Shown here: piece by piece, positions 1-64,000 of the stretch | How positions within the stretch are numbered: the stretch's first letter is position 1 | How the letters are laid out: each line of letters opens with the position of its first letter | NCBI GenBank assembly: GCA_019322435.1 | Contig: JAHWIR010000008.1 | Coordinates: forward strand, 21,647-85,646 | Direction of reading: 5' to 3' | DNA length: 64,000 bases | Source of the DNA: Candidatus Woesearchaeota archaeon | Lineage (GTDB): Archaea; Nanobdellota; Nanobdellia; Woesearchaeales; WJKL01 | The notes under the pieces: generated by a model | The model's input: the letters and a program-made list of their open reading frames with translations, nothing else | What the model was told of the DNA's origin: nothing | Database searches by the model: none | Translations under genes and position numbers: made by a program

Positions 1-806
1 GGTTATTGAAAGATGAAGAGATAATGAAGGCTGTTTCTGAGGACAAGCAATATGATGATGTGCTTGTAAACCTGTTTGACTATACTGACATCAAATCTGA
101 AGAAGATGCAATGGACAGGATTGCTAAGAAGATAGGGATAACCCAGGCAAGGGAAATAAGACTGGAGAGGATGAATGAGATAGTTGACAAGTATCTGATG
201 CCTCATCTTGGAGTTGAAAAAGAAGACAGGCTGTTCAAAGCATATAACTTATGCAAGATGATAAAGAAGTTTGTTGATGTTTCTAACAGAGTATTGCCAA
301 CAGATGACAAAGACCATTATATGAACAAGAAATTGAAATTAAGCGGGGATCTGCTGTCTGATCTGGTAAGGATGAATCTTAAGGTGTTGATTGGGGACTT
401 GCTGTATAATTTCCAGAGGATTGTCAAGAGGGGGAAGTTCCCGTCAATCAAGGTTATTATAAGAGAGAAACTGCTTACTTCAAGGATCTACAGCGCAATG
501 GCAACAGGAAGCTGGGTTGGCGGCAGAAAGGGAATAAGCCAGAGAATCCAAAGACTGAATTTCCTGGATACAATGAGCCATCTGCAGAGAGTTGTAAGCC
601 CGCTGTCTGCTTCGCAGGAGAATTTTGAAGCCAGAGAACTGCATGCTACTCATCTTGGAAGATTATGCCCGATTGAAACGCCTGAAGGAACCAATATCGG
701 ACTGAGAAAGAATCTTGCATTGTTGTGCAAGACATCCCATGACTCTGATGAAGAGGAGTTATTGAAGCATATCAAGAATCTGGGAGCAAATCTTATCACA
801 AAATGA
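1..806 (+). CDS. rpoB2: DNA-directed RNA polymerase subunit B'' (N-terminal half of beta-like subunit), 3' part only; gene starts upstream of window
   Basis: The ORF is open to the window start, and its stop overlaps the start of the B' ORF (803), the arrangement typical of the archaeal split rpoB. The protein resembles RNAP subunit 2 fork/hybrid-binding regions. It sits directly upstream of rpoB'-rpoA'-rpoA''. Confidence 0.85.
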   Translation, partial: LLKDEEIMKAVSEDKQYDDVLVNLFDYTDIKSEEDAMDRIAKKIGITQAREIRLERMNEIVDKYLMPHLGVEKEDRLFKAYNLCKMIKKFVDVSNRVLPTDDKDHYMNKKLKLSGDLLSDLVRMNLKVLIGDLLYNFQRIVKRGKFPSIKVIIREKLLTSRIYSAMATGSWVGGRKGISQRIQRLNFLDTMSHLQRVVSPLSASQENFEARELHATHLGRLCPIETPEGTNIGLRKNLALLCKTSHDSDEEELLKHIKNLGANLITK

Positions 807-2611
807 CAATAACTGAACTTTATTTGAATGGAAAATATGTAGGAGGGGTTGAAGACCCTGTTTTGTTTATTGAGCAGTTCAAGAGCGAGAGAAGAAAAGG
901 GAATGTTTCAGCTAATAATAATATCTATTATGATGATAAATCAAATATAATCAAGATTGAGGGCGGCAAAGGAAGAGCAAGAAGGCCGCTGATCATAGTA
1001 AAAGATGGGATTCCAATGCTGACTGAGAAGCATGTCAAGCAGCTGGAGCAGGGAGAGATCTCCTGGAGCGACCTCATGCACCAGGGTGTTATCGAGTTCT
1101 TGGATGCGAGTGAAGAAGAAAATGCTCTTATTGCTTTTTCTGAAAAAGAATTGAGAACAGAGCATACTCATCTAGAATTAACTCCAATGGATATGTTTGG
1201 ATTATGCACTTCACTAGTGCCTTTTGCAAATCATACTCCTACTCCAAGGGTCAATATGGGAAGCAAGAACCAGAAGCAGGCTCTTGGATTTTATGCTGCA
1301 AACTATCTTGTAAGGATGGATATGGATGTTAATTTGCTGCACAGCCCGCAGGTGCCTGTTGTCAAGACAATGATGCATGATATCTATGGAGATGAGCATC
1401 ATCCTAGCGGGCAGAATATAATTGTTGCTGTGATGAGCTATGATGGTTATAATATGGAGGATGCTATTGTTGTCAACAAAAGTTCAATTGACAGGGGCTT
1501 TGGCAGGAGCAGCTATTACAGGCCAAGCATTGCTGAAGAGCTGAGATATTCAGGAGGACTGGTGGATGATATCAGCATTCCAGACAAAGATGTCAAAGGA
1601 TATAAAACCGAGCATGATTATAGATTACTGGAAAAGGATGGAATTATCTATCCTGAAGCAAAGATTGCAGAAGGAGATGTCATCATCGGAAAGACCTCTC
1701 CGCCAAGATTCTTGAGCAGCCTGGATGAATATAACTTAGCTGCTGCAACAAGAAGGGAGAGCTCTGTATCTGTAAGCCACGGAGAGCAGGGAGTCATTGA
1801 TTTTGTCCTGATAACTGAAAATGAGGAAGGAAACAAGTTAGTGCAGGTTAGAGTTAGGGACCAAAGAATTCCGGAGATTGGAGACAAGTTCACTTCAAGG
1901 CACGGGCAGAAAGGAGTCATTGGACTGATTGTCCCTTCATCTGACATGCCGTTCAGTGCAGATGGTATAACTCCTGATCTGATCTTCAGCCCTCATGGTA
2001 TTCCTTCTCGTATGACAATTTCCCATATGATTGAATTGCTAGGTGGAAAAGTAGGAGCATTAGGCGGAAGGTATATTGACGGAACTTCTTTCCATTCTGA
2101 GAAAGAAGAAGATCTGAGAAAGGAATTGCTTGCATTTGGATTTAGAGAAGATGGTGTTGAAACATTATATAATGGAAGGACAGGAGAGATGTACAAGGCC
2201 AAGATATTTATTGGAAATATGTATTATCTGAAACTGAAACACATGGTTGCTAACAAGATCCATGCAAGAGCAAGAGGTCCTATACAGCTGCTTACAAGGC
2301 AGCCGACAGAAGGAAGAGCAAAAGAAGGAGGATTGAGATTAGGAGAGATGGAGAAGGATACTTTTGTAGCGCACGGAGCTTCGCTGTTATTGAAAGAAAG
2401 GTTTGATGCAGACAAGACAATGGTGCCGGTGTGCGAGCAGTGCGGATTGATTGCAATCTATGATAGTCATAAGAACAAAAGCTATTGCCCGATATGCGGG
2501 GATAATGTAGAGGTAACAAATGTTGAGATGAGCTATGCATTCAAGCTGATATTGGATGAGTTCAAATCATTGTGCGTGTATCCTAAATTGGGGCTTGCTT
2601 ATAAATATTAA
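803..2611 (+). CDS. rpoB1: DNA-directed RNA polymerase subunit B' (C-terminal half of beta-like subunit)
   Basis: This 602-aa protein contains the conserved active-site/anchor motifs GDKFTSRHGQKGV and NGRTGEMYK and a C-terminal Cys4 Zn motif (CEQCG...CPICG). It lies within the canonical archaeal RNAP operon. Confidence 0.9.
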   Translation: MTITELYLNGKYVGGVEDPVLFIEQFKSERRKGNVSANNNIYYDDKSNIIKIEGGKGRARRPLIIVKDGIPMLTEKHVKQLEQGEISWSDLMHQGVIEFLDASEEENALIAFSEKELRTEHTHLELTPMDMFGLCTSLVPFANHTPTPRVNMGSKNQKQALGFYAANYLVRMDMDVNLLHSPQVPVVKTMMHDIYGDEHHPSGQNIIVAVMSYDGYNMEDAIVVNKSSIDRGFGRSSYYRPSIAEELRYSGGLVDDISIPDKDVKGYKTEHDYRLLEKDGIIYPEAKIAEGDVIIGKTSPPRFLSSLDEYNLAAATRRESSVSVSHGEQGVIDFVLITENEEGNKLVQVRVRDQRIPEIGDKFTSRHGQKGVIGLIVPSSDMPFSADGITPDLIFSPHGIPSRMTISHMIELLGGKVGALGGRYIDGTSFHSEKEEDLRKELLAFGFREDGVETLYNGRTGEMYKAKIFIGNMYYLKLKHMVANKIHARARGPIQLLTRQPTEGRAKEGGLRLGEMEKDTFVAHGASLLLKERFDADKTMVPVCEQCGLIAIYDSHKNKSYCPICGDNVEVTNVEMSYAFKLILDEFKSLCVYPKLGLAYKY

Positions 2612-2658
2612 AACAATGTTGGGCAAAGCCCAACAAGGTTAAAAATAAATTTTTAACA

Positions 2659-5259
2659 ATGGCAGAAGAAATAGAGATTCCACAAGAGTATGTGTACAAA
2701 AAGATAGAGAACATTGTATTCGGGGTAGCGAGCCCGCAGCTGATCAAGAAGATGGCCACTGCAAAGGTAGTTACACCTGAGCTTTATGACAAAGAAGGTT
2801 ATCCTGTTGACGGCGGATTGATGGATATAAGATTGGGAGTAATTGATCCTGGTTTAAGGTGCAAGACTTGCGGAAGCAAGCTGAAGGAATGCATCGGGCA
2901 TTTTGGTTATATTGAATTAGCAAGGCCTGTAATCCATATCAGTTTTGTGGGGGTTATTCTTGATCTGTTGAGAAGCACCTGCAAGGACTGCGGAAAGATA
3001 TTGATTCCAGGGGATAGGATAAACAGGTATAAAGATAAATTAGAGAAAGCTGAAGAAGAAGGGGATTTGGAAGGAAGAAGAGCAGCTGTAAAAGCTATTA
3101 TTGCCAGCCTGAAAACAGTAAACAAGTGCCCTCATTGCAAAGCAAGACAGCAAAAGATTTCACTGGAGAAGCCGACTACTTTCCTTGAGAATGATAAAAA
3201 GATAGGTCCTATTGAAGTAAGGGCAAGGCTGGAGAAGATACCTGATGAAGATTTGGATGTATTTGGATTAAGAGCTGGATATGTAAGGCCTGAATGGATG
3301 GTGCTGACTGTAATGCCGATTCCTCCTGTAACAATGAGGCCTTCTATTACTCTTGAAACTGGTGAGAGATCAGAGGATGATTTGACTCATAAATTAGGAG
3401 ATATAGTAAGGATCAACCAGAGGCTATTTGAGAATATTAATGCAGGAGCTCCTGAGATTATTATAGAGGATTTGTGGGATCTGCTGCAGTATCATATTAC
3501 TACATTCTTTGACAATAATGTTGCGCAATTGCCTCCTGCTAGGCATAGATCTGGGCAGCCGCTTAAGACAATAACTGAGAGAATCAAAAGCAAGGAAGGA
3601 AGAATTAGGCATAACCTTGCTGGAAAGAGAACAAACTTTAGTTCTAGAACTGTCATCAGCCCGGATCCAATGATTGAGCTGAATGAAGTTGGAGTTCCAA
3701 AAGTAGTGGCCAAGAAGCTGACCATACCAGAGAAAATAACTGAGTGGAATATCGATTATCTGAGGAAGTTTGTTGAAAGAGGACCTGCAAAATATCCAGG
3801 AGCTAATTATATAGTAAGGCCTGACGGCAAGAAGAAAAAGATAACAGATGAAACACAAGAAGCACTGCTTGAGGAGCTTGAACCTGGATTTATTGTTGAG
3901 AGGCATCTGATGGACGGAGATATTGCAATATTCAACAGGCAGCCTAGCCTGCACAGGATGAGCATGATGTGCCATAGGGTAAGGGTATTGGCTGGAAGGA
4001 CATTCAGGCTGAATCCTGCTGTATGCCATCCTTATAATGCTGATTTTGACGGGGATGAGATGAACCTGCATATTCCGCAGACAGAGGAATCAAGATCAGA
4101 AGCAGAGATGCTGATGGAAGTGCAGACACAGCTGATTTCTCCAAGATACGGGCTGAGTGTAATCGGCTGCGTGCAAGATGCTATATCTGGCAATTATCTG
4201 CTTACAAGAGGGACTAAATTGAGTAAAGCAGAGGCAGTTGATTTATTGATGGCTATTGGAGTTGATGATTTCTCAAAGCTTCCTTCAAAAGAAGCTATTA
4301 GCGGAAGGGATGTTTTCTCTTGTGTACTGCCTAAGGATTTTAGCTTTAAAGGAAAATCAAGAGGAGCTGACGAGCATGGAGAGAATGATGTTGTGATAAA
4401 GAGCGGCAGATTGGTAAAGGGGGTAATGGACAGGGATAATCTTGGAGAAGGGGCTGGATTGCTGCTGAGAAATATCCATAAAAAGTACGGGCAAAGAAGA
4501 GCTATAAAGATTCTCGGAAGGATATTCAAATTAGGCATAGTGTATCTGACAAGGCACGGATTTACAGCTGCTTTGTCTGACACTGACTTGCCAGAGCCTG
4601 CAAAGATAAAGATAAGAGAGATATTGAACAAGGCTGAGGATGATGTTAATAATCTGATTAATCTCTATCATCAGGGAAAATTAGAGATATTCCCAGGAAG
4701 GACTGCTGAGGAAACACTTGAATTGAAGATTTTAGAATTATTAAACAAAGCTAGGAACGAAACAGGAAAAGTAGTTGCAGAGCATTTGAATAAAAACACA
4801 GGAAGCTCTGTTATGAGTGATTCTGGAAGCAGAGGAGGTCCACTTAACTTAGCTCAAATGGCTGCTTGTGTTGGGCAGCAGGCTATGAGAGGAAAAAGGA
4901 TTGAGAAAGGCTATATTGGAAGAACAATGTCAAGCTTTAAGAGAGGAGATTTGAGTTCAAATGCCCGCGGATTTATAAGAGATGGCTATAAGGGCGGGCT
5001 GACTCCATATGAATTCTTTTTTGGAGCAATAACTGGAAGAGATTCATTGATGGATACTGCCTTAAGGACTCCAAAATCTGGCTATTTGTATCGTAGATTA
5101 GCCAATGCAATGCAGGATTTGAAGGTTGAGTATGATGGCACTGTAAGAGATGCCAGCGGAAAGGTTGTGCAGTTTAATTACGGGGAGGACGGAATTGATG
5201 TCTCAAAATCAGAAAATGGAATATTGAATGTTCAAAGAATAATTGATAATGTGAAATAA
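2659..5259 (+). CDS. rpoA1: DNA-directed RNA polymerase subunit A'
   Basis: This 866-aa protein has N-terminal Zn-binding CxxC pairs and the catalytic [10 protein letters not shown] motif. Its position after rpoB' matches the canonical operon order. Confidence 0.93.
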
Positions 5260-5261
5260 AG

Positions 5262-6389
5262 ATGGCTAAAGAATATCAAAAATACAAAGGAAAGATTCCA
5301 GGAAATATATTAGAAGAGGTTAAAGAGATAACTAAAGGGATGGGAGAAGGAAGAGTCAATAGGGTATTAAAGGAAGTTTATAAGGAATACAAGAAAACAA
5401 AGGTTGAGCCAGGAGAAAGTGTAGGATTAGTCAGTGCTGAATCAATTGGAGAGCCGGGCACGCAGATGACATTGAACACATTCCACTTTGCTGGTGTTGC
5501 AGAGATGAATGTTACAGTGGGGCTGCCTAGGATAATTGAGATTTTGGATGGAAGGAAGAATATCAAGACCCCTATGATGGAGATATTTTTGAAGAAACCG
5601 TGGAGCACTGGAAAGAACATAAGGCAATTAGCGCTTTCTATCAAAGAGACAACAATAAAAGAGGTCCTGGTTGATATTTCTGTAAGTATTGTTGATTCTA
5701 AGATTGAATTAAAGTTAGATAATGAGAAGATGAAAGAGATTGGAATCACCCCTTCACAGATTACAGCTTCTTTAGGCAAGCAATTGAAAGGGATATCTGT
5801 AAAGAAAAAGGATGATATGATTATACTGAAACAAAAAGGAAAAGAAGTTGGTGTAGGAGACATCTACAAGATAAAGGAAAAGATAAAGGATATCTATGTC
5901 AAAGGTGTAAAAGGGATAAAGCAAGTATTGCCTGTTAAAAGAGATGATGAATTTATTATTATTACTGCTGGAAGCAATTTGAATGATATACTCCCATTGA
6001 AAGAAGTTGATGAGACAAGGACTGTGAGTAATGATGTGTTTGAAACAGCTGATATTTTGGGTGTTGAGGCTGCAAGACAGGTTGTCATGAATGAGGTCAA
6101 CAAGGTCATTGAAGCGCAGGGATTGAATGTTGATCTAAGGCATGTCATGCTTGTGGCTGATACAATGTGCTTTAATGGAGAGGTAAAAGGCATCACAAGA
6201 TATGGTATTGTAAGCAAGAAAGCCTCTGTCTTGGCAAGAGCTTCTTTTGAGACTCCAATAAGGCATATAATCAATGCTGCTCTTGTTGGAGAGGTTGATG
6301 AACTGAATTCTGTTGTTGAGAATGTTATGCTGAACCAGCCTGTTCCAGTCGGAACTGGACTTCCTGGATTGATCACAAAGGTGAAATAG
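5262..6389 (+). CDS. rpoA2: DNA-directed RNA polymerase subunit A''
   Basis: This 375-aa protein follows A' directly and shows trigger-loop/jaw region similarity. The split A'/A'' arrangement is archaeal-specific. Confidence 0.9.
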
Positions 6390-6390
6390 C

Positions 6391-6654
6391 ATGGGAGCAA
6401 TAGATGATATTAAAAAAGTTGTAAAAGAAGGAAAAATTGTTATTGGCACTAATAATGTTTTGAAGAATTTGAAATCAGGGAAGTTATCCAAAGTGTTTAT
6501 TACTTCTAATTGCCCTGCTGATGTTAAAGAGAGTGTAAATCATTATGCTGAGCTGGCTAAGGTAGATGTTGTCCAGCTGAAGCAGCCAAATAGTGAATTA
6601 GGAGTTGTCTGCAAAAAACCATTTTCTATTTCTTTGCTAGGAGTAAAGGTGTAA
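6391..6654 (+). CDS. rpl30e: 50S ribosomal protein L30e
   Basis: This 87-aa L7Ae/L30e-fold protein lies between rpoA'' and nusA, its conserved archaeal position. Confidence 0.8.
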   Translation: MGAIDDIKKVVKEGKIVIGTNNVLKNLKSGKLSKVFITSNCPADVKESVNHYAELAKVDVVQLKQPNSELGVVCKKPFSISLLGVKV

Positions 6655-6658
6655 TAAG

Positions 6659-7078
6659 TTGGGAATAAAGATAAAATTTGACATTGATCTGATGAAGTTT
6701 ATTTCTCTTTTTGAGAAAATCACTAAAGTTAATGCAAAGGACTGTTTTAAGCAGCATGAGAAGATTGTCTTTATTGTTCCTGAGGGTAAGGCTGGAATTG
6801 CTGTTGGCAAGAAAGGAATGAATATCAAGAAATTGGAAGGCATATTGAAGAAGAAAGTGAAGATTGTTGAGTACAGTGATGATTTGATTGAGTTTGTCAA
6901 GAATGTAATCCATCCTCTTGGTGCAAAAGAGATAACTGAAGATGATGGTATTGTTACAATAATTCCTCCTGATTCACAGACAAGAGGTTATTTGATTGGC
7001 AGAGAAGCTATTAATTTGCGGGGATTTGAAGATATAGTTAAAAGGTATTTTGATATCAAAGAGATAAAAGTTGTATAA
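6659..7078 (+). CDS. nusA: Transcription termination/antitermination factor NusA (archaeal KH-only form)
   Basis: The 139-aa protein has two KH-like segments with GxxG loops (GKAGIAVGKKGMNIKK). It sits between L30e and S12. Confidence 0.8.
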   Translation: MGIKIKFDIDLMKFISLFEKITKVNAKDCFKQHEKIVFIVPEGKAGIAVGKKGMNIKKLEGILKKKVKIVEYSDDLIEFVKNVIHPLGAKEITEDDGIVTIIPPDSQTRGYLIGREAINLRGFEDIVKRYFDIKEIKVV

Positions 7079-7124
7079 TAGTAAGGTTTTTAAATATATT
7101 ATAAATCAAGAATGATACTAAACA

Positions 7125-7562
7125 ATGGCAAATAAATCAAGAGGATTAGGGTCAGTAAGAAGATTGAAGAAAAGAAGCAGATCTAATAGATGGCATTCTA
7201 GTAAATATACAAAGAGGACGCTTGGGTTGAAGAAAAAGGCTGATCCATTGGAAGGAAGTTCTCAGGCAAAGGGCATTGTTCTTGAGAAGGTTCAATTGGA
7301 GGCAAAACAGCCAAACTCTGCTATGAGGAAGTGTGTCAGAGTGCAGCTTATCAAGAATGGAAAGCAAGTCACTGCTTTTGCTCCTGGTGACGGAGCTACT
7401 AAGCTGATTGATGAGCACGATGAGGTTGTTATTGAGTGTATTGGCGGGAAGATGGGCAGAGCAAAAGGAGATATTCCAGGAGTAAGATGGTGTGTCAAGA
7501 AAGTTAATGATCAAAGCTTGAATGCATTACTAAGGGGAAAGATAGAGAAGGCTAGAAAATGA
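7125..7562 (+). CDS. rps12: 30S ribosomal protein S12 (uS12)
   Basis: Conserved [13 protein letters not shown]...GDGA core. Confidence 0.92.
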
Positions 7563-7608
7563 AATTTTTAAATAAAAATTTCAGTGTTAAAATCGGAGAT
7601 TTGAACAA

Positions 7609-8202
7609 ATGATTAAAGCATTTGACAGATGGGATACAGGAGATATCAAGATTAAAGATAAGGGTTTAATAGAATATATTGTTGTTGAACCAAAGATTGT
7701 TCCTAGGACAGGAGCAAGATATGCTGGAGAAAGATTCCACAAATCCAAAGTTTTTATTATTGAGAGACTGATGAATAAAGTGATGGTTCCAGGGCATAAA
7801 AGCAAGAAACATTTCAGAAGTTCAGGACATATCACTGGAAAAGCTGGAAATGCATACAAGATTGTTGAAAAGGCTCTTTTAAAGATTGAAGCTTTGACAA
7901 AAGAGAATCCAATAAAAGTATTTGTCCAGGCTCTGGAGAATGCTGCTCCAAGAGAAGAGATAATCACAATCGAATACGGAGGAGCAAGGTATCCAAAAGC
8001 AGTTGAGTGCGCTCCACAGAGAAGGATAGATATTGCATTGAGATATTTCTGCCAAGGTGCTTATCAAAAATCTTTTAATTCTAAGAAAGCAATTGAAGAT
8101 GCTCTTGCTGATGAGATAATGAATGCTTACAAGTTAAGCAATAATTCTGCAGCTATTTCTAAAAAGCTTGAGTTAGAAAGACAGGCTGACGCTTCTCGTT
8201 AG
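7609..8202 (+). CDS. rps7: 30S ribosomal protein S7 (uS7)
   Basis: The 197-aa protein sits in the str-operon position after S12 and has a uS7-like sequence. Confidence 0.9.
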   Translation: MIKAFDRWDTGDIKIKDKGLIEYIVVEPKIVPRTGARYAGERFHKSKVFIIERLMNKVMVPGHKSKKHFRSSGHITGKAGNAYKIVEKALLKIEALTKENPIKVFVQALENAAPREEIITIEYGGARYPKAVECAPQRRIDIALRYFCQGAYQKSFNSKKAIEDALADEIMNAYKLSNNSAAISKKLELERQADASR

Positions 8203-8245
8203 AGAAGTCTGTTGAGTTTAGTCAACTTTACTTCTAGATAAATTA

Positions 8246-8872
8246 TTATCCAATCACCACTATATGGTATGTTTTTATTTCTTTGTTGTCTTCATCAATT
8301 CCTGGATAATAAAACACTTCTTTGAACTTTTCAAATGAAATTTTGAGGTTTTCACCTAAATAAGAATCATTGCATATAAAATTAGATTCATCAAAACCTT
8401 TTATCAATATAAAATGTCCTTTGTATCCGCTTCCCCTAGTGAGTATGTTTCGATTAATAACTGCAATCACAAGCTTTTTTTGTTCAATCTGTGATTTGAT
8501 GAAATCAAGTGTTACTTCTCTTTTTTCAAATAGATTATTCTTCAAAACAAAATCAACGCTGGAGTCATAATGTTCTACGTCTACCTCTTCTCTAGGTCCT
8601 CCAACTTTTTTTAGTTCTTCTTCATCATTACCTATCTTCTTTAGGTCTTCGCTACTATGATATTTAGAGTTAATCCCAAATGAAGATAATAATTCAACAA
8701 TATACATCTCAAAGAACCACTTTCCTTTTTTGTATCTCATTCTCTTATAAAGCTCTGAAAAAGATACATCTATATCAAAGAACTTCAATATCATCATCAC
8801 AGTTGGTGGTCCTTGACATGAAGCGTATTCTTCTTTTTTGTCTCCTATAAAAGGAACATTTTTGATAATCAT
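8246..8872 (-). CDS. Papain-like cysteine peptidase, C39-like (Peptidase_C39_2/BtrH-like) domain protein
   Basis: A candidate nucleophile Cys sits in the ASCQGPPTVMMIL context and a candidate catalytic His downstream in GHFILIKGFDE. The gene is last in the minus-strand enzyme operon, separated from the preceding gene by a 95-bp gap. Confidence 0.45.
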   Translation of the reverse strand: MIIKNVPFIGDKKEEYASCQGPPTVMMILKFFDIDVSFSELYKRMRYKKGKWFFEMYIVELLSSFGINSKYHSSEDLKKIGNDEEELKKVGGPREEVDVEHYDSSVDFVLKNNLFEKREVTLDFIKSQIEQKKLVIAVINRNILTRGSGYKGHFILIKGFDESNFICNDSYLGENLKISFEKFKEVFYYPGIDEDNKEIKTYHIVVIG

Positions 8873-8967
8873 ATTAAGAATTATTTTTATTGAGTATATA
8901 AACCTATTTGTATTGTTAATTTTCTTCTATCCTTTTGAGAAAAAACTGAAGATTTATTTGCCATCTT

Positions 8968-10170
8968 TTACCTCAATAAATATTCTTTGGCTATTGGGTG
9001 GCTTAAGAAATTGTTTGCACCCATACTTGAACCATATGCTCCTGACTGATGTACTACAACCAAATCCCCAATATTAGCATTTTTAATCTGGATATCTTTA
9101 GCAAGAATATCTGCAGATAAACATAATGGTCCACCAATATCTATAATTTCGTTCCTTACGGAGGGTTGTCCAGGATGGAGTAATGGTTTTTTCATAGAAA
9201 TTATCTCTACTGGGTGGTTTGTTTCAGTTGCACATGGTCTTCTCTGATGATTGATTCCACCTGCTGTAATGATGTGCTTTTTGCCTTTAGACTCTTTTAT
9301 GTCTAATATTTCAGTAACATAATAACCAGATTCACCAACTATATATCTGCCTAATTCAAGAATTAATTCTTTGTTTTCATATCCTTGTTTTGATATTAGC
9401 TCAGACATGTTTTTTCCTAAAGATACTATATCCAAACTTCTTCCTTCGCCTTTATAATCTATTCCAAAACCACCACCAAGATCGATAATAGGTATGCCCT
9501 CTCCCTTATTTTCTAATCTATTAACCATCCCAAAAATATAATTAAAATAATCTAGAATGATTTCATGATCAAGCACCCCATTTCCAGCAAATACGTGTAT
9601 CCCTTGGAGGGAGATTCCTTCTAGATTAGATATTAATGCAGTTTGTTCTTCTATTCCCTTTTCATCTATTCCAAATTTAGAGGAAAAACCAGACATCAAA
9701 ATATGTGCTTTTTCTGGAGAATAATCAATATTAACTCTTACTAACACATCTACTGGGTGATTTGTAGTTTTTTTAACTATTTCTTTGATTCTTATTGCTT
9801 CAATATAAGACTCAACATTTATTTGTCTAATTCCCTCTTCAATATAGCGTTGAAGTTCATATCTATTCTTTCCAGGGCCTGTTGCAATTATTTCTTTAGG
9901 TTCAAAGAATTCTAAGGCTTTCTCCAGTTCTCCAGCAGAGGATACCTCAATACCATTAACTTTTTGAGATTTTTTCAGGTGGCACAATATTTCCTTATTA
10001 GGGTTAGCTTTCATGGCATAATACAAAGCAACATTTTCAGGAAGATTCTCCTTTAAACCAGAAAGTTGGGTATTGATTTTATCCATAGAATATAAATAAA
10101 AATAAGGCTCTCTATCAAAATCTGCGCTTCTTACAAGTTCTAATATCTTTCTCAATATATTGCTGTTCAT
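8968..10170 (-). CDS. PLP-dependent decarboxylase, Orn/DAP/Arg decarboxylase family (alanine-racemase-like fold III); LysA-like
   Basis: Motifs include YAMKANP with the PLP-binding Lys, a GGGFGIDY glycine-rich loop, an EPGR-like ELGRYIVGESG segment and a CLSAD segment. The 4-nt start overlaps the upstream gene. Confidence 0.8.
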   Translation of the reverse strand: MNSNILRKILELVRSADFDREPYFYLYSMDKINTQLSGLKENLPENVALYYAMKANPNKEILCHLKKSQKVNGIEVSSAGELEKALEFFEPKEIIATGPGKNRYELQRYIEEGIRQINVESYIEAIRIKEIVKKTTNHPVDVLVRVNIDYSPEKAHILMSGFSSKFGIDEKGIEEQTALISNLEGISLQGIHVFAGNGVLDHEIILDYFNYIFGMVNRLENKGEGIPIIDLGGGFGIDYKGEGRSLDIVSLGKNMSELISKQGYENKELILELGRYIVGESGYYVTEILDIKESKGKKHIITAGGINHQRRPCATETNHPVEIISMKKPLLHPGQPSVRNEIIDIGGPLCLSADILAKDIQIKNANIGDLVVVHQSGAYGSSMGANNFLSHPIAKEYLLR

Positions 10171-11387
10171 TTTAAGGAGTCTAAGACATTTCTAAGATTT
10201 AATGTAAATTTTGTAGGATCCATTGACATTGTAGTCCTAAACCAAAGCTCTTCTTCTTTTGTTTGAAATATGTGTCCTGGAGTAATACCTATATTTGTAG
10301 TTTCTAAAATATACTCAAACAATTCATGGGCATTCCCTATACCCTTTCTCCCTGCGTAATCTTTATTTATCTTTAAAAAGAATATATTGCCTGCTTCGGG
10401 TAGACATACTTTTTCAACAACTGGATGATTTTGACATAACTCCAGAGATGAGTTTACTCCTTGCTTAATTTTATTAAAAAAACTATCGAGTTCTTCAGAA
10501 TATTGTAAAGCTTCTGGAGATGTGGCTCCTACATCCATACTTGCTCTCAATCTCATCTCGGCTTTCATTATTTCATCTATTGTTTTTGAAACACAAAAAC
10601 CGGCGACCTCAGATGCTAAATTAAGGCTTTTTACAATGGAGGGGTCTCTAGAAATACTCCAGCCAATTCTAAAATCATTCATATGAGGTCGATCTTTACT
10701 TGGGCCTTTTATCTTTATCAATTTAGAGTAGTTTGATGTTGAAAAGAAATTGTGGCTTCTTGGATTTCTTGTTGCTTCTTCAAAGATAGCATCTAAAACA
10801 ACCACAATACCTGAGGATTCTGCTAAATTAATTACATCTTCCAATGTATTTTGATTAATATAGCTACAACATGGGTTTCCAGGAGATGTGAGAAATATAC
10901 ATGAGGTTTTCTCTGTTATGCAATTTTGAATATCTTTTACATTTGGTTGGAATCTGTTTTCAAAGTAAGTAGAGGTCAATACTGGCTTTAGACCATTATA
11001 AATTACTCCCCTTTCTATCTCTGGATATGCTGGTATTGGAATAATAATTTCATTTTTACCATTATTTTCAGATTCTTTCTTTAAATATCGGAAAATACTA
11101 TCAAAAGAACCAGTTACACCACCAGAATTTACAACTATATCTTCCTTAGAAAAGCCAGTTCCTTCATAATTAGATTCATGCAAGGCTACTAATTCTCTTA
11201 AAGAATAAGACCCTGCAGGATCATCATAACCTAACTCAACTTTGCCAGATTTTAATCTATCAAATGCGTCTTTTATGCAAGTCATAATAGGATATGATTC
11301 CATCCTAAAATTAGATGCATCTAATAGGACTGCTCCTTTTCTTTCTGCAATTTCAAAATAAGTTGACATGTCTGAAATTTTAATCAT
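10167..11387 (-). CDS. Class I/II (fold-type I) PLP aminotransferase; DapL/aspartate-aminotransferase-like
   Basis: LTSPGNPC and VVLDAIF motifs are present, together with SKDRPHMNDFRIGW, which carries the PLP-Lys followed by the conserved Arg-Gly. The protein is 406 aa. Confidence 0.75.
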   Translation of the reverse strand: MIKISDMSTYFEIAERKGAVLLDASNFRMESYPIMTCIKDAFDRLKSGKVELGYDDPAGSYSLRELVALHESNYEGTGFSKEDIVVNSGGVTGSFDSIFRYLKKESENNGKNEIIIPIPAYPEIERGVIYNGLKPVLTSTYFENRFQPNVKDIQNCITEKTSCIFLTSPGNPCCSYINQNTLEDVINLAESSGIVVVLDAIFEEATRNPRSHNFFSTSNYSKLIKIKGPSKDRPHMNDFRIGWSISRDPSIVKSLNLASEVAGFCVSKTIDEIMKAEMRLRASMDVGATSPEALQYSEELDSFFNKIKQGVNSSLELCQNHPVVEKVCLPEAGNIFFLKINKDYAGRKGIGNAHELFEYILETTNIGITPGHIFQTKEEELWFRTTMSMDPTKFTLNLRNVLDSLK

Positions 11388-12327
11388 CCTCCTTTGCTGG
11401 CTGTTTTTTATTTCTTGTAGCAGCTATTATAGGGATATTGCCTCCGCTATCTAATAAGTTTCTTTCATTTTTTCTAAATTTAGATGATAAAAATTCGAAA
11501 ATAAGATTGACTATATGGATACCAGTAACATTATTTGAATCAAATGAAGAGTTATACTCTACAAAATCTATGCCTTTTACATCTCCCTTCTTTCCTAGGT
11601 CGCAAATCAACCTTCTCGCAATACTATAATCAATGCCTGCTGGTTCTGGATAATTTGTCGCTGGTGCAATACTTGGATCTAAAACATCTATATCAAAAGA
11701 TAAATAAATTGGTTCATTTTCTTTAATCTTATCTAATAATGAAGCTGGACCTTTATCTTTCAGCTCAGTAGATGTTATCACTGTATTTTGATCTTTAATG
11801 GAATCTTCAATCCCTGGACCTGTATTGAGATTTCCACGCAGACCACAATGAATTACCTTTTGTACATTAGGTAATTTACTAACATACCTCATTACAGAGC
11901 CATTTGGAAAATTAGGTTCATTAAGATAATCACTATGGGCATCTAATTGAACTACAGTAATCTCGTTTTCATATGCAGACACTGCTGGAAAAGTTATATA
12001 ATGATCTCCTCCTAAAATAAGAGGAAAGCTATTTGAATCTAATATCTTTTTAATTTCCTTCTTTATTGTTTCTTCAATGGGTCTTGAACTAACATCTATA
12101 TTTCCAGTATCATTAAAAGTGATTCCATCTAAGATATATCCTCTTTCAGGATTATACATTTTTATAGGCTGTGCATTACCGTCTATATTAGAATATCTTT
12201 CACTAAGTTTTCTTAATGCGTCTGGACTTTTTTCTAAATTGGATCCTATCCCTACCACAGATACTATCTCACTGCATTTAGACCTATCTTTTAGATATGG
12301 CTGATTCAAGAAAGTTGGCTTAATCAT
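11380..12327 (-). CDS. Arginase/agmatinase/formiminoglutamase-family ureohydrolase
   Basis: The binuclear-Mn motifs GGDHYITFP, DAHSD and SFDIDVLDPS are present. The start is assigned to the internal ATG (MIKPTFL), which has a GAGGT Shine-Dalgarno sequence 7 nt upstream. The ORF track extends instead to an upstream GTG at 12351. Confidence 0.8.
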   Translation of the reverse strand: MIKPTFLNQPYLKDRSKCSEIVSVVGIGSNLEKSPDALRKLSERYSNIDGNAQPIKMYNPERGYILDGITFNDTGNIDVSSRPIEETIKKEIKKILDSNSFPLILGGDHYITFPAVSAYENEITVVQLDAHSDYLNEPNFPNGSVMRYVSKLPNVQKVIHCGLRGNLNTGPGIEDSIKDQNTVITSTELKDKGPASLLDKIKENEPIYLSFDIDVLDPSIAPATNYPEPAGIDYSIARRLICDLGKKGDVKGIDFVEYNSSFDSNNVTGIHIVNLIFEFLSSKFRKNERNLLDSGGNIPIIAATRNKKQPAKEDD

Positions 12328-12343
12328 TTTTACCTCTGAAATT

Positions 12344-13453
12344 TTAATCACCCTCCCCTATTGATTGATTTTTGTTATCCGCAGTAGCTATTAAAACAAT
12401 TATATCGTCCTCTTTTTTGATATTTCCTAATTCCTCTAAAGAAGCGTAAACCGATCTTGAAGAAAATTCTAAGTCAGGAAGTTCTTGTTCATGAGTTGCT
12501 TCTATTTGCTGATCTGTAACAGAAACCGCCACTCCTTTTGTTTTACTTAAAATATCCATTATTTTAAAGAAATTAAAGCAGGTATCTGATGCAATTGCTT
12601 CAGCTTTAGATTCTATTGGGTTCTCAATCACTACAATATCCATCCTATTTTCGATAGTATAGCCTTGTGTAATTGGGTCTGCTCCTTGTATTTGGACTGT
12701 CACAAATTTTGGCATTTTATCAGTCAGACCCATGTCTACCAAATCATTAAACCCATAATATTGAGCAACAATATTGCCACCACTACCTACAGGGATAACA
12801 ACCAAATCTGGAATATCCTGCATTTGAAGGAATATTTCATAAGCAATGGTCTTAAGTCCTTGTGAATAAGGAAGATTAGTAACAGGAAAACCATTATAGA
12901 CTGAATCATCAGATCCACAGAATTCGAAAAAATGTTCATAACTTCTAATTAAGTCTTGATCATATATTACTTCAGATTGTTTTTCTAATTTTTCTTTTTT
13001 TGGTGTGGGGGTGTCTTCAGGAACAAATACTATTGACTCTAATCCTGCTTTGCTTGCATAATATCCTAGAGATATTGCTGCGTTTCCTGTTGAAGGGATT
13101 GCTATTCTATTTTTTCCTGAGCTTAAAGCGTCAGAAACAAGCATAACCATTCCTCTATCTTTAAAACTTTGGGTTGGATTTTTCCCCTCATCTTTTAAGT
13201 AAATACCTTCCCGTAATTTCAATAAGGGCGTGCTTCCTTCTTCATCAGTAATTTTATCTACTATATCAAAAGGGATGCAATTCTTAAATCTCTTAATACC
13301 TTTTTCATCTGAGGTTAATGATTGTGGCAAAGTGTATGATGGAGTCCAAATATTCATTGGAACGCCACCAATAGACAATTCTGGATGCTTGTGTTCATTA
13401 GGATTGTTTGCCCTAAAGCTACAAACATCACAAGATAGATAATCTATTTTCAT
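12344..13453 (-). CDS. Threonine-synthase-like PLP enzyme (fold-type II, Trp-synthase-beta superfamily)
   Basis: The hallmark KDEGKNPTQSFKDRG PLP-lysine motif is present, and the 369-aa protein carries N-terminal CDVC cysteines. Confidence 0.8.
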   Translation of the reverse strand: MKIDYLSCDVCSFRANNPNEHKHPELSIGGVPMNIWTPSYTLPQSLTSDEKGIKRFKNCIPFDIVDKITDEEGSTPLLKLREGIYLKDEGKNPTQSFKDRGMVMLVSDALSSGKNRIAIPSTGNAAISLGYYASKAGLESIVFVPEDTPTPKKEKLEKQSEVIYDQDLIRSYEHFFEFCGSDDSVYNGFPVTNLPYSQGLKTIAYEIFLQMQDIPDLVVIPVGSGGNIVAQYYGFNDLVDMGLTDKMPKFVTVQIQGADPITQGYTIENRMDIVVIENPIESKAEAIASDTCFNFFKIMDILSKTKGVAVSVTDQQIEATHEQELPDLEFSSRSVYASLEELGNIKKEDDIIVLIATADNKNQSIGEGD

Positions 13454-13454
13454 T

Positions 13455-14630
13455 TTATTCTCTTATTAAATCCATTATTCTTTGAGATATTCTTCTTGAA
13501 TCTTTAATTGTAATTGCTGAATTCCAAATCGGTGAGCAATATTCACATTCTTGTTCATCATACAAAATATTGGCATTGTAAGTTTTATTGAATTCTTTTA
13601 TTGCATTGATTATTCTTTCATTGCAATTAGCACAGTTTCCTGAAGTTGTATGTGGGAATAATTCATTTCTTTCAATTCCTGGAGCAACTCCCTGGCTTCC
13701 GCTTAATATTTCTTCATCAAAATAACCACCAAGTCTTAAGTCTCTACCTGCTCCTAATTCCTTAGTTACTCCTCTAACAACTTCTATAACGCTCCACAAC
13801 CAAGGAACCCTATATGATCCTATTTGATATAGATAATCTGCGAGTGAATGTGCTTGTAAAGAAGTTGGCTCAATAGATACTGCATCAGAGCCATTATTGA
13901 AAGCGAATATTGAGGTTTCTACAGCATCATCTATTGCTTCTTTTTCAGTTAAAAAAGGCGGTTTTTGATTTACATAAGTTAAGGCCCTGAAATCATAGTC
14001 GTGCAGTGTTCTAATTGCTTCTAGATAAACATCTAAATTAGGCATATTTTTATGATGACATAGCTCTCTTATATCCGGGTTAGTAGATTCGAGTCCAATG
14101 CCTACTTCAATCAGACCTTTATTCACGCTTTTTATGTTCTCAATAACTTCTGGAGTTACATATTCTGCTCTAGATTCTATGATTGTTTTTTTAATTCCTA
14201 GCAAGGAGTCAATTGAAGAAAATATTTCTTTCATTGCTTCAATTGGAACCTCTTCTGGATTAAGAAAACTTCCCAGATTATATAAGCAAAGAACAGGATA
14301 ATCGTTAATGTCAAAATCAAGATTCCTTTCTATTGAGCTTCCATCAATTACGCTTTTCCATTGAGTAATATACTCTTCTGTAGTTACTGGGGTATCTGTT
14401 GTTCCTTCATAATGCCCGCATGTTGAGCAGCCTTGATTTAATCCATAATGACTGCATCCTGTGGATCTTAGAACAACCATAATCCTATCTATTGTTTTGT
14501 TCTCAAACCAAAATTTATTTATCTCAACTTCGGCAGGTTTGTTATGATCATATTTTCTAGGGGGTGATTGTTTTCTTAATTCTTTTAGCTTTTTTTCCAC
14601 AAGCTCCAAAGCTGTCTTGAATTCATCCAT
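13455..14630 (-). CDS. Fe-S / radical-SAM-like protein with atypical cysteine triad
   Basis: The protein has CSHYGLNQGCSTCGH (CX8CX2C, not the canonical CX3CX2C) near the N-terminus of a TIM-barrel-like region. It also has a C-terminal CANC...CEYC cluster. The assignment is tentative. Confidence 0.4.
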   Translation of the reverse strand: MDEFKTALELVEKKLKELRKQSPPRKYDHNKPAEVEINKFWFENKTIDRIMVVLRSTGCSHYGLNQGCSTCGHYEGTTDTPVTTEEYITQWKSVIDGSSIERNLDFDINDYPVLCLYNLGSFLNPEEVPIEAMKEIFSSIDSLLGIKKTIIESRAEYVTPEVIENIKSVNKGLIEVGIGLESTNPDIRELCHHKNMPNLDVYLEAIRTLHDYDFRALTYVNQKPPFLTEKEAIDDAVETSIFAFNNGSDAVSIEPTSLQAHSLADYLYQIGSYRVPWLWSVIEVVRGVTKELGAGRDLRLGGYFDEEILSGSQGVAPGIERNELFPHTTSGNCANCNERIINAIKEFNKTYNANILYDEQECEYCSPIWNSAITIKDSRRISQRIMDLIRE

Positions 14631-16008
14631 CCTGATCTCCTTGTATTCTGTTTAATAGAGAGATTATGGGCCTATATTTGTCTCCTGTATCTATTGGTGT
14701 TTCTTTAACCAAATGAACATTGACTTCCATATCTCTTGGGATTAATTGATATAGGCTTTCTTTTATTCTCCCTTTTTGAGCAGGACTTAGACCAAATCTA
14801 CCTTTAACTATAAATAAATCTAAGTCTCCTTTTGTATTTTGAACAAGCTGGTATTTCAACCCATGAATAGGAACATCTAATTCCAAATACCAATTATAAG
14901 CCACATCCATAAAACTGCCCGCAGGTATTATTTCTTTATCATTTACAACAATGGAATCCATATATCTCCCTTGAGGAGAATCTATAACCCTAAAATTACT
15001 TCCACAATCGCAGTTATTTGTTCTTTGTATAGATCCAATGTCTCCTTGTGAATAACGTATAATTGGCGTGGCTTCGTTTAGCAAATTTGTACCTATAACA
15101 AGGCCTCTTTTTCCATTTTCTACTACATTTGTTGTTTCTGGATCAACAACTTCAACATAACAAGCGTCTTCTTCCAAGTGATACTTTCTACTTGTACATT
15201 CAAGAGCGATTCTTGTGAGCTCTTCACTACTGAACTCATCCAGTACATTAACCTTAAAGAAATCAGAAAGTTCTTTTCTTTCAGCTTCTGTTGACTGTTC
15301 TGAATGTATAACAATCAGTTCAACCCCTGAATTTTCAAGATTACATCTTCTTCCCATGATTCTTTTCAAATAAGTGGGATAAGTGGATAGCACCTTGGGT
15401 CTTAATTTTTCTATTGTCTTAACAGCTTCCTCGACAGGGATAGTGGTGGGGGAAAATTCTGTAGGATATTCCCCATCAATTGAAGATACCCACCAAGGAC
15501 TTGTATAGATAAACAGAGCTAAATCTGTTGGATTATAATTGCCACCACTTTGAAAATAGAATTGCCTTGCTCCTTGAAGTGTGTCCATGTAAATAGCCTC
15601 AGAAGATACAGCAATAGTAACAAATTTTCCGGTTGATCCTGAACTTCTTGTAGTAAATTCTGTGCTGTGTTTTTTACTGATTGTTTTTTCAGGGAACCCG
15701 CTTATCAGTTCCTCCTTGGTCAATATAGGCAGTTTTTGAAAATCTTTCCATGTCTTAATGTCTTCTGGTTCAAAACCAACAGAAGAATATTTTTCTTTGT
15801 AAAGATCAACTGTCTCAAAAGCATGTTTAACTAATTCCTGGATTCTTTTAAATTGGAGATCTTTAATTTTCTCTAATGGTTGCTTATAGAAATCTCTTAT
15901 TTTTTCCCATCTAAGATTCATTATTCTTCGAAGTTGGGCATGGTCTCTTTCAGTTTCTTTTCTCTTATTGCTTGTTCCTAAATTTAAGTAGATTGATTCA
16001 CTAGTCAT
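14623..16008 (-). CDS. Adenylate-forming enzyme, phenylacetate-CoA ligase (PaaK)/coenzyme F390 synthetase/CapK family
   Basis: The P-loop-like SSGSTGKFVTIA matches the TSGSTGKP AMP-binding motif. The 461-aa length and overall pattern fit the family. Confidence 0.75.
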   Translation of the reverse strand: MTSESIYLNLGTSNKRKETERDHAQLRRIMNLRWEKIRDFYKQPLEKIKDLQFKRIQELVKHAFETVDLYKEKYSSVGFEPEDIKTWKDFQKLPILTKEELISGFPEKTISKKHSTEFTTRSSGSTGKFVTIAVSSEAIYMDTLQGARQFYFQSGGNYNPTDLALFIYTSPWWVSSIDGEYPTEFSPTTIPVEEAVKTIEKLRPKVLSTYPTYLKRIMGRRCNLENSGVELIVIHSEQSTEAERKELSDFFKVNVLDEFSSEELTRIALECTSRKYHLEEDACYVEVVDPETTNVVENGKRGLVIGTNLLNEATPIIRYSQGDIGSIQRTNNCDCGSNFRVIDSPQGRYMDSIVVNDKEIIPAGSFMDVAYNWYLELDVPIHGLKYQLVQNTKGDLDLFIVKGRFGLSPAQKGRIKESLYQLIPRDMEVNVHLVKETPIDTGDKYRPIISLLNRIQGDQDG

Positions 16009-16925
16009 TTTAGATTCACTTTATCTCCATCATTAAGCACATAATCCCTCCCAACCATTTCTCCGTCATGGGTTGTTGAACTTCCAAAGATTTTAGCACC
16101 TTTAATTTTGTCTTTACCTAGACCTATTTTTTTTGCAAAATCTCCTACTGTTACTTCTTGGTTTCTGGGAAATATTAAAGGATCGCCATCTACCTGGCCA
16201 TTTTTGAAACAGTATACCCTCCTGATATTTAGTAATCTATATATTTCATCTCCGATGTCAGTAGGAGAAGATATGTCCACTACATTATATTCTTCATAAT
16301 CAAATTTAGACCATGCAGCCACAAAAGAGGGTTTTTCTATGATATCCTCTTTTGATCTGTATTTATGCTTCTTAGACTCAGAAACATTTCCGGAGATTAT
16401 TATAAGATAATCTTCAAGAGTAGAGATAACAGAACTCAGCTCTTTTTTATCTCTTACAGCAACACAAATAACATCGGAATTTCTTATGAACTGAATTTTA
16501 TTTTTATCATTATCTCCCCCATATAAAGAAGGCACTTCTGCTATTTGTATAGGAACGTCGTTGTATACAAAAATGCCTGCTTCTGGTTTGTATGTAGTAA
16601 AAGGTGCATCAGATATCTTTGGATTTGAATTTGTCAGCATTTGCATTAAGGTACTTTTACCAGAATTTGCTTCACCTACAATTGCAACTTGCCTGTTATA
16701 TTTTATTGAACTGTAAATATTTTGGGGTGGTTGTTTTTTCTTAGAAGATGTTTTCTTTTTTAAGACATCTAATTCTTTTTTGAATTTTGTTCTCAATTCT
16801 AAGTCTCTGGAATCTTTTGGGTTAAGTACGACTAATTCTTCTAATAATCTTATTCTTTCTTGTTCTGTGCTTACATGATTGAGTTTTTGTTTTTTTAGTC
16901 TAAATGCTATATTCTGGTTTTTCAT
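16005..16925 (-). CDS. Divergent Obg/DRG-family GTPase with C-terminal TGS domain
   Basis: G1 is IVGEANSGKSTL and G2 is DAPFTT. The G3 position reads IAEVPSL, a degenerate form of DxxG. The C-terminus (TVGDFAKKIGLG...DGDKVNL) resembles a TGS domain. Confidence 0.65.
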   Translation of the reverse strand: MKNQNIAFRLKKQKLNHVSTEQERIRLLEELVVLNPKDSRDLELRTKFKKELDVLKKKTSSKKKQPPQNIYSSIKYNRQVAIVGEANSGKSTLMQMLTNSNPKISDAPFTTYKPEAGIFVYNDVPIQIAEVPSLYGGDNDKNKIQFIRNSDVICVAVRDKKELSSVISTLEDYLIIISGNVSESKKHKYRSKEDIIEKPSFVAAWSKFDYEEYNVVDISSPTDIGDEIYRLLNIRRVYCFKNGQVDGDPLIFPRNQEVTVGDFAKKIGLGKDKIKGAKIFGSSTTHDGEMVGRDYVLNDGDKVNLK

Positions 16926-16961
16926 ATTAATGCACCATGTTACCCCCGAGAATAATAAGAT

Positions 16962-16982
16962 AATGTACTTTAAAAACCTTCG
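16962..16982 (-). promoter_or_regulatory. Candidate archaeal TATA/BRE promoter element for the minus-strand enzyme operon
   Basis: The minus strand reads AAGGTTTTTAAAGTACATTA about 45 nt upstream of the GTPase ATG. Its T/A-rich box fits the TTTAWA consensus. Confidence 0.3.
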
Positions 16983-16987
16983 TCAAA

Positions 16988-17719
16988 TTACTCAGCCATC
17001 TTCCACAGCATCTCGAAAAAAGCTCTGTAACTATCTGCTACTTCTTTTGATGTTATCAAGAAGACTATTGGGAGTTTTTTAAGGACTAGGATTCCAACGT
17101 GATTTGCATAGATGTCGACTGCTGCTGGTGTTTTCATGTTTTTTGGCATGTATTTTACTTTTGTTAATGGCAAGCTGGAATAGAATTTTCCTGTGGTTTT
17201 TGCATCTGCATTGAAGATCATTCTCATTTTTATGCCTTTTTTGATTCTTCTTCTTGTGTATTGCTTGAAATAAGTCTTTGCCATGAAGGATTCATCCTGG
17301 CCTCTGGCTCCAAACACCAAAATTTCATCTCCTTTTTTTAGTGTTGCAACAATATTATCATAAACATTCCTTACTCCTTTGTAGCCTTCGTAGGTTGTTG
17401 CTTTTTCTTCTGGAAGATGCTCTTTTTCAATTGCTTTTAATCTTGGGATTATTTCCTGGATCTCTCTTTTTTCTTGTTCTAAGAGATTTAAAAGAGTATT
17501 TGGGTCTGCTGCTGAGAAATGTTTTCTGTTTGCTTTTAGATGGAAACTTACCAGTCCTTTTTCTATCAGTTTGTTCAAGGATTCGTATACTCTTGATGTA
17601 TGCAAGCCAGATTTGTGAGTTAGGGGGCCTGTTGTTGTGGTGCCTAATTCTAGCAAAGAAAGATAAATTATTATCTCATTCTTTGTAAGGCCTAGTTTTT
17701 CAAGTATTGGCTGCTCCAT
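16988..17719 (-). CDS. TrmB-family transcriptional regulator (wHTH + C-terminal effector domain)
   Basis: The N-terminal LTKNEIIIYLSLLELGTTTTGPLTHKSGLHTSRVYESLNKLIEKGLV segment is a TrmB-type HTH. The 243-aa length matches the family. Confidence 0.75.
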   Translation of the reverse strand: MEQPILEKLGLTKNEIIIYLSLLELGTTTTGPLTHKSGLHTSRVYESLNKLIEKGLVSFHLKANRKHFSAADPNTLLNLLEQEKREIQEIIPRLKAIEKEHLPEEKATTYEGYKGVRNVYDNIVATLKKGDEILVFGARGQDESFMAKTYFKQYTRRRIKKGIKMRMIFNADAKTTGKFYSSLPLTKVKYMPKNMKTPAAVDIYANHVGILVLKKLPIVFLITSKEVADSYRAFFEMLWKMAE

Positions 17720-17805
17720 AGCAAATATTAATGTTTGTAACTATATAAACTTTCTCCTTTTTAGGAGGAATATTATTTAAGCTAAACACTTCCCATCTAT
17801 ACTGT

Positions 17806-17937
17806 ATGAAGAAATGCCCATTATGCGGAAGGATTTTTGTTGGAGATTTTGATGCCAGCTGCATCGATTGCGGACATGACAATGGCTTAAAAATAAGCCA
17901 TCGAGCACATTTTATCCAAAACGATAAAATGTTTTAA
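17806..17937 (+). CDS. Possible small zinc-ribbon protein (43 aa)
   Basis: The ORF encodes MKKCPLCGRIFVGDFDASCIDCGHDNG..., with two CxxC pairs. It is below the ORF-track size cut-off and lies in the intergenic region between divergent genes. Confidence 0.2.
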   Translation: MKKCPLCGRIFVGDFDASCIDCGHDNGLKISHRAHFIQNDKMF

Positions 17938-18036
17938 ACTTTCACAATAATTTGAGCGGATTTTTTTTGGTTAGGGCTCAGGGCTTGATTTCTGTAAGGT
18001 TTAAATATAGCTAAATATTATTGGAGGTAGATTAAG

Positions 18037-19002
18037 ATGGTTAAAAAGATTTTTTTTAAAGACCCTATCAGAGGGAATCAAGTTGTAAGCGGAAAGCGAT
18101 TGATTTCTGCTAGTAGAAATCTAGTAGACAGAATTTTAGATCTTGAATCTGATGAAGCATTAGTTATTCAAAGAGACAGAGATATTATTCCAGGTGAGTA
18201 TTCTGACTCAAAGAAGTTTATGAAACACGGCAAAGAAGTCAAGCCGAAGAGAACATATACTTTAAGAGAGATGGTAAAGCAGAGAAAGATTCCTGTTAAA
18301 ATAAGGGAAGAGGCATTTGAAACTATTAAAAATCCATATTTCTGCGGATATTCTTTTGTTCCAGCAGGAAGAGACAAAGTAAAGAGAAAAGTAAGCCTTG
18401 TTGCTTGTTTAGAAGGAAACAGGATATACTGCTATGCGCACCAGGTTAGATTCACTGGGATTGACGTAGGACAATATGATGATGCAAGAAGAGTAGAGAT
18501 AGAAGGGGCTACTGTTCCTGTAAGGGTTCCTTCAAGAACAAAAGGCCAGAGAAAACATGAATTTAATTTAAATTCTGTTGCAATAGAGGATACTCCAGAC
18601 AAGTATTCTATTGCTTATGAAATTGAATCTGAAGGGCATCTTTGCAAGCATAAGCAATACATGTTCAGGTATAGGCCAAAGAGGGGCCATGAAAAATCTA
18701 AGATTATAAATATATGCCCTCATGAGATTGCAGCTTATATGGAAGCTGTTGACATGTACTGGAATGAAGACAAGAATATTATTCCTCTGCAGATGTCCCA
18801 GTTTGTTGTTCCGACACAATTCTTTGTTGACCAGTATAAGAAGATCTGCAGGCAGATTGCGTTTGAGAAAGACGGCAATTTAAAGGTTCCAAACTTTGCT
18901 CAAAAGGAGATTTTGCTGTGGGCAATTGTTCAAAGAGAAGGACATGATAAAACCTGCTTTGCTTCAGAAGGAACAAAAGTTAGAAGATATAATTGGTCTT
19001 AA
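18037..19002 (+). CDS. Hypothetical protein (321 aa), no recognisable family
   Basis: It is a long ORF with coding-like composition and a T-rich tract downstream. Confidence 0.5.
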   Translation: MVKKIFFKDPIRGNQVVSGKRLISASRNLVDRILDLESDEALVIQRDRDIIPGEYSDSKKFMKHGKEVKPKRTYTLREMVKQRKIPVKIREEAFETIKNPYFCGYSFVPAGRDKVKRKVSLVACLEGNRIYCYAHQVRFTGIDVGQYDDARRVEIEGATVPVRVPSRTKGQRKHEFNLNSVAIEDTPDKYSIAYEIESEGHLCKHKQYMFRYRPKRGHEKSKIINICPHEIAAYMEAVDMYWNEDKNIIPLQMSQFVVPTQFFVDQYKKICRQIAFEKDGNLKVPNFAQKEILLWAIVQREGHDKTCFASEGTKVRRYNWS

Positions 19003-19043
19003 TTACGAAGCTTTTTTAAACCGCTTTTTCTTTCTTTTTTCTT

Positions 19044-19688
19044 ATGGAGATGCTGTTTATTGAAGCCAAGAGCAAAGCTGATGTTAAGAAAGCTGTAGAG
19101 AAAGCTATGAAGTACTTACCCAAGAAAGTTGGAATAGTGACAACTGCTCAGCACAAGCATAAATTAAAAGAAGTTAAGAAGATATTAGAGGAAAAAGGAA
19201 TCAAAGCTGAGATTGGTGGACAAGTGTTGGGCTGCGATGCTTCTGCTGCTAAAAAGATAAAAGCAGATGTTATTTTATATGTTGGATCAGGAAGATTCCA
19301 TCCAATTGAAGTGCAGTTAGAGACAGGGAAAAAGGTTGTTATGGCAAATCCTTTGACAAATGAAGCAAAAGTGCTGGAGAAAGAGGAAGTTGAGAAATTA
19401 AAAAAACAGCAAAAAGGTGCTTTGATGAAGTTTTTGTCTTCTGATAATATAGGGATAATAGTCAGTACAAAGCCTGGGCAGGAAAAATTGAAAAAAGCAA
19501 TGGAATTAAAGAAAAGATTAAAAGATAAGAACTGCTATATATTCTTGGCTGACACTATAAACCCTGCTGAGTTTGAGAATTTTCCTTTTATCGAGTGCTG
19601 GGTCAATACTGCATGTCCGAGATTTGCAGATGGTAAAAAAGGTGTTGTGAATTATGGGATTGTGGAAAAAACTGTCAAAAAAGGCTAA
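19044..19688 (+). CDS. Dph2-like protein (2-(3-amino-3-carboxypropyl)histidine synthase family), unusually short
   Basis: VGSGRFHPIE resembles the GDGRFH motif of Dph1/Dph2. Several conserved Cys are present (GCDASAA, CWVNTACPR). The protein is only 214 aa, against about 330 aa for typical archaeal Dph2. Confidence 0.45.
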   Translation: MEMLFIEAKSKADVKKAVEKAMKYLPKKVGIVTTAQHKHKLKEVKKILEEKGIKAEIGGQVLGCDASAAKKIKADVILYVGSGRFHPIEVQLETGKKVVMANPLTNEAKVLEKEEVEKLKKQQKGALMKFLSSDNIGIIVSTKPGQEKLKKAMELKKRLKDKNCYIFLADTINPAEFENFPFIECWVNTACPRFADGKKGVVNYGIVEKTVKKG

Positions 19689-19784
19689 GAAGCCTATTGA
19701 ATGGATTGAGATAAAGATTCCTAAGTTTAGGATTCCTGGAATGAAGAACTGGGAGAAGGAAGACGAGAAGCAGAAGGAGGAAGA

Positions 19785-20468
19785 ATGAAGAAAGAGAAAT
19801 ATTTTGATAAATGGGCTGAAACATATTCAAGAGGAGAATATCCTTTGTTTGAACAGTGGAATATTGATAAATTGTTTGAGCAGATTGAGTTAAAAGATGA
19901 TGATGTTGTGCTAGATCTTGGAACTGGGAATGGAAAACTGCTTAGAGAAGTTGGTAAAAGAGATTTTGCATGCAGATTAATTGGTATTGATTTTTCAAAA
20001 GAGATGTTAGATGAAGCCAGGGAAAAACTAAAACAAGAGAATTTAAATGCTCAATTAATCCAAAGAACATTACCTGATATTGGTTTAAAGAAAGAATCTG
20101 TAGATTATGTGATAAGCAATATTGCATTGCATCATGTTAAAGATAAAAAGAAACTGTATTCTGCGATTTATAATGTGTTGAAGAAAGGAGGAAAATTAGT
20201 TTATGTTGATTCTCATGACAAACCAGATGAGTGGTTTGATAAAGCAAAAAAAGAATGGTTAAAGAAAGAAGAAAAGTTTGCTAAAGCTTATAAGAAAAGT
20301 GCTGATGATACATGGCAAGAAATTCCAGCAGAGATAAGAGAAAAACATCCTCCTGAGTATCATATAACAACAGAAGAGGCAAGGGAATTTTTAAGAGAAG
20401 CTGGATTTAAGAATATTGAGATAATACCAAGCCCTTCTTATTTTATAGTTGTTAAAGCAGAAAAATGA
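19785..20468 (+). CDS. Class I SAM-dependent methyltransferase
   Basis: Motif I is VLDLGTGNG and the post-I acidic residue is GIDFS. An LKKGGKLV segment follows. Confidence 0.8.
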   Translation: MKKEKYFDKWAETYSRGEYPLFEQWNIDKLFEQIELKDDDVVLDLGTGNGKLLREVGKRDFACRLIGIDFSKEMLDEAREKLKQENLNAQLIQRTLPDIGLKKESVDYVISNIALHHVKDKKKLYSAIYNVLKKGGKLVYVDSHDKPDEWFDKAKKEWLKKEEKFAKAYKKSADDTWQEIPAEIREKHPPEYHITTEEAREFLREAGFKNIEIIPSPSYFIVVKAEK

Positions 20469-21646
20469 AACCAGAACTGATATCTCCAGCAGGAGATTGG
20501 ATTTCTTTGAGAGCAGGGATTGATGCAGGAGCTGATGCTGTTTATTTTGGGTTGAAAGAGTTCAGCATGAGAGCTAAGGCTAAAAATTTTGATTTGAAAG
20601 AATTGAAAAAAGTTGTTGATGAATGCCATAAGAAAAAGGTCAAAGCATATCTTGCATTGAATACAATAATCTATGAAGATGAATTAGAGAAGATAAAGAA
20701 TATATTGAAGGAAGTTAAGAAAGCAAAGGTTGATGCTATCCATGCATGGGATCTAAGCATAGTGGGAGAAGCTTTGAAATTAAAGATTCCTGTTCATCTT
20801 TCTACACAAGCATCTGTCAGCAATTCAGAAGCTGCGAAATTCTATAAGAAATTAGGGATAAAAAGGATAATTTTGGCAAGGGAGTGCAGTTTAGAGCAGA
20901 TTAAAGAGATAAAGAAAGTCAAAGGATTGGAGATTGAGGTTTTTGTGCATGGAGCAATGTGTGTTTCTATATCAGGAAGGTGTTTTATTTCGCAGTTTGA
21001 GTTTGGAAAGTCTGCAAACAGAGGGGAATGCTTGCAGCCATGCAGAAGAGAGTATACTGTAAGTGATGAAGAAGGAAACAAATTGAAGCTTGGAAACAAT
21101 TATGTGATGTCTCCGAAGGATCTGTGTGCATTGCCTTTTATTGAGAAATTGAAATTTGTTGATGCATTCAAGATAGAAGGAAGGAACAGAAGCCCTGAAT
21201 ATGTCAAGACAGTTACTGAAGTTTACAGAGAGGCAATTGACAAGAAATTGACTAAAGCTAGAATAAAACAACTGATGAAAAAGCTGAAAACTGTGTATAA
21301 CAGAGGATTTAGTTCTGGTTTTTATTTAGGAAAGCCAATGCCAAAGGATTTCACAGATGTTTATGGAAGCAAAGCAACTAGGAAGAAAGTATATGCTGGG
21401 AAAGTGCTGCATTATTATGGAAATATCAAGGTTGCAGAAGTTAAAGTGGAAGCTGGAAGCCTAAAAACAGGGGATGAGATAATGATTCAAGGACCAACAA
21501 CAGGAGTGTATGAGCAGAAGCTGAAGTCAATGGAGATAAAGCATAAGAAAGTAAAAGAAGTAAAGAAAGGAAATGCAGTTGGTATTAAACTAGAGAAAGT
21601 TGTCAGAAAGAATGATAAAGTGTTTGTAATAAAAAAAGAAAAATAA
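20465..21646 (+). CDS. Peptidase U32 family protein (RlhA/TrhP-like RNA hydroxylase family)
   Basis: YFGLKEFSMRA, EVFVHGAMCVSISGRCF and KIEGR segments are characteristic of U32. Confidence 0.85.
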   Translation: MKPELISPAGDWISLRAGIDAGADAVYFGLKEFSMRAKAKNFDLKELKKVVDECHKKKVKAYLALNTIIYEDELEKIKNILKEVKKAKVDAIHAWDLSIVGEALKLKIPVHLSTQASVSNSEAAKFYKKLGIKRIILARECSLEQIKEIKKVKGLEIEVFVHGAMCVSISGRCFISQFEFGKSANRGECLQPCRREYTVSDEEGNKLKLGNNYVMSPKDLCALPFIEKLKFVDAFKIEGRNRSPEYVKTVTEVYREAIDKKLTKARIKQLMKKLKTVYNRGFSSGFYLGKPMPKDFTDVYGSKATRKKVYAGKVLHYYGNIKVAEVKVEAGSLKTGDEIMIQGPTTGVYEQKLKSMEIKHKKVKEVKKGNAVGIKLEKVVRKNDKVFVIKKEK

Positions 21647-21657
21647 AAAAAGGATTT

Positions 21658-23481
21658 TTATGATTTCCTTCTTCTTGTCATCAAATACCCGCCAATAGCA
21701 ACTACAGCTATGACCAAAGCCATTCCTATTGTTGAGAACTCTGGGATGACTCCTGGAGCTGGGATTACGACTCTGTTATCATAGGGGTCTGATGGAACAG
21801 GGGTTGTGCCACAGTAAGGAGCTTGGCCTGTACAGAACGTGAAAAACCAGGCTTCTATTGGATAATTTATCGGAGCGGTCACACTTATGGTAGCACTTCC
21901 TAAGGAAGCTGGTCCATTCCAAGAGCCAATAACATCTCCATAATCATCAATAACAAAGATATATACCTGCATCTCGGGGCATTCATTTACACCAATAGTC
22001 CAACCAGCATTTAGTTCTAATTCTTCTTCATCAAACTCAGCAGAAACACTGGACAGGCTCATTTCAGGGCATTCTTCCTCTGTAATAGTAACCTTATAGT
22101 CTTCTACTTCTCCGTTAGGCCAATAACCTACAGGAGTTAATCCTCCTTCAATGCTAATTCTAAATCTTGCATAAGTAGGACCTAATTCTGCGTCGCATGG
22201 CACCATAAAACTCAGATTGATTACTCCTGCTACTGGCTGACTAGCAAAAATCTGCTCTGCAGGATGATCAAAAACACCATTTTGATTAAAATCAATCCAA
22301 GCATCAAGTAATCCTCCTTGTGGTGCTGTAACTGTTATGATTGCTTGTTGACATGGTATCAAAGGTGTATTGAATACAACACCATCTTCGTCATCAAGAT
22401 TATTAATATCGTCTCCGTCTGCATTTGCTGTAGGTTGTCCATCCGGTTCAACATCTCTCTGATTCCCTAAGAAAGGTCCTATTGCAAGATGTCTTGCTCC
22501 ATCGCTTGCTAACAATGTTGAATAGCTGTCTGGTGCATCTCCGAAGTCAAGTTCTTCTTCAGGCGGTGGCAGTATACACTGCTCCTTGTATATCTCGTCC
22601 AAAGCAGTTATTGTATACAAGTGTCCATCAGTTCCGTCAAAATTATCACCTATGATAATTGGTTCTGAACAAGAAGTGTGTTTTGTTGCAGTTGCTATCA
22701 GCTGTCCGTTTCTCCATACTTCTATTTTTGTCTCTGGACTTATCTTGTCCTTAAAGTTTCCTTTTGCGTCGCTGTTGCTGACTGAATTTATAGTCATGCT
22801 GATTCCTGTTGTAGTTAATGAGTCTATTATCAAATCATGCTGGCCGACATTATTATCCACATTAGAAGATGAAACTGTTGCTGTCTCAGAGTCCTTTAAT
22901 TTTGTCTTTCCTGCGCCATATACCTTAACTTCAACTGAGTCTCCTTCAGTAAAGGAGTAATCAAAATCAACGCTGAGCGAGTTTAGTCCTTTGCACTCAG
23001 TACATACTGCTCCAGGAGGAGAATGATGAACATCTATGCAGACTTCATCTCCAGAGGATGGTTCTGGTATTGTTGCTGTATAGATTATTGGATTGTATTC
23101 AAGGTCAGCAGGATAGCCTGTTAATGTTATTTCTGGATCTTGGTCTCCGCCATAAACAATCCAGTCATATGATAAAGCTCCATTAATATAAATCCATTCG
23201 CCATCGCTTCTTAATTCATCAGCTTCAACTGTTCCATCACCATCATTGTCATGCTCTCCATATGATATATATGGCTTTGCTACTGAATCTAAAGTGGTCT
23301 TTATTTCGATGGTGGTTCCTTGGTCTGTAACTTCTACTTCACTGTGGTATCCTAATACAGAGTTATGGAGATAATAAACAGCATCTCCTGCATAATTAAA
23401 ACAAACAGAAGACTGGTCTCCACCAGCTAAAACAATAGTGCTTAATAATGCCAGCACAAGGGCGTATAAGAAAATTTTCAT
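21658..23481 (-). CDS. Secreted cell-surface protein with C-terminal PEF-CTERM-type archaeal sorting signal
   Basis: An N-terminal signal peptide is present. The C-terminus reads PEFSTIGMALVIAVVAIGGYLMTRRRKS, a PEF motif followed by a TM helix and a basic tail. GDAPDSY and Asp/Gly-rich segments are also present. Confidence 0.6.
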   Translation of the reverse strand: MKIFLYALVLALLSTIVLAGGDQSSVCFNYAGDAVYYLHNSVLGYHSEVEVTDQGTTIEIKTTLDSVAKPYISYGEHDNDGDGTVEADELRSDGEWIYINGALSYDWIVYGGDQDPEITLTGYPADLEYNPIIYTATIPEPSSGDEVCIDVHHSPPGAVCTECKGLNSLSVDFDYSFTEGDSVEVKVYGAGKTKLKDSETATVSSSNVDNNVGQHDLIIDSLTTTGISMTINSVSNSDAKGNFKDKISPETKIEVWRNGQLIATATKHTSCSEPIIIGDNFDGTDGHLYTITALDEIYKEQCILPPPEEELDFGDAPDSYSTLLASDGARHLAIGPFLGNQRDVEPDGQPTANADGDDINNLDDEDGVVFNTPLIPCQQAIITVTAPQGGLLDAWIDFNQNGVFDHPAEQIFASQPVAGVINLSFMVPCDAELGPTYARFRISIEGGLTPVGYWPNGEVEDYKVTITEEECPEMSLSSVSAEFDEEELELNAGWTIGVNECPEMQVYIFVIDDYGDVIGSWNGPASLGSATISVTAPINYPIEAWFFTFCTGQAPYCGTTPVPSDPYDNRVVIPAPGVIPEFSTIGMALVIAVVAIGGYLMTRRRKS

Positions 23482-23543
23482 TTTTTATCTCACCTTTAAA
23501 GTTTGAGTATTATTTAGGCTATACTCTCTAATCTTATTTAAAT

Positions 23544-24383
23544 TTATCTTTTTAGTTTGTTATACATCTTATAGAGATATAGGGAATCTTTGATTTGCTC
23601 TCTTTCCCAGCCTTTTTTTATTAGGATAGTTATAATTTGTTTTTCTGTTTTTCCTTTGCGCTTTAATTTTCTTACTTTGGAGAGCAGTATTTTTCTTGAC
23701 ATAATCCTTAATAAGCTTCTCTTTTTCATTACTGAAGAAAAGAAAGATGGTTCGGTTTCTTTTTCATCTTTTTCAGCCAGGTATTTGTCATATCTGTGGA
23801 GGGCATCAATCACATGCCTTTCTTGCCAGCCTTTTTCTATCAATAATTTCTTTATTTTTCTATTTTCCAGTTTTTTGCGCTTTAATTTTCTTATCCTGGT
23901 GAACAATAGCTGCCTTCTGAATTTTCTCCTTATCCTTCTGAAATGTTTCTTTTTTAGTGGCAGGACAAGCGCAGGGATCTCTTCCTCTTGTTTTTTGATC
24001 TCAGCATCATACCTGTAGATTGCATCAATCTCGTGTTTTTTCTTCCAGCCTTTTTTTAGCAGTATTGATTTAATCTCGGTGTTTTTCAGTTTTTTGCGCT
24101 TTAGTTTTCTTATCCTTGCAAACAATAATCTTCTTCTAAATTTCCTTCTTATCTTGTGGAAAAAACCTGATTCTCTTGGCGGAATAATTATAGCAGGGGT
24201 TTTATCTTCTTTTTTTAGATGACGTTTCTTATACCTATGGAGGGCATCACCTACATGTTTTGCATGCCACCCTTTAATAATCAGTAATTTTTTAATTTCC
24301 CTTTCAGGAAGGCCTTTTTTGGTTAATTTTATTATGCGGTTGAACAATACCTGCCTTCTTATTTTTCTTTTTATCTTATGAAG
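23544..24383. repeat. Intragenic tandem DNA repeat, ~220-bp period x4
   Basis: The TTTTTTGCGCTTTAATTTTCTTA core recurs near 23648, 23874, 24090 and 24330. Confidence 0.7.
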
Positions 24384-24716
24384 GAGCTTTCCCTTTTTCA
24401 ACACCAGGAAAAATAAGATGATGATGACAGCTGGAGGCAGTATCAATGCCCACCACTCTATTCTTTTTCTTTTCTCTTCTTCAATCTTTAACTCTATTTC
24501 TTTTTCTGCTTTCTTTGCTTTCAGGTATTCATTAAGAGCTTTTAGTACTGCTTCAGGGATTTCAGTTTGGTTATAATCTTCTTGAGAATCATCATAGACA
24601 CTGATTGTTTCTGCTTCTAGCTGGGGCTCATCTTGTATTGTTTCTTCCTGCGCAGCAGCTGGCATAATCAAAAGAAACAGCAATACAGTTAAGGATATCG
24701 CCTCTTTTTTACTCAT
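23544..24716 (-). CDS. Basic single-pass membrane protein with four tandem ~70-aa repeats ('KGW' module)
   Basis: The protein has a signal peptide, one TM helix and then four copies of an RRKFRRxLLFxRIRKLKRKKL...IKxLLIxKGWxxxHVIDALHRY module. The underlying DNA has a period of about 220 bp. Confidence 0.6.
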   Translation of the reverse strand: MSKKEAISLTVLLFLLIMPAAAQEETIQDEPQLEAETISVYDDSQEDYNQTEIPEAVLKALNEYLKAKKAEKEIELKIEEEKRKRIEWWALILPPAVIIILFFLVLKKGKLLHKIKRKIRRQVLFNRIIKLTKKGLPEREIKKLLIIKGWHAKHVGDALHRYKKRHLKKEDKTPAIIIPPRESGFFHKIRRKFRRRLLFARIRKLKRKKLKNTEIKSILLKKGWKKKHEIDAIYRYDAEIKKQEEEIPALVLPLKKKHFRRIRRKFRRQLLFTRIRKLKRKKLENRKIKKLLIEKGWQERHVIDALHRYDKYLAEKDEKETEPSFFSSVMKKRSLLRIMSRKILLSKVRKLKRKGKTEKQIITILIKKGWEREQIKDSLYLYKMYNKLKR

Positions 24717-24877
24717 TTTGAGGGTGATATGTATAGTATAGTATTTAAGCTTTTTTATAAATTCATTTTAAATATTTCCGACGAGAAGTAATCGATAGAT
24801 TTAAATACTAGTTCGATTTTAGACGAGAAATAAGACAAATTCTAGTCTTAATAAACATAAAACGGGGGTAAATTAAA

Positions 24878-25183
24878 ATGGCAACTAAATGTGCAAAAGT
24901 TGGTGTTAAGAAAGAAAAAGGCTTTCTTTACTTTGTTGACAAGAAAGGAAATGTAGCAAGAGCAAAGATGGCAAGAGGAAAGAAGAAAGGCAAAGCAAAG
25001 ATACAAGTTGTAGCTAAAGTTGGTGTTAAGAAGAAAGCTGGATTCTTGTACTTCATTGACAAGAAAGGAGATATTAGCTGTGCAAAGATGGTAAGAGGCG
25101 GCAAGAAGAAAAAGAAGAAAGCTGCTAAGAAGAAAAAGCCAGCTAAGAAAAAAGCTAAAAAGAAAGCAAAGAAAAAGCGATAA
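24878..25183 (+). CDS. Small lysine-rich basic protein with internally duplicated ~45-aa domain and histone H1-like KKAKKK tail
   Basis: Two copies of K(V)GVKKxxGFLYF(V/I)DKKG...AKM(A/V)RG are followed by a (K/A)-rich tail. A T-rich terminator-like tract lies downstream. Confidence 0.6.
   Translation: MATKCAKVGVKKEKGFLYFVDKKGNVARAKMARGKKKGKAKIQVVAKVGVKKKAGFLYFIDKKGDISCAKMVRGGKKKKKKAAKKKKPAKKKAKKKAKKKR
24893..25095. repeat. Intragenic direct duplication (~85 bp x2, spaced 120 bp)
   Basis: gcaaaagttggtgttaagaaagaaaaaggctttctttactttgttgacaagaaaggaaatg is near-repeated as gctaaagttggtgttaagaagaaagctggattcttgtacttcattgacaagaaaggagata. Confidence 0.6.
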
Positions 25184-25243
25184 ATTCTTTTTTTTATTTC
25201 TTTTATTTTTACAAAAATAAAAGTTTGAAAGCTTTTGCTTTCT

Positions 25244-26128
25244 TTATATTTTTTTTATTATTACTACTTCTTCAAGAAGTTTTTCAGCACTAGATATTAT
25301 TCTGGCTAATGCTCTTTCAAGTGATTTTTCTGTTGCAGAAAGTTTTTCTTCTATTCTTGCTGCTGCTGAGGATTCAACCAGATAAAGATCATTTCTTATT
25401 ACAGCCAATTGTTTTTTTAGTTCAGGGATAAGCGTGGAAACAGCAAGCTCTATTCTTTGAAGATCACGAAGTTCTTTTTCGATGTTTTTGGTTATTTCAT
25501 TGATATTTGCTATTTTCAGCCTGTCTAGTATCTTGTCCAGAGCTTCTATCTCCTTTCCCAGCAAAAAGATATTTTTAGAGACTTCAATCTTTTCTTTTGC
25601 AAGTGGTCTTTTGAGTATTTCAGGGGCTCCTGCTGTCTCGTACAGACGCCTGGCTGTTGTCTTGATCTCTTGTTTCAAAAGATTAAGCTGATTTGCTATC
25701 TGCGCTGATTGTTTTTTATCAGCCAACTTGTCTACTTCTCTGTGGAACTGGTCCAATGCTCTGGATTCCCGGTAGAGGATTGTGTCTGCGTCCAGGCAGA
25801 TGTTCTTTAGGTCTGATATGATGGAATCAATCTGTTTCAGCAGGTCAATTGTGTCATGCCTGATTATAGCAGAGAGCTCTTTAACAGTTGAGCTTTGTCT
25901 TGCGTATGTATCTCCAAGTTGAGGCTGCTTTTGTCTTAGTTTTACTTTTTGCACTGAAAGTTTTGATAATTCAGAATTTGCTTTTTTCAGTTTTTGAAAA
26001 TTTGGCTGAAGTCTTTTGCTTATCCTTGCAATCTCGTTCCTGGATTTCAGGATAGTTGCTGCATTTTCCTGGATAGACCTTGATAAAGAAGTGGAGGTTG
26101 CTAATCTGAGCTTGTATTGAGCAGCCAT
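25244..26128 (-). CDS. Hypothetical coiled-coil protein (294 aa)
   Basis: It is a long ORF encoding a heptad-rich, Lys/Glu/Leu-rich sequence. Confidence 0.5.
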   Translation of the reverse strand: MAAQYKLRLATSTSLSRSIQENAATILKSRNEIARISKRLQPNFQKLKKANSELSKLSVQKVKLRQKQPQLGDTYARQSSTVKELSAIIRHDTIDLLKQIDSIISDLKNICLDADTILYRESRALDQFHREVDKLADKKQSAQIANQLNLLKQEIKTTARRLYETAGAPEILKRPLAKEKIEVSKNIFLLGKEIEALDKILDRLKIANINEITKNIEKELRDLQRIELAVSTLIPELKKQLAVIRNDLYLVESSAAARIEEKLSATEKSLERALARIISSAEKLLEEVVIIKKI

Positions 26129-26129
26129 T

Positions 26130-27050
26130 TTAGGTCATGATTTTCAGTTCTTTTTGCGTGTTTTTTAATTCAGAGCCGATTCCCTTGCCTATTAAGAAGG
26201 ATTGCGGAGCAATGACTCCTGACAGCATATCTAAGATTGTTTTTTCTCTTTTGTATTCTGCAAATTCTATATCTTCTAATTCTAAGTTTGTTATCAGCCA
26301 TTGTTTTGCTGTTTCCTTGTCTCCTGTTGCATCAATCAATCCAAATTCCAAAGCTTCGATGCCTAGATAAAATTCTCCTGTTGAGAGATGTTTTGCTTTT
26401 TCATAATCCATGTTCCTGTTTTCTGCAACTGCTTTTATAAAGATTTCATGTATCTTATTTATCTTTGACTGTAGGATAGCTCTTTCATCCAAGCCTAATG
26501 GTTTGAATGGGTCTCCAATGTCTTTATATGCTCCTCCAACTAATCTTTGATAAGTCATATTGTATCTTTCTAACAATCCTGCGAATTCAATGTATGAGGA
26601 ATAGACACCAATAGAGCCTGTTACTGACATTTCATTTGCAATGATATAGTCTGTTGCAGAAGCAATCCAATAGCCTCCTGATGCGCCTACTTCTCTGATA
26701 ACTGCAACAGTTGTCTTGTTTACTCTTTTGACTACATCTGCTATCTCTTTTGAAGCTACTGCAGAGCCGCCAGGAGAGTTGATGTCGAGTACAATTGCTT
26801 CTATTGCTGGATTTTTATCTGCTTTTTGTATCTGCTCGATGATGTCTGTTGAGCTTGCTGCTTGTGTGCCAAATGAAGAAGCTCCTTCAACTGTGATCAC
26901 TCCCTTTATTGGAATTACAGCAACATTGCCAAATGGCTCCATGTCAATAAAAAAGATAGAGATAATAGAAACAAAGAAGAAACTTATTATTGCAAATAGG
27001 ATTAGTGCTATTATTACTGCTGTTAACCTCTTTTTTGGCTGCTGCTCCAT
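26130..27050 (-). CDS. sppA: Signal peptide peptidase SppA (peptidase S49), membrane-anchored
   Basis: An N-terminal TM helix is followed by an S49 core with GGSAVAS and GASGGYWIA segments. Confidence 0.8.
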   Translation of the reverse strand: MEQQPKKRLTAVIIALILFAIISFFFVSIISIFFIDMEPFGNVAVIPIKGVITVEGASSFGTQAASSTDIIEQIQKADKNPAIEAIVLDINSPGGSAVASKEIADVVKRVNKTTVAVIREVGASGGYWIASATDYIIANEMSVTGSIGVYSSYIEFAGLLERYNMTYQRLVGGAYKDIGDPFKPLGLDERAILQSKINKIHEIFIKAVAENRNMDYEKAKHLSTGEFYLGIEALEFGLIDATGDKETAKQWLITNLELEDIEFAEYKREKTILDMLSGVIAPQSFLIGKGIGSELKNTQKELKIMT

Positions 27051-27082
27051 CTTTATTTAATTTGTTTAGATTGTATATAAAA

Positions 27083-27574
27083 CTATCTAATCTTATATTT
27101 CTGTATAACAGTGATGTGGTTTAATTTTTGCATAAGTCTTTGATTTTTTGGGGAAGTGAGCATATAGAAAAAATCAACTGCCCACAGGATGATGAATATC
27201 TTTGCTGCAATAAATGTTATGTTGCTGAACAGATAGTTCCGGTAAGATGCTTTTCCTTCAGGCACAACATAGATCCCGAACAGTATCTGGCCTGGTGTCT
27301 GCTGGATCTTATACTGCAGGTAAGTAAAATAAAGCACTGCAATGAAACTCATCATAATCAAGACCGAATATAATCTAGAGACTATCAAGGGATTGCTTTG
27401 TATATAAGCCTGCTGCTGGGAAAATGTTCCTGGCGGGATGATCTTCCTGACTAGCCTGTCAAAAGGGAACAAGACAAAGAGGTCTAGGATTAAGATATCT
27501 ATTATGAAAGCAAAGATTCTTTTTGGAATTGATGCTGGTGCTAAGAAGAATTTATTACTACCTCTTTTTTTCAT
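27083..27574 (-). CDS. RDD-family membrane protein
   Basis: The KRIFAFIIDILILD RDD signature and TM helices are present. The start is placed at the internal Met so that the gene does not overlap the aIF-1A gene. Confidence 0.6.
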   Translation of the reverse strand: MKKRGSNKFFLAPASIPKRIFAFIIDILILDLFVLFPFDRLVRKIIPPGTFSQQQAYIQSNPLIVSRLYSVLIMMSFIAVLYFTYLQYKIQQTPGQILFGIYVVPEGKASYRNYLFSNITFIAAKIFIILWAVDFFYMLTSPKNQRLMQKLNHITVIQKYKIR

Positions 27575-27655
27575 AGAGATAGAGGGAGGGTATTTGTTTA
27601 AAAAAGTTGTTATTTTCGCAATGCTTATAAAGAAATCAGGGTTTTTAGAGGTAGT

Positions 27656-28000
27656 ATGAGCAAAAAGAAAGAAGAAGCTGCAAGGCAGGCTGCGATTGAG
27701 CGGCAGATTTCTAGAATCAGGCTTCCTAGAGGGAAGCAGACATTTGGCATTGTTGACCAAAGATTAGGCGGCAGCAGGATGAAGGTTAGATGCTTAGATG
27801 GAAAGACAAGGGTCTGCAGGATTCCTGGAAGGATGAAGAGATATTTGTGGGTGAGAGAAGGAGATGTCATCATTGTTGAGCCATGGGAATTGGGCGGAGA
27901 TGACAAAGGAGACGTCATCTACAAATATACAAAGAGCCAATTACAGTATATCAAAAGAAAAGGTTATCTAAAAAAGCTGGAAGAGTTTGAAGAGTTCTAA
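27656..28000 (+). CDS. eif1a: Translation initiation factor aIF-1A (S1/OB fold)
   Basis: The protein has an RLPRGKQ..G.V N-terminus, [38 protein letters not shown] and a C-terminal acidic end. Confidence 0.9.
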
Positions 28001-28054
28001 TTTACTACTCTAGAATAAAAATATTTAAATAAGAGTTCTTTTTTTGTATTTGAT

Positions 28055-28585
28055 ATGGGGGAAAACAAAGGTTCATTTATAATAACACTGATAGTGATGT
28101 TCATACTTTTCTTAAGCTGGATAGCTATTGTGTTCAACCTAGGCGGAAGATTCTATAAAGGAGAGCTGATATTGCTGGTATTATTCTTATTAGTGAGCCT
28201 TAAGCTGACTTTTGGCAGCAACCAATGGAGAGGGCTTATCAAGTTCTATTCATTAATATGGGTTAATTTTCTTTTTATCTATTTCATGAGATTCAGCATA
28301 AAAGAGGTTGTTTTGCCATTTGCAGTGAGCTTTATTGGATGGCTTGTTGCTATTGTCAAACTAGATTCAGATGATTTTGAAGAAGGTGATTGGGGAGAAG
28401 GGGAAAGTTTAGAAGTCAAAAAAGAGTTCAGTCCTGGAAAGTATGTTGCAAGCAAAACAGGAAAAAAGTTTCATGCGCCTAAATGCGACTGGGCAAAGAA
28501 GATAAAAAAAGACAATCAGATATGGTTTGAGAGCAAAGAAGAAGCTGAAACAGAGAATTTAAAGGCTTGTGATTGTGTTAATTAA
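28055..28585 (+). CDS. Membrane protein with C-terminal Ada-like/YHxxxC...CxC zinc-binding domain
   Basis: There are four or five N-terminal TM helices. The C-terminus reads YVASKTGKKFHAPKCDWAKKIKKDNQIWFESKEEAETENLKACDC. Confidence 0.5.
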   Translation: MGENKGSFIITLIVMFILFLSWIAIVFNLGGRFYKGELILLVLFLLVSLKLTFGSNQWRGLIKFYSLIWVNFLFIYFMRFSIKEVVLPFAVSFIGWLVAIVKLDSDDFEEGDWGEGESLEVKKEFSPGKYVASKTGKKFHAPKCDWAKKIKKDNQIWFESKEEAETENLKACDCVN

Positions 28586-28998
28586 GACAGTTTTTTTACC
28601 AATGCTTTAACCTGCTTGAGAATAAAGTCTCTTGTTTTTCTGAAGTCTTCAATTGGGTGGCCTACTACGTCAGGGGTTTGCCATTCGATTATCTTTCCTT
28701 TGGGTATCATTGAGGGAAAATTAGGAAGATGCTTGTTCATCTTGACTATCTTGTGTGCTGAGTCTAGTTCATCAAATTCCAGATGGGTTGGAGCTTTTTT
28801 AGTTACTTTTACTTTGATCTGTTTCAGCACTTCAACTGCATTGGGGTCTACAGTATGGATAGGAAGGGTTCCTGCGCTTGTTGCTCTATAGCCTTTTGGA
28901 GCAAATTTGTTGAAGATTGATTCTGCCATAATGCTTCTGATGGAGTTTCCGTGGCAGACAAATAATATTGTTTTTGACATTTTCTTCGAAAATTTCAA
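28582..28998 (-). CDS. Low-molecular-weight protein-tyrosine phosphatase / ArsC-family arsenate reductase
   Basis: LFVCHGNSIRSIMAE contains the CX5R P-loop. Confidence 0.8.
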   Translation of the reverse strand: MKFSKKMSKTILFVCHGNSIRSIMAESIFNKFAPKGYRATSAGTLPIHTVDPNAVEVLKQIKVKVTKKAPTHLEFDELDSAHKIVKMNKHLPNFPSMIPKGKIIEWQTPDVVGHPIEDFRKTRDFILKQVKALVKKLS

Positions 28999-29023
28999 AC
29001 CTTACTCATTTCATTCGTAAGTT

Positions 29024-29503
29024 TCATTTTTTCATGTTTGTTTTAATCATATATATAATTAACCTTATTACTCCTAATGTTATGGCTATGTCTGCGATAT
29101 TAAAAGCAGGCCATATCCTGAAATCAAGAAAATCAATCACATAGCCAAGATTGATCCTATCAATTAAATTGCCTAAAGTGCCTCCTAAGATTAATGCAGT
29201 TGCTATTTGCACGCATTTGTCATTAGGGACTGCATCATAGAAATAAAGGATAAGGCCTATGACAATTATTGAAAACCAAATCAGCAGGCTGGTGGATTGC
29301 TGGAACAATCCAAATCCAGCTCCTGTATTCTGGATATAGGTCAGATGGAATATATTTTGGATTATTGGGACTGATTGGAATAATTGAAGATTTCTTACTA
29401 CAGAGAATTTTGTTAACTGGTCTAGGAGGACTACTGCGACTGATGTCAGGAGGATTATAAGTGCCTTGTTTTTTTCAGTAGACTTCTTGTTTTTGAGATT
29501 CAT
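29024..29503 (-). CDS. lspA: Lipoprotein signal peptidase II (peptidase A8), bacterial-type
   Basis: Four TM helices are present. Conserved blocks are NTGAGFG, GGTLGNLIDR and FNIADIAI. Confidence 0.8.
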   Translation of the reverse strand: MNLKNKKSTEKNKALIILLTSVAVVLLDQLTKFSVVRNLQLFQSVPIIQNIFHLTYIQNTGAGFGLFQQSTSLLIWFSIIVIGLILYFYDAVPNDKCVQIATALILGGTLGNLIDRINLGYVIDFLDFRIWPAFNIADIAITLGVIRLIIYMIKTNMKK

Positions 29504-29738
29504 GTGCTATTCTCTCTATGTTTGCAAGCCGTTGGTTAATATTGTCTAAGATTGCTTTTAGTGAATCGAGTTTTGCATTAAGTAATTGTATGTCTCTTTC
29601 TACAGCTGCTGGCTGAGGCATAGCTGGCTGAGCCTGCGCATATGCTGATGGTGCAGGGGCTGGTGCTTCTGGCGGTGCTGGAGGAGCTCCTGGAGGAGTC
29701 AAACCTGTTGCTAATCCAGGTTCTGGCTCTACGCCCAA
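29475..29738 (-). CDS. Hypothetical Pro/Ala-rich + coiled-coil small protein; start uncertain (no upstream ATG; possible TTG start or internal ATG giving ~48 aa)
   Basis: The region is GC-rich and encodes PPGAPPAPPEAPAPAP followed by a predicted helix. It overlaps the lspA start by 29 nt. Confidence 0.25.
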   Translation of the reverse strand: MGVEPEPGLATGLTPPGAPPAPPEAPAPAPSAYAQAQPAMPQPAAVERDIQLLNAKLDSLKAILDNINQRLANIERIAHESQKQEVY

Positions 29739-29868
29739 AGCAATATCGCTTTCTTTTCCCAGTCCCAGGTCAACTGTAGGGGCTGGGGTCGACTCTGGCT
29801 CTTTATGCTTCCAGAAGAATAATTTATCTAAGATTGCGATTTTTATTCACCTCTTTTTTGCAATTCTA

Positions 29869-30012
29869 TCATTTTGCTATCAGGTATTTCAATACAAAAA
29901 ACACAACTCCAACAACTGCTAGGAAGAATGCTGTATGGATTAGTTTTTTAGTGAACTTCAGCAATACAAGTGCTATGATTATTGCCAGAATGACTAAAAT
30001 TATTGTTTTCAT
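29869..30012 (-). CDS. Tiny hydrophobic membrane protein (47 aa), paralogue A
   Basis: The ORF encodes MKTIILVILAIIIALVLLKFTKKLIHTAFFLAVVGVVFFVLKYLIAK. It is below the ORF-track cut-off. A tandem paralogue lies downstream. Confidence 0.35.
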   Translation of the reverse strand: MKTIILVILAIIIALVLLKFTKKLIHTAFFLAVVGVVFFVLKYLIAK

Positions 30013-30123
30013 TTTATCACCTGATTTATTATAAATTTACAGACTATATAAGTTTTTCGTAGAAAAACAATACTTGATTTGCTTTGCAAATCAATGTATA
30101 AACTTTTTGCAGAATTTATTATC

Positions 30124-30273
30124 TTACCAGCCTAAGAATAATTTTAATACAAAATAAACAACTGCGGCAATTACAATGAAAATAATCAATCCTATTATCT
30201 TTTTTGTTATCTTCCAGATAATTAAAGCTGCTATGATTGCAGCGATAATATAAATAATTGTTTTGATGTCCAT
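30124..30273 (-). CDS. Tiny hydrophobic membrane protein (49 aa), paralogue B
   Basis: The ORF encodes MDIKTIIYIIAAIIAALIIWKITKKIIGLIIFIVIAAVVYFVLKLFLGW, with the same WK.TKK...YFVLK pattern as paralogue A. Confidence 0.35.
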   Translation of the reverse strand: MDIKTIIYIIAAIIAALIIWKITKKIIGLIIFIVIAAVVYFVLKLFLGW

Positions 30274-30294
30274 TTTATCTTTTATAACCTGCAC

Positions 30295-30915
30295 TTATAT
30301 AAACTTTTTGCAGAATTTATTTATCGGGCAGGTTTTGCAAGAAGGTTTTTTTGTGCAGTTTTGTTTTGCTAGTTCTACTAATAAAGCGTGGTATTCATTG
30401 TAAAGTTTTGGGGATTTTTTTAATGATTTGTGGAATATATTTTGTAATTCATGATATTCGCATCTGTCTTTACACATCCCGATTCTTGAGAATATTCTTT
30501 TTGTGTAAGCGTCAATTACAAAAATAGGCTTATTGAAAGCGTATAATAGGATAGAGTCTGCTGTTTCTGGGCCTATTCCTTTTACAGCTAAGAGTTGCTC
30601 TCTTGTTGGATTTTTGTTTTTGCTGAAGAAGTTTGCTACAATCTTTAATCTCTCTGCTTTTTGGTTGTAATAGCCAGATGGCTTGATTAGTCTTGCTATT
30701 TTGTCTTTTCTTGTTGATTTTATTCTTTCAATTGAGATAAGATGCTCTTTTTCTAAGTTGGATAAAGCTTTTTCAACATTATACCAGGCTGTGTTTTGAG
30801 TTAGGATTGCTCCAATGATTACTTCAAACTGCTTATTGTTTGTTGAAGTCGGCCACCAGTTTTGAGGGCCAAACTTTTTGTGGAGAGCTTTGTAGATAGA
30901 TTGTATCTTGTTCAT
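30295..30915 (-). CDS. HhH-GPD superfamily DNA glycosylase (endonuclease III-like) with C-terminal 4Fe-4S cluster loop
   Basis: The helix-hairpin-helix reads LLAVKGIGPETADSILLYAF. The C-terminal CTKKPSCKTCPINKFC segment has a CX6CX2CX5C spacing. Confidence 0.75.
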   Translation of the reverse strand: MNKIQSIYKALHKKFGPQNWWPTSTNNKQFEVIIGAILTQNTAWYNVEKALSNLEKEHLISIERIKSTRKDKIARLIKPSGYYNQKAERLKIVANFFSKNKNPTREQLLAVKGIGPETADSILLYAFNKPIFVIDAYTKRIFSRIGMCKDRCEYHELQNIFHKSLKKSPKLYNEYHALLVELAKQNCTKKPSCKTCPINKFCKKFI

Positions 30916-30962
30916 ATAAAGAAGTATAAAATAAGTGATTATTATAATTATCTATATTTTGA

Positions 30963-32420
30963 TTAGGATAGAATCTTGGTTACCTTTTTTTTGAGCTTTT
31001 GATAAGAATTCAAACTTTTTTGAACTCCTTTGCCAGTCCAACAATATGTACATAATTTCTCTTTAGGAATGCCTATTGCTTTAACCATATCATCCAATAA
31101 CATATATCTCAAGGAAGTTACATCTATGTCTTTAGCAATCCAGTCAACCATTTTTTTATATTTTTCAGAATTTGGATCAAGGTATTCAGAAACATCTTCA
31201 ATATCCCTGCCTTCTAAAGCTCTTATTGCTCTTCTTGCAACTAACTCGTCAATGCTTCTGGTAGATAAGTTATACATACAGGGAAACATCAAAGGAGGAC
31301 AAGCAGGCCTTATATGAATTTCTTTAGCACCTGCACTTTTTAATTTAGTGACTGTAAAATTTTTGAGTTGTGTGCCTCTAACAATAGAATCATCACATAA
31401 AATTATTCTGTTGTCTTTGATTGTATCTTCGTTAGCTATTAATTTCATTAAAGCAATTCTATCCCTCTCTTCTTGCGATGGCGGGGTGTAGCTCCTGCCA
31501 TAACCCGGGGTGTATTTAAGTAAAACCCTTCTAAATGGTTTTCCAGATTCCATGGAATATCCAATAGCATGGGCTGTTCCTGAATCAGGAACACCTGAAA
31601 CAACATCTATTTCAACATTGTCGCGCATTGCTAAACATTTTCCGCAATTTTCTCTGACTTTCTCTACATTAATGCCTTCATAAGACGAAGCTGGAAATCC
31701 TGTATAAATCCACAAGAATGCACATATCTTGTTAATGTGGTTTCCTTTTTTCTTAATATCAATGCCTTTTTTATCAAGAAAAATTATTTCTCCTGGTTTA
31801 ATAAACTTTTTTATCTTCAAACCCAAATTAGGAAAGGAACATGTTTCACTGGCAATTGCTATTTCATCTTCTTTTTCACCAACAACCAAGGGTGTAACTC
31901 CATTTCTGTCTCTTGCAGCATATATTCCCTCTTTTGTTAATAAAAGCAGAGAGATAGAGCCTTGAATCTTATCATACATTTTTTCAATACCATCTATAAC
32001 AGAATCTCCTTGATTTATTAAGTTGGCAATAAGTTCTGCGCTGTTAACTTCTCCATCAATTACTTCACTAAAAGAAAAACCTTGTTTTATTAATTCTTTA
32101 ACCAACACTTCTTTATTTGTTATAAGACCAGCATAACATATTGAAAAAAACCCAAATCTGCTTTCAAAACTTAATGGCTGAGGATCTTTATCAGATATTA
32201 CGCCTATGCCTAGATTACCTTTTATTTCTTCAATCCATTTATGAAATCTTGATTTAAATTGTGAATTAGAAATAACATGGATCTTTTTAACAGGTTTTCC
32301 ATTTTCATCAATAAAAGCTATTCCTCCATATTCTGTACCTAAGTGAGTATGGTAATCTGTTCCATGGTATAAAGTAGAGATACAGTCATCATTGCTTACA
32401 ACACCAAATATTCCGCTCAT
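30963..32420 (-). CDS. purF: Amidophosphoribosyltransferase-like protein (PurF family) with Ser replacing the N-terminal Cys nucleophile
   Basis: The N-terminus is MSGIFGVVS, where PurF normally has MCGI(V/F)G. An Ntn-GATase-like domain is followed by a PRTase domain with the PRPP loop ILCDDSIVRGTQ. Confidence 0.8.
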   Translation of the reverse strand: MSGIFGVVSNDDCISTLYHGTDYHTHLGTEYGGIAFIDENGKPVKKIHVISNSQFKSRFHKWIEEIKGNLGIGVISDKDPQPLSFESRFGFFSICYAGLITNKEVLVKELIKQGFSFSEVIDGEVNSAELIANLINQGDSVIDGIEKMYDKIQGSISLLLLTKEGIYAARDRNGVTPLVVGEKEDEIAIASETCSFPNLGLKIKKFIKPGEIIFLDKKGIDIKKKGNHINKICAFLWIYTGFPASSYEGINVEKVRENCGKCLAMRDNVEIDVVSGVPDSGTAHAIGYSMESGKPFRRVLLKYTPGYGRSYTPPSQEERDRIALMKLIANEDTIKDNRIILCDDSIVRGTQLKNFTVTKLKSAGAKEIHIRPACPPLMFPCMYNLSTRSIDELVARRAIRALEGRDIEDVSEYLDPNSEKYKKMVDWIAKDIDVTSLRYMLLDDMVKAIGIPKEKLCTYCWTGKGVQKSLNSYQKLKKKVTKILS

Positions 32421-32563
32421 TATTAATACCCCCTAAATAAATCAAATTTTAGGTTATATAAAAAGTTTATTAAAGTGGATTAGTCATATCAGATTGATTT
32501 ACTATTTTAGAATACTAAAGAATAACAATATTTTTATATTAATTATTTATACCAAATATTAAT

Positions 32564-33061
32564 ATGGGGTTGGGGGAAGATCTTAGGGAATTTATGGATG
32601 AGCTTGAAGAGAATATCCCTTTAAGAGCGCCGTTGAGAAACGTAAATTGGACTGATACAATTTCTTTACCATATGGATCATGTCAAGAATGTCAAAAAGA
32701 GCCAGTGAGAGGCAGAATTCGGTTATATGATTTAATTGGTTTAATTGAATTTCATGAAAAAGAAGAAGATAAACCAGGCCTTGCACTTGTGAATTTTGCT
32801 CCTTATCTTGAGATTGCTGCTTGCAACGATCATTTAAAAAGAGCAATAAAAGAGTGTTTTCTTGGAACTTTTGAGTATCATGAAGATGGGAAAGACGCAT
32901 TGCATATAAGGGCTTATGACAATGTACTAATTCGTGTAGATCATTCTGATGGTCTGAGATATATTAAATTATCATATCCCCTTCATCCTTCAATTGATCA
33001 GAAAGCACGTTTTCTAGGGAAAATTTTTGAAGATATAATAATAAAGATAGAAAATATTTAG
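32564..33061 (+). CDS. Hypothetical protein (165 aa)
   Basis: ORF only; a CQEC pair is present. Confidence 0.45.
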   Translation: MGLGEDLREFMDELEENIPLRAPLRNVNWTDTISLPYGSCQECQKEPVRGRIRLYDLIGLIEFHEKEEDKPGLALVNFAPYLEIAACNDHLKRAIKECFLGTFEYHEDGKDALHIRAYDNVLIRVDHSDGLRYIKLSYPLHPSIDQKARFLGKIFEDIIIKIENI

Positions 33062-33084
33062 ACTTAAAAAATAAAAATTAATTT

Positions 33085-34383
33085 TTATTTGATCAAATGT
33101 TTTTCTTTATCCTGCTGTCCTTTCCATTCTGGGAATTGTCTTGTTTTCATCTCTATGTAATGCGCTGCTTTTTCTGCTTTTAGTTTTGCTTCTGCAACTG
33201 TAGATGCTGTTGCAAGAACAAGCCCCATTCTTCTGTTAATATGTGCTTCTGGCTTTCCAAAGGACATGAAGCTTATTCCTTTTCTATTCAAGGCGTTGAA
33301 TATATTGCCAAATGCAGGGTCCCAGCCTTCATAAGGGCTTAAAACAACATGTGTTGCTCCAGCTGTAAGTGATGGGACAACATTATAACCAAGCCGTTCC
33401 TCAGTTGGAACAGGCATTCCTGTTATTGCACGTACGTGCAGAGCTGTTTGTGAATATCCTACCTGGTGTGTTGCAAAAGTTACCATTCCTGTATCATGCG
33501 GTCTTGGAGAACACTCGTTTCCATAGACTTTATCGCCTTTGACAAAAAGCTCGCATCCAAAAAGGCCCATGCCTCCTAGAGCATCTGTTATTTTTTTTGC
33601 TGCTTCATAGATGCCTTTTTCAGCTTTCTCACTTACCTCTGCCATTTGCCAGCTTGAATGATAATCTCCTCCTCTTGTTTGATAATGGCCGACAGGTCTT
33701 GGGAAAGATGTTACGATTTTTCCATTTTCATCAAGATGCCTGACAGCTAGTTCAGTAACTTCAATGTCAAAAGGTATGTGCTGCTCAACAATCATCTTTT
33801 CTCCAGAGCCTCTTGCTTCGTTCTTTGCTTTTTCATAGGCTGCTTTGACGTCTTCTGGACCTTTCACAAAGCTTGAGCCATGGCCTGAGCTGTCCATTAT
33901 TGCCTTGACCCAGCAAGGATAGTTAAGTTTTTCACATGCATCTTTCATTTCATCTAAGGTTGTAGTATAGATGTATTTTGATGTTTCTACACCTGCTCCT
34001 CTTATTAATTCTCTTATTCTTTCACGCTGCATTGCTGCGTGTGTTGCCTTTGCATTTGGAATAATATTCCAGCCTTCTTTTTCCAGATCAAACAGCATGT
34101 CTAGATTTATTGCTTCAATCTCAGGAACAATAAAGTCTGGCTTTTCTTTTTCAATAATAGAACGAAGAAATCCTGCCTCCTTCATATTGCCTGCATAGAA
34201 CTTATGTGCAACCTGGTGACCAGGAGCATTCATATAACGATCAACACCTATTGTGTAGAAACCCATACGCTGCGCTTCAATTATAACTTCTTTTCCAAGC
34301 TCTCCGCAGCCAAGCAGCATTATTTTTGCAGCTTTGCCTGCTGGTTGTGAGAATAATACATTTCTCATCAATAACACCCCCAA
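33085..34383 (-). CDS. purT: Formate-dependent phosphoribosylglycinamide formyltransferase (ATP-grasp)
   Basis: The N-terminal KIMLLGCGELGKEV segment (PurT KVMLLGSGELGKEV) and an ATP-grasp body are present. Confidence 0.85.
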   Translation of the reverse strand: MGVLLMRNVLFSQPAGKAAKIMLLGCGELGKEVIIEAQRMGFYTIGVDRYMNAPGHQVAHKFYAGNMKEAGFLRSIIEKEKPDFIVPEIEAINLDMLFDLEKEGWNIIPNAKATHAAMQRERIRELIRGAGVETSKYIYTTTLDEMKDACEKLNYPCWVKAIMDSSGHGSSFVKGPEDVKAAYEKAKNEARGSGEKMIVEQHIPFDIEVTELAVRHLDENGKIVTSFPRPVGHYQTRGGDYHSSWQMAEVSEKAEKGIYEAAKKITDALGGMGLFGCELFVKGDKVYGNECSPRPHDTGMVTFATHQVGYSQTALHVRAITGMPVPTEERLGYNVVPSLTAGATHVVLSPYEGWDPAFGNIFNALNRKGISFMSFGKPEAHINRRMGLVLATASTVAEAKLKAEKAAHYIEMKTRQFPEWKGQQDKEKHLIK

Positions 34384-34505
34384 ATTTATTTATATTTTGA
34401 ATAGAAAAATATTCATATAAATATTTATTGGTTTTTTTCAATATATGTTTGATATCCACAACAATATTTATATATGAGTTATTTTTCAGTTAATTTGGGG
34501 GGAAG

Positions 34506-35582
34506 ATGCGAATAGTTGATGTTAATGGAGAATGTATAACAGAGGAGTCTTTTTCTTCTAAAAAAGATTTGATTATGGCGATGCATAAGCTTGGAGAAAG
34601 ATACTTGTCTCATGTCTATAGAGCCGGCAAGCTAACTACTGATATGGATGGTGTTATTATATATGATGATGGTGCTATGACTCTTACAAATCTTGTTGGA
34701 GGGGAAGAAGCTGAGAAAAAGTTTAGTGAATATGCTGGATTAAATATCAAAGCTGTTTCCGAAGGGCAAACTTGTTATTGCTGGTATGCTCCTAGTTTGT
34801 TTGGGTCTCAGTTATTAGAAGGGCTGTCTCCTGAGATTAATAGAGAGGTTGGGAAACATCTTCGGCTTATTCCAGGAATTGAAGAGTATATGGACAGACT
34901 TATTGACGGGCTTGGGTATGATGTTAGTGCTGTAACTGCAGGTCATCAGGAAGCTGCAGAAGAGGTTTCTAGAAGAGTAGGTATAGACAAGACAGTTGGA
35001 ATCCAACTTGGAGTTAATTCTAGATGCTATGATGGAACTATAGTAAGATTTATTGGAGGAGAGTATAAGCTTGGTGCTGTTGAAGATATTTTAGTCCATA
35101 ATGGCCGGTGTCTTGGAACACATGTGGGAGATAGCTGGTCTGATATTGAGACCTTAGCTGGAATTCCAAATTCTATTGCATTTAATCCAGGCTGCGAGCT
35201 TGCATTGAAGAATGCAAAGATTTCTATTATGGGTGTTTCTCAATTAGGGCTGCTGCCTTTTTTTGATTATATGGGAAAATATGATGAGGAATTAAAAGAA
35301 GAGGATTTGCCTCAAACAACAATAATAATGCAAGAAGGAAGCAATGGAGAGGGTAATTGGTTATCGGATTTATTGCAGGAGTCAAGGAAAGTAAAAAAAG
35401 AGGTTATTAGAAATATAATTGATCAAAGAGATGGACCTAGTTCAAAAGTAGAAGAAAGGATTAGGCATAGCTTAGTGCAGTCAGGCACAGATTTCCAAAC
35501 TAAACTTGAAAGGTTTATGGATAATGAAGAGTTTGATGCCTATGCAAAGAAAGCTTATGCAGAATTAGAGGGAGAAATATAA
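34506..35582 (+). CDS. HAD-superfamily hydrolase (phosphatase-like)
   Basis: Motif I is TDMDGVIIYDDG (DxDG) and motif IV is HVGDSWSD. Confidence 0.55.
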   Translation: MRIVDVNGECITEESFSSKKDLIMAMHKLGERYLSHVYRAGKLTTDMDGVIIYDDGAMTLTNLVGGEEAEKKFSEYAGLNIKAVSEGQTCYCWYAPSLFGSQLLEGLSPEINREVGKHLRLIPGIEEYMDRLIDGLGYDVSAVTAGHQEAAEEVSRRVGIDKTVGIQLGVNSRCYDGTIVRFIGGEYKLGAVEDILVHNGRCLGTHVGDSWSDIETLAGIPNSIAFNPGCELALKNAKISIMGVSQLGLLPFFDYMGKYDEELKEEDLPQTTIIMQEGSNGEGNWLSDLLQESRKVKKEVIRNIIDQRDGPSSKVEERIRHSLVQSGTDFQTKLERFMDNEEFDAYAKKAYAELEGEI

Positions 35583-36484
35583 TGCAAAGAGTTGTTTGTG
35601 TTGGATCATTGAATGTGGATACACAAGTATATGTGGAAAGATTTTGTGAAAATGATGAAGAACAGATTATAAGAGATATGTCTGTGGGCTCTGGAGGGCA
35701 AGCAGGCAATATTGCTGCTGGATTGGGGAAGCTTGGAAAGAAATCTTTTTTCTTTGGGAATATTGGAGAGGATGCATATACTTCGATGCTGACAAAGGAT
35801 TTTGATGACTGTAATGTGGATTACTCTTTTGCTAAAAGAACAAAGAATCCAAACAATGCTGTTGTTTCTTTGATTGACAAAGATGGAGAAAGAAGATTAT
35901 ATGCTTGTAATCATGTTGATCTTTCTCAGGCAGATTTTCCTGACAAACTTTTTGAGAATACAGCATTTATTGTGTTTACAAGTCTTATTAAAGAAGATGT
36001 TATTGAGCTGTATGTTGATATTGCAAAAAAAGCTAAAGAAAAAGGAATAAAGATTGCTCTAGATCCTGGGGGTATCCTTGCTCAGCTTGGTTTTGAAAGA
36101 TTAAGGCCTCTTCTTGAATTGACTGATTATTTTTTTCCAAGCAAAAGAGAGGCAGAATTGTTAGTCGGGGGTATAGGGAATATTGCTAAGATCTGTAAAT
36201 TGATTCTTAATGTTATAATTAGCTGTGGAAAAGAAGGACCAAGGGTTTTTGAGGATGGAGAGGAGATAACTAATTTTGAGGTAAAGCAGGCTAAGAAAAG
36301 AGTAGATACAACAGGAGCAGGTGATTGTTTTGCAGCTGCTTATATTTCAGCAATTATTGATGGGAAGAATAATGCAGAAGCAGCATGCTTTGCTAATTGT
36401 GCTGCAGCACTTTCAATTGAGAAGAAAGGCGCGAGGTCAATGCCAACTCAAAAAGAAGCGGAGGAGTTTATGAATGCAAGATAA
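35582..36484 (+). CDS. PfkB-family carbohydrate/nucleoside kinase (ribokinase-like)
   Basis: A CVGSLNVD N-terminus, a GG dipeptide and the DTTGAGDCFAAAY anion-hole/catalytic motif are present. Confidence 0.8.
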   Translation: MQRVVCVGSLNVDTQVYVERFCENDEEQIIRDMSVGSGGQAGNIAAGLGKLGKKSFFFGNIGEDAYTSMLTKDFDDCNVDYSFAKRTKNPNNAVVSLIDKDGERRLYACNHVDLSQADFPDKLFENTAFIVFTSLIKEDVIELYVDIAKKAKEKGIKIALDPGGILAQLGFERLRPLLELTDYFFPSKREAELLVGGIGNIAKICKLILNVIISCGKEGPRVFEDGEEITNFEVKQAKKRVDTTGAGDCFAAAYISAIIDGKNNAEAACFANCAAALSIEKKGARSMPTQKEAEEFMNAR

Positions 36485-39413
36485 TATCTTTAGAATATCC
36501 ATTGATTCAAAAGAGAAGAGTTCAGAAGCAAAGGTATTGGAAAAAAAGATAAAAAGCCTGGGTTATGATGTATCCTTAGATATTAGCAAGGTTTATACAA
36601 TTCAATATGATTTTGCTGAAGAGCAGATAAAAGAAATAGCTGATGCTTTATTTAATCCTGTTGTTGAAGTTCCGAGAATTAATTCTCCACTTCAAAAAGG
36701 GTTTGACTGGGCATTGGAGCTGGGATTTTTGCCTGGTGTAACTGATAATGTTGCAAACACAGCTGCTGAGATTATTAATGACCTTTTCAAAATCAATATA
36801 GGGAGGAACAAGGTATTTACTACAAAGGTTCTGTTTATTAAATCAGCTAATCTAACAAAAGAAGATATTGAGATTGTTGCCAAGGAGCTTATCAATATCT
36901 TGATAGAAAGATTCCATATAAAACATTATGATGAGTATAGTAGAGGGGATGGCATGGATTATATTGTGCCAAAGGTTAATCTTTCTCAAACACAGGATGT
37001 TATTGAGATTGATCTTGATATAAGTGATGAAGAATTAATTGAGCTAGGAAAAAAAGGAATTCTTGATCCTGAAACAAATACAAGAAGAGGGCCTCTTGCT
37101 TTGGATCTTGATTATTTCAAAGCAGTTCAAGCTTATTTTAGAAAAGAAGGGAGAAAGGCAACTGATATTGAGATCGAATCTATTGCCCAAACCTGGAGCG
37201 AGCATTGCAAGCACACAATATTTGCAGGACAGATGGATGATATTGAAGAAGGGATATACAAGAGATTCATAAGAGCTGCAACAATGAAGGTAAGAGAGGA
37301 GCTAGGAGAAAAGGATTTTTGCTTGTCTGTTTTTAAGGATAATTCCGGAGGCATTGTTTTTGATGATAATTATATGATCACTGATAAGACAGAGACCCAC
37401 AACAGCCCTTCTGCTTTGGATCCTTTTGGAGGATCAATAACTGGAATTGTTGGGGTTAATAGAGATACAATTGGTTTTGGGTTAGGAGCATTGCCTATTG
37501 TTAATAAATATGGTTTTTGTTTTGGGCGGCCTGAAGATAAAAGCATTATCTACAGGGGGCAGAACAAGACAAATGCTGCTCTTACACCAAGAAGGATAAT
37601 GGATGGTGTTGTGCATGGAGTTAATGTTGGAGGAAATTGCAGCGGGATTCCAACACCAGCTGGTTTTGTTTATTTTGATGATTGTTATAAAGGAAAGCCA
37701 TTGATTTTTGTAGGAACAGTTGGATTGATGCCAAGAAAGCTTCCTAATGGCAAAATAAGCCAGGAGAAAAAAGCAATGCCTGAAGATCATGTTGTTGTGA
37801 TTGGAGGCAGGGTTGGAAAAGATGGTATTCATGGAGCTACGTTTTCATCAGAAGCAATGGATGAAGGAAGTCCTGCTACTGCTGTTCAGATTGGAGATCC
37901 AATTACTCAAAAGAAATTATCAGATGCAGTGGTTAAGGAAGCAAGGAATAAGGGGCTTTACAATAGTATAACTGATAATGGGGCTGGCGGATTAAGCTGT
38001 TCTGTTGCAGAGATGGCAGAGGAATGTGGAGGATTTGTTGTTGAGCTAGAAAAGGTTCCTTTAAAATATCCTGGATTGCAGCCATGGGAGACCTGGATCT
38101 CAGAATCTCAGGAGAGAATGACTGTTGCTGTGCCTGATGACAAACTTGAGGAATTTAATAATCTCATGGAAAGCAGAGGTGTTGAATCAACTGTTATAGG
38201 CAAGTTTAATGATACGAGCAGAGCAATTGTTAATTTTAATGGAAAAGAGATATTTAATATTGACATAGATTTTCTGCATAATGGTTTGCCAAAAAGAAAA
38301 TTAGAAACAAAACCTTATCCATATAATACAGAAGAACCAGAGATTATTGTTGATAATCAGCAGGAATTATTTGAAAAAGTGTTGGGCAGCCATAATAATT
38401 GCAGTTTTGAGTTTATTTCAAAACAATATGATCATGAAGTTCAGAATAATTCTGCAATAAAACCTTTGCAAGGAAAAGGAAGAGTCAATGGAGATGCTTG
38501 CGTTGTTAAGCCTTTGTTTAATAGTAATAAATGTTTTGCAATATCACAGAGCTTATATCCAAGATTAAGTGAAATTAGCTGTTATGATACGGCTGCATGT
38601 GCAATTGATACAACAATAAGGAATTGTATTGCTGTTGGAGGAAATATAAATCATCTTGCGCTGCTTGATAATTTCTGCTGGTGCAGTTCAACTGAGCCTG
38701 AAAGATTAGCACAGCTAAAGGATGCTGCAAAAGCATGTTATGATTATGCTACTGTATATAAAACGCCATTTATTTCTGGAAAAGACAGTATGTTTAATGA
38801 TTTCAAAGGATTTGATGAGGAGAATAATCCTGTAAAGATCTCTGTTTTGCCAACATTATTGATTTCTGGCATTGGTGTGATTGAAGATGTAAATAATACA
38901 TGCACTATGGATTTAAAGATTCCAGGAGATGTTGTTTATATTATTGGAGAGACAAAAGATGAATGCGGTGGAAGTGAGTTTTATCATACTCTTGGAAAAA
39001 AAGGCGGAAAAAGTCCAAAAGTTGATGCTGAAAAAGCTAGAAGATTGTATGAAAAGGTATATGAATTGCATAAGAAAGGCATGTTTAGTGCTTGTGCTTC
39101 TGTTGGCAAAGGAGGATTATTGATTACACTGGCGAGGATGGCAATAGCTGGCCAGCTTGGGGTTGATGTTGATGTTAGTGGAGTAGCAGAGCTGCCTGTT
39201 GAGAGAATATTTTATTCAGAATCGCAGTCAAGATTTATTGTAACAATTGATCCTAAGAATAAAAAAGAGTTTGAAGAAGCTATGGATGCTATTGAGATTG
39301 GTGTTGTTAATGACAATGGGAGTGTTGTTGTGAAGAACAGCGGGGATGAGGTTATTAGCAGTGATGTTGAGGAATTGGGGAGAATTTATAGAGAGAGGTT
39401 TAAGGATTATTAG
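36474..39413 (+). CDS. purSL: Phosphoribosylformylglycinamidine synthase, PurS-PurL fusion
   Basis: An N-terminal ~80-aa PurS-like domain is followed by the PurL AIRS/AIRS_C duplicated domains. The protein is 979 aa. Confidence 0.85.
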   Translation: MQDNIFRISIDSKEKSSEAKVLEKKIKSLGYDVSLDISKVYTIQYDFAEEQIKEIADALFNPVVEVPRINSPLQKGFDWALELGFLPGVTDNVANTAAEIINDLFKINIGRNKVFTTKVLFIKSANLTKEDIEIVAKELINILIERFHIKHYDEYSRGDGMDYIVPKVNLSQTQDVIEIDLDISDEELIELGKKGILDPETNTRRGPLALDLDYFKAVQAYFRKEGRKATDIEIESIAQTWSEHCKHTIFAGQMDDIEEGIYKRFIRAATMKVREELGEKDFCLSVFKDNSGGIVFDDNYMITDKTETHNSPSALDPFGGSITGIVGVNRDTIGFGLGALPIVNKYGFCFGRPEDKSIIYRGQNKTNAALTPRRIMDGVVHGVNVGGNCSGIPTPAGFVYFDDCYKGKPLIFVGTVGLMPRKLPNGKISQEKKAMPEDHVVVIGGRVGKDGIHGATFSSEAMDEGSPATAVQIGDPITQKKLSDAVVKEARNKGLYNSITDNGAGGLSCSVAEMAEECGGFVVELEKVPLKYPGLQPWETWISESQERMTVAVPDDKLEEFNNLMESRGVESTVIGKFNDTSRAIVNFNGKEIFNIDIDFLHNGLPKRKLETKPYPYNTEEPEIIVDNQQELFEKVLGSHNNCSFEFISKQYDHEVQNNSAIKPLQGKGRVNGDACVVKPLFNSNKCFAISQSLYPRLSEISCYDTAACAIDTTIRNCIAVGGNINHLALLDNFCWCSSTEPERLAQLKDAAKACYDYATVYKTPFISGKDSMFNDFKGFDEENNPVKISVLPTLLISGIGVIEDVNNTCTMDLKIPGDVVYIIGETKDECGGSEFYHTLGKKGGKSPKVDAEKARRLYEKVYELHKKGMFSACASVGKGGLLITLARMAIAGQLGVDVDVSGVAELPVERIFYSESQSRFIVTIDPKNKKEFEEAMDAIEIGVVNDNGSVVVKNSGDEVISSDVEELGRIYRERFKDY

Positions 39414-39414
39414 A

Positions 39415-41526
39415 ATGATTCCAAAAGTATTAATCATGTCAGGATATGGTATTAATTGTGAAAGAGAAAGCGCTCATGCATTTAACAAAGCAGGAGCTGA
39501 ATGCGAGATTGTTCATATCAATGATCTTATATCAGGGAAAAGAAAGATGTCTGATTATGATATAATCATGTTTCCTGGAGGATTCTCATATGGAGATGAT
39601 ACTGGATCTGGCAATGCTTTTGCAAATAAAATCAAGGATAATCTGTGGGCAGATTTAACTGAGTTTATTGATTCAGGAAAATTAGTGTTTGGAGTATGTA
39701 ATGGATTCCAGGTTATGACTCATCTTGGGTTATTTGCACTGCCTTCAGGAGATTATGGCAAAAGGATAAATGCACTAGAAGCAAACAACAGCAATCGTTA
39801 TGAATGCAGATGGGTATATCTTAAAAATAATTCAGATTGTGTTTTTACAAAAGGAATTTCTTTAACACATCTTCCTGTTGCGCATGGAGAAGGAAGATTT
39901 GTTTGTGATAAAGAAACTTTAGAGGAATTAAAGCAGAATAATCAGATTGTGTTTAGTTATTGTGGTGAAAATGGGGAGAATGCAAATGGAGAGTATCCTG
40001 TAAATCCAAATGGTGCAATGGCTGATATTGCTGGGATATGTGATAAAACTGGAAGGATTATGGGAATGATGCCTCATCCAGAAAGAGCGCTTTATTCAAT
40101 AAGCGAGCCAGAGTTTCACTTGAAAAAGGAGATTGCAAATAGAGATGAGGAAGAAGTGCCTGAGTTGATTGAAACTAATTTTATGATTTTTAAGAATGCT
40201 GTGGATTTTGTTAAAAACAAACAGGGTGTAAAAATGGATAATATTAATGTCTTGATAATTGGAGGAGGCGGAAGAGAGCATGCTTTGGCATTAAAAGTGA
40301 GTGAAAGCGAGCGTCTTAATAAGTTATTTGCTATTCCTGGAAATCCAGGTATTGGAGTGGTTGCAGAATGTGCTGATGTTGATATAGGGGATAATGATGC
40401 TGTTGTGAATTTTGCAAAAGAAAACAAGATTGAGCTTGTTATTGTTGGTCCAGAGGTTCCGCTTGTGAATGGGGTGGCTGATGAACTGGAAAAGAATGGG
40501 ATAAGGGTGTTTGGTCCTAATAAAGTTGCTGCACAGTTTGAAGGCTCAAAGGCATTTGCCAGAAAATTCATGAAGAAATACAATCTTCCAACTGTTGAGT
40601 TTGAGGAGTTTACAGATTTTGAAGAGGCAAAGAGGTACATACGACGAAAAGGAGCTCCAATTGTTGTTAAGGCTGATGGGCTTGCTGCTGGCAAGGGTGT
40701 TTTTGTTGCAAGCAATGAAGAAGATGCAATTAATTTTACAAAGGAATGTTTAGAGAATAATAAGTTTGGAGAAGCGTCATCAAAGGTTGTAATAGAAGGG
40801 TGTTTGGTTGGAGAAGAAGCATCTTATCTGGTGTTTATGGATTCTAAAACATTCAAGCCAATGGTTTATTCCCAAGATCATAAGGCTGTCTATGAAGGAG
40901 ATAAAGGGCCTAATACAGGAGGAATGGGAGCTTATTCTCCTGCACCTATTTTAGATGGGCTGGAAGAGGAGATGGAAGAGAAGATTATCAAGCCATTTTT
41001 AAATGGGATAAAGCAGGAAGGGATTGAATATAAAGGGGTGCTTTATGTTGGGTTGATGAAAACAAAAGACGGGCTTAAGATACTTGAATTTAACTGCAGG
41101 TTTGGTGATCCTGAAACTCAGGTTATACTTCCTAGATTAAGAACTGATATAATCAAAGTGATGAATGCTGTGATTGATGGAAAACTGGAAAGTATTAATA
41201 TTGAATGGTCTGATGAACACTGTGTTTCTGTTGTTCTTGCATCAGGAGGCTATCCTGGGTCTTATGAAAAAGGAAAACTAATAACCGGCCTTGATAAGGT
41301 TGATAGATCACAGGTAATACATGCAGGAACTAAAAAGGATAATGGTAAGATATTGACAAACGGAGGAAGGGTGTTGAATATTGTCTGCCTTGGAAAGAGC
41401 TTAAAGGATGCTGTTGATACAGCTTATTCAAAGATAGATTATATTAATTTTGATGGCATGTATTTTAGGAGGGATATTGCAAAGAAAGAGCTGGATCGAG
41501 GTATGCTAGATGCCGGCAGATTATAA
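39415..41526 (+). CDS. purQD: PurQ (FGAM synthase glutaminase subunit) fused to PurD (phosphoribosylamine-glycine ligase)
   Basis: The N-terminal class-I GATase has GVCNGFQ, HGEGRF and MPHPER. From MDNINVLIIGGGGREHALA onward the sequence is a PurD ATP-grasp domain, with no stop between the two. The start is assigned at the ATG 1 nt after the purSL stop. Confidence 0.85.
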   Translation: MIPKVLIMSGYGINCERESAHAFNKAGAECEIVHINDLISGKRKMSDYDIIMFPGGFSYGDDTGSGNAFANKIKDNLWADLTEFIDSGKLVFGVCNGFQVMTHLGLFALPSGDYGKRINALEANNSNRYECRWVYLKNNSDCVFTKGISLTHLPVAHGEGRFVCDKETLEELKQNNQIVFSYCGENGENANGEYPVNPNGAMADIAGICDKTGRIMGMMPHPERALYSISEPEFHLKKEIANRDEEEVPELIETNFMIFKNAVDFVKNKQGVKMDNINVLIIGGGGREHALALKVSESERLNKLFAIPGNPGIGVVAECADVDIGDNDAVVNFAKENKIELVIVGPEVPLVNGVADELEKNGIRVFGPNKVAAQFEGSKAFARKFMKKYNLPTVEFEEFTDFEEAKRYIRRKGAPIVVKADGLAAGKGVFVASNEEDAINFTKECLENNKFGEASSKVVIEGCLVGEEASYLVFMDSKTFKPMVYSQDHKAVYEGDKGPNTGGMGAYSPAPILDGLEEEMEEKIIKPFLNGIKQEGIEYKGVLYVGLMKTKDGLKILEFNCRFGDPETQVILPRLRTDIIKVMNAVIDGKLESINIEWSDEHCVSVVLASGGYPGSYEKGKLITGLDKVDRSQVIHAGTKKDNGKILTNGGRVLNIVCLGKSLKDAVDTAYSKIDYINFDGMYFRRDIAKKELDRGMLDAGRL

Positions 41527-42640
41527 AAAAGCAGGAGTTAATATTGAGCTGGGAGATGATGCTTCAAAGATCTTGTATGAAGCTGCAAAGCTTAGTTTTG
41601 AAAACAGGCAGGGCAATATAGGAGAGATTATAGTTCCTTTTGATGATTTTTCTGGTGTAAGGGCGATTGATGTTAGCAAATTACCTAAGGGAAGCCTGAT
41701 GTGCATGGGTTTTGATGGAATTGGAACCAAGGTTGAGATTGCCCAGAGAATGAATAATCATAGAACAATTGCTTTTGATCTTTTTGCAATGGTTTGTGAT
41801 GATGCTATTGTAAGGGGGGCAGAGCCTGTTTTGGTTGGAAGTGTTTTGGATGTAAATTCCTTGGGAAGTGATGAAGAGCCTCATATAGAAAAGTTAAAAG
41901 AGCTGGCTGAGGGCTATGTTGCTGCTGCAAAAGCTGCAAATGTTGCTGTTATTAATGGAGAACTTGCTGAATTAGGAAAAGGTGTTGGTGGATTTGGAGA
42001 ATTTAATTATAATTGGTGCTCAGCTGTTGTTTGGTTTGCTAATAAAGACAAACTGTTTACTGGAAAAGAGATCAAAGCAGGAGATTCTATTGTTGTTTTA
42101 GAGGAAAAAGGATTTAGATCAAATGGATTGTCATTAGTTAGAAAGGTTTTTGAGAGTGAGCATGGAGAAGAGTGGCATAATGTTGAGCTTGATGGAGAGA
42201 AATTAGGCAATTTGGTGCTAGAGCCTTCAACAATATATTCTAAAGCTGTTGTTCATATGCATGGTGGTTTTAGGACAGATGGGTGTTGTAAGATAAATGG
42301 TGTTGTGCATATTACTGGAGGAGGGATTCCTGGAAAACTGGGAAGGATATTGAAGCCTTCTGGATTAGGAGCAGAACTTAATGATTTATTTGAACCATGC
42401 AAAGCAATGCAGTACTGCCAGAGATTAGGAGAGGTTAGTGATAAAGAAGCCTATAAAACCTGGAATATGGGGCAGGGCCTTGCTATAATAACACCAGAGC
42501 CTGAGAAGGTTATTCAAGAAGCTGAGAAGTTTGGGATTAAAGCAAAGACTGCTGGAAAGGTTGTTTTGGTTCCTGGAATAAGGATTAAAAGCAAAGGTGC
42601 TTTTGATAAAGGCAGGGATTTGGTTTTTGGGATTGATTAG
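41510..42640 (+). CDS. purM: Phosphoribosylformylglycinamidine cyclo-ligase (AIR synthetase)
   Basis: YKKAGVNIELGDD N-terminus and AIRS domains. Confidence 0.9.
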   Translation: MPADYKKAGVNIELGDDASKILYEAAKLSFENRQGNIGEIIVPFDDFSGVRAIDVSKLPKGSLMCMGFDGIGTKVEIAQRMNNHRTIAFDLFAMVCDDAIVRGAEPVLVGSVLDVNSLGSDEEPHIEKLKELAEGYVAAAKAANVAVINGELAELGKGVGGFGEFNYNWCSAVVWFANKDKLFTGKEIKAGDSIVVLEEKGFRSNGLSLVRKVFESEHGEEWHNVELDGEKLGNLVLEPSTIYSKAVVHMHGGFRTDGCCKINGVVHITGGGIPGKLGRILKPSGLGAELNDLFEPCKAMQYCQRLGEVSDKEAYKTWNMGQGLAIITPEPEKVIQEAEKFGIKAKTAGKVVLVPGIRIKSKGAFDKGRDLVFGID

Positions 42641-42670
42641 TTAATAATTTGCTATCATTATTGATAAAGT

Positions 42671-43411
42671 TTATTCAGAAGGATAGAAGCTTCTTAGTGT
42701 TTCATAATTTTTTTCGTTTTTTGATCTTGTTAGATAGCCAGGCATTTTCTTGAATACAAAAGCAGCGCGGATGAACTTAAGTAATTCTGTATCTAGTTCA
42801 TGTTTTTTCACTTCTGTTCTTTTCCATGTTTTTTCTTTTTCACTTCTTGCTCTTTCTTGCAAATCTCTTAAATCATCCAAAGAGAATCCTCCAATCCTTC
42901 TGTAATCTGGTTCGAATTCTGGTTTGATCTCAATCTCATACATTCTGGATTCTAGGGTCTTTGATGTTTTTAGTGGCTCTTTAAGTTTTTCTTCATCACC
43001 TAGCCAGTGATTGTAATCTTTAACTGCTTCTCTAAATACATTAACAGGAGATGTTCCTAATACATTGCTTTTATAGGTTCTTTTAGCTATGTCGTATTCC
43101 TTTTCAAGAACATCTAATGATATTTTTTCATTGTTTTCAATTCTCTCAGAGATATACTCCTTTAATCCGCGTTTGTCTTTTTTGGGTATTACTTGAGGAT
43201 TTTCTGATATATGTTCTTTAAATGCTTTTTTAACTGTTTCAGAAACATCTGAAAAAGAAGGGCCTTTTTTGAAAGAAGCTACTTTTGGTTCTATTTTTCC
43301 ATATTGCTGTTCAAGAGAACTATATTCAGAGTGAAGTGCCTCTATGTTTAATAACTGTTCTACATTATCTAATACAGTCCAAAAATACCTTGTATTTAAT
43401 GTATCTGCCAT
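42671..43411 (-). CDS. Hypothetical protein (246 aa)
   Basis: ORF only. Confidence 0.45.
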   Translation of the reverse strand: MADTLNTRYFWTVLDNVEQLLNIEALHSEYSSLEQQYGKIEPKVASFKKGPSFSDVSETVKKAFKEHISENPQVIPKKDKRGLKEYISERIENNEKISLDVLEKEYDIAKRTYKSNVLGTSPVNVFREAVKDYNHWLGDEEKLKEPLKTSKTLESRMYEIEIKPEFEPDYRRIGGFSLDDLRDLQERARSEKEKTWKRTEVKKHELDTELLKFIRAAFVFKKMPGYLTRSKNEKNYETLRSFYPSE

Positions 43412-43455
43412 ACAAATATAAGAGAATTTTCCCTTTATAAACTTTTCTATTTTAA

Positions 43456-43842
43456 CTACTTTTCAGTAATTAAAACAGCATTAATTACGCCTTCTTGGCC
43501 TGGTCTAGAAGTAATTCTGGCTTTTCCTTTGTCTGTTTGGATTATAGTGCCTTTAACTAGTATATTTCGCCTTATAAAATGCCTATTTGCTGAAGACTTT
43601 AGAACAGTCTCGATCTTTGCTTTTACTGTTTTTTTTGTGTTAGGGTCAACAAGATTTGCAGTATCAGCTGTCAAAAGCCTGGTTTTTAGTTTTCCAGCTT
43701 TGGTTTTTTCTGTTTTTTGCTTGGATTCTGCTATTCTAGTCAAAGTAGGTCCTTTTCCGCTTTCAAATAGTTTCTTCTTTCTAGCAGCAATATATCTTCC
43801 GCCTGATACCTTTCTCTTTGATCTTGTTTGTGTGAAAACCAT
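43456..43842 (-). CDS. rps8e: 30S ribosomal protein S8e
   Basis: The RSKRKVSGGRYIAARKKK N-terminus is typical of eS8. Confidence 0.85.
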   Translation of the reverse strand: MVFTQTRSKRKVSGGRYIAARKKKLFESGKGPTLTRIAESKQKTEKTKAGKLKTRLLTADTANLVDPNTKKTVKAKIETVLKSSANRHFIRRNILVKGTIIQTDKGKARITSRPGQEGVINAVLITEK

Positions 43843-44020
43843 GTTAAATAGAGAAATTTTAAGTAATTTATAAAGATTTCTATATAAAGTATGTTTTATA
43901 GTAAATAAAGTTGAGCAAGCTCAATAGACTTACTAAAATCCGAGATATTTTAGTAAGTTTTATATATAAACAGGCAATTTAAGTGTTATTTTAATTTAAT
44001 TTATATGGGGGTGTCAATAA

Positions 44021-44251
44021 ATGACTCCAGAAGCATCAAGACCTTTAGACGCACTGAACAAGGCGAAAGGCAAAAGAGTAATAGTAGAATTGAAGAACAA
44101 CAAATCATTGATAGGAACACTAAATGCTTTTGACATACACATTAATGTTGTATTAGAAGAAGCAGAAGAGATAATTGATGGTGAAGTTAAGAGAAAACTA
44201 GGTGTTGTCTTCATAAGGGGAGATACTATTATAATAATCTCACCAGAATAG
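44021..44251 (+). CDS. Sm-like archaeal protein (LSm/SmAP)
   Basis: Sm1 is [43 protein letters not shown] and Sm2 is [17 protein letters not shown]. Confidence 0.85.
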
Positions 44252-44260
44252 AGCATACAA

Positions 44261-44426
44261 AATGGTAAAAGGAACTCCTTCTATGGGGAAGAAGTCTGGA
44301 AAGAAGAATATGATTAGATGTAGAAGGTGCGGTAAATCTACATATCATATCAGAAAAAAGAAGTGTGCTAGCTGCGGTTATGGCAAATCTGCAAAGATGA
44401 GAAGCTATAATTGGCAAAAAAAGTAG
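44261..44426 (+). CDS. rpl37e: 50S ribosomal protein L37e, apparently interrupted by a +1 frameshift (or truncated to start at 44283)
   Basis: Frame A encodes MVKGTPS then runs on to a stop after 18 codons. Frame B from ATG 44283 encodes [47 protein letters not shown]. Removing one C in CCTTCC (~44278-44281) gives a perfect eL37 sequence. Confidence 0.7.
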
Positions 44427-44526
44427 TTCTTTTAGTAACTAAAGTTGAGGCAAGCTCAACAAACTTGCTAAAATTCTTTAAATTTTAGCAAGATTTAAAT
44501 AGAAATTACATACTAGATAAGAATAT

Positions 44527-44629
44527 GCGGAGGTGCCGGAGTGGCCAAACGGGATAGGCTTAGGGCATTTTCAGATGTTAGAAACCTATTGGCTTAGTGC
44601 CTACGAGGGTTCGAACCCCTTCCTCCGCA
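44527..44629 (+). tRNA. tRNA-Leu (anticodon UAG) with a 19-nt intron at the canonical 37/38 position (44565-44583)
   Basis: The acceptor stem is GCGGAGG/CCTCCGC with discriminator A. The 3-bp D stem is class II, the anticodon stem is ATAGG/CCTAT, and the long variable arm is GGCttagtGCC. The T arm reads GAGGG-TTCGAAC-CCCTT. No CCA is encoded, and a T7 tract follows. Confidence 0.8.
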
Positions 44630-45308
44630 TTTTTTTGCTTATTTATAAAGAGATTTTTGGCACAAATCTGCCTTTTTTTATGAAAAATTGAGTTTTATTT
44701 TGTTGATTTTTAGAGCAAATTATTAATTTAATAATAAAATAATAGCGAGAATATAGTTGTTTAGAAGCATAATTATTGTAATATATTATTACTATCAGAA
44801 TACTGATTTTGAAATTTGGTTTTTAGACGGAAGAAAAATCATTTAAAGACGACAAATTGGCAAAAGAGGCGAAAAAGTCACAAAAAACATGGTGTATACC
44901 AGTATACAAAAATCCACAACAACTTTGGGTTTTTGTTGTGAAAACAGTGTAGTTTTTGATTATCTATTTTAAAGTGACAACGTGCTAAAATGCTTGAATT
45001 TGCATAAAAGAGCTGGAAATGGGGGTTTTAAGGGTCAAATATGGGTCTGAGTTGCGAAAAATTTATAAAGAAAATAAGGTATATGATGCTCACCGGTTTA
45101 AAAAAGTCCAAGTTTTGTAGGCCAAAATCAGATGGTATGTACGAATATAGTACACTATATCGTGCATAATTAATGATTCTATAAGGACTTCTTGGACTTA
45201 AAGCGGGATCTTTCGGGATTTCGTGTTGCTGAAATAAGCAACGAAACAGATAGCCTAAAAAAAGATAGCCAAAGAAAACGAAAAAATAAACACGGAGGTG
45301 TTTAGTAT

Positions 45309-47681
45309 ATGAAAGCAATCAAAAAGATTGTGGCTCTTGCAACGGGCGCAACAATGCTCGGAGCAACAATTATGGGCGCAATGGCAGCGGATTTAGCTGA
45401 CTACCCAGCACCATTTGTAGAAGGATGTTCCTTCAGCGGTGCAATTGTAGTTGGTGAAAAAGCGGCTGCTGAAGACGTAGTTGGTGCAGTAGATATTGCA
45501 TCGGCACTTGCAGTGAGTGGTACAACCACAGCCACTACTGGAACTGGAACAATGGTTACTGTAAGTGGAGAAGCTTATAAAATAGAGAGAAGCACTAATA
45601 AGCTAAATCTTGGAGAAGATGTAGCAGATGTGGCTACAAAAGTAGATAGTGGAGATCTCCCAGTTGTTTTAGCAGATGGAACATTCACTAACGACGAAGG
45701 AAAAGACTTTGACTACGAACAAACAATAGATCTAACTAGTGCTACATTTACAGCAATAAGTGACAAAGATCTAAATGACAATGACCCAACAATTGGTGTT
45801 CAGTATGCTGATAGTGCTGGAGTGTTAGTATATGATCTAGAATTCACAACAGCTGCTGAAAGTGATGTAATTACAGATGATGGATTAGAAGACCTTGAAG
45901 ACACAACAATAGTGATGTTAGGCAATACTTATGATATTGTTGAAGCTACTAACGCAAGCGGCGGATACTTTGAAATCATGGGTGGAGCTACAAAAGATGT
46001 TATGGAACAAGGAGAAATAAAATCCTTTACAGTGAATGACAAAGAATATGAAGTTGAAGTAACTTATATTGGAGGCTTAGCTGTTTCAGAAGTTAAGATG
46101 AAAGTCAATGGTGAAGTTACAAAAGCTTTAGAAGAAGGCGACACTTATAAACTAGCAGACGGCACACAAGTTGGTATTAGAGAGATTCTAGAAGAGGAAG
46201 CAGGAGAAGTCACAGCTGACCAAGTAGAATTCTATATTGGAGCTGAAAAGATGACTCTTGAAGATGGTGGAGCAGAACTACAGTTAAATGATGAGGATGT
46301 AGATGACATCACTGTAGAAATTGACTCAACCCAAACAGGAGCCGAGTATGAGCTGAATGGAATAACTCTAACATGGACTGCAGATGATGAATTCTTTGTA
46401 ACAGAAGAAAGCTCTGCACTAATGCCTGGACTAGAAAGTGTAAAGCTTAGCTTTGAAGGATTGACAACACCAGCTGAAGAAATCATTGAAGTTAAAGTTG
46501 ATGGAGATGACACAATTGCATTGAAAGCACCTGTAAAAGGAGATGCAGATGGATTTGAATTTGCTGTGCTTTCTGACAGTGGAGTAGGTGCAGGGTTAGA
46601 TTTCCAAGGAGAAGACAATGAAAGTCAATTAGTAATAACACCTGCTGGAACTGCGGATATTGCATTTGATGGAGACACTGATGATATGATGGTTATCTCT
46701 AACAACGATAGTTATGAAACACACTTCTTGGAAGTAACTGGATATGATGATCCAGATGGTGCAGACTTTGAAGATGTTGTTACAGGAGCAGACTATCTAA
46801 AGAAAAAAGTTGGAGATACATTTGAAATTGCTGACATCACATTTAATGTGACTGCATTCGACAAAGCATTAAAAGAAGTGACTATAACAGCAATTACAAA
46901 TGCAGAAGATTTCCAAGGAGATGCTGTCTTTACACCAGAAGGATTGAAGATAACTCTGGCAACAGTTGCAACACCAACATTTACATTTGATGAAGAAGCA
47001 GACGATACTGACTTAGATAGAGCATCAATCTCATTTGATGTAGAGAGTGATGTACTCAATGGAACTGATGCCACTGTTGATAGTAGTACTATCGCAGGAA
47101 TTTCAGACATCCACGAAATAGGAGACACTGATATAGATGTGTACTATGCTTTGTTGGTTCCTGATGGTTCAGAAGTTGGTACAAGACTAGAGTTAGACAG
47201 AGGAGACACTGACCAGAAAACAGTTAAAATCTTCTATCCAGGTGGAGAAAGCTATGGTAACTTGTATTTAGCAGAAAGTGAAGCTGGATTTGGTACAGCA
47301 GCAGGTGTTAGTGGAGAAGCTGTATGTAAAGTATCTATTCCACCAGCAAAGCTTGACAGCGAAGTATCAAGTGTGAGCGCACAAAACCTAATAGTTGTAG
47401 GTGGACCATGTGCTAACACAGTTGCAGCTGAAGTCATGGGCGTTGCTTCAACAGTTCCTGAGTGTTTAGCAGGATTTGAAGAAGGCAAAGCTATGATTAA
47501 GTTGATGGATACAGGAGCTGGAAAGACTGCTATGCTAGTTGCAGGATACAGTGCAATGGACACTAGAAGAGCAACAAGAGTTGTTGCAAATGCTGGTGAC
47601 TATGACTTATCTGGCGACGAAGTGGAAGTTACTGGAACTACATTAACAGACATCTCAGTTAGTGCTGTTACAGCAGAATAA
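45309..47681 (+). CDS. S-layer-like surface protein (790 aa) with Methanococcales-type S-layer N- and C-terminal regions flanking a ~600-aa acidic insert
   Basis: A signal peptide is followed by ADLADYPAPFVEGCSFSGAIVVGEKAAAEDVVGAVDIASALA. The C-terminal VSAQNLIVVGGPCANTVAAE...DTRRATRVVANAGDYDLSGDEVEVTG segment is shared with two paralogues. A GGAGGTG Shine-Dalgarno lies 8 nt upstream, a long 5' intergenic region precedes the gene, and a hairpin plus T-tract follows it. Confidence 0.6.
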   Translation: MKAIKKIVALATGATMLGATIMGAMAADLADYPAPFVEGCSFSGAIVVGEKAAAEDVVGAVDIASALAVSGTTTATTGTGTMVTVSGEAYKIERSTNKLNLGEDVADVATKVDSGDLPVVLADGTFTNDEGKDFDYEQTIDLTSATFTAISDKDLNDNDPTIGVQYADSAGVLVYDLEFTTAAESDVITDDGLEDLEDTTIVMLGNTYDIVEATNASGGYFEIMGGATKDVMEQGEIKSFTVNDKEYEVEVTYIGGLAVSEVKMKVNGEVTKALEEGDTYKLADGTQVGIREILEEEAGEVTADQVEFYIGAEKMTLEDGGAELQLNDEDVDDITVEIDSTQTGAEYELNGITLTWTADDEFFVTEESSALMPGLESVKLSFEGLTTPAEEIIEVKVDGDDTIALKAPVKGDADGFEFAVLSDSGVGAGLDFQGEDNESQLVITPAGTADIAFDGDTDDMMVISNNDSYETHFLEVTGYDDPDGADFEDVVTGADYLKKKVGDTFEIADITFNVTAFDKALKEVTITAITNAEDFQGDAVFTPEGLKITLATVATPTFTFDEEADDTDLDRASISFDVESDVLNGTDATVDSSTIAGISDIHEIGDTDIDVYYALLVPDGSEVGTRLELDRGDTDQKTVKIFYPGGESYGNLYLAESEAGFGTAAGVSGEAVCKVSIPPAKLDSEVSSVSAQNLIVVGGPCANTVAAEVMGVASTVPECLAGFEEGKAMIKLMDTGAGKTAMLVAGYSAMDTRRATRVVANAGDYDLSGDEVEVTGTTLTDISVSAVTAE

Positions 47682-47683
47682 GG

Positions 47684-47715
47684 CTGAAAAGCCTTTTTTT
47701 CTTTCTTTTTTTTAT
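47684..47715 (+). terminator. Hairpin + T-tract terminator-like element
   Basis: GGCTGAAAAGCC is followed by TTTTTTTCTTTCTTTTTTTT. Confidence 0.4.
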
Positions 47716-47773
47716 TTTAATTCTTTAAAATTAACAAAAACTTTTTAAATTAGGTATTCTAAATCCCTAGTAT

Positions 47774-48301
47774 ATGGTAAATAAGGTATTTTTAGGCATT
47801 TTAGTGATGTTATTGCTAGTTTCACCTGTTCTAGCTGTTGATCTGAGTAATTTTCCAGGGGTTTTTCTGGATGAAGTCAGAGTAGTTGTTGGAAGGTCTG
47901 CAAAAGCAGAGGATGTGCTGGGAGCAATAGATATTGTGGCTGCATTGCAGCAGAGAGTAGGGACATGCAAAAGAGTTGGCGGAGCAGTATTAGATACTGA
48001 AGTAGAGTCCTTGGAATCAATGAATACTATAGTTGTTGGAGGGCCTTGCATTAATTCAGCTGCTGCCAGGTTATTAGGATATCCAGAGAACTGCTTAGAA
48101 GGATTTGAGATGGGAAAAGGCATAATAAGGATATATGAGTTTGATACTGGCAAATACGGGCTGTTGGCTGCTGGAACAACTGCATTAGACACAAGAAGAG
48201 TGACTAGTGTTCTTGCTAATTACAATGATTATGCTCTTAGTGGAGCAGAGATGATGGTGACTGGGCTTAGTATCAGTGATATAGAGATTGATTCTAAATA
48301 A
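47774..48301 (+). CDS. Small secreted protein (175 aa) consisting only of the shared S-layer terminal domain (N- and C-parts contiguous)
   Basis: A signal peptide is followed by DLSNFPGVFLDEVRVVVGRSAKAEDVLGAIDIVAAL...IVVGGPCINSAAARLLG...DTRRVTSVLANYNDYALSG. Confidence 0.55.
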   Translation: MVNKVFLGILVMLLLVSPVLAVDLSNFPGVFLDEVRVVVGRSAKAEDVLGAIDIVAALQQRVGTCKRVGGAVLDTEVESLESMNTIVVGGPCINSAAARLLGYPENCLEGFEMGKGIIRIYEFDTGKYGLLAAGTTALDTRRVTSVLANYNDYALSGAEMMVTGLSISDIEIDSK

Positions 48302-48464
48302 GTGCTGCAGCAAATATATTGTGTTTTTCTCTTATTATTTTTAGTTTTACAGTGGAATTTACAGCTGCATCGGAATTATAGACTGAGATAATTCTGTCTT
48401 TTGCTGTTGCAAGCATCTCATTGTATAATCTTCCAGGAGCAATGATTTTTGCCTTGATTGTATC

Positions 48465-49496
48465 TCATTTTCTGAATGGTTTTGGCAGTTTTTTTGTCTG
48501 TCTTATATTGAAGTCTTCTTTGAAATTGAAAAGAAGGTGTGCATTGTATTTTTCTTCTAAAGCTTTCATTTTATCTATAAATTCTTGCCAAGGCATCTGT
48601 TTTACTGGATTTCTGCCAAATTTATAGTTCAAAAAGTTCTGGATTCCTATTTTGCAGCTTAATTTCTTAGATAATTCTATCAGTTTTGAGATTTCTTTGT
48701 CATTTATACCTGGAATCCAGACAGGAGTTAGGATTAATTCAACATCTTGTTTTGAGATGTAATTAAGAATTTCTAGGATATAATCTAGATTATATGGTTT
48801 ATTTGCTATTTTTTTAGCTAATTTTTGGTCTAAAGCATTGATTGAAAAACAAAATCTTGTTAATCCTGCATTGATTAACTCATCAACTTTCTCTTTTGTT
48901 AGCAATGTTCCGTTTGTGTCTATAGCAATTGTAGAAACTTCTGGCATTGAAGAAAGGTCTTTTATTAGTTCTGCTAAAGGCTGATATAACAAAGGCTCGC
49001 CTTGTGTGCCAATATGGGCTTCTATTTCATTTATTTGCTTATGATTGAGCAGTTTTCTGAATTCTTGAATTAAATAGTCTTTTTCTACAACAAAATCAAC
49101 AGGTCTTTTGTCTTGGCTAACAGAACAATAGATACAATCGATATTGCAGCCTGTTATTGGCCTTACTTCAATTATTGATGTATTCCTGTCAATCAAGCCA
49201 AAAGCATTGTGGCCAATCAAAGGAATTCCTGAATTTTGATGGATATATATTGTTTTTTGTTTTGTTATTTTGTTTTTTAATGATCTGAATGCAGTTGAAA
49301 GCAAAAAATTGAATTTTTTATCTGCTTTTGCTCCAGAAACAGCTGGAAAACTTATTGAATTTTTAGTTATTGTGAATCTTCCAATGCTTTGTAAATCTTT
49401 TTTTGAAATCTCTGCAGAGAAAATTCTAAGGAAACTGATTTTTATCTTGTCTTTTTTATCTTCAAATGAGATATCTTTGAATTTTAATGATGCCAT
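48465..49496 (-). CDS. Radical SAM domain protein (canonical CX3CX2C)
   Basis: The canonical triad lies in ITGCNIDCIYCS at about residue 115. GTQGEPLL fits the SAM-binding 'GGEP' motif. Confidence 0.75.
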   Translation of the reverse strand: MASLKFKDISFEDKKDKIKISFLRIFSAEISKKDLQSIGRFTITKNSISFPAVSGAKADKKFNFLLSTAFRSLKNKITKQKTIYIHQNSGIPLIGHNAFGLIDRNTSIIEVRPITGCNIDCIYCSVSQDKRPVDFVVEKDYLIQEFRKLLNHKQINEIEAHIGTQGEPLLYQPLAELIKDLSSMPEVSTIAIDTNGTLLTKEKVDELINAGLTRFCFSINALDQKLAKKIANKPYNLDYILEILNYISKQDVELILTPVWIPGINDKEISKLIELSKKLSCKIGIQNFLNYKFGRNPVKQMPWQEFIDKMKALEEKYNAHLLFNFKEDFNIRQTKKLPKPFRK

Positions 49497-49566
49497 AGGG
49501 CTGTGAGGTAAACTAGTTTTAAAAAACTAACTGTTTCATTACATAAAAATTTAAATAGATAATTAA

Positions 49567-50208
49567 TTGTTGAATTCTGGGATGGGAGAAGAAATCAATA
49601 TCACTTATGAGACTTTGTTTGAGTTATTAAGACGGGAAAAGAACAGGGATGAGCTGCAGAGATTGGATGAGAAATTCTTTGCAGATGTTGCAGCTTATCT
49701 GAAAGGCAAAGAGGAAGTTCTAGAGCAGCTGAAAACAAAGCAGGACCTGTTTGTGAATGAGGAAAAAGAGAAGGCTGAGAAACAGATTGAGGATATAAGG
49801 GGGATTTTGAAGAGGCTTTATGAAAAAAGAGAGAAAAAGATCATTGAGATGGCGGTTGATGCGTCAAGGACTCCTTCTGTCATAATAGACAAATCAATAA
49901 TGCTTGATGAAGAGAAGATGCTTTATGAAAAGACCTTAAGATTACTGAACAGTTTTAGAGAGGGTATTTTGCTGAATATACAGCATGCCAGGCTGCCTGA
50001 GATTAAAGGGGTACAAGATATTGTGGATAAAGAGCCGGAAGTTGAAGAAAAACCAGAAGAGATATTCAGACCAATCATATTCACTCATGAAGTGCCAAGG
50101 TTTGTAGGCATTGATCTAAAAGAATACGGGCCTTTTGAAGTTGGAGAAAGTGCTGAGCTGCCTTATAAGATAGCTGATGTTCTTATTAATAAGGGAAGGG
50201 CAGAGTAG
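49567..50208 (+). CDS. GINS-like replication protein (Gins51/Gins15-type) - tentative
   Basis: The N-terminal helical A-domain (ITYETLFELLRREKNRDELQRLDEKFFADVAAYL) is followed by a C-terminal beta-rich domain. The 213-aa size fits the family. Confidence 0.45.
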   Translation: MLNSGMGEEINITYETLFELLRREKNRDELQRLDEKFFADVAAYLKGKEEVLEQLKTKQDLFVNEEKEKAEKQIEDIRGILKRLYEKREKKIIEMAVDASRTPSVIIDKSIMLDEEKMLYEKTLRLLNSFREGILLNIQHARLPEIKGVQDIVDKEPEVEEKPEEIFRPIIFTHEVPRFVGIDLKEYGPFEVGESAELPYKIADVLINKGRAE

Positions 50209-50246
50209 AAACCTTTTTAAACCACTTCTAATTTGCATATTCACAG

Positions 50247-50564
50247 ATGAAATTACCTAAAACAGTCAAAAGATACTGTCCTTATTGCAAGAAGCACACT
50301 GAACATAAGATAACTAACTCTAAGAAGAAAACTATGGGAAGTGTACACCCTATGAGTTATGGAAGCAAGAAAAGAGCTAAATTAAGAGGGGCTGCAAGAG
50401 GGCATGGAAATTTAGGAAGGTATTCAAAGCCAGCTATTTCAAAGTGGAAGATGACTGGGAAGAAGACAAGCAAGAAGCTGGATTTAAGATATCAGTGCAA
50501 GGAATGCAAGAAATCCCATGTTCAGAAGAAAGGGGTAAGAGCAAAGAGGGTTGAATTTAAATGA
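50247..50564 (+). CDS. rpl44e: 50S ribosomal protein L44e (eL42)
   Basis: [10 protein letters not shown]...KP...YQCKECKK Zn-ribbon. Confidence 0.9.
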
Positions 50565-50740
50565 AGAAAGAACCTACTAGCAAATTTGTAAAGATAAGAT
50601 GTCCTAAATGCAAGAATGAGCAGATCATATTTGGCAAATCAAGCAGCAATATCAAGTGTTTGGTGTGCGGAAAGATACTAGCAGAGCCTCAAGGAGGGAA
50701 AAGCAGGATAAAAGCAAGGATCCTGGAGGTTCTTGAGTAA
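50561..50740 (+). CDS. rps27e: 30S ribosomal protein S27e
   Basis: The ORF encodes [47 protein letters not shown]. Its ATG overlaps the rpl44e stop in an ATGA pattern. Confidence 0.85.
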
Positions 50741-51520
50741 ATGTTGTATAAAAAAGAAGGCATGCCTGAAGAAAACGAGATAGTTCTTTGTACTGTAACA
50801 AATGTTCAGCACCATTCTGTTTTTGCAAAACTTGATGAATACGGCAAATCTGGAATGATCCATATTTCTGAAGTAAGTCCTGGAAGGATCAGGAATTTGC
50901 GTGATTATGTCCAGGAAGGCAAGAAAGTCATCTGCAAGATTTTAAGAATAGATAGAGTTAAAGGGCATATTGACTTAAGCTTGAGAAGGGTCAGTGAAGG
51001 AAACAGAAGAAAGAAGAATGAAGCGATAAAGCAGGAGCAGAAAGCTGAGAAGATAATTGAGACTGTTGCAAAGAAAAGAGAAAAAACTCTTGAAGAATTG
51101 TATGAAGATGTAAGCAGCAAGGTATTTGAGAAATATGAATATATCTTCCAGTGTTTTAATGATATTGTTGAAAAAGATTATGACCTGAAGAAATTAGGGA
51201 TTGAGGCTGGGTTGGCTGATGAGCTGACAGCTGTTGTCAAGGAAAAGATAAAGCCAGTTGAAGTCTCTATCAGAGGGATATTGAATATCAGTTCTCAGGC
51301 TCCTGATGGAATTGAGGTTGTGAAGAAAACACTGCAGAGAGCCATTACAATTGGGAAAAATAATGTTGATATCAGTTATGCTGGAGCTGGAAAGTATAAT
51401 GTTGTTGTAAAAGCTCCTGATTACAAGACAGCTGAGAAGATTTTGACAAGCTCAACTGAATCTGCGATCAAGTTTGCAGAGAAGAATGAAGGAGAAGCCA
51501 GTTTTCTAAGAGCTGATTAA
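50741..51520 (+). CDS. eif2a: Translation initiation factor 2 alpha subunit (aIF-2alpha)
   Basis: The S1 domain has MIHISEVSPGRIRNLRDYV, and the protein has the eIF2alpha domain order. Confidence 0.9.
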   Translation: MLYKKEGMPEENEIVLCTVTNVQHHSVFAKLDEYGKSGMIHISEVSPGRIRNLRDYVQEGKKVICKILRIDRVKGHIDLSLRRVSEGNRRKKNEAIKQEQKAEKIIETVAKKREKTLEELYEDVSSKVFEKYEYIFQCFNDIVEKDYDLKKLGIEAGLADELTAVVKEKIKPVEVSIRGILNISSQAPDGIEVVKKTLQRAITIGKNNVDISYAGAGKYNVVVKAPDYKTAEKILTSSTESAIKFAEKNEGEASFLRAD

Positions 51521-52128
51521 TTCTTTCTATTTCTGAACCAGTCAATTAACAAGTATAAGACAATAGTGGAAGCTGCTCCTATAAAGAACCACAATGCGAT
51601 GTTTGAATATAATGGGAATTTATCAGCTACAACAGGGACTGTTTCAACTGCAGTAGAAGCTACTCCTGCTGCTGTATCAGCTGATTCTTCTGCAAGCATT
51701 CTTGGAGCTGCTTCTTGGACAGCTGCAAATTTTGCTGTTGTTTTTGTGAAATACTGGATAAAAGCAGTTCCTGCTGCTACAATCAAGGCAACTGGAAGCA
51801 CTGATTTCAGCTTTTCTTTTATTCCATAAGTTGATTTTGGAGCGATTATAATGTATTTATTAGCCAGTTTGTAGTGGTTGACTTCTTTTCCTTTTTCAGA
51901 ATAATGATATTCATCTGCAACAACTAAGTTGCCTTTTTGCAGTTGCTGGAGATTGTAATGTACTGTTGAAATAGGTATGTTTAATTTTTCTGAGAGTTCT
52001 GATTCTGTTGCTTCTTTGTCTGCTAAATAATCTAATATTTTTCTGCATGTTTCATTGGAAATAGCTTGAGCTAATTGTTTTGCTTTATTTTCACTTAATG
52101 AAACTAATAGGAATTTTTCCTTTGCCAT
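51517..52128 (-). CDS. ArsR-type wHTH transcriptional regulator with C-terminal TM segment(s)
   Basis: The HTH reads CRKILDYLADKEATESELSEKLNIPISTVHYNLQQL, and a hydrophobic C-terminus follows. Confidence 0.6.
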   Translation of the reverse strand: MAKEKFLLVSLSENKAKQLAQAISNETCRKILDYLADKEATESELSEKLNIPISTVHYNLQQLQKGNLVVADEYHYSEKGKEVNHYKLANKYIIIAPKSTYGIKEKLKSVLPVALIVAAGTAFIQYFTKTTAKFAAVQEAAPRMLAEESADTAAGVASTAVETVPVVADKFPLYSNIALWFFIGAASTIVLYLLIDWFRNRKN

Positions 52129-52225
52129 GTATTTGAAGAATACTTATATGTTTATAAAGGTTGCAGATAAGTTCAATTTGAGTTGAACCTAAAACTTTTT
52201 ATATAGAGTTGAGATTACAAAGAAA

Positions 52226-52387
52226 ATGAAGCACATTCTAAAGTGTGAGGAGTGCAACCAATATACAATGCAGGCAAAATGTCCTAAGTGCGGAGCTCCC
52301 ACGCAAAATCCGAAGCCTGCAAAATATGATCCTACTGACAGGATGGGAAAATACCGAAGAAAAGCCAAGGAGAAGATGGGAATATGA
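52226..52387 (+). CDS. nop10: H/ACA ribonucleoprotein subunit Nop10
   Basis: The ORF encodes MKHILKCEECNQYTMQAKCPKCGAPTQNPKPAKYDPTDRMGKYRRKAKE. It is below the ORF-track cut-off, and its stop overlaps the next start in an ATGA pattern. Confidence 0.8.
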   Translation: MKHILKCEECNQYTMQAKCPKCGAPTQNPKPAKYDPTDRMGKYRRKAKEKMGI

Positions 52388-53178
52388 GCTGGAAGATAAA
52401 GCTGGTTGGAGAAAAACCAAAACTTAACAAACCAATCCTTATTGAAGGTTTGCCTGGAATAGGCAATGTAGGGAAGGTTGCTGTTGATTTTCTTATTGAT
52501 GAATTAAAAGCTGTTAAACTGTATGAATTATTCTCATATACATTTCCGCATTCTGTTTTTGTCAATGAAAAGAATCTTGTTGAACTGCCAAAGATAGAGA
52601 TATATTACAAGAAGATGGAGAATGGGAATGATTTGCTGCTGTTGGCAGGAGATGTGCAGCCGATTGATGAGGTCAGCTGCTATGAGTTTTCTGATAAAAT
52701 ATTAGAGATAATGGAAGAATTTGCAGGAGCTGAAATAATCACTTTGGGAGGCATTGGGCTGGAAAGTGTTCCTAAAAAACCAAAGGTGTTCTGCACTGGA
52801 AATAATATAAAAATAATTGAAAAATACAAGAAAGATACAATGCTTAATGACAGCATATATGGTGTTGTCGGACCGATAGTGGGTGTTTCTGGGCTGTTGT
52901 TGGGATTGGCTGATAAAAAAAATATTCCTGCTATTGCTATGCTGTCAGAAACCTATGGCCATCCAATGTATTTAGGAGTAAAGGGAGCAAGAGAAATCCT
53001 TAAGATTCTGAACAAGAAAGTAGGTGTTGATGTTAAACTAGAAGATTTGGATAAAGAGATCAAGGATTTAGAAAAAGAGATGATGAAGAGAACTGAAGAT
53101 TTGAGTCAAGTAAGCAAACAGACAGCAAGGAAGAAACTGAAAGGAAGATTAGGCGAAGAAACAAGTTATATAGGATAA
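52384..53178 (+). CDS. PAC2-family proteasome assembly chaperone-like protein
   Basis: ILIEGLPGIGNVGKVAVDFLI matches the family motif. Confidence 0.7.
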   Translation: MSWKIKLVGEKPKLNKPILIEGLPGIGNVGKVAVDFLIDELKAVKLYELFSYTFPHSVFVNEKNLVELPKIEIYYKKMENGNDLLLLAGDVQPIDEVSCYEFSDKILEIMEEFAGAEIITLGGIGLESVPKKPKVFCTGNNIKIIEKYKKDTMLNDSIYGVVGPIVGVSGLLLGLADKKNIPAIAMLSETYGHPMYLGVKGAREILKILNKKVGVDVKLEDLDKEIKDLEKEMMKRTEDLSQVSKQTARKKLKGRLGEETSYIG

Positions 53179-53234
53179 TTCTGCACAACTAACAAAAAGG
53201 TTTATATAGATTATTTCTTAATTTAATAAAAAAG

Positions 53235-54071
53235 ATGGTGTTAGAAAGATTATATTCCTCTAAATGGATTGAGCAGAAAAGCAGGTATGCTTTTTTAATG
53301 GGGTTAAGTTATTCTATAATTGGGATTTTCTCTGCAATGTTTTTGTTTCCTAAGGATCCTGGATTGGTTGCAATTGCTTTTACTTCTTTATTGATACTGC
53401 CTAGTTTGAACAGCTTGTTGTCAGTAGAGGCAAATGAGGCTGCGAGGAGCAATAAGTTTGATATTATTGGATTGTTTAAGGACCATAATGATATCTTTAG
53501 AGTTTATTTGTTTTTGTTTTTAGGGATATTGCTGAGTTTTTCATTCTTTTCAGTTGTATGGCCTTCTATTGCTACAAGCCAGATATTTGCACAGCAGGTT
53601 AATGTTTTAGGATGGGCAACAGGAGAGGCTTATACCAAGGCAGGGTTGTTTGGAGGGCTGCTTACAAATAATCTTAAGGTTTTGGTGTTTTGCTTGCTTG
53701 CTTCTTTTATCTATGGAAGCGGAGCAATATTTATCATAACATGGAATGCTTCTGTATGGGGAACAATATTTGGGATAATTGCAAGGGACAGTGCTGCTGC
53801 TGTTGGGCAGAATCCTTTTGTTTATTTTGGGCTGACATTATTAGCAGTATTTCCTCATCTGATATTAGAAGCTAGCTCTTATTTCTTAGCTGCTATTTCT
53901 GGCGGTGTTGTAAGCAAAGCGGTTTTAAGAGAGAAACCTTTTTCAAAAAGGTTTTCACAGATAATAGAAGATGGATTAATGATGTTTGTTATTGCAATCA
54001 TTGTTTTGGTTATTGCTGTTTATATTGAAGCATATGTAACTGGTTCTATTGTTCGGTTTTTTGGGTTGTGA
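53235..54071 (+). CDS. SpoIIM/DUF95-family membrane protein
   Basis: The protein has multiple TM helices and a FPHLILEASSYFLAAISG segment. Confidence 0.55.
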   Translation: MVLERLYSSKWIEQKSRYAFLMGLSYSIIGIFSAMFLFPKDPGLVAIAFTSLLILPSLNSLLSVEANEAARSNKFDIIGLFKDHNDIFRVYLFLFLGILLSFSFFSVVWPSIATSQIFAQQVNVLGWATGEAYTKAGLFGGLLTNNLKVLVFCLLASFIYGSGAIFIITWNASVWGTIFGIIARDSAAAVGQNPFVYFGLTLLAVFPHLILEASSYFLAAISGGVVSKAVLREKPFSKRFSQIIEDGLMMFVIAIIVLVIAVYIEAYVTGSIVRFFGL

Positions 54072-54098
54072 TTCACGAAGGTTTTTAAAGTAAATAAT

Positions 54099-54992
54099 AT
54101 GTTTTTTTATATGAGATGGAGATATATTGCTTTGGGTTCATTAGTATTGGTCTTAGGAGGAGCGATTTATTTAGAAAATGTTCTAACTAAAAAAAGACTT
54201 GAGAGGCCTGTTGTTAAAGAGCATGGTATTGAGAAGATAATTAAAAAAACAACTATCTCTTTTGAAGAAGCTTGCAGGGATCATGCGAAAAGAGAGAAAT
54301 ATATTTTGGATATTAAAAATAAGATTTCTTTGCCTGAATTTGCTGATCTTGAATATGTGAGTAGAGGTAGATTAGAAGATATTCTGAAATATAATAAGGA
54401 AGCATTAAAGCAGGATGTTAAATTATCTGATAAACTAAACGCTATGACTGCACCTGGCGGCAAGAAGGTTAAAGATTTCTTTGCAAAAAAAATGCATCCA
54501 AAGATATTGGTGTTTTATCATGCTTTTGAAAGTGATAGTGTAAAGAATGAAGCTGATTTAAGAAGCGTTATAATTCAAGAAATAGATCATGCTAGATTTT
54601 ATCATGAAGGTGATGAAAGAATAGATAGTGATAAATTAAGAAAATATCTAAAACAGGATTATGATAGGAAGCCTAAGGATAAATTTGGCCACATAGTAAA
54701 TATTTTTATGGAATTAAGAGGAACTGAGATTCAAATGAAAAAGTTTACAAAGAAAAATTCTCAGAAGTATATGAACCATGTTCTTAATTATAATTTTGAA
54801 AATTATGTTGCATTATGGAGACATGATAAAAAACCCTTGGCTAATGATCTTAAGATGTTATTTTTCAGAAAATATATGTTAACATACCTTGGACAAGATG
54901 AAAAAGGATTTTACCTTGAACCTGTTGAAGAATTTAAACCAATAACAAAGAGACTGTATCTTCCTGAAGGAATTAAGATTGAATTTAAATAA
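54099..54992 (+). CDS. Hypothetical N-terminally anchored protein (297 aa)
   Basis: ORF with an N-terminal TM helix. Confidence 0.45.
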   Translation: MFFYMRWRYIALGSLVLVLGGAIYLENVLTKKRLERPVVKEHGIEKIIKKTTISFEEACRDHAKREKYILDIKNKISLPEFADLEYVSRGRLEDILKYNKEALKQDVKLSDKLNAMTAPGGKKVKDFFAKKMHPKILVFYHAFESDSVKNEADLRSVIIQEIDHARFYHEGDERIDSDKLRKYLKQDYDRKPKDKFGHIVNIFMELRGTEIQMKKFTKKNSQKYMNHVLNYNFENYVALWRHDKKPLANDLKMLFFRKYMLTYLGQDEKGFYLEPVEEFKPITKRLYLPEGIKIEFK

Positions 54993-55116
54993 AAACAATT
55001 ATACAATGTAAGCTGGTAATTGTGAGCGAGTTTATGAGCGCACTCGCAAGTCACTGCTTACAAGCATAAATATTTTGTTAAAACAAAATATTTATATAGT
55101 AGATTATTCTAAATTA

Positions 55117-55131
55117 TTCTGAATATCAGAA
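55117..55131. promoter_or_regulatory. Inverted repeat TTCTGA-N3-TCAGAA, candidate operator upstream of abrB-like gene
   Basis: The half-site TCAGAA recurs at 55183-55188, overlapping the start codon, and in inverted orientation near 55165. Confidence 0.25.
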
Positions 55132-55186
55132 ATATTGATATTTTGATTGATTAATTTACTTATTATCTGATATTCTTATTTTCAGA

Positions 55187-55345
55187 ATGAAGAACTTTAA
55201 AGTAGTACAAGCTGATAAAAGAGGACAGATAGTTATTCCTAAATCTATTAGAAAAGAACTTAAGATAGAGGAAGGTGCTGCATTCTGGATATATAAGACT
55301 GAGGAAGGCATTGTTCTGAAAAAGATTCAAGCTCCTAAAAGGTGA
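55187..55345 (+). CDS. AbrB/MazE/SpoVT-family (swapped-hairpin) small DNA-binding protein, 52 aa
   Basis: The ORF encodes MKNFKVVQADKRGQIVIPKSIRKELKIEEGAAFWIYKTEEGIVLKK. It is below the ORF-track cut-off and ends 5 nt before the giant protein's ATG. Confidence 0.65.
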   Translation: MKNFKVVQADKRGQIVIPKSIRKELKIEEGAAFWIYKTEEGIVLKKIQAPKR

Positions 55346-55350
55346 TACCC

Positions 55351-58300
55351 ATGGCAAAAAAGAAAAAAACTCCTAAAAAAGCTGCTAAAAAACATGTAAT
55401 TCCAAAAGATGTCAAAGGTTTTGTTTTAACTTTGTTGTTTGCAGTTATTGTACTTGTTTTAGTTGTTGGTGTAGTTAGATTAACCAGGCTGGGAGTTGTT
55501 GGAAAGGCATTTGAATATGAAGGAACAGAAGTTGATTTATCTGATTATCCTTATCCTTTTGTTGACGGGTGTGATTTTAATGGAGCTATTGTAGTTGGAG
55601 ATAATGCTCCTGCTGAAGATGTTACTGGTGCTACAGATATTTCTTCAACTCTGGCAGTGAGTGGAGAGATAGATGGTGAAGCTTGTAATGTTGACATGCC
55701 TCCTAATAAGCTGGCTTCTGAAGTAACAGATGTTTCTGCGCAGAATGTAATTTCAGTTGGAAATCCTTGCGATAATGCTATTTCAGGAGAATTGTGGGGG
55801 AATCCTATTGATTGTGATATGGGCTTAAGTGAAGGCCAGGCAAGGATTAAGATGTATAATCTAGGAGGAAATATTCAATTATTAGTTGCAGGGCCTACTA
55901 CTGAAGATACAAGAAGAGCAGCAAGAGTATTGTATAATTATACTGATTTTATTTTAAGCGGAGAAGAGGTTTGTGTTACTGGAACCACTTTAGATGATAT
56001 GGAAGTTAGTGCAGGGGCTTGTGTTGTGGGAGTAAATCCACTTTATTTAGCTGATGGCGAGATTACAGAAGGAATTTTAGTGGATAATTATGACGCAGGA
56101 TGGATAAGTTTGGAACCAGTAACCTCAAATTTAGGCAAGGGTCAAGCAGATTATGCTTATTTCAATGCTCAAGGGGATTTGGTAGGGCTTTTTAATATAA
56201 TTCCAGGTAAAAATTTAAGAGTGCGTACTTTTGAAGAAGAAAGTGAATTTGAAATAGATATAGTTGCTGATGGAAGATCTTTAAGGATATACATGCCTTC
56301 TTCTTCTGCAGAACTAATAAATGGAACAGTAGTTTATGTGGCTGATGATGGATCTACATATTATGATACTGATCTAACACAATCAGCAAGGATTGCTCCA
56401 AAACCAGAGTGCACAGATACTGATGGTGGAATGGACTATTATACAAAAGGCACTTGTGTAGATTCTAATGCATATCCAACTGGCGCAACTGACCATTGTC
56501 AGGTAGATGAGGGAGTAATGCATCTATATGAGATGTATTGTCATTCAGAGTATGAATGCCATAGTGCTGAAGGTTATGAATGTCCAAATGGCTGTGCAGA
56601 TGGTGCTTGTATACCTACAAATGTGGAAGATTGTACTACAGTGCCTTTCCAAGATGCAGACAGGGATGGGTGTCATGCAGGACTTGATTCTGATTGTGGA
56701 GGAATAGAAGGAGTTAATGATCCATCACCAGAAATAACTTGTTTTGATGGTATAGATAATGATTGCGATGGAATGATTGATGGAGATGATGATGATTTAA
56801 GTTGTCAAAAAGAATGCACAGATTCTGATGATGGAAGACAGTACTATAAAGAAGGAAGCATATTTGGATGTTTAGGGACTGGATGTACTGTTCCTGTTGT
56901 AGACAGCTGTGTTGATGGAGTTATTTTAGAAGAAGGGTATTGTGACAAGGAAACAATGAAGTTTGAAGAATATAGCTGTCCAAATGGTTGTGAAGGCACT
57001 GCTTGTGTTTCTGATTTTGCAGTTAATGGCTGCAAAGCAATAGAGTTGAATACAAATGTTGTTGATGGACAAATCTTTTTTGATGTATTAGCAGGAAATG
57101 GAACAGAGTTTACTCAGTTTGGTGAAGCAGATACAACTGATCATATTCCAATGAGTGATGATGAAAATCCAACATTTGTATATGACGCGGATTTGCATGG
57201 GTTGTTTATTGTATCAGATGTATTAGCTAAGAATACTTATTTTATGGAAGTTACTAGAATTAATAATGAAGATGGAATTGATTTCAAAAATGTTGTTACA
57301 GGACTGGTGTGGGATGATGTAAAAGCAGGAGATATATTTAGTGTTGGAGAAAGTATAGTAGAAGTTATTGATTATGATGCTTCTATTGAAAATAGTGTAA
57401 CAATAAAATTATATGATGCTTATATGAACAGAGTTTATACAGCAGATGGAAGAGAGATTTTGCTGACTGCTGGCGGATCCTTACCTAATGAAATATATAA
57501 GATGTGGGTGAATGAGGCAGATGGTGGCCAAACAGTATATTACTTTGAATGGGAAGATGGTTGTGCTGTTATTGAAAATATTGTGAGTGTTCCAGTGCCT
57601 ATTGAAGAATGCACAGATACTGACGGCGGAAGAAATTATTATGAAGCAGGAAGTGTATATACTTGTGCAGGAGATTTATGTGTTATTCCTGTTGCAGACA
57701 GCTGTATAGATGGATTTACTTTACAAGAAGGATTTTGTGATAAGGAAACAATGCAGTTTGAAGAACATACTTGTCCAAACGGCTGTGAAAATGGTGCTTG
57801 TGTTGGGGAATGCACAGATTCTGATGGCGGGTTAAATTATTATGGAAGAGGAACTGTGCATGGCTTAGAATTGCCAGATGTCTGGGATACATGGACTGAT
57901 TACTGCGGTGAGGCAGGTGAAGAAGAAGGCAAGCTTGTAGAGTATGTATGCAGAACAGACGATTATGGAGAAAAAGTTCTTTATGAATGCCCTCAAGGCT
58001 GTGAATATGGTGCCTGTATTGATCCTGAATGTTACGTGACAGGCACATTAGAACAAGGAGAAACTGCAATATATATTATAGGAGAAAAGGAATATGAAGT
58101 TGAAGCAACATTTATTGGTGAAGTAGAAGTTGTTACAATAGCTAAACTTAAAATTAATGGAGAGGTTACAAAAGCATTAGAAGAAGGTGAGTCTTATATA
58201 TTAAATGATGGAACTGAGATTAAGATTCTGACATTAATTGAAAATGATATCCCTCTAATGGATGTAGTGACTTTTTGTTTTATGAAGGCAGAAGGAATTT

Positions 58301-59040
58301 GCACAGATACTGATGATGGAAAGGATTACTATAAAAAAGGAGAGTTTAGTGGTTTTTGGCAAGGGGAATTAATAACAAATACAGATTCTTGTGTAGATGC
58401 TCTTGATGAAACTGGAGATGATGTTTATTCAAGTGATTATTTAGGAGAAGGGTATTGCGAAAATGGAGAACTAAAAGTAGAAAGAATTGTTTGCGAATAC
58501 GGCTGTGAAGATGGCGCTTGCATTATATCTCCAGAACCGCAGGAATTTACAGTTGAGCTTGATGAAGAATGGAATCTTATTTCACTTCCATTGGTATTAG
58601 AAGACAGGGCTGTGGAAGCTGTATTTTCAGGAATAGAGGGTAATGTTAGGGTAGTTTATGCTTATGATCCTTTAGAAGAATGGAAGGTGTGGTATCCTGA
58701 TCCAGATGTGCCAAGCAATCTGGAAACAATAGATCCAGGAAAGGGCTATTGGATTTATATGAAAGAAGAAGATAAACTGACTGTTGAAGGGACAGTGGGA
58801 GAAGGAGATCCTCCAAAACCACCAAGGATTGATGTAAAACCTGGCTGGAATTTGATTGGAGTTCATTCAATAGCACCAAGGCAGATATCTAGTGCGCTTG
58901 CGAGTATTGAAGGAAAGTACATCTCATTATGGGGCTATGGTGTGGAATTGATAAAGTTGGATATAGAGGCTAATCCATACCTAGAGCCAGGAAAGGGGTA
59001 TTGGATTTATATAACTGAAGAAGGAGAGATAATACCATGA
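55351..59040 (+). CDS. Giant (1229 aa) membrane-anchored surface protein with S-layer terminal domain, five Cys-rich CTD(T/S)DGG..YY repeats, a MopE-like metal-binding motif and twin C-terminal 'PGKGYWIY' modules
   Basis: The start is at the ATG after a GGTGA Shine-Dalgarno; the ORF track's GTG lies 9 nt upstream. A Lys-rich N-terminus and a TM helix precede the domains. See findings for the repeat listing. Confidence 0.7.
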   Translation: MAKKKKTPKKAAKKHVIPKDVKGFVLTLLFAVIVLVLVVGVVRLTRLGVVGKAFEYEGTEVDLSDYPYPFVDGCDFNGAIVVGDNAPAEDVTGATDISSTLAVSGEIDGEACNVDMPPNKLASEVTDVSAQNVISVGNPCDNAISGELWGNPIDCDMGLSEGQARIKMYNLGGNIQLLVAGPTTEDTRRAARVLYNYTDFILSGEEVCVTGTTLDDMEVSAGACVVGVNPLYLADGEITEGILVDNYDAGWISLEPVTSNLGKGQADYAYFNAQGDLVGLFNIIPGKNLRVRTFEEESEFEIDIVADGRSLRIYMPSSSAELINGTVVYVADDGSTYYDTDLTQSARIAPKPECTDTDGGMDYYTKGTCVDSNAYPTGATDHCQVDEGVMHLYEMYCHSEYECHSAEGYECPNGCADGACIPTNVEDCTTVPFQDADRDGCHAGLDSDCGGIEGVNDPSPEITCFDGIDNDCDGMIDGDDDDLSCQKECTDSDDGRQYYKEGSIFGCLGTGCTVPVVDSCVDGVILEEGYCDKETMKFEEYSCPNGCEGTACVSDFAVNGCKAIELNTNVVDGQIFFDVLAGNGTEFTQFGEADTTDHIPMSDDENPTFVYDADLHGLFIVSDVLAKNTYFMEVTRINNEDGIDFKNVVTGLVWDDVKAGDIFSVGESIVEVIDYDASIENSVTIKLYDAYMNRVYTADGREILLTAGGSLPNEIYKMWVNEADGGQTVYYFEWEDGCAVIENIVSVPVPIEECTDTDGGRNYYEAGSVYTCAGDLCVIPVADSCIDGFTLQEGFCDKETMQFEEHTCPNGCENGACVGECTDSDGGLNYYGRGTVHGLELPDVWDTWTDYCGEAGEEEGKLVEYVCRTDDYGEKVLYECPQGCEYGACIDPECYVTGTLEQGETAIYIIGEKEYEVEATFIGEVEVVTIAKLKINGEVTKALEEGESYILNDGTEIKILTLIENDIPLMDVVTFCFMKAEGICTDTDDGKDYYKKGEFSGFWQGELITNTDSCVDALDETGDDVYSSDYLGEGYCENGELKVERIVCEYGCEDGACIISPEPQEFTVELDEEWNLISLPLVLEDRAVEAVFSGIEGNVRVVYAYDPLEEWKVWYPDPDVPSNLETIDPGKGYWIYMKEEDKLTVEGTVGEGDPPKPPRIDVKPGWNLIGVHSIAPRQISSALASIEGKYISLWGYGVELIKLDIEANPYLEPGKGYWIYITEEGEIIP

Positions 59041-59903
59041 AGAAATTAGTTTTACTTTTAATTTTTGTATTTATTGGAACAGTTTATGCCCAGCCGCAGT
59101 TTCCAATACAGATTTATGGAGATATAACTCCTGCAATATCAGATGGTTCTGAGATTCGTTTTGAAGTAGATGGATTAGAGGTTGGCTCTGGAGAAATAAT
59201 GGATAATAAATATGGTGATCCTCCTTTATTTATTGAAGTAGATGATACAGCAACAATTGAAAAAGAAGGATATGCTGATGGAGATGTTGTTGATGTTTAT
59301 ATAGAAGATGTCAAGGTAGATGAAATAACTTTAGAAGGAAATCTTGTTGAAAAAGACATAACCATCTCTGGTGATGATTTTGATGAAGTACAAAAGGAGA
59401 CAACCACTGCTGATACTAGAAGAGGAAGTGTTGGAACTAGTATAGCATGTGATCCAAGCTGGGAATGCAGTGATTGGGAAGAATGTATAAATGGAAAGCA
59501 AACAAGAACTTGTATTGATAAATGGGAATGCGGAACTGATGATGGAAAACCTGCTGAGATTCAAACCTGCATTGAACCTGCTGCAGCAGAGCCTAAAATA
59601 ATTCCATCTATAGAAGAACCCCTAGTGATTGAAGAAAAAGGTAGGGCCTGGATTTATATCATAATAACCATAATTGTGTTGGGATTAGCAGGAGGATTAG
59701 GATTTGTAATCTATGAAAGAGAAAGAGCTCATAAATCATTACAGCAAGAAAAACAACAGCCCAAGTTAGAAGATCAATCATTTATTAGGCTGCAAAGCTA
59801 TGTAAAACAAACTTTAGATCAAGGTTATACCCGAGAACAAATTAGGGCTGTGCTTTTAAGAGAAGGATGGTCTCAAAGTGTAATAAACAAGGCATTAAAA
59901 TGA
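59037..59903 (+). CDS. Secreted single-pass membrane protein with Cys-rich CxxWxCxxWxxC...C.D.W.CG module and cytoplasmic 'GW' tail
   Basis: A signal peptide is followed by ACDPSWECSDWEECINGKQTRTCIDKWECGTDDGKP and a TM helix. The tail reads [25 protein letters not shown]. The start ATG overlaps the upstream stop in an ATGA pattern. Confidence 0.55.
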   Translation: MKKLVLLLIFVFIGTVYAQPQFPIQIYGDITPAISDGSEIRFEVDGLEVGSGEIMDNKYGDPPLFIEVDDTATIEKEGYADGDVVDVYIEDVKVDEITLEGNLVEKDITISGDDFDEVQKETTTADTRRGSVGTSIACDPSWECSDWEECINGKQTRTCIDKWECGTDDGKPAEIQTCIEPAAAEPKIIPSIEEPLVIEEKGRAWIYIIITIIVLGLAGGLGFVIYERERAHKSLQQEKQQPKLEDQSFIRLQSYVKQTLDQGYTREQIRAVLLREGWSQSVINKALK

Positions 59904-60643
59904 AAAAAATAATCAAAAATGTGGATTTGGCAGTAAGTTCATCAGTACTGTATATCTTGCTAGTAGGGGCTATACTTGTGTTTGCAATGGGCTATGATCC
60001 CTGGGAAAGCAATGATCTGGTTGGAAAGGCTGCTTATACCCCTGTGCAGGTGTATGGAACAATATTTCCTGACCTTCCTGATGAGACTGATATCAGCTTT
60101 AGGATTAATGGAATTACTATTGCTTCTACAACATTGAAGAACAATTCATATGGCTATGATCCAGAAGTGTATTTTGAAATGGATAATCCTATAACCTCAA
60201 AGATAGAGGGCTATGCAGAAGGATATATTGTAGGAGTCTATATTGAAGGGGTACAAGTTGCTGAATTCTCTTATTTTGACCCGTGGGCTACTGAAAAAAA
60301 TATCAATGTTCCTGCAAGCATAAGAGAAGAAGTGGCTACCAAGGCTGCACAGTCTGATATAGAAAGAGAATGTGCTGCTAATTGGCAATGTGAAGGCTGG
60401 GATGCCTGCATAAGCGGAATCCAGAAAAGAAACTGTATTGACTTGAACGGATGCGGATATGACTGGGACAAGCCTGATGAGGAAAGGGGGTGTACTGTGT
60501 CTCCTACTTTAGAGGCTGCTTTGGCAACTGCAAGCAATATGTTCTCATTTGAAGTCATTGTTTTGATATCACTGATGGTGCTGCTGATTGCATATGTGAT
60601 AATCCTATTGGTTAGAGGCAGAGGCTTAGAACCTGAAAAATGA
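59900..60643 (+). CDS. Paralogue of preceding Cys-rich single-pass membrane protein
   Basis: [36 protein letters not shown] is followed by a C-terminal TM helix. The start ATG overlaps the upstream stop. Confidence 0.55.
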
Positions 60644-61902
60644 TAAAGAATATCAAAGCAAGGGAGATTTTGGATTCAAGAGGAAATCCTACAATAGAAG
60701 TAGAGGTTATCACAAACAAGGCATATGCAAGAGCTGCTGTTCCTTCTGGAGCATCTACTGGAAAGCATGAAGCTTTGGAATTAAGAGATAAGGGGAAAAG
60801 ATATGATGGAAAGGGTGTTTTAAATGCTGTCAATAATGTTAATAGGAAAATTGCTGGGAAGCTTATTAGAATGGATGCAAGGAATCAAAGCGAAATAGAC
60901 AATATAATGCTAGAGTTAGACGGAACTTCTAATAAAAGGAAATTGGGAGCAAATGCTATTTTAGGGGTATCGATGGCTGTGTGCAAAGCAGGAGCACTGG
61001 AAAAAGGAATGCCTTTGTACAAGCATATTGCTAATCTAGCTGGGGTGAAGGAAGCTGTAATGCCTGTTCCTAGCTTTAATGTCATCAATGGTGGAAAGCA
61101 TGCTGGGAATAAATTAGATATCCAAGAATATATGATCTTACCTGTTGGCGCAAAGAGCTTTAAACAAGCAATGCAGATTGGAGCTGAAGTGTATCATGCT
61201 TTGAAAGGGATAATCAAGGCAAAGTATGGTGTTAATGCTGTAAATGTTGGAGATGAAGGTGGGTTTGCTCCTGGATTAAAAACAATTGAAGAGCCTTTGA
61301 AGCTGTTAAAACAGGCAATCAGAAAAGCTGGTTATAGTAATCAGGTTAAGATTGCAATGGATTGCGCTGCTTCTGAGTTTTTTAAAGCTGGAAAGTATAA
61401 TATTGAAGGAAAGAAGTTAAGTGGTGAGAAATTAATTGAGGTTTATAAGAAATTAATCAGGAAATATCCTATTGCAAGCATTGAAGATCCTTTTAATCAG
61501 GATGATTTTAAAAATTGGGGTAAGTTCGCAGGAAAAATAGGTGATAAGGTGCAGATTGTCGGAGATGATCTGCTTTGCACAAATGTAAAAAGAATGGAAA
61601 AAGCAATCAATAAGGATTGCTGCAATGCCCTGCTTTTGAAAGTGAACCAGATAGGAACAGTTTCAGAAGCAATTGAAGCAGCAAGATTAGCGCAGGAAAA
61701 AGAGTGGGGTGTGATGGTCAGCCATAGAAGCGGTGAAACATGCGATGATTTTATCGCTGACCTGGCTGTGGGGTTAAAAGCAGGGCAAATCAAATCAGGA
61801 GCTCCTTGCAGAGGGGAGAGATTGGCAAAATACAACCAACTTCTTAGGATAGAAGAAGAGTCTAAGGCAAGGTATGCTGGGAAAGGATTTAGAAGACCAT
61901 GA
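60640..61902 (+). CDS. eno: Enolase
   Basis: An [20 protein letters not shown]-terminus, an SHRSGET segment and full length at 420 aa. Confidence 0.95.
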
Positions 61903-62564
61903 AATTGCATATTTATCTTTTTAGACATGGACAGACTTATTTTAACAGAGACAAGATATTTACTGGGTGGAAGGATTCCAAGCTAACACCAAAAGGGATA
62001 AGGGATGCAAAGAAAGTTGCTTTGAAATTAAAAAATAAGAAATTCCAGGTTGCTTACCAGACAAGACTTTCTAGGAGCAAAGATACATTAAAGCCTGTGC
62101 TGAAATATCATCCAGAATGCAAAGAAGTTATTACAGATGACAGGATGATAGAAAGAAGCTATGGAAAATTACAAGGGAGATCGCACAAAGCATTTGTAAA
62201 AAAAGAAGGGACAGACACTTACAAGACATTACTGCACTGGCATAAGATTGACCATCTGGCTGGAAGAGAAAAACGAGAATTTATCAAAAAAACAGGAGAA
62301 GCTGAACTGCAGATAATAAGAAGAAGCTATAATGTTGGGCCGCCAGGAGGAGAGAGTGTAAAGATGGTTGAGAAAAGAGTTAATTCTTTTATCAAAGATT
62401 TATTGAAGAAGATGAAAAAAGAGAAAGTAAGTGTTGCAATAAGTGCCCATGGAAATTCAATGAGGCCATTCAGAAGATATTTTGAAAAGCTTACTGTGAA
62501 GGAGATGATGAAGCTGGAGAATCCGTGGGATGATTATTTTCATTATCAGATTGAGGTAAAATAG
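61899..62564 (+). CDS. Histidine phosphatase superfamily protein (phosphoglycerate-mutase-like)
   Basis: [10 protein letters not shown] contains the RHG motif. It sits adjacent to enolase. Confidence 0.75.
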
Positions 62565-62949
62565 GTTGTTCTTTTTCTTTTAATTTTTCTGCTAATAATT
62601 CTTCTTCTTTTATTTTTAATCTAAGATCATCAGTCCTGAATTTGATATAGTCTGGGCTGAGATATCTTGGATCGTCAACGGGCGAGACAATATATTCTTT
62701 TTTCTCAACAATGTTTAGTATTGTGCTATAAAGCTCAAGTGCAGCTAGTTCTATGCCAGCATACTTTTTGGTTTCATTTCTTATTAATGAACTTAATTGG
62801 ATCAAAGCTGTCTTAAGATACTCTGTGTGAGGATTAAGTTCTAATGTGACTCCTAGAGAAGACAAGCGGTTTCTTTGCAAATCCTTCTTCATATGCTTTT
62901 TCTTTAATGTCATGTATTGTTGCCAGACTTCATCTATTCTTTTATCCAT
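62491..62949 (-). CDS. Hypothetical protein; start set at internal Met; C-terminus overlaps convergent gene by ~70 nt
   Basis: ORF only, with a low-complexity C-terminus. Confidence 0.3.
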   Translation of the reverse strand: MDKRIDEVWQQYMTLKKKHMKKDLQRNRLSSLGVTLELNPHTEYLKTALIQLSSLIRNETKKYAGIELAALELYSTILNIVEKKEYIVSPVDDPRYLSPDYIKFRTDDLRLKIKEEELLAEKLKEKEQPILPQSDNENNHPTDSPASSSPSQ

Positions 62950-63081
62950 GAAAAGAGGTGTAGTAGGAGAAATATAAAAAGTTAATGCAAATAACTTTAT
63001 AAAATTTATATACAAAGTTTGATTAGAAAATAACAAAAAGGTTTATATAATTCTTTTAAATAGTCTTGTTGGGTGGTATAA

Positions 63082-63525
63082 ATGTTTGGATTTGGAAAAG
63101 GAAAAATTGAAATCAAATTGAATAAATATGAGTTTGCACCCGGAGAAGTTATAGAAGGGACTTTGGTTCTTACGCTAAAAAAGCCTATGGAAGCAGGCGG
63201 GTTGACTATTGGACTTGTTGGCTATCAAAAAACAGTTCAAGGATTTGGAACTCATAGAAGGTATAGAACTATAAAGGTGTTTGATTTTGAAAAACCAATT
63301 GATGGAGCAAAAGGATATTCTACTCAGCCAATGGAATACAAATTCACATTAAAGATTCCTGCAAACGTAGCAACTGGAAAAATGCCAGAAGGTGCTTTAG
63401 GAGGAGTTGTTAAAGCAGCTCAGTTGTTAACACAAACAAGGAGCAGAGTTGATTGGAGGGTTGTTGGAAGATTAAAAGTAAAGGGGATTGATGTGTCTAA
63501 GAAAGTTAAGGTTAATGTTGCATAA
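63082..63525 (+). CDS. Spo0M/arrestin-N-like domain protein - tentative
   Basis: MFGFGKGKIEIKLNKYEFAPGEVIEGTLVLTL resembles the Spo0M N-terminus. Confidence 0.4.
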   Translation: MFGFGKGKIEIKLNKYEFAPGEVIEGTLVLTLKKPMEAGGLTIGLVGYQKTVQGFGTHRRYRTIKVFDFEKPIDGAKGYSTQPMEYKFTLKIPANVATGKMPEGALGGVVKAAQLLTQTRSRVDWRVVGRLKVKGIDVSKKVKVNVA

Positions 63526-64000
63526 TGAAATTAGATGATATTAAAAAGAATATTCCGCAGCCATTGTATAATTCTTTATTGCCTGACATAGATGAATTAA
63601 GACCTAGCCAAGAGAAGTCAATCAAAAATGGGGTGTTGGAGAGGAAGAATCTGCTTGTCTGCACGCCAACTGCTTCTGGAAAGACATTGATTGCAGAGCT
63701 GGCAATGGTTAAATCAATACTAGAGGGAAATGGCAAAGCTATTTACATTGTTCCTTTGAAGGCTTTGGCTAATGAGAAATTTAAGGATTTCAAAAAAAGA
63801 TATGGTTTATACTTAAGAGTTGCATTATCAATTGGAGATCTGGATTCTGCTGATCCTTATCTAGAAGGATATGATTTGATTGTGTGCACTGCAGAAAAAC
63901 TGGATTCATTGATAAGGCATCATGCTCCTTGGCTAGGCATGGTTGGAACTGTTATTGTTGATGAAGTGCATCTGATGAATGATGCTGGCAGGGGTCCTAC
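63525..64000 (+). CDS. Hel308/Ski2-like superfamily-2 DNA helicase, 5' part (runs off window)
   Basis: LRPSQEKSI (Q-motif region) and LLVCTPTASGKTLIAE (Walker A) are present. The sequence ends at IVDEVH (DEVH box) with no stop before the window end. Confidence 0.8.
   Translation, partial: MKLDDIKKNIPQPLYNSLLPDIDELRPSQEKSIKNGVLERKNLLVCTPTASGKTLIAELAMVKSILEGNGKAIYIVPLKALANEKFKDFKKRYGLYLRVALSIGDLDSADPYLEGYDLIVCTAEKLDSLIRHHAPWLGMVGTVIVDEVHLMNDAGRGP

What the first reader, a model, noticed from the sequence alone, without database searches (positions are those of the whole stretch)
55351..59040. Giant protein with five novel Cys-rich 'CTD(T/S)DGG..YY..G' repeats, a MopE-like metal-binding motif and twin C-terminal 'PGKGYWIY' modules
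Five ~70-aa repeats each begin C-T-D-(T/S)-D-(G/D)-G-x-(D/N/Q)-Y-Y and end CPNGC(E/A)(D/N)GAC(I/V), or CE/QYGCE.GACI in the variants. They start near protein residues 350, 490, 755, 820 and 980. Each carries 8-10 Cys, consistent with disulfide- or metal-stabilised mini-domains. Between repeats 1 and 2 lies FQDADRDGCHAGLDSDCGGIEGVNDPSPEITCFDGIDNDCDGMIDGDDDD. This matches the 'putative metal-binding motif' of MopE-like proteins (DxDxDG...C.DG.DNDCDG). The C-terminus has two copies of GWNLI.....I......G.Y..LWGY......L......LEPGKGYWIY. I do not recognise this repeat architecture as a named family. The upstream AbrB-type regulator and two ATGA-coupled downstream genes suggest a co-regulated envelope or adhesion module.
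Basis: seen in the sequence. Interest (0 to 1): 0.75.

Follow-up and report, generated by a model that had tools for sequence, protein, structure and literature searches.

The report
S-layer-derived surface protein, uncurated Cys-rich repeats
This is a large secreted surface protein of a tiny Woesearchaeota (DPANN) archaeon, built on the same base domain as the cell's S-layer (surface lattice) protein; it carries two very common protein modules that no database has yet named, and it is probably a calcium- and disulfide-stiffened stalk used for attachment.

Summary
The ORF at 55351-59040 (1229 aa) has five ~68-aa Cys-rich repeats, a MopE-like Asp/Cys segment and two C-terminal GWNLI...PGKGYWIY modules. 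An AbrB/MazE gene lies upstream and ATGA-overlapping genes lie downstream.

The protein is a paralogue of a canonical 790-aa S-layer protein 8 kb upstream.

The repeat matches no family in Pfam or NCBIfam and no solved structure. It is nevertheless very common: 12,662 cluster representatives, up to 26 copies per protein, mostly in DPANN archaea and CPR bacteria. It has six invariant Cys, with even Cys counts in 99% of copies. Four near-invariant acidic residues are also present. I infer three disulfides plus a Ca2+ site. AlphaFold gives pLDDT 96, with no significant PDB fold neighbour.

The twin C-terminal module is likewise uncurated, widespread and almost always terminal.

In related Woesearchaeota the same slot (SpoIIM - AbrB - large protein - membrane proteins - enolase) holds proteins with conserved ends and a variable middle (LamG or Cys repeats).

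Best reading: an S-layer-associated modular adhesin. The MopE/copper reading is not supported. Moderately interesting; new variant of a known kind.

The parts
55187..55345 (+). 52-aa SpoVT/AbrB-MazE-type small protein; its stop lies 5 nt before the large gene's ATG
   Evidence: PF04014 E=1.7e-8, 34.7 bits against a cut-off of 24.7. A homologous 61-69-aa gene sits directly upstream of the large gene in L001, L002 and L124.
55351..59040 (+). CDS of the 1229-aa acidic (pI 4.05), Cys-rich (52 Cys) surface protein; the coordinates include the stop codon
   Evidence: ORF. GGTGAT lies 6 nt upstream of the ATG. Identical to the NCBI hypothetical protein KY332_02905. pI and composition.
55417..55476 (+). 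N-terminal hydrophobic segment (aa 26-45 in 1232-aa numbering), preceded by a Lys-rich stretch and followed by the conserved RLGVVGKA: a signal peptide or a signal anchor
   Evidence: Read from the sequence. Conserved in orthologues P0002, P0003, P0005 and L124_825. Whether it is cleaved was not tested.
55534..56022 (+). S-layer base domain (aa 65-227). It corresponds to the N-terminal and C-terminal pieces of canonical S-layer proteins, joined here without the usual ~600-aa insert
   Evidence: PF05124 E=2.3e-9, 37.6 bits against a cut-off of 23.9; TIGR01564 is sub-threshold. BLASTP against the window's 790-aa S-layer protein, in 1229-aa numbering: q62-109 ~ s28-87 (45%) and q107-221 ~ s667-786 (52%, E=4e-28). 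The same split pattern is seen against many DPANN S-layer proteins.
56044..56391 (+). Unassigned region (aa 235-350) between the base domain and R1
   Evidence: No Pfam family. Matches regions of P0004, P0009 and P0036 that also lie upstream of Cys repeats.
56407..56613 (+). Cys-rich repeat R1 (aa 356-424; 8 Cys)
   Evidence: E=1.3e-17.
56614..56811 (+). Asp/Cys-rich MopE-like module (aa 425-490): ...PFQDADRDGCHAGLDSDCGG...CFDGIDNDCDGMIDGDDDD...
   Evidence: PF11617 scores only 17.9-19.7 bits against a cut-off of 27. It is a conserved ~65-aa module, 55-73% identical in P0065, P0067, P0075 and P0085, and it often follows a Cys repeat directly.
56812..57009 (+). Cys-rich repeat R2 (aa 491-556; 8 Cys)
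   Evidence: DNA is 78% identical to R3 over 200 nt.
57025..57546 (+). Interior domain A (aa 562-735), homologous to a mid-domain of canonical S-layer proteins
   Evidence: q562-715 ~ P0006/P0008 residues 418-571 (33%, E=1e-18). q609-705 (1229-aa numbering) ~ residues 451-550 of the 790-aa protein (28%, E=4e-9).
57607..57804 (+). Cys-rich repeat R3 (aa 756-821; 8 Cys)
57808..58020 (+). Cys-rich repeat R4 (aa 823-893; 6 Cys), in tandem with R3; this is the copy that was modelled
   Evidence: AlphaFold2 mean pLDDT 96.4, small all-beta unit.
58036..58296 (+). Interior domain B (aa 899-985), homologous to another mid-domain of canonical S-layer proteins
   Evidence: q900-964 (1229-aa numbering) ~ residues 232-295 of the 790-aa protein (52%, E=6e-16). 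Similar matches to many DPANN S-layer proteins.
58297..58524 (+). Cys-rich repeat R5 (aa 986-1061; 6 Cys), directly abutting the twin module
   Evidence: A repeat abuts the twin module (gap of 10 aa or less) in 7 of 16 proteins that carry both.
58537..58779 (+). C-terminal module M1 (aa 1066-1146): EWNLISLP...PGKGYWIY
   Evidence: Twin-module profile E=5e-58. AlphaFold2 pLDDT 96.1 for the pair.
58816..59037 (+). C-terminal module M2 (aa 1159-1232): GWNLIGV...PGKGYWIY, ending the protein
   Evidence: The module pair lies within 14 residues of the C-terminus in 111 of 120 homologues.
59037..59903 (+). Downstream 288-aa protein (start overlaps the large gene's stop as ATGA): signal peptide, beta-rich domain, Cys/Trp motif, TM helix, conserved cytoplasmic tail
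   Evidence: Only 12 homologues; every hit that carries a taxon name is Woesearchaeota. It is syntenic next to the large gene in L001, L002 and L124.
59900..60643 (+). Downstream 247-aa paralogue (ATGA overlaps at both ends): same N-terminal domain, Cys/Trp motif and TM helix, with a short tail
45309..47681 (+). Context: the canonical 790-aa S-layer protein of the same genome, the paralogue from which the base domain and the two interior domains derive
   Evidence: PF05124 E=1.1e-17, matched across residues 28-758, so the domain is discontinuous here. BLASTP against the large protein.

Best explanation
The gene encodes a secreted, strongly acidic, S-layer-family accessory surface protein of a Woesearchaeota (DPANN) archaeon.

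Base domain. The N-terminal base domain (aa 65-227) is the same PF05124 domain that the cell's canonical S-layer protein builds from its two ends. I infer that it fixes the protein in or on the S-layer.

Stalk and repeats. A long modular stalk extends from the base. Two beta-rich domains borrowed from the S-layer protein are separated by five ~68-aa beads and one Asp/Cys-rich MopE-like module. Each bead is a small all-beta unit. It is inferred to be held by three disulfides and, probably, one Ca2+ ion bound by the near-invariant D-x-D-x-G...D...E residues. I infer that the beads act as rigid, protease-resistant spacers and perhaps as ligand-binding surfaces.

Tip. The protein ends in a tandem pair of ~80-aa beta modules that is the best-conserved part among orthologues. 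I infer that this pair is the working tip, which binds a partner: a host or particle surface, a glycan, or the co-encoded membrane proteins.

Locus. The gene forms a conserved, translationally coupled cluster with an upstream AbrB/SpoVT-type protein (a likely regulator) and one or two downstream single-pass membrane proteins.

Shown: domain composition, paralogy with the S-layer protein, family sizes, conservation patterns, synteny. Inferred: surface location, disulfides, the Ca2+ site, adhesion.
For: S-layer family:
- PF05124 is above threshold.
- Four segments are homologous to the 790-aa S-layer protein in the same window and to dozens of DPANN S-layer proteins.
- DPANN and class I methanogen S-layer proteins form one orthologous family (bioRxiv 10.1101/2024.05.28.596244).

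Secretion and surface location:
- There is a Lys-rich stretch plus a hydrophobic N-terminus.
- pI is 4.05, like the other predicted surface proteins in the window, while the cytoplasmic neighbours have pI 9-10.
- 166 of 180 complete repeat-bearing proteins have a hydrophobic N-terminus.

Repeat:
- 163 copies occur in 43 of the 86 homologues, and 12,662 cluster representatives match in the exhaustive search.
- Six Cys are 100% conserved. D4 is 90% (+9% E), D6 97%, D29 99%, E39 97%, G8 91%, G15 93% and G61 97%.
- Cys counts are even in 99.2% of 1,134 copies.
- AlphaFold2 gives pLDDT 96.4.
- Most copies elsewhere are head-to-tail with linkers shorter than 10 aa.

Twin module:
- 237 hits; it lies within 14 residues of the C-terminus in 111 of the 120 listed.
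- AlphaFold2 gives pLDDT 96.1.
- It is present at the C-terminus of every large protein in the syntenic slot.

Locus:
- The order PAC2 - SpoIIM - MazE/AbrB - large protein - membrane protein(s) - enolase is conserved in L001, L002 and L124. L123 keeps the flanking genes and the large protein, but no MazE/AbrB gene is called there and a membrane-protein gene precedes the large gene. L125 is cut upstream.
- The ends of the large protein are conserved and the middle varies between LamG domains, MopE-like modules and Cys repeats.
- ATGA overlaps join the genes.
- Lectin-like surface proteins of cultivated DPANN have been proposed as host-attachment factors (bioRxiv 10.1101/2023.10.27.564410).
Against: - No experiment or expression data exist for this protein or any family member.
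- I could not read the model coordinates. The disulfide connectivity and the clustering of the four acidic residues into one site are therefore inferred from conservation only.
- The orientation is unknown. It is not known whether the N-terminal hydrophobic segment is cleaved, or whether the PF05124 domain (which Pfam calls the 'outer domain') faces outwards.
- The twin module could be an anchor rather than a tip.
- The downstream membrane proteins occur only in Woesearchaeota, whereas the twin module is widespread. A specific twin-module-to-partner interaction therefore cannot be general.
- Adhesion is an argument by analogy: variable middle, LamG in orthologues, DPANN lifestyle.
- Extracellular disulfides in an organism that is probably anaerobic need an oxidising system, and none was identified here.
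Confidence: 0.55

Rival explanations
1. It is a second, alternative lattice-forming S-layer protein: a purely structural wall subunit or a swappable S-layer variant, not an adhesin.
For: It carries PF05124 and two interior S-layer domains, 28-52% identical to the canonical protein. It is as acidic as the canonical protein. Its genomic position is conserved.
Against: A canonical 790-aa S-layer protein lies 8 kb upstream. In the large protein the interior domains are in reversed order and are separated by Cys repeats. The PF05124 domain is closed up rather than split by the insert that makes up the rest of the canonical protein. Orthologues replace the middle with LamG domains and keep only the ends, which is hard to reconcile with conserved lattice contacts. 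The canonical proteins have 2-9 Cys, against 52 here.
Confidence: 0.17
2. It is a MopE-like copper- or metal-acquisition or redox protein, with the Cys-rich repeats forming metal-thiolate centres.
For: There is a sub-threshold PF11617 match at aa 463-480 (E=0.001-0.004). Some homologues carry precomputed PF11617 hits. The protein has many Cys and Asp residues.
Against: The match is below Pfam's cut-off (17.9-19.7 bits against 27) and covers only half of a 30-position motif. Cys counts are even in 99.2% of copies, and extra Cys appear in pairs (6, 8, 10), as expected for disulfides rather than metal clusters. Beyond the Cys, the conserved residues in the repeat are Asp/Glu and Gly; these are hard-ligand residues typical of Ca2+ sites, and no His is among the conserved positions.
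Confidence: 0.04
3. It is a surface-displayed polymer- or glycan-capturing protein used for nutrient scavenging (binding polysaccharide, DNA or mineral particles), not for cell-to-cell attachment.
Against: The structural similarity to any CBM is not significant. There is no catalytic or transport partner in the cluster. The family distribution is dominated by episymbiotic DPANN and CPR lineages, which fits host contact at least as well.
Confidence: 0.2
4. The gene is a chimera produced by mis-assembly across repeated sequence.
For: Internal DNA repeats exist; R2/R3 are 78% identical over 200 nt.
Against: The internal repeats are too diverged (78% identity or less) to collapse in assembly. The N-terminus, the base domain and the C-terminal repeat plus twin module all match orthologues in the same order, in syntenic loci from independent samples. 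GC content and skew are continuous across the gene. An identical protein is deposited from a 91-kb contig. Read depth could not be examined.
Confidence: 0.02

Closest known systems
DPANN / Methanococcales-type S-layer proteins (Pfam PF05124 S_layer_C 'outer domain'; TIGR01564)
   Same: It shares the PF05124 domain above threshold and two interior domains, 28-52% identical to the canonical 790-aa protein of the same genome. It is acidic and has an N-terminal secretion signal.
   Different: In canonical proteins PF05124 is split by a ~600-aa insert and the protein ends right after the C-terminal piece. Here the two pieces are joined and about 1000 aa follow. This protein also has 52 Cys against 2-9, a longer Lys-rich plus TM N-terminus, and added Cys repeats, a MopE-like module and the twin C-terminal module.
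Ca2+-dependent disulfide-rich bead modules of eukaryotic extracellular proteins (LDL-receptor class A modules, thrombospondin type 3 repeats)
   Same: It works alike, by inference: a small module with six invariant Cys and a cluster of invariant acidic residues around a D-x-D-x-G loop, used in strings in extracellular proteins.
MopE-like 'putative metal-binding motif' (Pfam PF11617)
   Same: The segment at aa 425-490 has the D-x-D-x-DG...C-x-DG-x-DNDCDG pattern and gives a weak PF11617 hit. Homologues with the same module carry precomputed PF11617 hits.
   Different: The score is below the gathering threshold and only half the motif aligns. Here it is one ~65-aa module in a surface protein. 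Nothing links it to copper.
Lectin-like and other large surface proteins of cultivated DPANN archaea that have been proposed as host-attachment factors (Nanobdella aerobiophila; Nanohalobium LC1Nh_0399-0401)
   Same: Large secreted multi-domain proteins of episymbiotic archaea. Orthologues of this protein carry LamG lectin-like domains in place of most Cys repeats.
   Different: No sequence relationship to those proteins was tested. Those proteins are described as Ig-like, pectin-lyase-like or lectin-like, not as Cys-repeat proteins.
C-terminal non-covalent wall-attachment modules (Listeria GW modules, SLH domains, dockerins)
   Same: This is an analogy only: tandem ~80-aa modules at the extreme C-terminus of diverse secreted multi-domain proteins, across many lineages.

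Membership tests
S-layer like family, PF05124 (DPANN/Methanococcales S-layer proteins) | Pfam HMM match above the gathering score | tested here: met
   37.6 bits against a cut-off of 23.9, E=2.3e-9, two stretches, the best at aa 117-200.
S-layer like family, PF05124 (DPANN/Methanococcales S-layer proteins) | Direct homology to a bona fide canonical S-layer protein | tested here: met
   Four BLASTP segments against the window's 790-aa PF05124 protein, E=4e-28 to 4e-9. The same pattern is seen against P0006-P0008, P0016-P0018 and others.
S-layer like family, PF05124 (DPANN/Methanococcales S-layer proteins) | Canonical architecture: signal peptide, N-piece, ~600-aa insert of interior domains, C-piece at the C-terminus, few Cys | tested here: not met
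   The N- and C-pieces are contiguous (aa 65-227). The interior domains lie downstream, in reversed order, separated by Cys repeats. There are 52 Cys and an extra C-terminal twin module.
S-layer like family, PF05124 (DPANN/Methanococcales S-layer proteins) | Self-assembly into a 2-D lattice on the cell | not testable with these tools
   This needs multimer modelling with symmetry, or cryo-ET.
NCBIfam TIGR01564 S_layer_MJ | HMM score above the curated cut-off | tested here: not met
   19.4 bits against a cut-off of 25, matching only the last 80 profile positions.
MopE-like putative metal-binding motif, PF11617 | Pfam HMM match above the gathering score (27 bits) | tested here: not met
   17.9 bits in the whole protein and 19.7 bits on the isolated segment; profile positions 14-29 of 30 only.
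MopE-like putative metal-binding motif, PF11617 | Copper (or other metal) binding | not testable with these tools
   No experiment exists. The conserved residues are Asp and Cys.
Thrombospondin type 3 repeat (PF02412 / bacterial PF18884) | HMM match | tested here: not met
   Neither family is listed at E<=10 for the Asp-rich segment, or at E<=1 for the whole protein.
LDL-receptor class A module (PF00057) | HMM match and fold similarity | tested here: not met
CBM14 / Avr4 chitin-binding domain | Significant structural similarity | tested here: not met
SpoVT/AbrB-MazE domain (PF04014), for the upstream 52-aa ORF | Pfam HMM match above the gathering score | tested here: met
   34.7 bits against a cut-off of 24.7, E=1.7e-8, profile positions 2-46 of 48.
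Uncurated 'CTDxDGG' Cys-repeat family (defined here) | Six Cys in the spacing C-x(~28)-C-x(~10)-C-x(~11)-C-x3-C-x4-C, plus D4, D6, G8, G15, D29, E39 and G61 | tested here: met
   All five copies match the profile end to end at E=1e-16 to 1e-19. Conservation statistics are from 1,134 copies.
Uncurated twin 'GWNLI...GxGYW' C-terminal module (defined here) | Tandem pair of ~80-aa modules with W16/N17/L18 and G..GYW motifs at the extreme C-terminus | tested here: met
   Profile E=5e-58. The protein ends 9 residues after the second PGKGYWIY. The terminal position holds in 111 of 120 homologues.

The most novel reading that the evidence does not exclude
The CTDxDGG repeat would be an undescribed fold: a Ca2+- and disulfide-stabilised extracellular domain. 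It would form one of the larger uncurated domain families, with at least 12,662 clusters at 50% identity. It appears concentrated in the two radiations of ultrasmall episymbionts, DPANN archaea and CPR bacteria, across the domain boundary. Together with the equally uncurated twin C-terminal module, mounted on an S-layer base in a hypervariable syntenic locus, it would be part of a shared, horizontally exchanged attachment toolkit that determines which hosts these organisms can bind.
Probability: 0.25. Interest if true: 0.7.

Novelty: new variant of a known kind. Interest (0 to 1): 0.5.

Why it matters
DPANN archaea and CPR bacteria depend on physical contact with other cells, yet almost nothing is known about the molecules that make that contact. 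This locus offers a concrete candidate. It is a protein that plugs an S-layer base domain onto a variable, bead-stiffened stalk with a conserved tip, and it sits in a conserved genomic slot whose content changes between relatives.

It also exposes two large, confidently foldable domain families. They match no Pfam or NCBIfam family and have no structural relative in the PDB. Curating them would annotate many thousands of 'hypothetical' surface proteins. Solving one structure would test the predicted Ca2+/disulfide design.

If the finding is only what it minimally appears to be, a modular paralogue of the S-layer protein, it is a useful annotation but not a surprise.

Tried and rejected
- Pfam, NCBIfam and PDB sequence searches of the repeats, the twin module and the unassigned regions gave only chance-level hits.
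- The AFDB libraries were not available.
- The search for related loci with the repeat alignment failed because it has no sufficiently conserved stretch. I used a degenerate DNA pattern instead.
- Literature searches for the motif strings and for Cys-rich DPANN surface proteins found no description. A search for structural work on the orientation of PF05124 domains also found nothing usable.
- No PDB sequence relative exists for the canonical S-layer protein.
- Rejected: the MopE/copper reading, thrombospondin type 3, LDL-A membership, CBM14 membership, and assembly chimera. Reasons are given under the rivals and the membership tests.
- The idea that the twin module generally docks onto the co-encoded membrane proteins is weakened. 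Those proteins are confined to a few Woesearchaeota, while the module is widespread.

Full report
**1. Observation**

The window holds an ORF at 55342(GTG)/55351(ATG)..59040 on the + strand. A GGTGAT Shine-Dalgarno-like motif lies 6 nt before the ATG at 55351. The 1229-aa product is identical to the NCBI entry 'hypothetical protein KY332_02905 [Candidatus Woesearchaeota archaeon]', so 55351 is the likely start.

In 1232-aa numbering, CTD[TS]D motifs start at aa 357, 492, 757, 824 and 987. PGKGYWIY occurs at 1132 and 1216, and [EG]WNLI at 1076 and 1168. The quoted Asp/Cys-rich string is at 436-485. The five repeats are 38-64% identical to each other. A profile scores each at E = 1e-16 to 1e-19 and hits nothing else in the six-frame translation of the window. 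At the DNA level the conserved ends form five-copy direct-repeat families, and R2/R3 are 78% identical over 200 nt.

There are small errors in the finding. The repeats carry 8, 8, 8, 6 and 6 Cys, not 8-10. R2 ends CPNGCEGTACV. The upstream 52-aa ORF (55187-55345) is a genuine SpoVT/AbrB-MazE domain (PF04014, E=1.7e-8). ATGA overlaps join the gene to the next two genes, and those to enolase and a His_Phos phosphoglycerate-mutase-like gene.

**2.

Pfam places an S-layer domain (PF05124, 37.6 bits against a cut-off of 23.9) at aa 117-200. Most of the 86 homologues are 750-970-aa DPANN proteins with PF05124 and only 2-9 Cys. They match the query in pieces:
- their N-terminus (res ~28-69) matches query 65-106;
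- their C-terminus (~720-835) matches query 115-227;
- two interior domains match query 562-715 and 903-967.

The window itself encodes such a canonical protein at 45309-47681 (790 aa). There PF05124 matches across residues 28-758, so the domain is discontinuous. BLASTP of the two proteins gives four segments at 28-52% identity, E=4e-28 to 4e-9.

The large protein is therefore a paralogue of the S-layer protein. In it the two halves of the base domain are joined directly, and everything else follows. Orthologues P0002 and P0003 keep the domain split by an insert, while L124_825 has it closed as here. The literature treats DPANN and class I methanogen S-layer proteins as one orthologous lattice-forming family (bioRxiv 10.1101/2024.05.28.596244).

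**3. The Cys-rich repeat**

Size of the family. Iterating a profile over the 86 homologues gave 163 copies in 43 proteins. An exhaustive profile search of 1.84 billion cluster representatives gave 12,662 proteins at E<=1e-3, 5,149 at E<=1e-10 and 978 at E<=1e-30. Proteins carry up to 26 copies and reach 3,760 aa.

Conservation. I analysed 1,134 full-length copies.
- The six core Cys are 100% conserved.
- D4 is 90% (+9% E), D6 97%, D29 99% and E39 97%.
- G8 is 91%, G15 93% and G61 97%.
- Most other positions are free.
- Cys counts are 6 (1,010 copies), 8 (108) or 10 (7), and only 9 copies have an odd number.

Extra Cys therefore arrive in pairs. This supports three core disulfides and argues against thiolate metal centres. 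The four acidic residues around a D-x-D-x-G loop are what a structural Ca2+ site would look like. That is an inference, because I could not read the model coordinates.

Arrangement and carriers. Typical family members are tandem strings with linkers shorter than 10 aa, and they have hydrophobic N-termini. Nearly all were in DPANN archaea (Woese-, Pace-, Nano-, Aenigmat-, Micr-, Iain-, Undin- and Nanohalo-archaeota) and CPR bacteria (Saccharibacteria, Parcubacteria, Gracilibacteria), plus some Methanosarcinales MAGs. Named top hits are all 'hypothetical' or 'uncharacterised' proteins, from Altiarchaeota, Ca. Bilamarchaeum and Woesearchaeota. The repeat is thus uncurated, not rare.

**4. The MopE-like segment**

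PF11617 scores 17.9 bits in the whole protein and 19.7 bits on the isolated segment, against a cut-off of 27, and it matches only profile positions 14-29 of 30. No thrombospondin type 3 family is listed.

The segment is nevertheless a conserved ~65-aa module (...PFQDxDxDGCHAGLDSDCGG...CFDGIDNDCDGMID...). It is 55-73% identical in several other proteins, and it often follows a Cys repeat directly. Nothing ties it to copper. Its composition again suggests Ca2+ and disulfides.

**5. The twin C-terminal module**

A search with aa 1062-1232 gave 237 hits. The module pair lies within 14 residues of the C-terminus in 111 of the 120 listed. It is attached to PKD, fn3, Big_5, CarboxypepD_reg and other domains. 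Carriers include Methanosarcinales, Bathyarchaeia, Nanoarchaeota, Aenigmarchaeota, Dehalococcoidia and Syntrophomonadaceae.

**6. Genomic context**

In related Woesearchaeota contigs the order PAC2 - SpoIIM - MazE/AbrB - large protein - one or two unannotated membrane proteins - enolase is conserved in L001, L002 and L124. L123 keeps the flanking genes but differs: no MazE/AbrB gene is called there, and a membrane-protein gene precedes the large gene. L125 is cut upstream of the large gene.

The large proteins range from 662 to 1472 aa. All end in the twin module, and in L001, L002, L123 and L125 a Cys repeat precedes it. P0002, P0003 and L124_825 also share the Lys-rich TM N-terminus and the base domain. 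The middle carries LamG domains, MopE-like modules or Cys repeats in different combinations. Conserved ends with a shuffled middle at a fixed locus is the pattern expected of a surface protein under diversifying pressure.

The downstream 288-aa and 247-aa proteins are paralogues: signal peptide, beta-rich domain, a Cys/Trp motif and a TM helix. The 288-aa protein also has a conserved cytoplasmic tail. They have only 12 homologues, and every hit that carries a taxon name is Woesearchaeota.

All predicted surface proteins in the window are very acidic (pI 4.05-4.4), while the cytoplasmic neighbours are basic.

**7. Interpretation**

The best-supported reading is a secreted accessory surface protein that uses the S-layer base domain to sit in or on the lattice. 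It projects a Ca2+/disulfide-stiffened modular stalk ending in a conserved twin-module tip, most likely for attachment to a host cell, particle or glycan. The AbrB protein is the probable regulator, and the membrane proteins are possible partners.

Shown:
- domain composition and paralogy with the S-layer protein;
- family sizes and conservation;
- synteny.

Inferred:
- surface location and orientation;
- disulfides and the Ca2+ site;
- adhesion.

Rivals:
- a second lattice protein, made less likely by the permuted and variable architecture and by the canonical gene nearby;
- nutrient or polymer capture, which cannot be separated from adhesion here;
- MopE-like metal chemistry, contradicted by the sub-threshold match and by the Cys parity;
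- assembly chimera, contradicted by collinear orthologues in syntenic loci from independent samples.

**8. Novelty and score**

The protein is already deposited as hypothetical, and its kind (an S-layer-family modular surface protein of DPANN) is known. Three things are new:
- two very common modules have no curated family and no structural neighbour among solved structures;
- the repeat has a clear Ca2+/disulfide signature and is concentrated in DPANN and CPR;
- there is a conserved locus with a swappable middle.

I rate it a new variant of a known kind, with interest 0.5.

Noticed in passing
window 45309-47681 (+): Canonical 790-aa S-layer protein. Its PF05124 domain is matched across residues 28-758, so it is a discontinuous domain built from the two termini. 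It has an ordinary signal peptide ending ...GAMA|ADLADYPAPF.
   Followed up: yes
window 21658-23481 (-): A further acidic (pI 4.05) secreted 606-aa protein with a GEVED domain (PF20009) and DUF7467, so this is a third predicted surface protein in the window.
   Followed up: partly
window 59037-59903 and 59900-60643 (+): The two downstream paralogues share the motif C-x3-W-x-C-x2-W-x2-C-x2-G-x-Q-x-R-x-C-x-D-x3-C-G, which is reminiscent of thrombospondin type 1 repeats (W-x-x-W-x-x-C...R-x-R-x-C) but has no Pfam hit. The orthologues of the 288-aa protein in L001 and L002 replace this motif with a different insert while keeping the N-terminal domain, the TM helix and the cytoplasmic tail; the second L002 protein (283 aa) keeps the motif.
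   Followed up: partly
window 54099-54992 (+): A 297-aa basic (pI 9.5) protein with an N-terminal hydrophobic segment and no family match. It sits between SpoIIM and the AbrB gene here but is absent from the syntenic loci L001, L002 and L124, so it looks like a lineage-specific insertion.
   Followed up: partly
window 59037, 59900, 60640, 61899: Four consecutive ATGA start/stop overlaps chain the surface-protein genes to enolase and a His_Phos (phosphoglycerate-mutase-like) gene. Envelope genes and core glycolysis genes therefore appear to be translationally coupled in one string.
   Followed up: partly
window 36474-39413 and 39346-41526 (+): Purine-synthesis gene fusions. A 979-aa PurL-like ORF (FGAR-AT linker + AIRS/AIRS_C) overlaps by 68 nt a 726-aa ORF that fuses a PurQ-like GATase_5 domain to a complete PurD (GARS_N/A/C).
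   Followed up: no
window 56810-57009 vs 57605-57804: Repeats R2 and R3 are 78% identical at the DNA level over 200 nt, much closer than the other pairs. This indicates a relatively recent internal duplication.
   Followed up: partly
window 1-64000: ARAGORN finds no tRNA gene in the whole 64-kb window. GC skew tracks coding strand strongly (about +0.2 to +0.4 where genes are on the + strand, about -0.1 where they are on the - strand).
   Followed up: no
L124 10908-14795: In a related contig the DEAD-box helicase gene downstream of enolase carries an intein with a LAGLIDADG endonuclease domain; the corresponding genes in L001, L002, L123 and L125 show no intein domains.
   Followed up: no

Follow-up and report, generated by a model that had tools for sequence, protein, structure and literature searches.

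Candidate membrane anchors with a TSR-like module encoded beside an S-layer-like giant protein in a Woesearchaeota archaeon

Genes and overlaps at the locus

The window analysed here is the whole 64,000-nucleotide stretch of a Candidatus Woesearchaeota contig, and its forward strand carries a run of genes joined by 4-nt overlaps. The stop of a 52-aa AbrB/MazE-type (SpoVT-AbrB) gene (55187..55345, +; PF04014, E 1.7e-8), probably the first gene of the unit, overlaps the GTG start of a gene for a putative S-layer-like surface protein of 1232 aa (hereafter the giant; 55342..59040, +). Downstream lie two smaller genes, paralogue A (288 aa; 59037..59903, +), whose ATG overlaps the TGA of the giant, and paralogue B (247 aa; 59900..60643, +), whose ATG overlaps the TGA of A. 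The TGA of B overlaps the ATG of an enolase gene (60640-61902, +; Pfam E 6e-131), which in turn overlaps a His_Phos_1 gene of the phosphoglycerate-mutase type (61899-62564, +; Pfam E 1.4e-35); these last two genes are context and stand outside the surface system. A is 100% identical to NCBI KY332_02910 from Candidatus Woesearchaeota, and B (P0013) is KY332_02915, also 247 aa. An alternative in-frame ATG for B is possible at 59867; the start at 59900 agrees with the NCBI model KY332_02915 and with the homologues P0014 and P0015.

A reading of the sequence alone (hereafter the sequence-only reading) had noted that both paralogues start within ATGA overlaps, and ORF calls confirm this at 59037-59040 (giant/A) and 59900-59903 (A/B). 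It had further grouped the giant, A and B as one translationally coupled trio. The overlaps are real, but the trio is not a specific unit: the AbrB-like gene, the enolase and the mutase-type gene overlap their neighbours likewise, and 9 of the 39 same-strand gene pairs in the window share a 4-nt overlap. Because these overlaps run on through the enolase and mutase-type genes, they point to compact operon structure instead. Rfam and tRNA scans of the window returned no matches, and a promoter/terminator scan did not rise above shuffled expectation, the sigma-70 model that it used being uninformative for an archaeon.

The N-terminus of the giant is basic, and the protein contains a single hydrophobic leader, an S_layer_C segment and Cys-rich repeats. 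It matches PF05124 (S_layer_C) over residues 117-200 (E 2.3e-9; 37.6 bits against a cut-off of 23.9), and TIGR01564 reaches 19.4 bits, under its cut-off of 25; the S-layer-like designation is thus a putative, domain-level assignment from one 84-residue Pfam match. There is no C-terminal transmembrane (TM) segment, the sole TM-like segment by hydropathy being residues 19-57. The last ~185 aa (residues ~1047-1232; 58480..59037, +) form a conserved C-terminal domain, gct, built as an internal duplication in which GWNLI...PGKGYWIY occurs twice, with ...GEIIP at the end. While the bodies of the proteins differ, gct is 42-46% identical to the corresponding regions of the giants at related loci L001, L002, L005 and L007, and 32% identical, over a longer segment, to the L003 giant. 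It has no Pfam match and no relative in a search of PDB sequences, and we regard it as a candidate docking domain. Giants at the related loci range from 662 to 1472 aa, with bodies that carry Laminin_G_3, Cu-binding_MopE or Cys repeats; adhesin-like Laminin_G_3, PKD and Big_5 domains are also found among the giants.

The giant and B have leaders of the same type, that of the giant ending in ...VVGKA before FE and that of B in ...LVGKA before AY. When the first ~110 residues of ORFs in the window and in L001-L008 were searched with the motif [IVLAT][IVLAT]G[KR]A[FYAVH], only giants and B-type proteins matched, in every case after a hydrophobic segment. Both leaders would be cleaved after the G(K/R)A of the motif. 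The motif is confined to one Woesearchaeota group; the gene pair is far wider.

Paralogues A and B and their six-Cys module

A and B align with 33% identity over 199 residues (BLASTP, E 4e-34), which bears out their proposed paralogy, and hydropathy together with an AlphaFold2 model of A recovers the domain order already described, a beta-rich N-terminus followed by a six-Cys module and a TM helix. In A, a classic signal peptide (residues 1-18, ...VYA before QP) precedes a beta-sandwich head of seven to eight strands (residues 21-110; 59097..59366, +; pLDDT >90). An 18-residue helix (112-129) follows the head in the model, and then the six-Cys, two-Trp module (residues 138-178; 59448..59570, +) with disordered linkers, the TM helix (residues 202-228 by hydropathy, helix 203-239 in the model; 59640..59720, +), and a predicted cytoplasmic tail of three helices, the 'GW' tail (residues 236-288; 59742..59900, +; pLDDT ~95 at 244-287). 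B begins with its N-terminal leader (residues 1-46; 59900..60037, +) and continues with a head (residues 47-137; 60038..60310, +; N-domain HMM E 2e-40 and alignment to A), a six-Cys module (residues 158-198; 60371..60493, +) and a C-terminal TM helix (residues ~207-238, within a hydropathy segment 207-245; 60518..60613, +). B stops nine residues past this helix (RGRGLEPEK), so that the GW tail belongs to A only, as had been proposed. The ectodomain of A is acidic (pI 4.1) and its tail basic (pI 9.8), and a type I topology is predicted for both paralogues following the positive-inside rule. The description of both as single-pass proteins holds for A, with its classic signal peptide and one TM helix, and for B only if the N-terminal leader is cleaved.

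Nothing above threshold in Pfam or NCBIfam was found for A, B, their sub-domains or the proteins with multiple copies of the module. A Foldseek search with the full-length model of A gave, for the head, weak matches to generic sandwiches of the prealbumin and Ig-like kinds and to the usher FimD of chaperone-usher pilus assembly complexes (9bog_D, 9fxs_D); these being weak and generic, we give the head no family name. A profile of the head had no relatives among PDB sequences, and a narrower head alignment retrieved from metagenomes one further Woesearchaeota locus and three bacterial loci. The bacterial proteins, each a small secreted beta-sandwich with weak similarity (33-35%), were judged to be generic fold relatives and set aside.

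The GW tail is kept in all A-type homologues, and its sequence has only sub-threshold Pfam matches (RecX_HTH1, RepB_primase_C, HTH_33). Related GW modules lie at the N-terminus of other proteins that contain the Cys module, four copies occur in the window gene at 23544-24716, and in other surface proteins modules of this type again adjoin TM helices, on the side predicted to face the cytoplasm. The pairing of TRAP with aldolase suggested a link between the Trp-bearing tail and the adjoining enolase; we rejected this idea, as the enolase is adjacent only in close relatives.

All cysteines of A and B, exactly six in each, fall within the module (A 138/144/150/159/165/178; B 158/164/170/179/185/198) with the identical spacing C-5-C-5-C-8-C-5-C-12-C, so 'Cys-rich', as the proteins had been called, fits this one module in each and not the proteins in general. 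Two tryptophans (W8 and W13, W-x4-W) and a single arginine (R23) are invariant. Of 668 instances of the module, 581 retain the full set of six cysteines and 79 lack exactly Cys2 and Cys4, a joint loss that implies a C2-C4 disulfide. Thrombospondin type-1 repeats (TSRs) of group 1 have the disulfides C1-C5, C2-C6 and C3-C4, and the implied bond would differ from this canonical pattern, the correspondence of Cys numbering between module and TSR being uncertain.

Structural comparison gives the modelled module an elongated fold of a few antiparallel strands that can be superposed on solved TSRs; the MIC2 TSR is its first match, and complement TSRs, semaphorin-5A and properdin are also among the top matches. 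The module thus has a predicted TSR-like fold. At the level of sequence or profile it has no similarity to TSRs (TSP_1; relatives are the pleiotrophin/midkine domains): TSP_1 (PF00090) did not match A or B at E<=1, nor proteins with 7-17 module copies at E<=0.1; the module profile found no TSR chain among PDB sequences at E<=10, nor any relative; and hhalign against four TSRs gave a probability of 3.4%. The TSR signature WxxWxxW and RxRxR, whose residues build Cys-Trp-Arg layers, contrasts with W-x4-W and one invariant Arg in the module, where a Cys precedes the Trp strand, and TSRs are eukaryotic whereas the module is distributed over DPANN and CPR. In its architecture, A resembles the apicomplexan adhesins TRAP/MIC2, likewise type I proteins, in which a TSR lies beside the TM segment and the short cytoplasmic tail contains a conserved Trp; this is an analogy only, with no homology implied. 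The heads are of different kinds, and a role in motility is implausible for A and B. The 24-residue toxin peptide HSTX-I matched the module profile at E 0.07 in the PDB sequence search, which we take as chance. EGF-like and laminin families, which the sequence-only reading had named as possible refutations, were absent from the Pfam, NCBIfam and fold matches of the module.

That reading had been unable to name the module. It is indeed missing from the curated libraries, but it has a structural relative in the TSR and is not peculiar to A and B: an exhaustive HMM search found it in 7,923 clusters (50% identity), a single protein having as many as 17 copies, and CARDB, PG_binding_1 and Ig-like domains accompany it in thousands of large surface proteins with many repeats. 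It ranks among the commonest extracellular repeats in DPANN and CPR, uncatalogued in Pfam and NCBIfam, and the literature that we searched describes neither the module nor the pairing of a giant with A/B genes. Five A-type proteins (P0004, P0006, P0007, P0008 and P0010) carry an unrelated domain of ~100 aa in its place; such a swap at the same position is in keeping with a module that serves as a spacer and not as the binding site for one particular ligand. The DNA pattern of the module had no match among IMG/VR viral contigs, and a viral origin or role was dropped.

Conservation of the giant and its downstream partner

Six related Woesearchaeota contigs keep the order giant, A-type and, where present, B-type. 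The 4-nt overlap of giant and A is found at all six loci with a visible junction, the window included, and persists in L002 although B has there been relocated to a position ahead of the giant. In L001, L003/L129 and L005, too, the gene immediately before the giant is an AbrB/MazE-type homologue. Co-occurrence with a large surface protein, which had been put forward as a test, is conserved in every related locus inspected.

Beyond these, the gct HMM picked out another 12 loci, which belong to Aenigmatarchaeota, Nanoarchaeota and unclassified archaea and to one additional Woesearchaeota contig. An anchored protein of the A/B type lies downstream in 10 of the 12 (11 counting the more divergent L028 pair), counts that give no share of gct without a partner because the distant loci were reached through the DNA pattern of the Cys module and not through gct. 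These partners, of 250-490 aa, combine a signal peptide, a beta-sandwich, a Gly/Thr linker, the six-Cys module, a C-terminal TM helix and a short basic tail, and each is the very next gene except in L109, where a small gene for an anchored beta-sandwich without the module intervenes and the gap is 364 nt. The exceptions are L068, in reversed order, and L124, with modules inside the giant itself. Viewed from the partner, ~11 of ~11 proteins with an A/B-type head signature have a giant upstream, the signature having been assigned by eye in distant proteins and the head HMM itself finding only a few.

In the distant DPANN lineages the pair is adjacent and not overlapping, with gaps of -7 to 172 nt besides L109, so that adjacency, not overlap, is the conserved feature. 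The enolase, the mutase-type gene, SpoIIM and AbrB accompany the pair in close relatives alone; giant plus A/B-type is the only adjacency conserved across phyla (Woese-, Nano- and Aenigmatarchaeota). Of the distant giants, those of L109 and L032 are the two whose N-terminus lies within the locus; their signal peptides are ordinary and look cleavable, no further TM segment is predicted, and they would therefore depend on a partner to remain attached.

A possible anchor for the surface layer

Our leading interpretation, a tentative one to which we give somewhat less than an even chance, is that the S-layer-like giant is held by A and B, which would serve as its membrane anchors or stalks in the manner of SlaB. 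All three proteins would be exported, A and B being kept in the membrane by the C-terminal TM helix with the acidic ectodomain outside and the basic tail inside. The short helix, the Gly/Thr/Pro-rich linker and the disulfide-stabilised TSR-like module would act as a rigid spacer that holds the N-terminal head off the membrane, and the head would bind the conserved C-terminal domain of the variable surface protein and so tether the canopy, as SlaB does for SlaA in the Sulfolobales. Adjoining, overlapping genes would favour co-expression, and the three-helix module of A could connect the envelope with a partner in the cytoplasm. This interpretation draws on a giant that matches PF05124 and has no C-terminal anchor, on a gct conserved despite varying bodies, on the cross-phylum adjacency and on the positive-inside topology. 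Several points count against it: the N-terminal hydrophobic segment of the giant in this Woesearchaeota group, if uncleaved, would anchor the giant by itself; the S-layer assignment comes from a single short Pfam match; A and B lack the long coiled-coil stalk of SlaB; and adjacency is equally expected for surface proteins that are merely co-regulated. The more general proposal, an as yet undescribed two-component DPANN surface system in which a variable canopy or adhesin docks through gct on a stalk made of head and prokaryotic TSR-like module, is possible, and we hold it with more reserve.

Known systems offer partial parallels. SlaB, the better conserved of the two when set beside the variable SlaA, has N-terminal beta-sandwiches and a C-terminal TM segment (PMC10903991). 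The likeness lies in a large variable outer protein encoded beside a smaller, more conserved, co-oriented partner, and in that partner's signal, beta-sandwich ectodomain and C-terminal TM helix tethering the canopy, a tethering that is putative for A and B (PMC10903991; PMC6911244). SlaB, however, has three sandwiches and a 132-residue coiled coil, whereas A and B have one sandwich and the TSR-like module, with no long coiled coil in the AlphaFold2 model; here there are two paralogous anchor candidates, one with a cytoplasmic domain, and the giant of this lineage, unlike SlaA, keeps an N-terminal hydrophobic leader. Homology with SlaA/SlaB was not detectable, the head having been compared with PDB sequences. 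In archaea, the anchoring of an S-layer can fall to accessory proteins that are expressed along with it (10.1101/2024.05.28.596244). The S-layer protein of Micrarchaeum, also a DPANN archaeon, has S-layer (N/C-SLP) and copper-binding domains by homology-based analysis; its authors explicitly leave the mode of anchoring unsettled and suggest that a second stalk protein with a TM segment might provide it (10.1101/2021.04.28.441871). SLP_Mh of Micrarchaeum harzensis and the giants share an ambiguous N-terminal TM segment or signal peptide and S-layer and copper-binding-type motifs, but that study identified no partner of SLP_Mh, unlike the candidate partners A and B here.

TSR domains are adhesion modules in eukaryotes, and A and B could instead act on their own, as adhesins or as receptors through which an episymbiotic DPANN cell contacts its host, with the module, the head or both binding a host or substrate ligand and the adjacency to the S-layer gene reflecting envelope co-regulation only, for example by the upstream AbrB-like protein. 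The structural matches to MIC2, complement TSRs, semaphorin-5A and properdin are in keeping with this, as are the CARDB, PG_binding_1 and Ig-like company of the module in multi-repeat surface proteins and the Laminin_G_3, PKD and Big_5 domains of the giants. We nevertheless think it unlikely, because it is the head and gct that are conserved while the adhesin-like bodies vary, because the Cys module is dispensable in the five proteins that have replaced it, and because the strict cross-phylum adjacency is stronger than co-regulation alone predicts.

Tight operon linkage would equally suit export, processing or lattice-assembly factors of the giant, acting as a membrane chaperone or platform and not as stable subunits. 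The peculiar leader common to B and the giant, a TM segment followed by (V/I)(V/I)G(K/R)A(F/Y), suggests a common export or processing route, and the weak FimD matches of the head lean the same way; yet the leader motif occurs in one Woesearchaeota group and the gene pair much more widely, Pfam and NCBIfam give no catalytic or chaperone family signature, and a head, spacer, TM helix and tiny tail are the architecture of a structural tether, which makes such a role improbable. We consider it similarly improbable that A is a TM signalling or linker protein, its GW module relaying the state of the envelope to a cytoplasmic partner or recruiting one, with B as a decoy or co-receptor that has no tail. 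The GW tail shows high conservation, a confidently predicted fold and a faint HTH-like similarity, and its module recurs by the TM helices of other surface proteins and fourfold in the gene at 23544-24716, but no known signalling domain was found, and B and most homologues outside this Woesearchaeota group have a short basic tail only, so that the GW tail is unneeded for the core function. A signalling role for the tail is in any case compatible with the anchor interpretation and does not exclude it.

It is through their envelopes that DPANN episymbionts make the contacts with other cells that they rely on, and to our knowledge the TSR fold is regarded as essentially eukaryotic. The question of how the membrane holds DPANN S-layers has been raised explicitly for Micrarchaeum (10.1101/2021.04.28.441871), and the pairing of a gct protein with an anchored head/TSR-like protein offers a concrete, testable anchor candidate across several DPANN phyla. 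If the two-component proposal is true, it would explain DPANN S-layer anchoring and reveal a huge prokaryotic reservoir of TSR-like domains. Defining the six-Cys module would annotate thousands of 'hypothetical' surface proteins of DPANN and CPR and would bear on the origin of TSR-type modules.

Two paralogous membrane proteins in a six-gene run

The two small membrane proteins encoded downstream of the giant surface protein, A (288 aa, 59037-59903, plus strand, identical to NCBI KY332_02910) and B (247 aa, 59900-60643, plus strand, identical to KY332_02915), are paralogous, with 33% identity over 199 residues (E 4e-34). Both NCBI proteins belong to a Candidatus Woesearchaeota archaeon, which makes the window DPANN DNA. 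The sequence-only reading had described their architecture correctly. Each has exactly six cysteines, all within one ~41-residue module of identical spacing, followed by a hydrophobic helix near the C-terminus, and the cytoplasmic 'GW' tail is limited to A, since B stops 9 residues past its TM helix. The beta-rich N-terminal region that it noted is predicted to be a beta-sandwich in A (residues 21-110, pLDDT >90; hereafter the head) by an AlphaFold2 model built on a 17-sequence family alignment (mean pLDDT 82), which continues with a short helix (112-129), the Cys module, the TM helix (203-239) and a confidently folded three-helix tail (244-287). The acidic ectodomains (pI 4.1) and basic tails fit a type I topology. 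A has a classic signal peptide (...VYA/QP), and the leader of B is longer.

That longer leader is of an unusual type, shared by giants and B-type proteins in this Woesearchaeota group and not found in A: a TM segment comes after a basic N-terminus, and ~11 residues further on stands (V/I)(V/I)G(K/R)A(F/Y). It lies at 55342-55510 and 59900-60037 (plus strand) and in the giants and B-type genes of the related Woesearchaeota loci L001-L008; when the N-terminal ~110 residues of all ORFs in the window and the eight related loci were searched for the closing motif, nothing else matched. At the putative cleavage site, positions -1 and -3 carry small residues, as expected for signal peptidase I, and the leader may have a dedicated role in export or processing.

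Six co-oriented plus-strand genes form one run with a 4-nt overlap at every junction: an AbrB/MazE-type gene (52 aa, 55187-55345; PF04014, E 1.7e-8), the giant (1232 aa, 55342-59040), A, B, and, by Pfam, enolase (60640-61902) and a His_Phos_1 phosphoglycerate-mutase-type gene (61899-62564). The ATGA overlaps at the starts of A and B are confirmed, while their interpretation as a mark of one translationally coupled trio of giant, A and B is not upheld, as the run extends through the enolase and mutase-type genes. Because such overlaps occur at 9 of the 39 same-strand junctions of the window (five of the nine making up this run) and the run takes in two glycolytic genes, they indicate a compact operon rather than a dedicated trio.

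The AbrB/MazE-type gene overlaps the GTG start of the giant (GTGA) and is kept upstream of it in L001, L003 and L005. Two motifs in the sole sizeable gap of the run, the 194 nt before this gene (54993-55186), might serve as promoter and operator: TTTATATA (55091-55098) is TATA-like, and TTCTGAATATCAGAA (55117-55131) is perfectly palindromic. A gene for a 297-aa membrane-anchored protein of no known family (54099-54992, plus strand) separates SpoIIM from the AbrB gene; its homologue in L002 (9070-9972) follows the A-type gene and precedes enolase, so that it shifts position within the same surface-gene locus. Scans of the 64-kb window for tRNAs and Rfam families gave no matches.

Conservation of the giant and its small neighbours

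About 17 close relatives of A/B were found in a word-indexed protein database; those with a source name are all from Candidatus Woesearchaeota, and the remainder are metagenome proteins. Their contigs share the block SpoIIM-(AbrB)-giant-A-type-[B-type]-enolase-mutase-type gene, with B missing from L001 and L007 and the order B, giant, A in L002. The 4-nt overlap of giant and A is present in all six loci (window included) with a visible junction. The giants (662-1472 aa) have diverse bodies (Laminin_G_3, Cu-binding_MopE, Cys repeats), and share the leader, the first ~100 residues, an S_layer_C segment (L002 excepted) and a ~185-aa C-terminal domain, here termed gct, which all of them have and which is 42-46% identical (in L003 32%, over a longer segment). 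One relative's DEAD-box helicase, downstream of the locus (L005 12796-16683; L006 5772-9659), is split by an intein that includes a LAGLIDADG endonuclease (ORF 1295 aa versus ~220).

The gct domain is an internal duplication (GWNLI...PGKGYWIY) and has no match in Pfam or among PDB sequences. At 58480-59037, and in the giants of L001, L002, L003, L005 and L007, its first half reads GWNLIS..W.VW..PSNL..I.PGKGYWIYM and its second GWNLIGVHS...SLW......PGKGYWIY, closing in a conserved GxIxP at the extreme C-terminus. The giant also carries about six copies of another Cys-rich repeat, CTDTDGGxxYYxKG...C...EGYC...YxCPNGCxDGAC (56390-58440, residues ~350-1065), a further uncurated DPANN surface module that recurs in the giants of L002 and L007 and, after TSR-like modules, in the protein P0124.

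The GTDB loci listed as matches to a DNA pattern of the module (there are at least 120) were screened with three HMMs, one each for gct, the head of A/B and the tail. Among these matches, 12 further loci encode gct; they come from Aenigmatarchaeota (L021, L044, L068, L085, L102), Nanoarchaeota (L032, L059, L061), unclassified archaea (L027, L046, L109) and Woesearchaeota (L124). Ten of the 12 have, among the next downstream genes, one for a 250-490-aa anchored protein with signal peptide, beta-sandwich head (signature PHxFYGxVxxNGxPAPDGTxV, read by eye), Gly/Thr linker, one six-Cys module, C-terminal TM and short basic tail. It directly follows the gct gene in all of these but L109, in which a small gene for an anchored beta-sandwich protein lacking the module intervenes; the other two loci have the order reversed (L068) or modules within the giant itself (L124). 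The distant giants have PKD, Big_5 and Big_13 bodies, and the two with their N-terminus in view (L109, L032) begin with an ordinary signal peptide and have no further TM predicted.

Of the 22 proteins in the listed loci whose C-terminal TM is preceded by one module only, 11 are encoded within 400 nt downstream of a gct gene (L098, one of these, is on the same contig as L002), and one in L028 has a more divergent gct partner. These are exactly those with an A/B-type head as judged by eye, the head HMM detecting only a few. In the distant loci the neighbours do not include enolase, the mutase-type gene, SpoIIM or AbrB, and a gct-bearing large protein followed by an anchored head/module protein is the sole adjacency conserved across phyla. 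The co-occurrence with giant surface proteins, which the sequence-only reading had proposed as a check, is therefore kept in the loci of close relatives and in most of the listed distant gct loci. The distant pairs are spaced by -7 to 172 nt (in L109 by 364 nt, counting the gene in between), which makes the overlap a Woesearchaeota feature.

In two Aenigmatarchaeota loci a conserved 250-aa protein with signal peptide and C-terminal TM, lacking the Cys module and any Pfam match, follows the anchored protein (L021 6759-7508; L085 2729-3505) and is a candidate third component in that lineage. Three bacterial metagenome loci (L130-L132) encode secreted proteins of 143-150 aa that are 33-35% similar to the head of A/B, indicating that this fold has distant free-standing relatives outside archaea; their neighbours are Rex-like and anti-sigma-antagonist-type, judged from ORF translations.

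The six-Cys module and the GW tail

The module is not in Pfam or NCBIfam, including in proteins with 7-17 copies. An exhaustive search with an HMM built from 11 module sequences matched 7923 cluster representatives at E ≤ 1e-3 (2137 at E ≤ 1e-10), with up to 17 matched stretches in one protein. A degenerate DNA pattern (~0.004 chance matches expected by our own estimate) found at least 120 loci among GTDB species genomes and none among IMG/VR viral contigs. Carriers among the matches listed are archaeal (Woese-, Pace-, Nano-, Aenigmat- and Micrarchaeota, Diapherotrites/Iainarchaeum, Nanohaloarchaea) and CPR bacteria (Saccharibacteria, Parcubacteria, Staskawicz-, Buchanan- and Kerfeldbacteria, Peribacter). 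The module is also present in many 'binchicken' MAGs whose label is uncultured Methanosarcinales or Gammaproteobacteria (L009, L014, L016, L017, L040, L043 and others); one such MAG, L109, has the full pair typical of DPANN, and we suspect that these taxon labels are unreliable.

All six cysteines are present in 581 of 668 module instances, and exactly Cys2 and Cys4 are absent in 79; Cys2 is absent with Cys4 kept once, and the reverse never occurs. This joint loss implies a C2-C4 disulfide. As profile searches of the PDB and hhalign found no sequence-level link to thrombospondin type-1 repeats (TSRs), we call the module TSR-like by fold and do not place it in the TSP_1 family.

Every A-type protein keeps the GW tail, which matched nothing above threshold (HTH/RecX-like matches were sub-threshold); related modules lie N-terminally, before the TM, in other multi-module surface proteins. 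Elsewhere in the window, a 390-aa protein (23544-24716, minus strand) without a significant Pfam match has a signal peptide, short ectodomain and one TM, then four tandem GW helix modules (..LLxKGWxxxxIxDALxxY..) in a very basic cytoplasmic region.

A proposed role as membrane stalks

The giant appears S-layer-like (PF05124 above cut-off) and has no C-terminal anchor. In the Sulfolobales two-component S-layer, a variable SlaA is held by a more conserved SlaB with N-terminal beta-sandwiches and a C-terminal TM (PMC10903991); the logic here is alike. On these grounds of architecture and gene context, we tentatively propose, at somewhat less than even odds, that A and B are membrane stalks of the giant. 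Their head would bind gct, and the helix, linker and TSR-like module would serve as a spacer. Several A-type proteins have an unrelated ~100-aa domain (..RSGDRILLNFNGAEHTIRVARL..) at the position of the module, with head, TM and GW tail kept (P0004, P0006, P0007, P0008, P0010 and L003 8979-10004); the middle module is thus exchangeable, which fits a spacer role.

That A and B instead act as adhesins independent of the giant seems unlikely, at about half the weight we give to stalks, and we consider it improbable that they are accessory factors for its export or assembly. Slightly less probable again is a signalling or linker role for the tail of A, which would in any case be compatible with anchoring.

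The stalk proposal has precedents in the archaeal literature. 'Co-expressed accessory proteins' are among the S-layer anchoring modes in a survey preprint (10.1101/2024.05.28.596244), and in the DPANN Micrarchaeum, whose S-layer protein has a domain mix comparable to that of the giants, anchoring was left unresolved and a second stalk protein suggested (10.1101/2021.04.28.441871). The head family, gct, TSR-like module and GW tail are uncurated, and we found no description of them in the literature; a large surface protein with a separate membrane anchor is a known kind of system.
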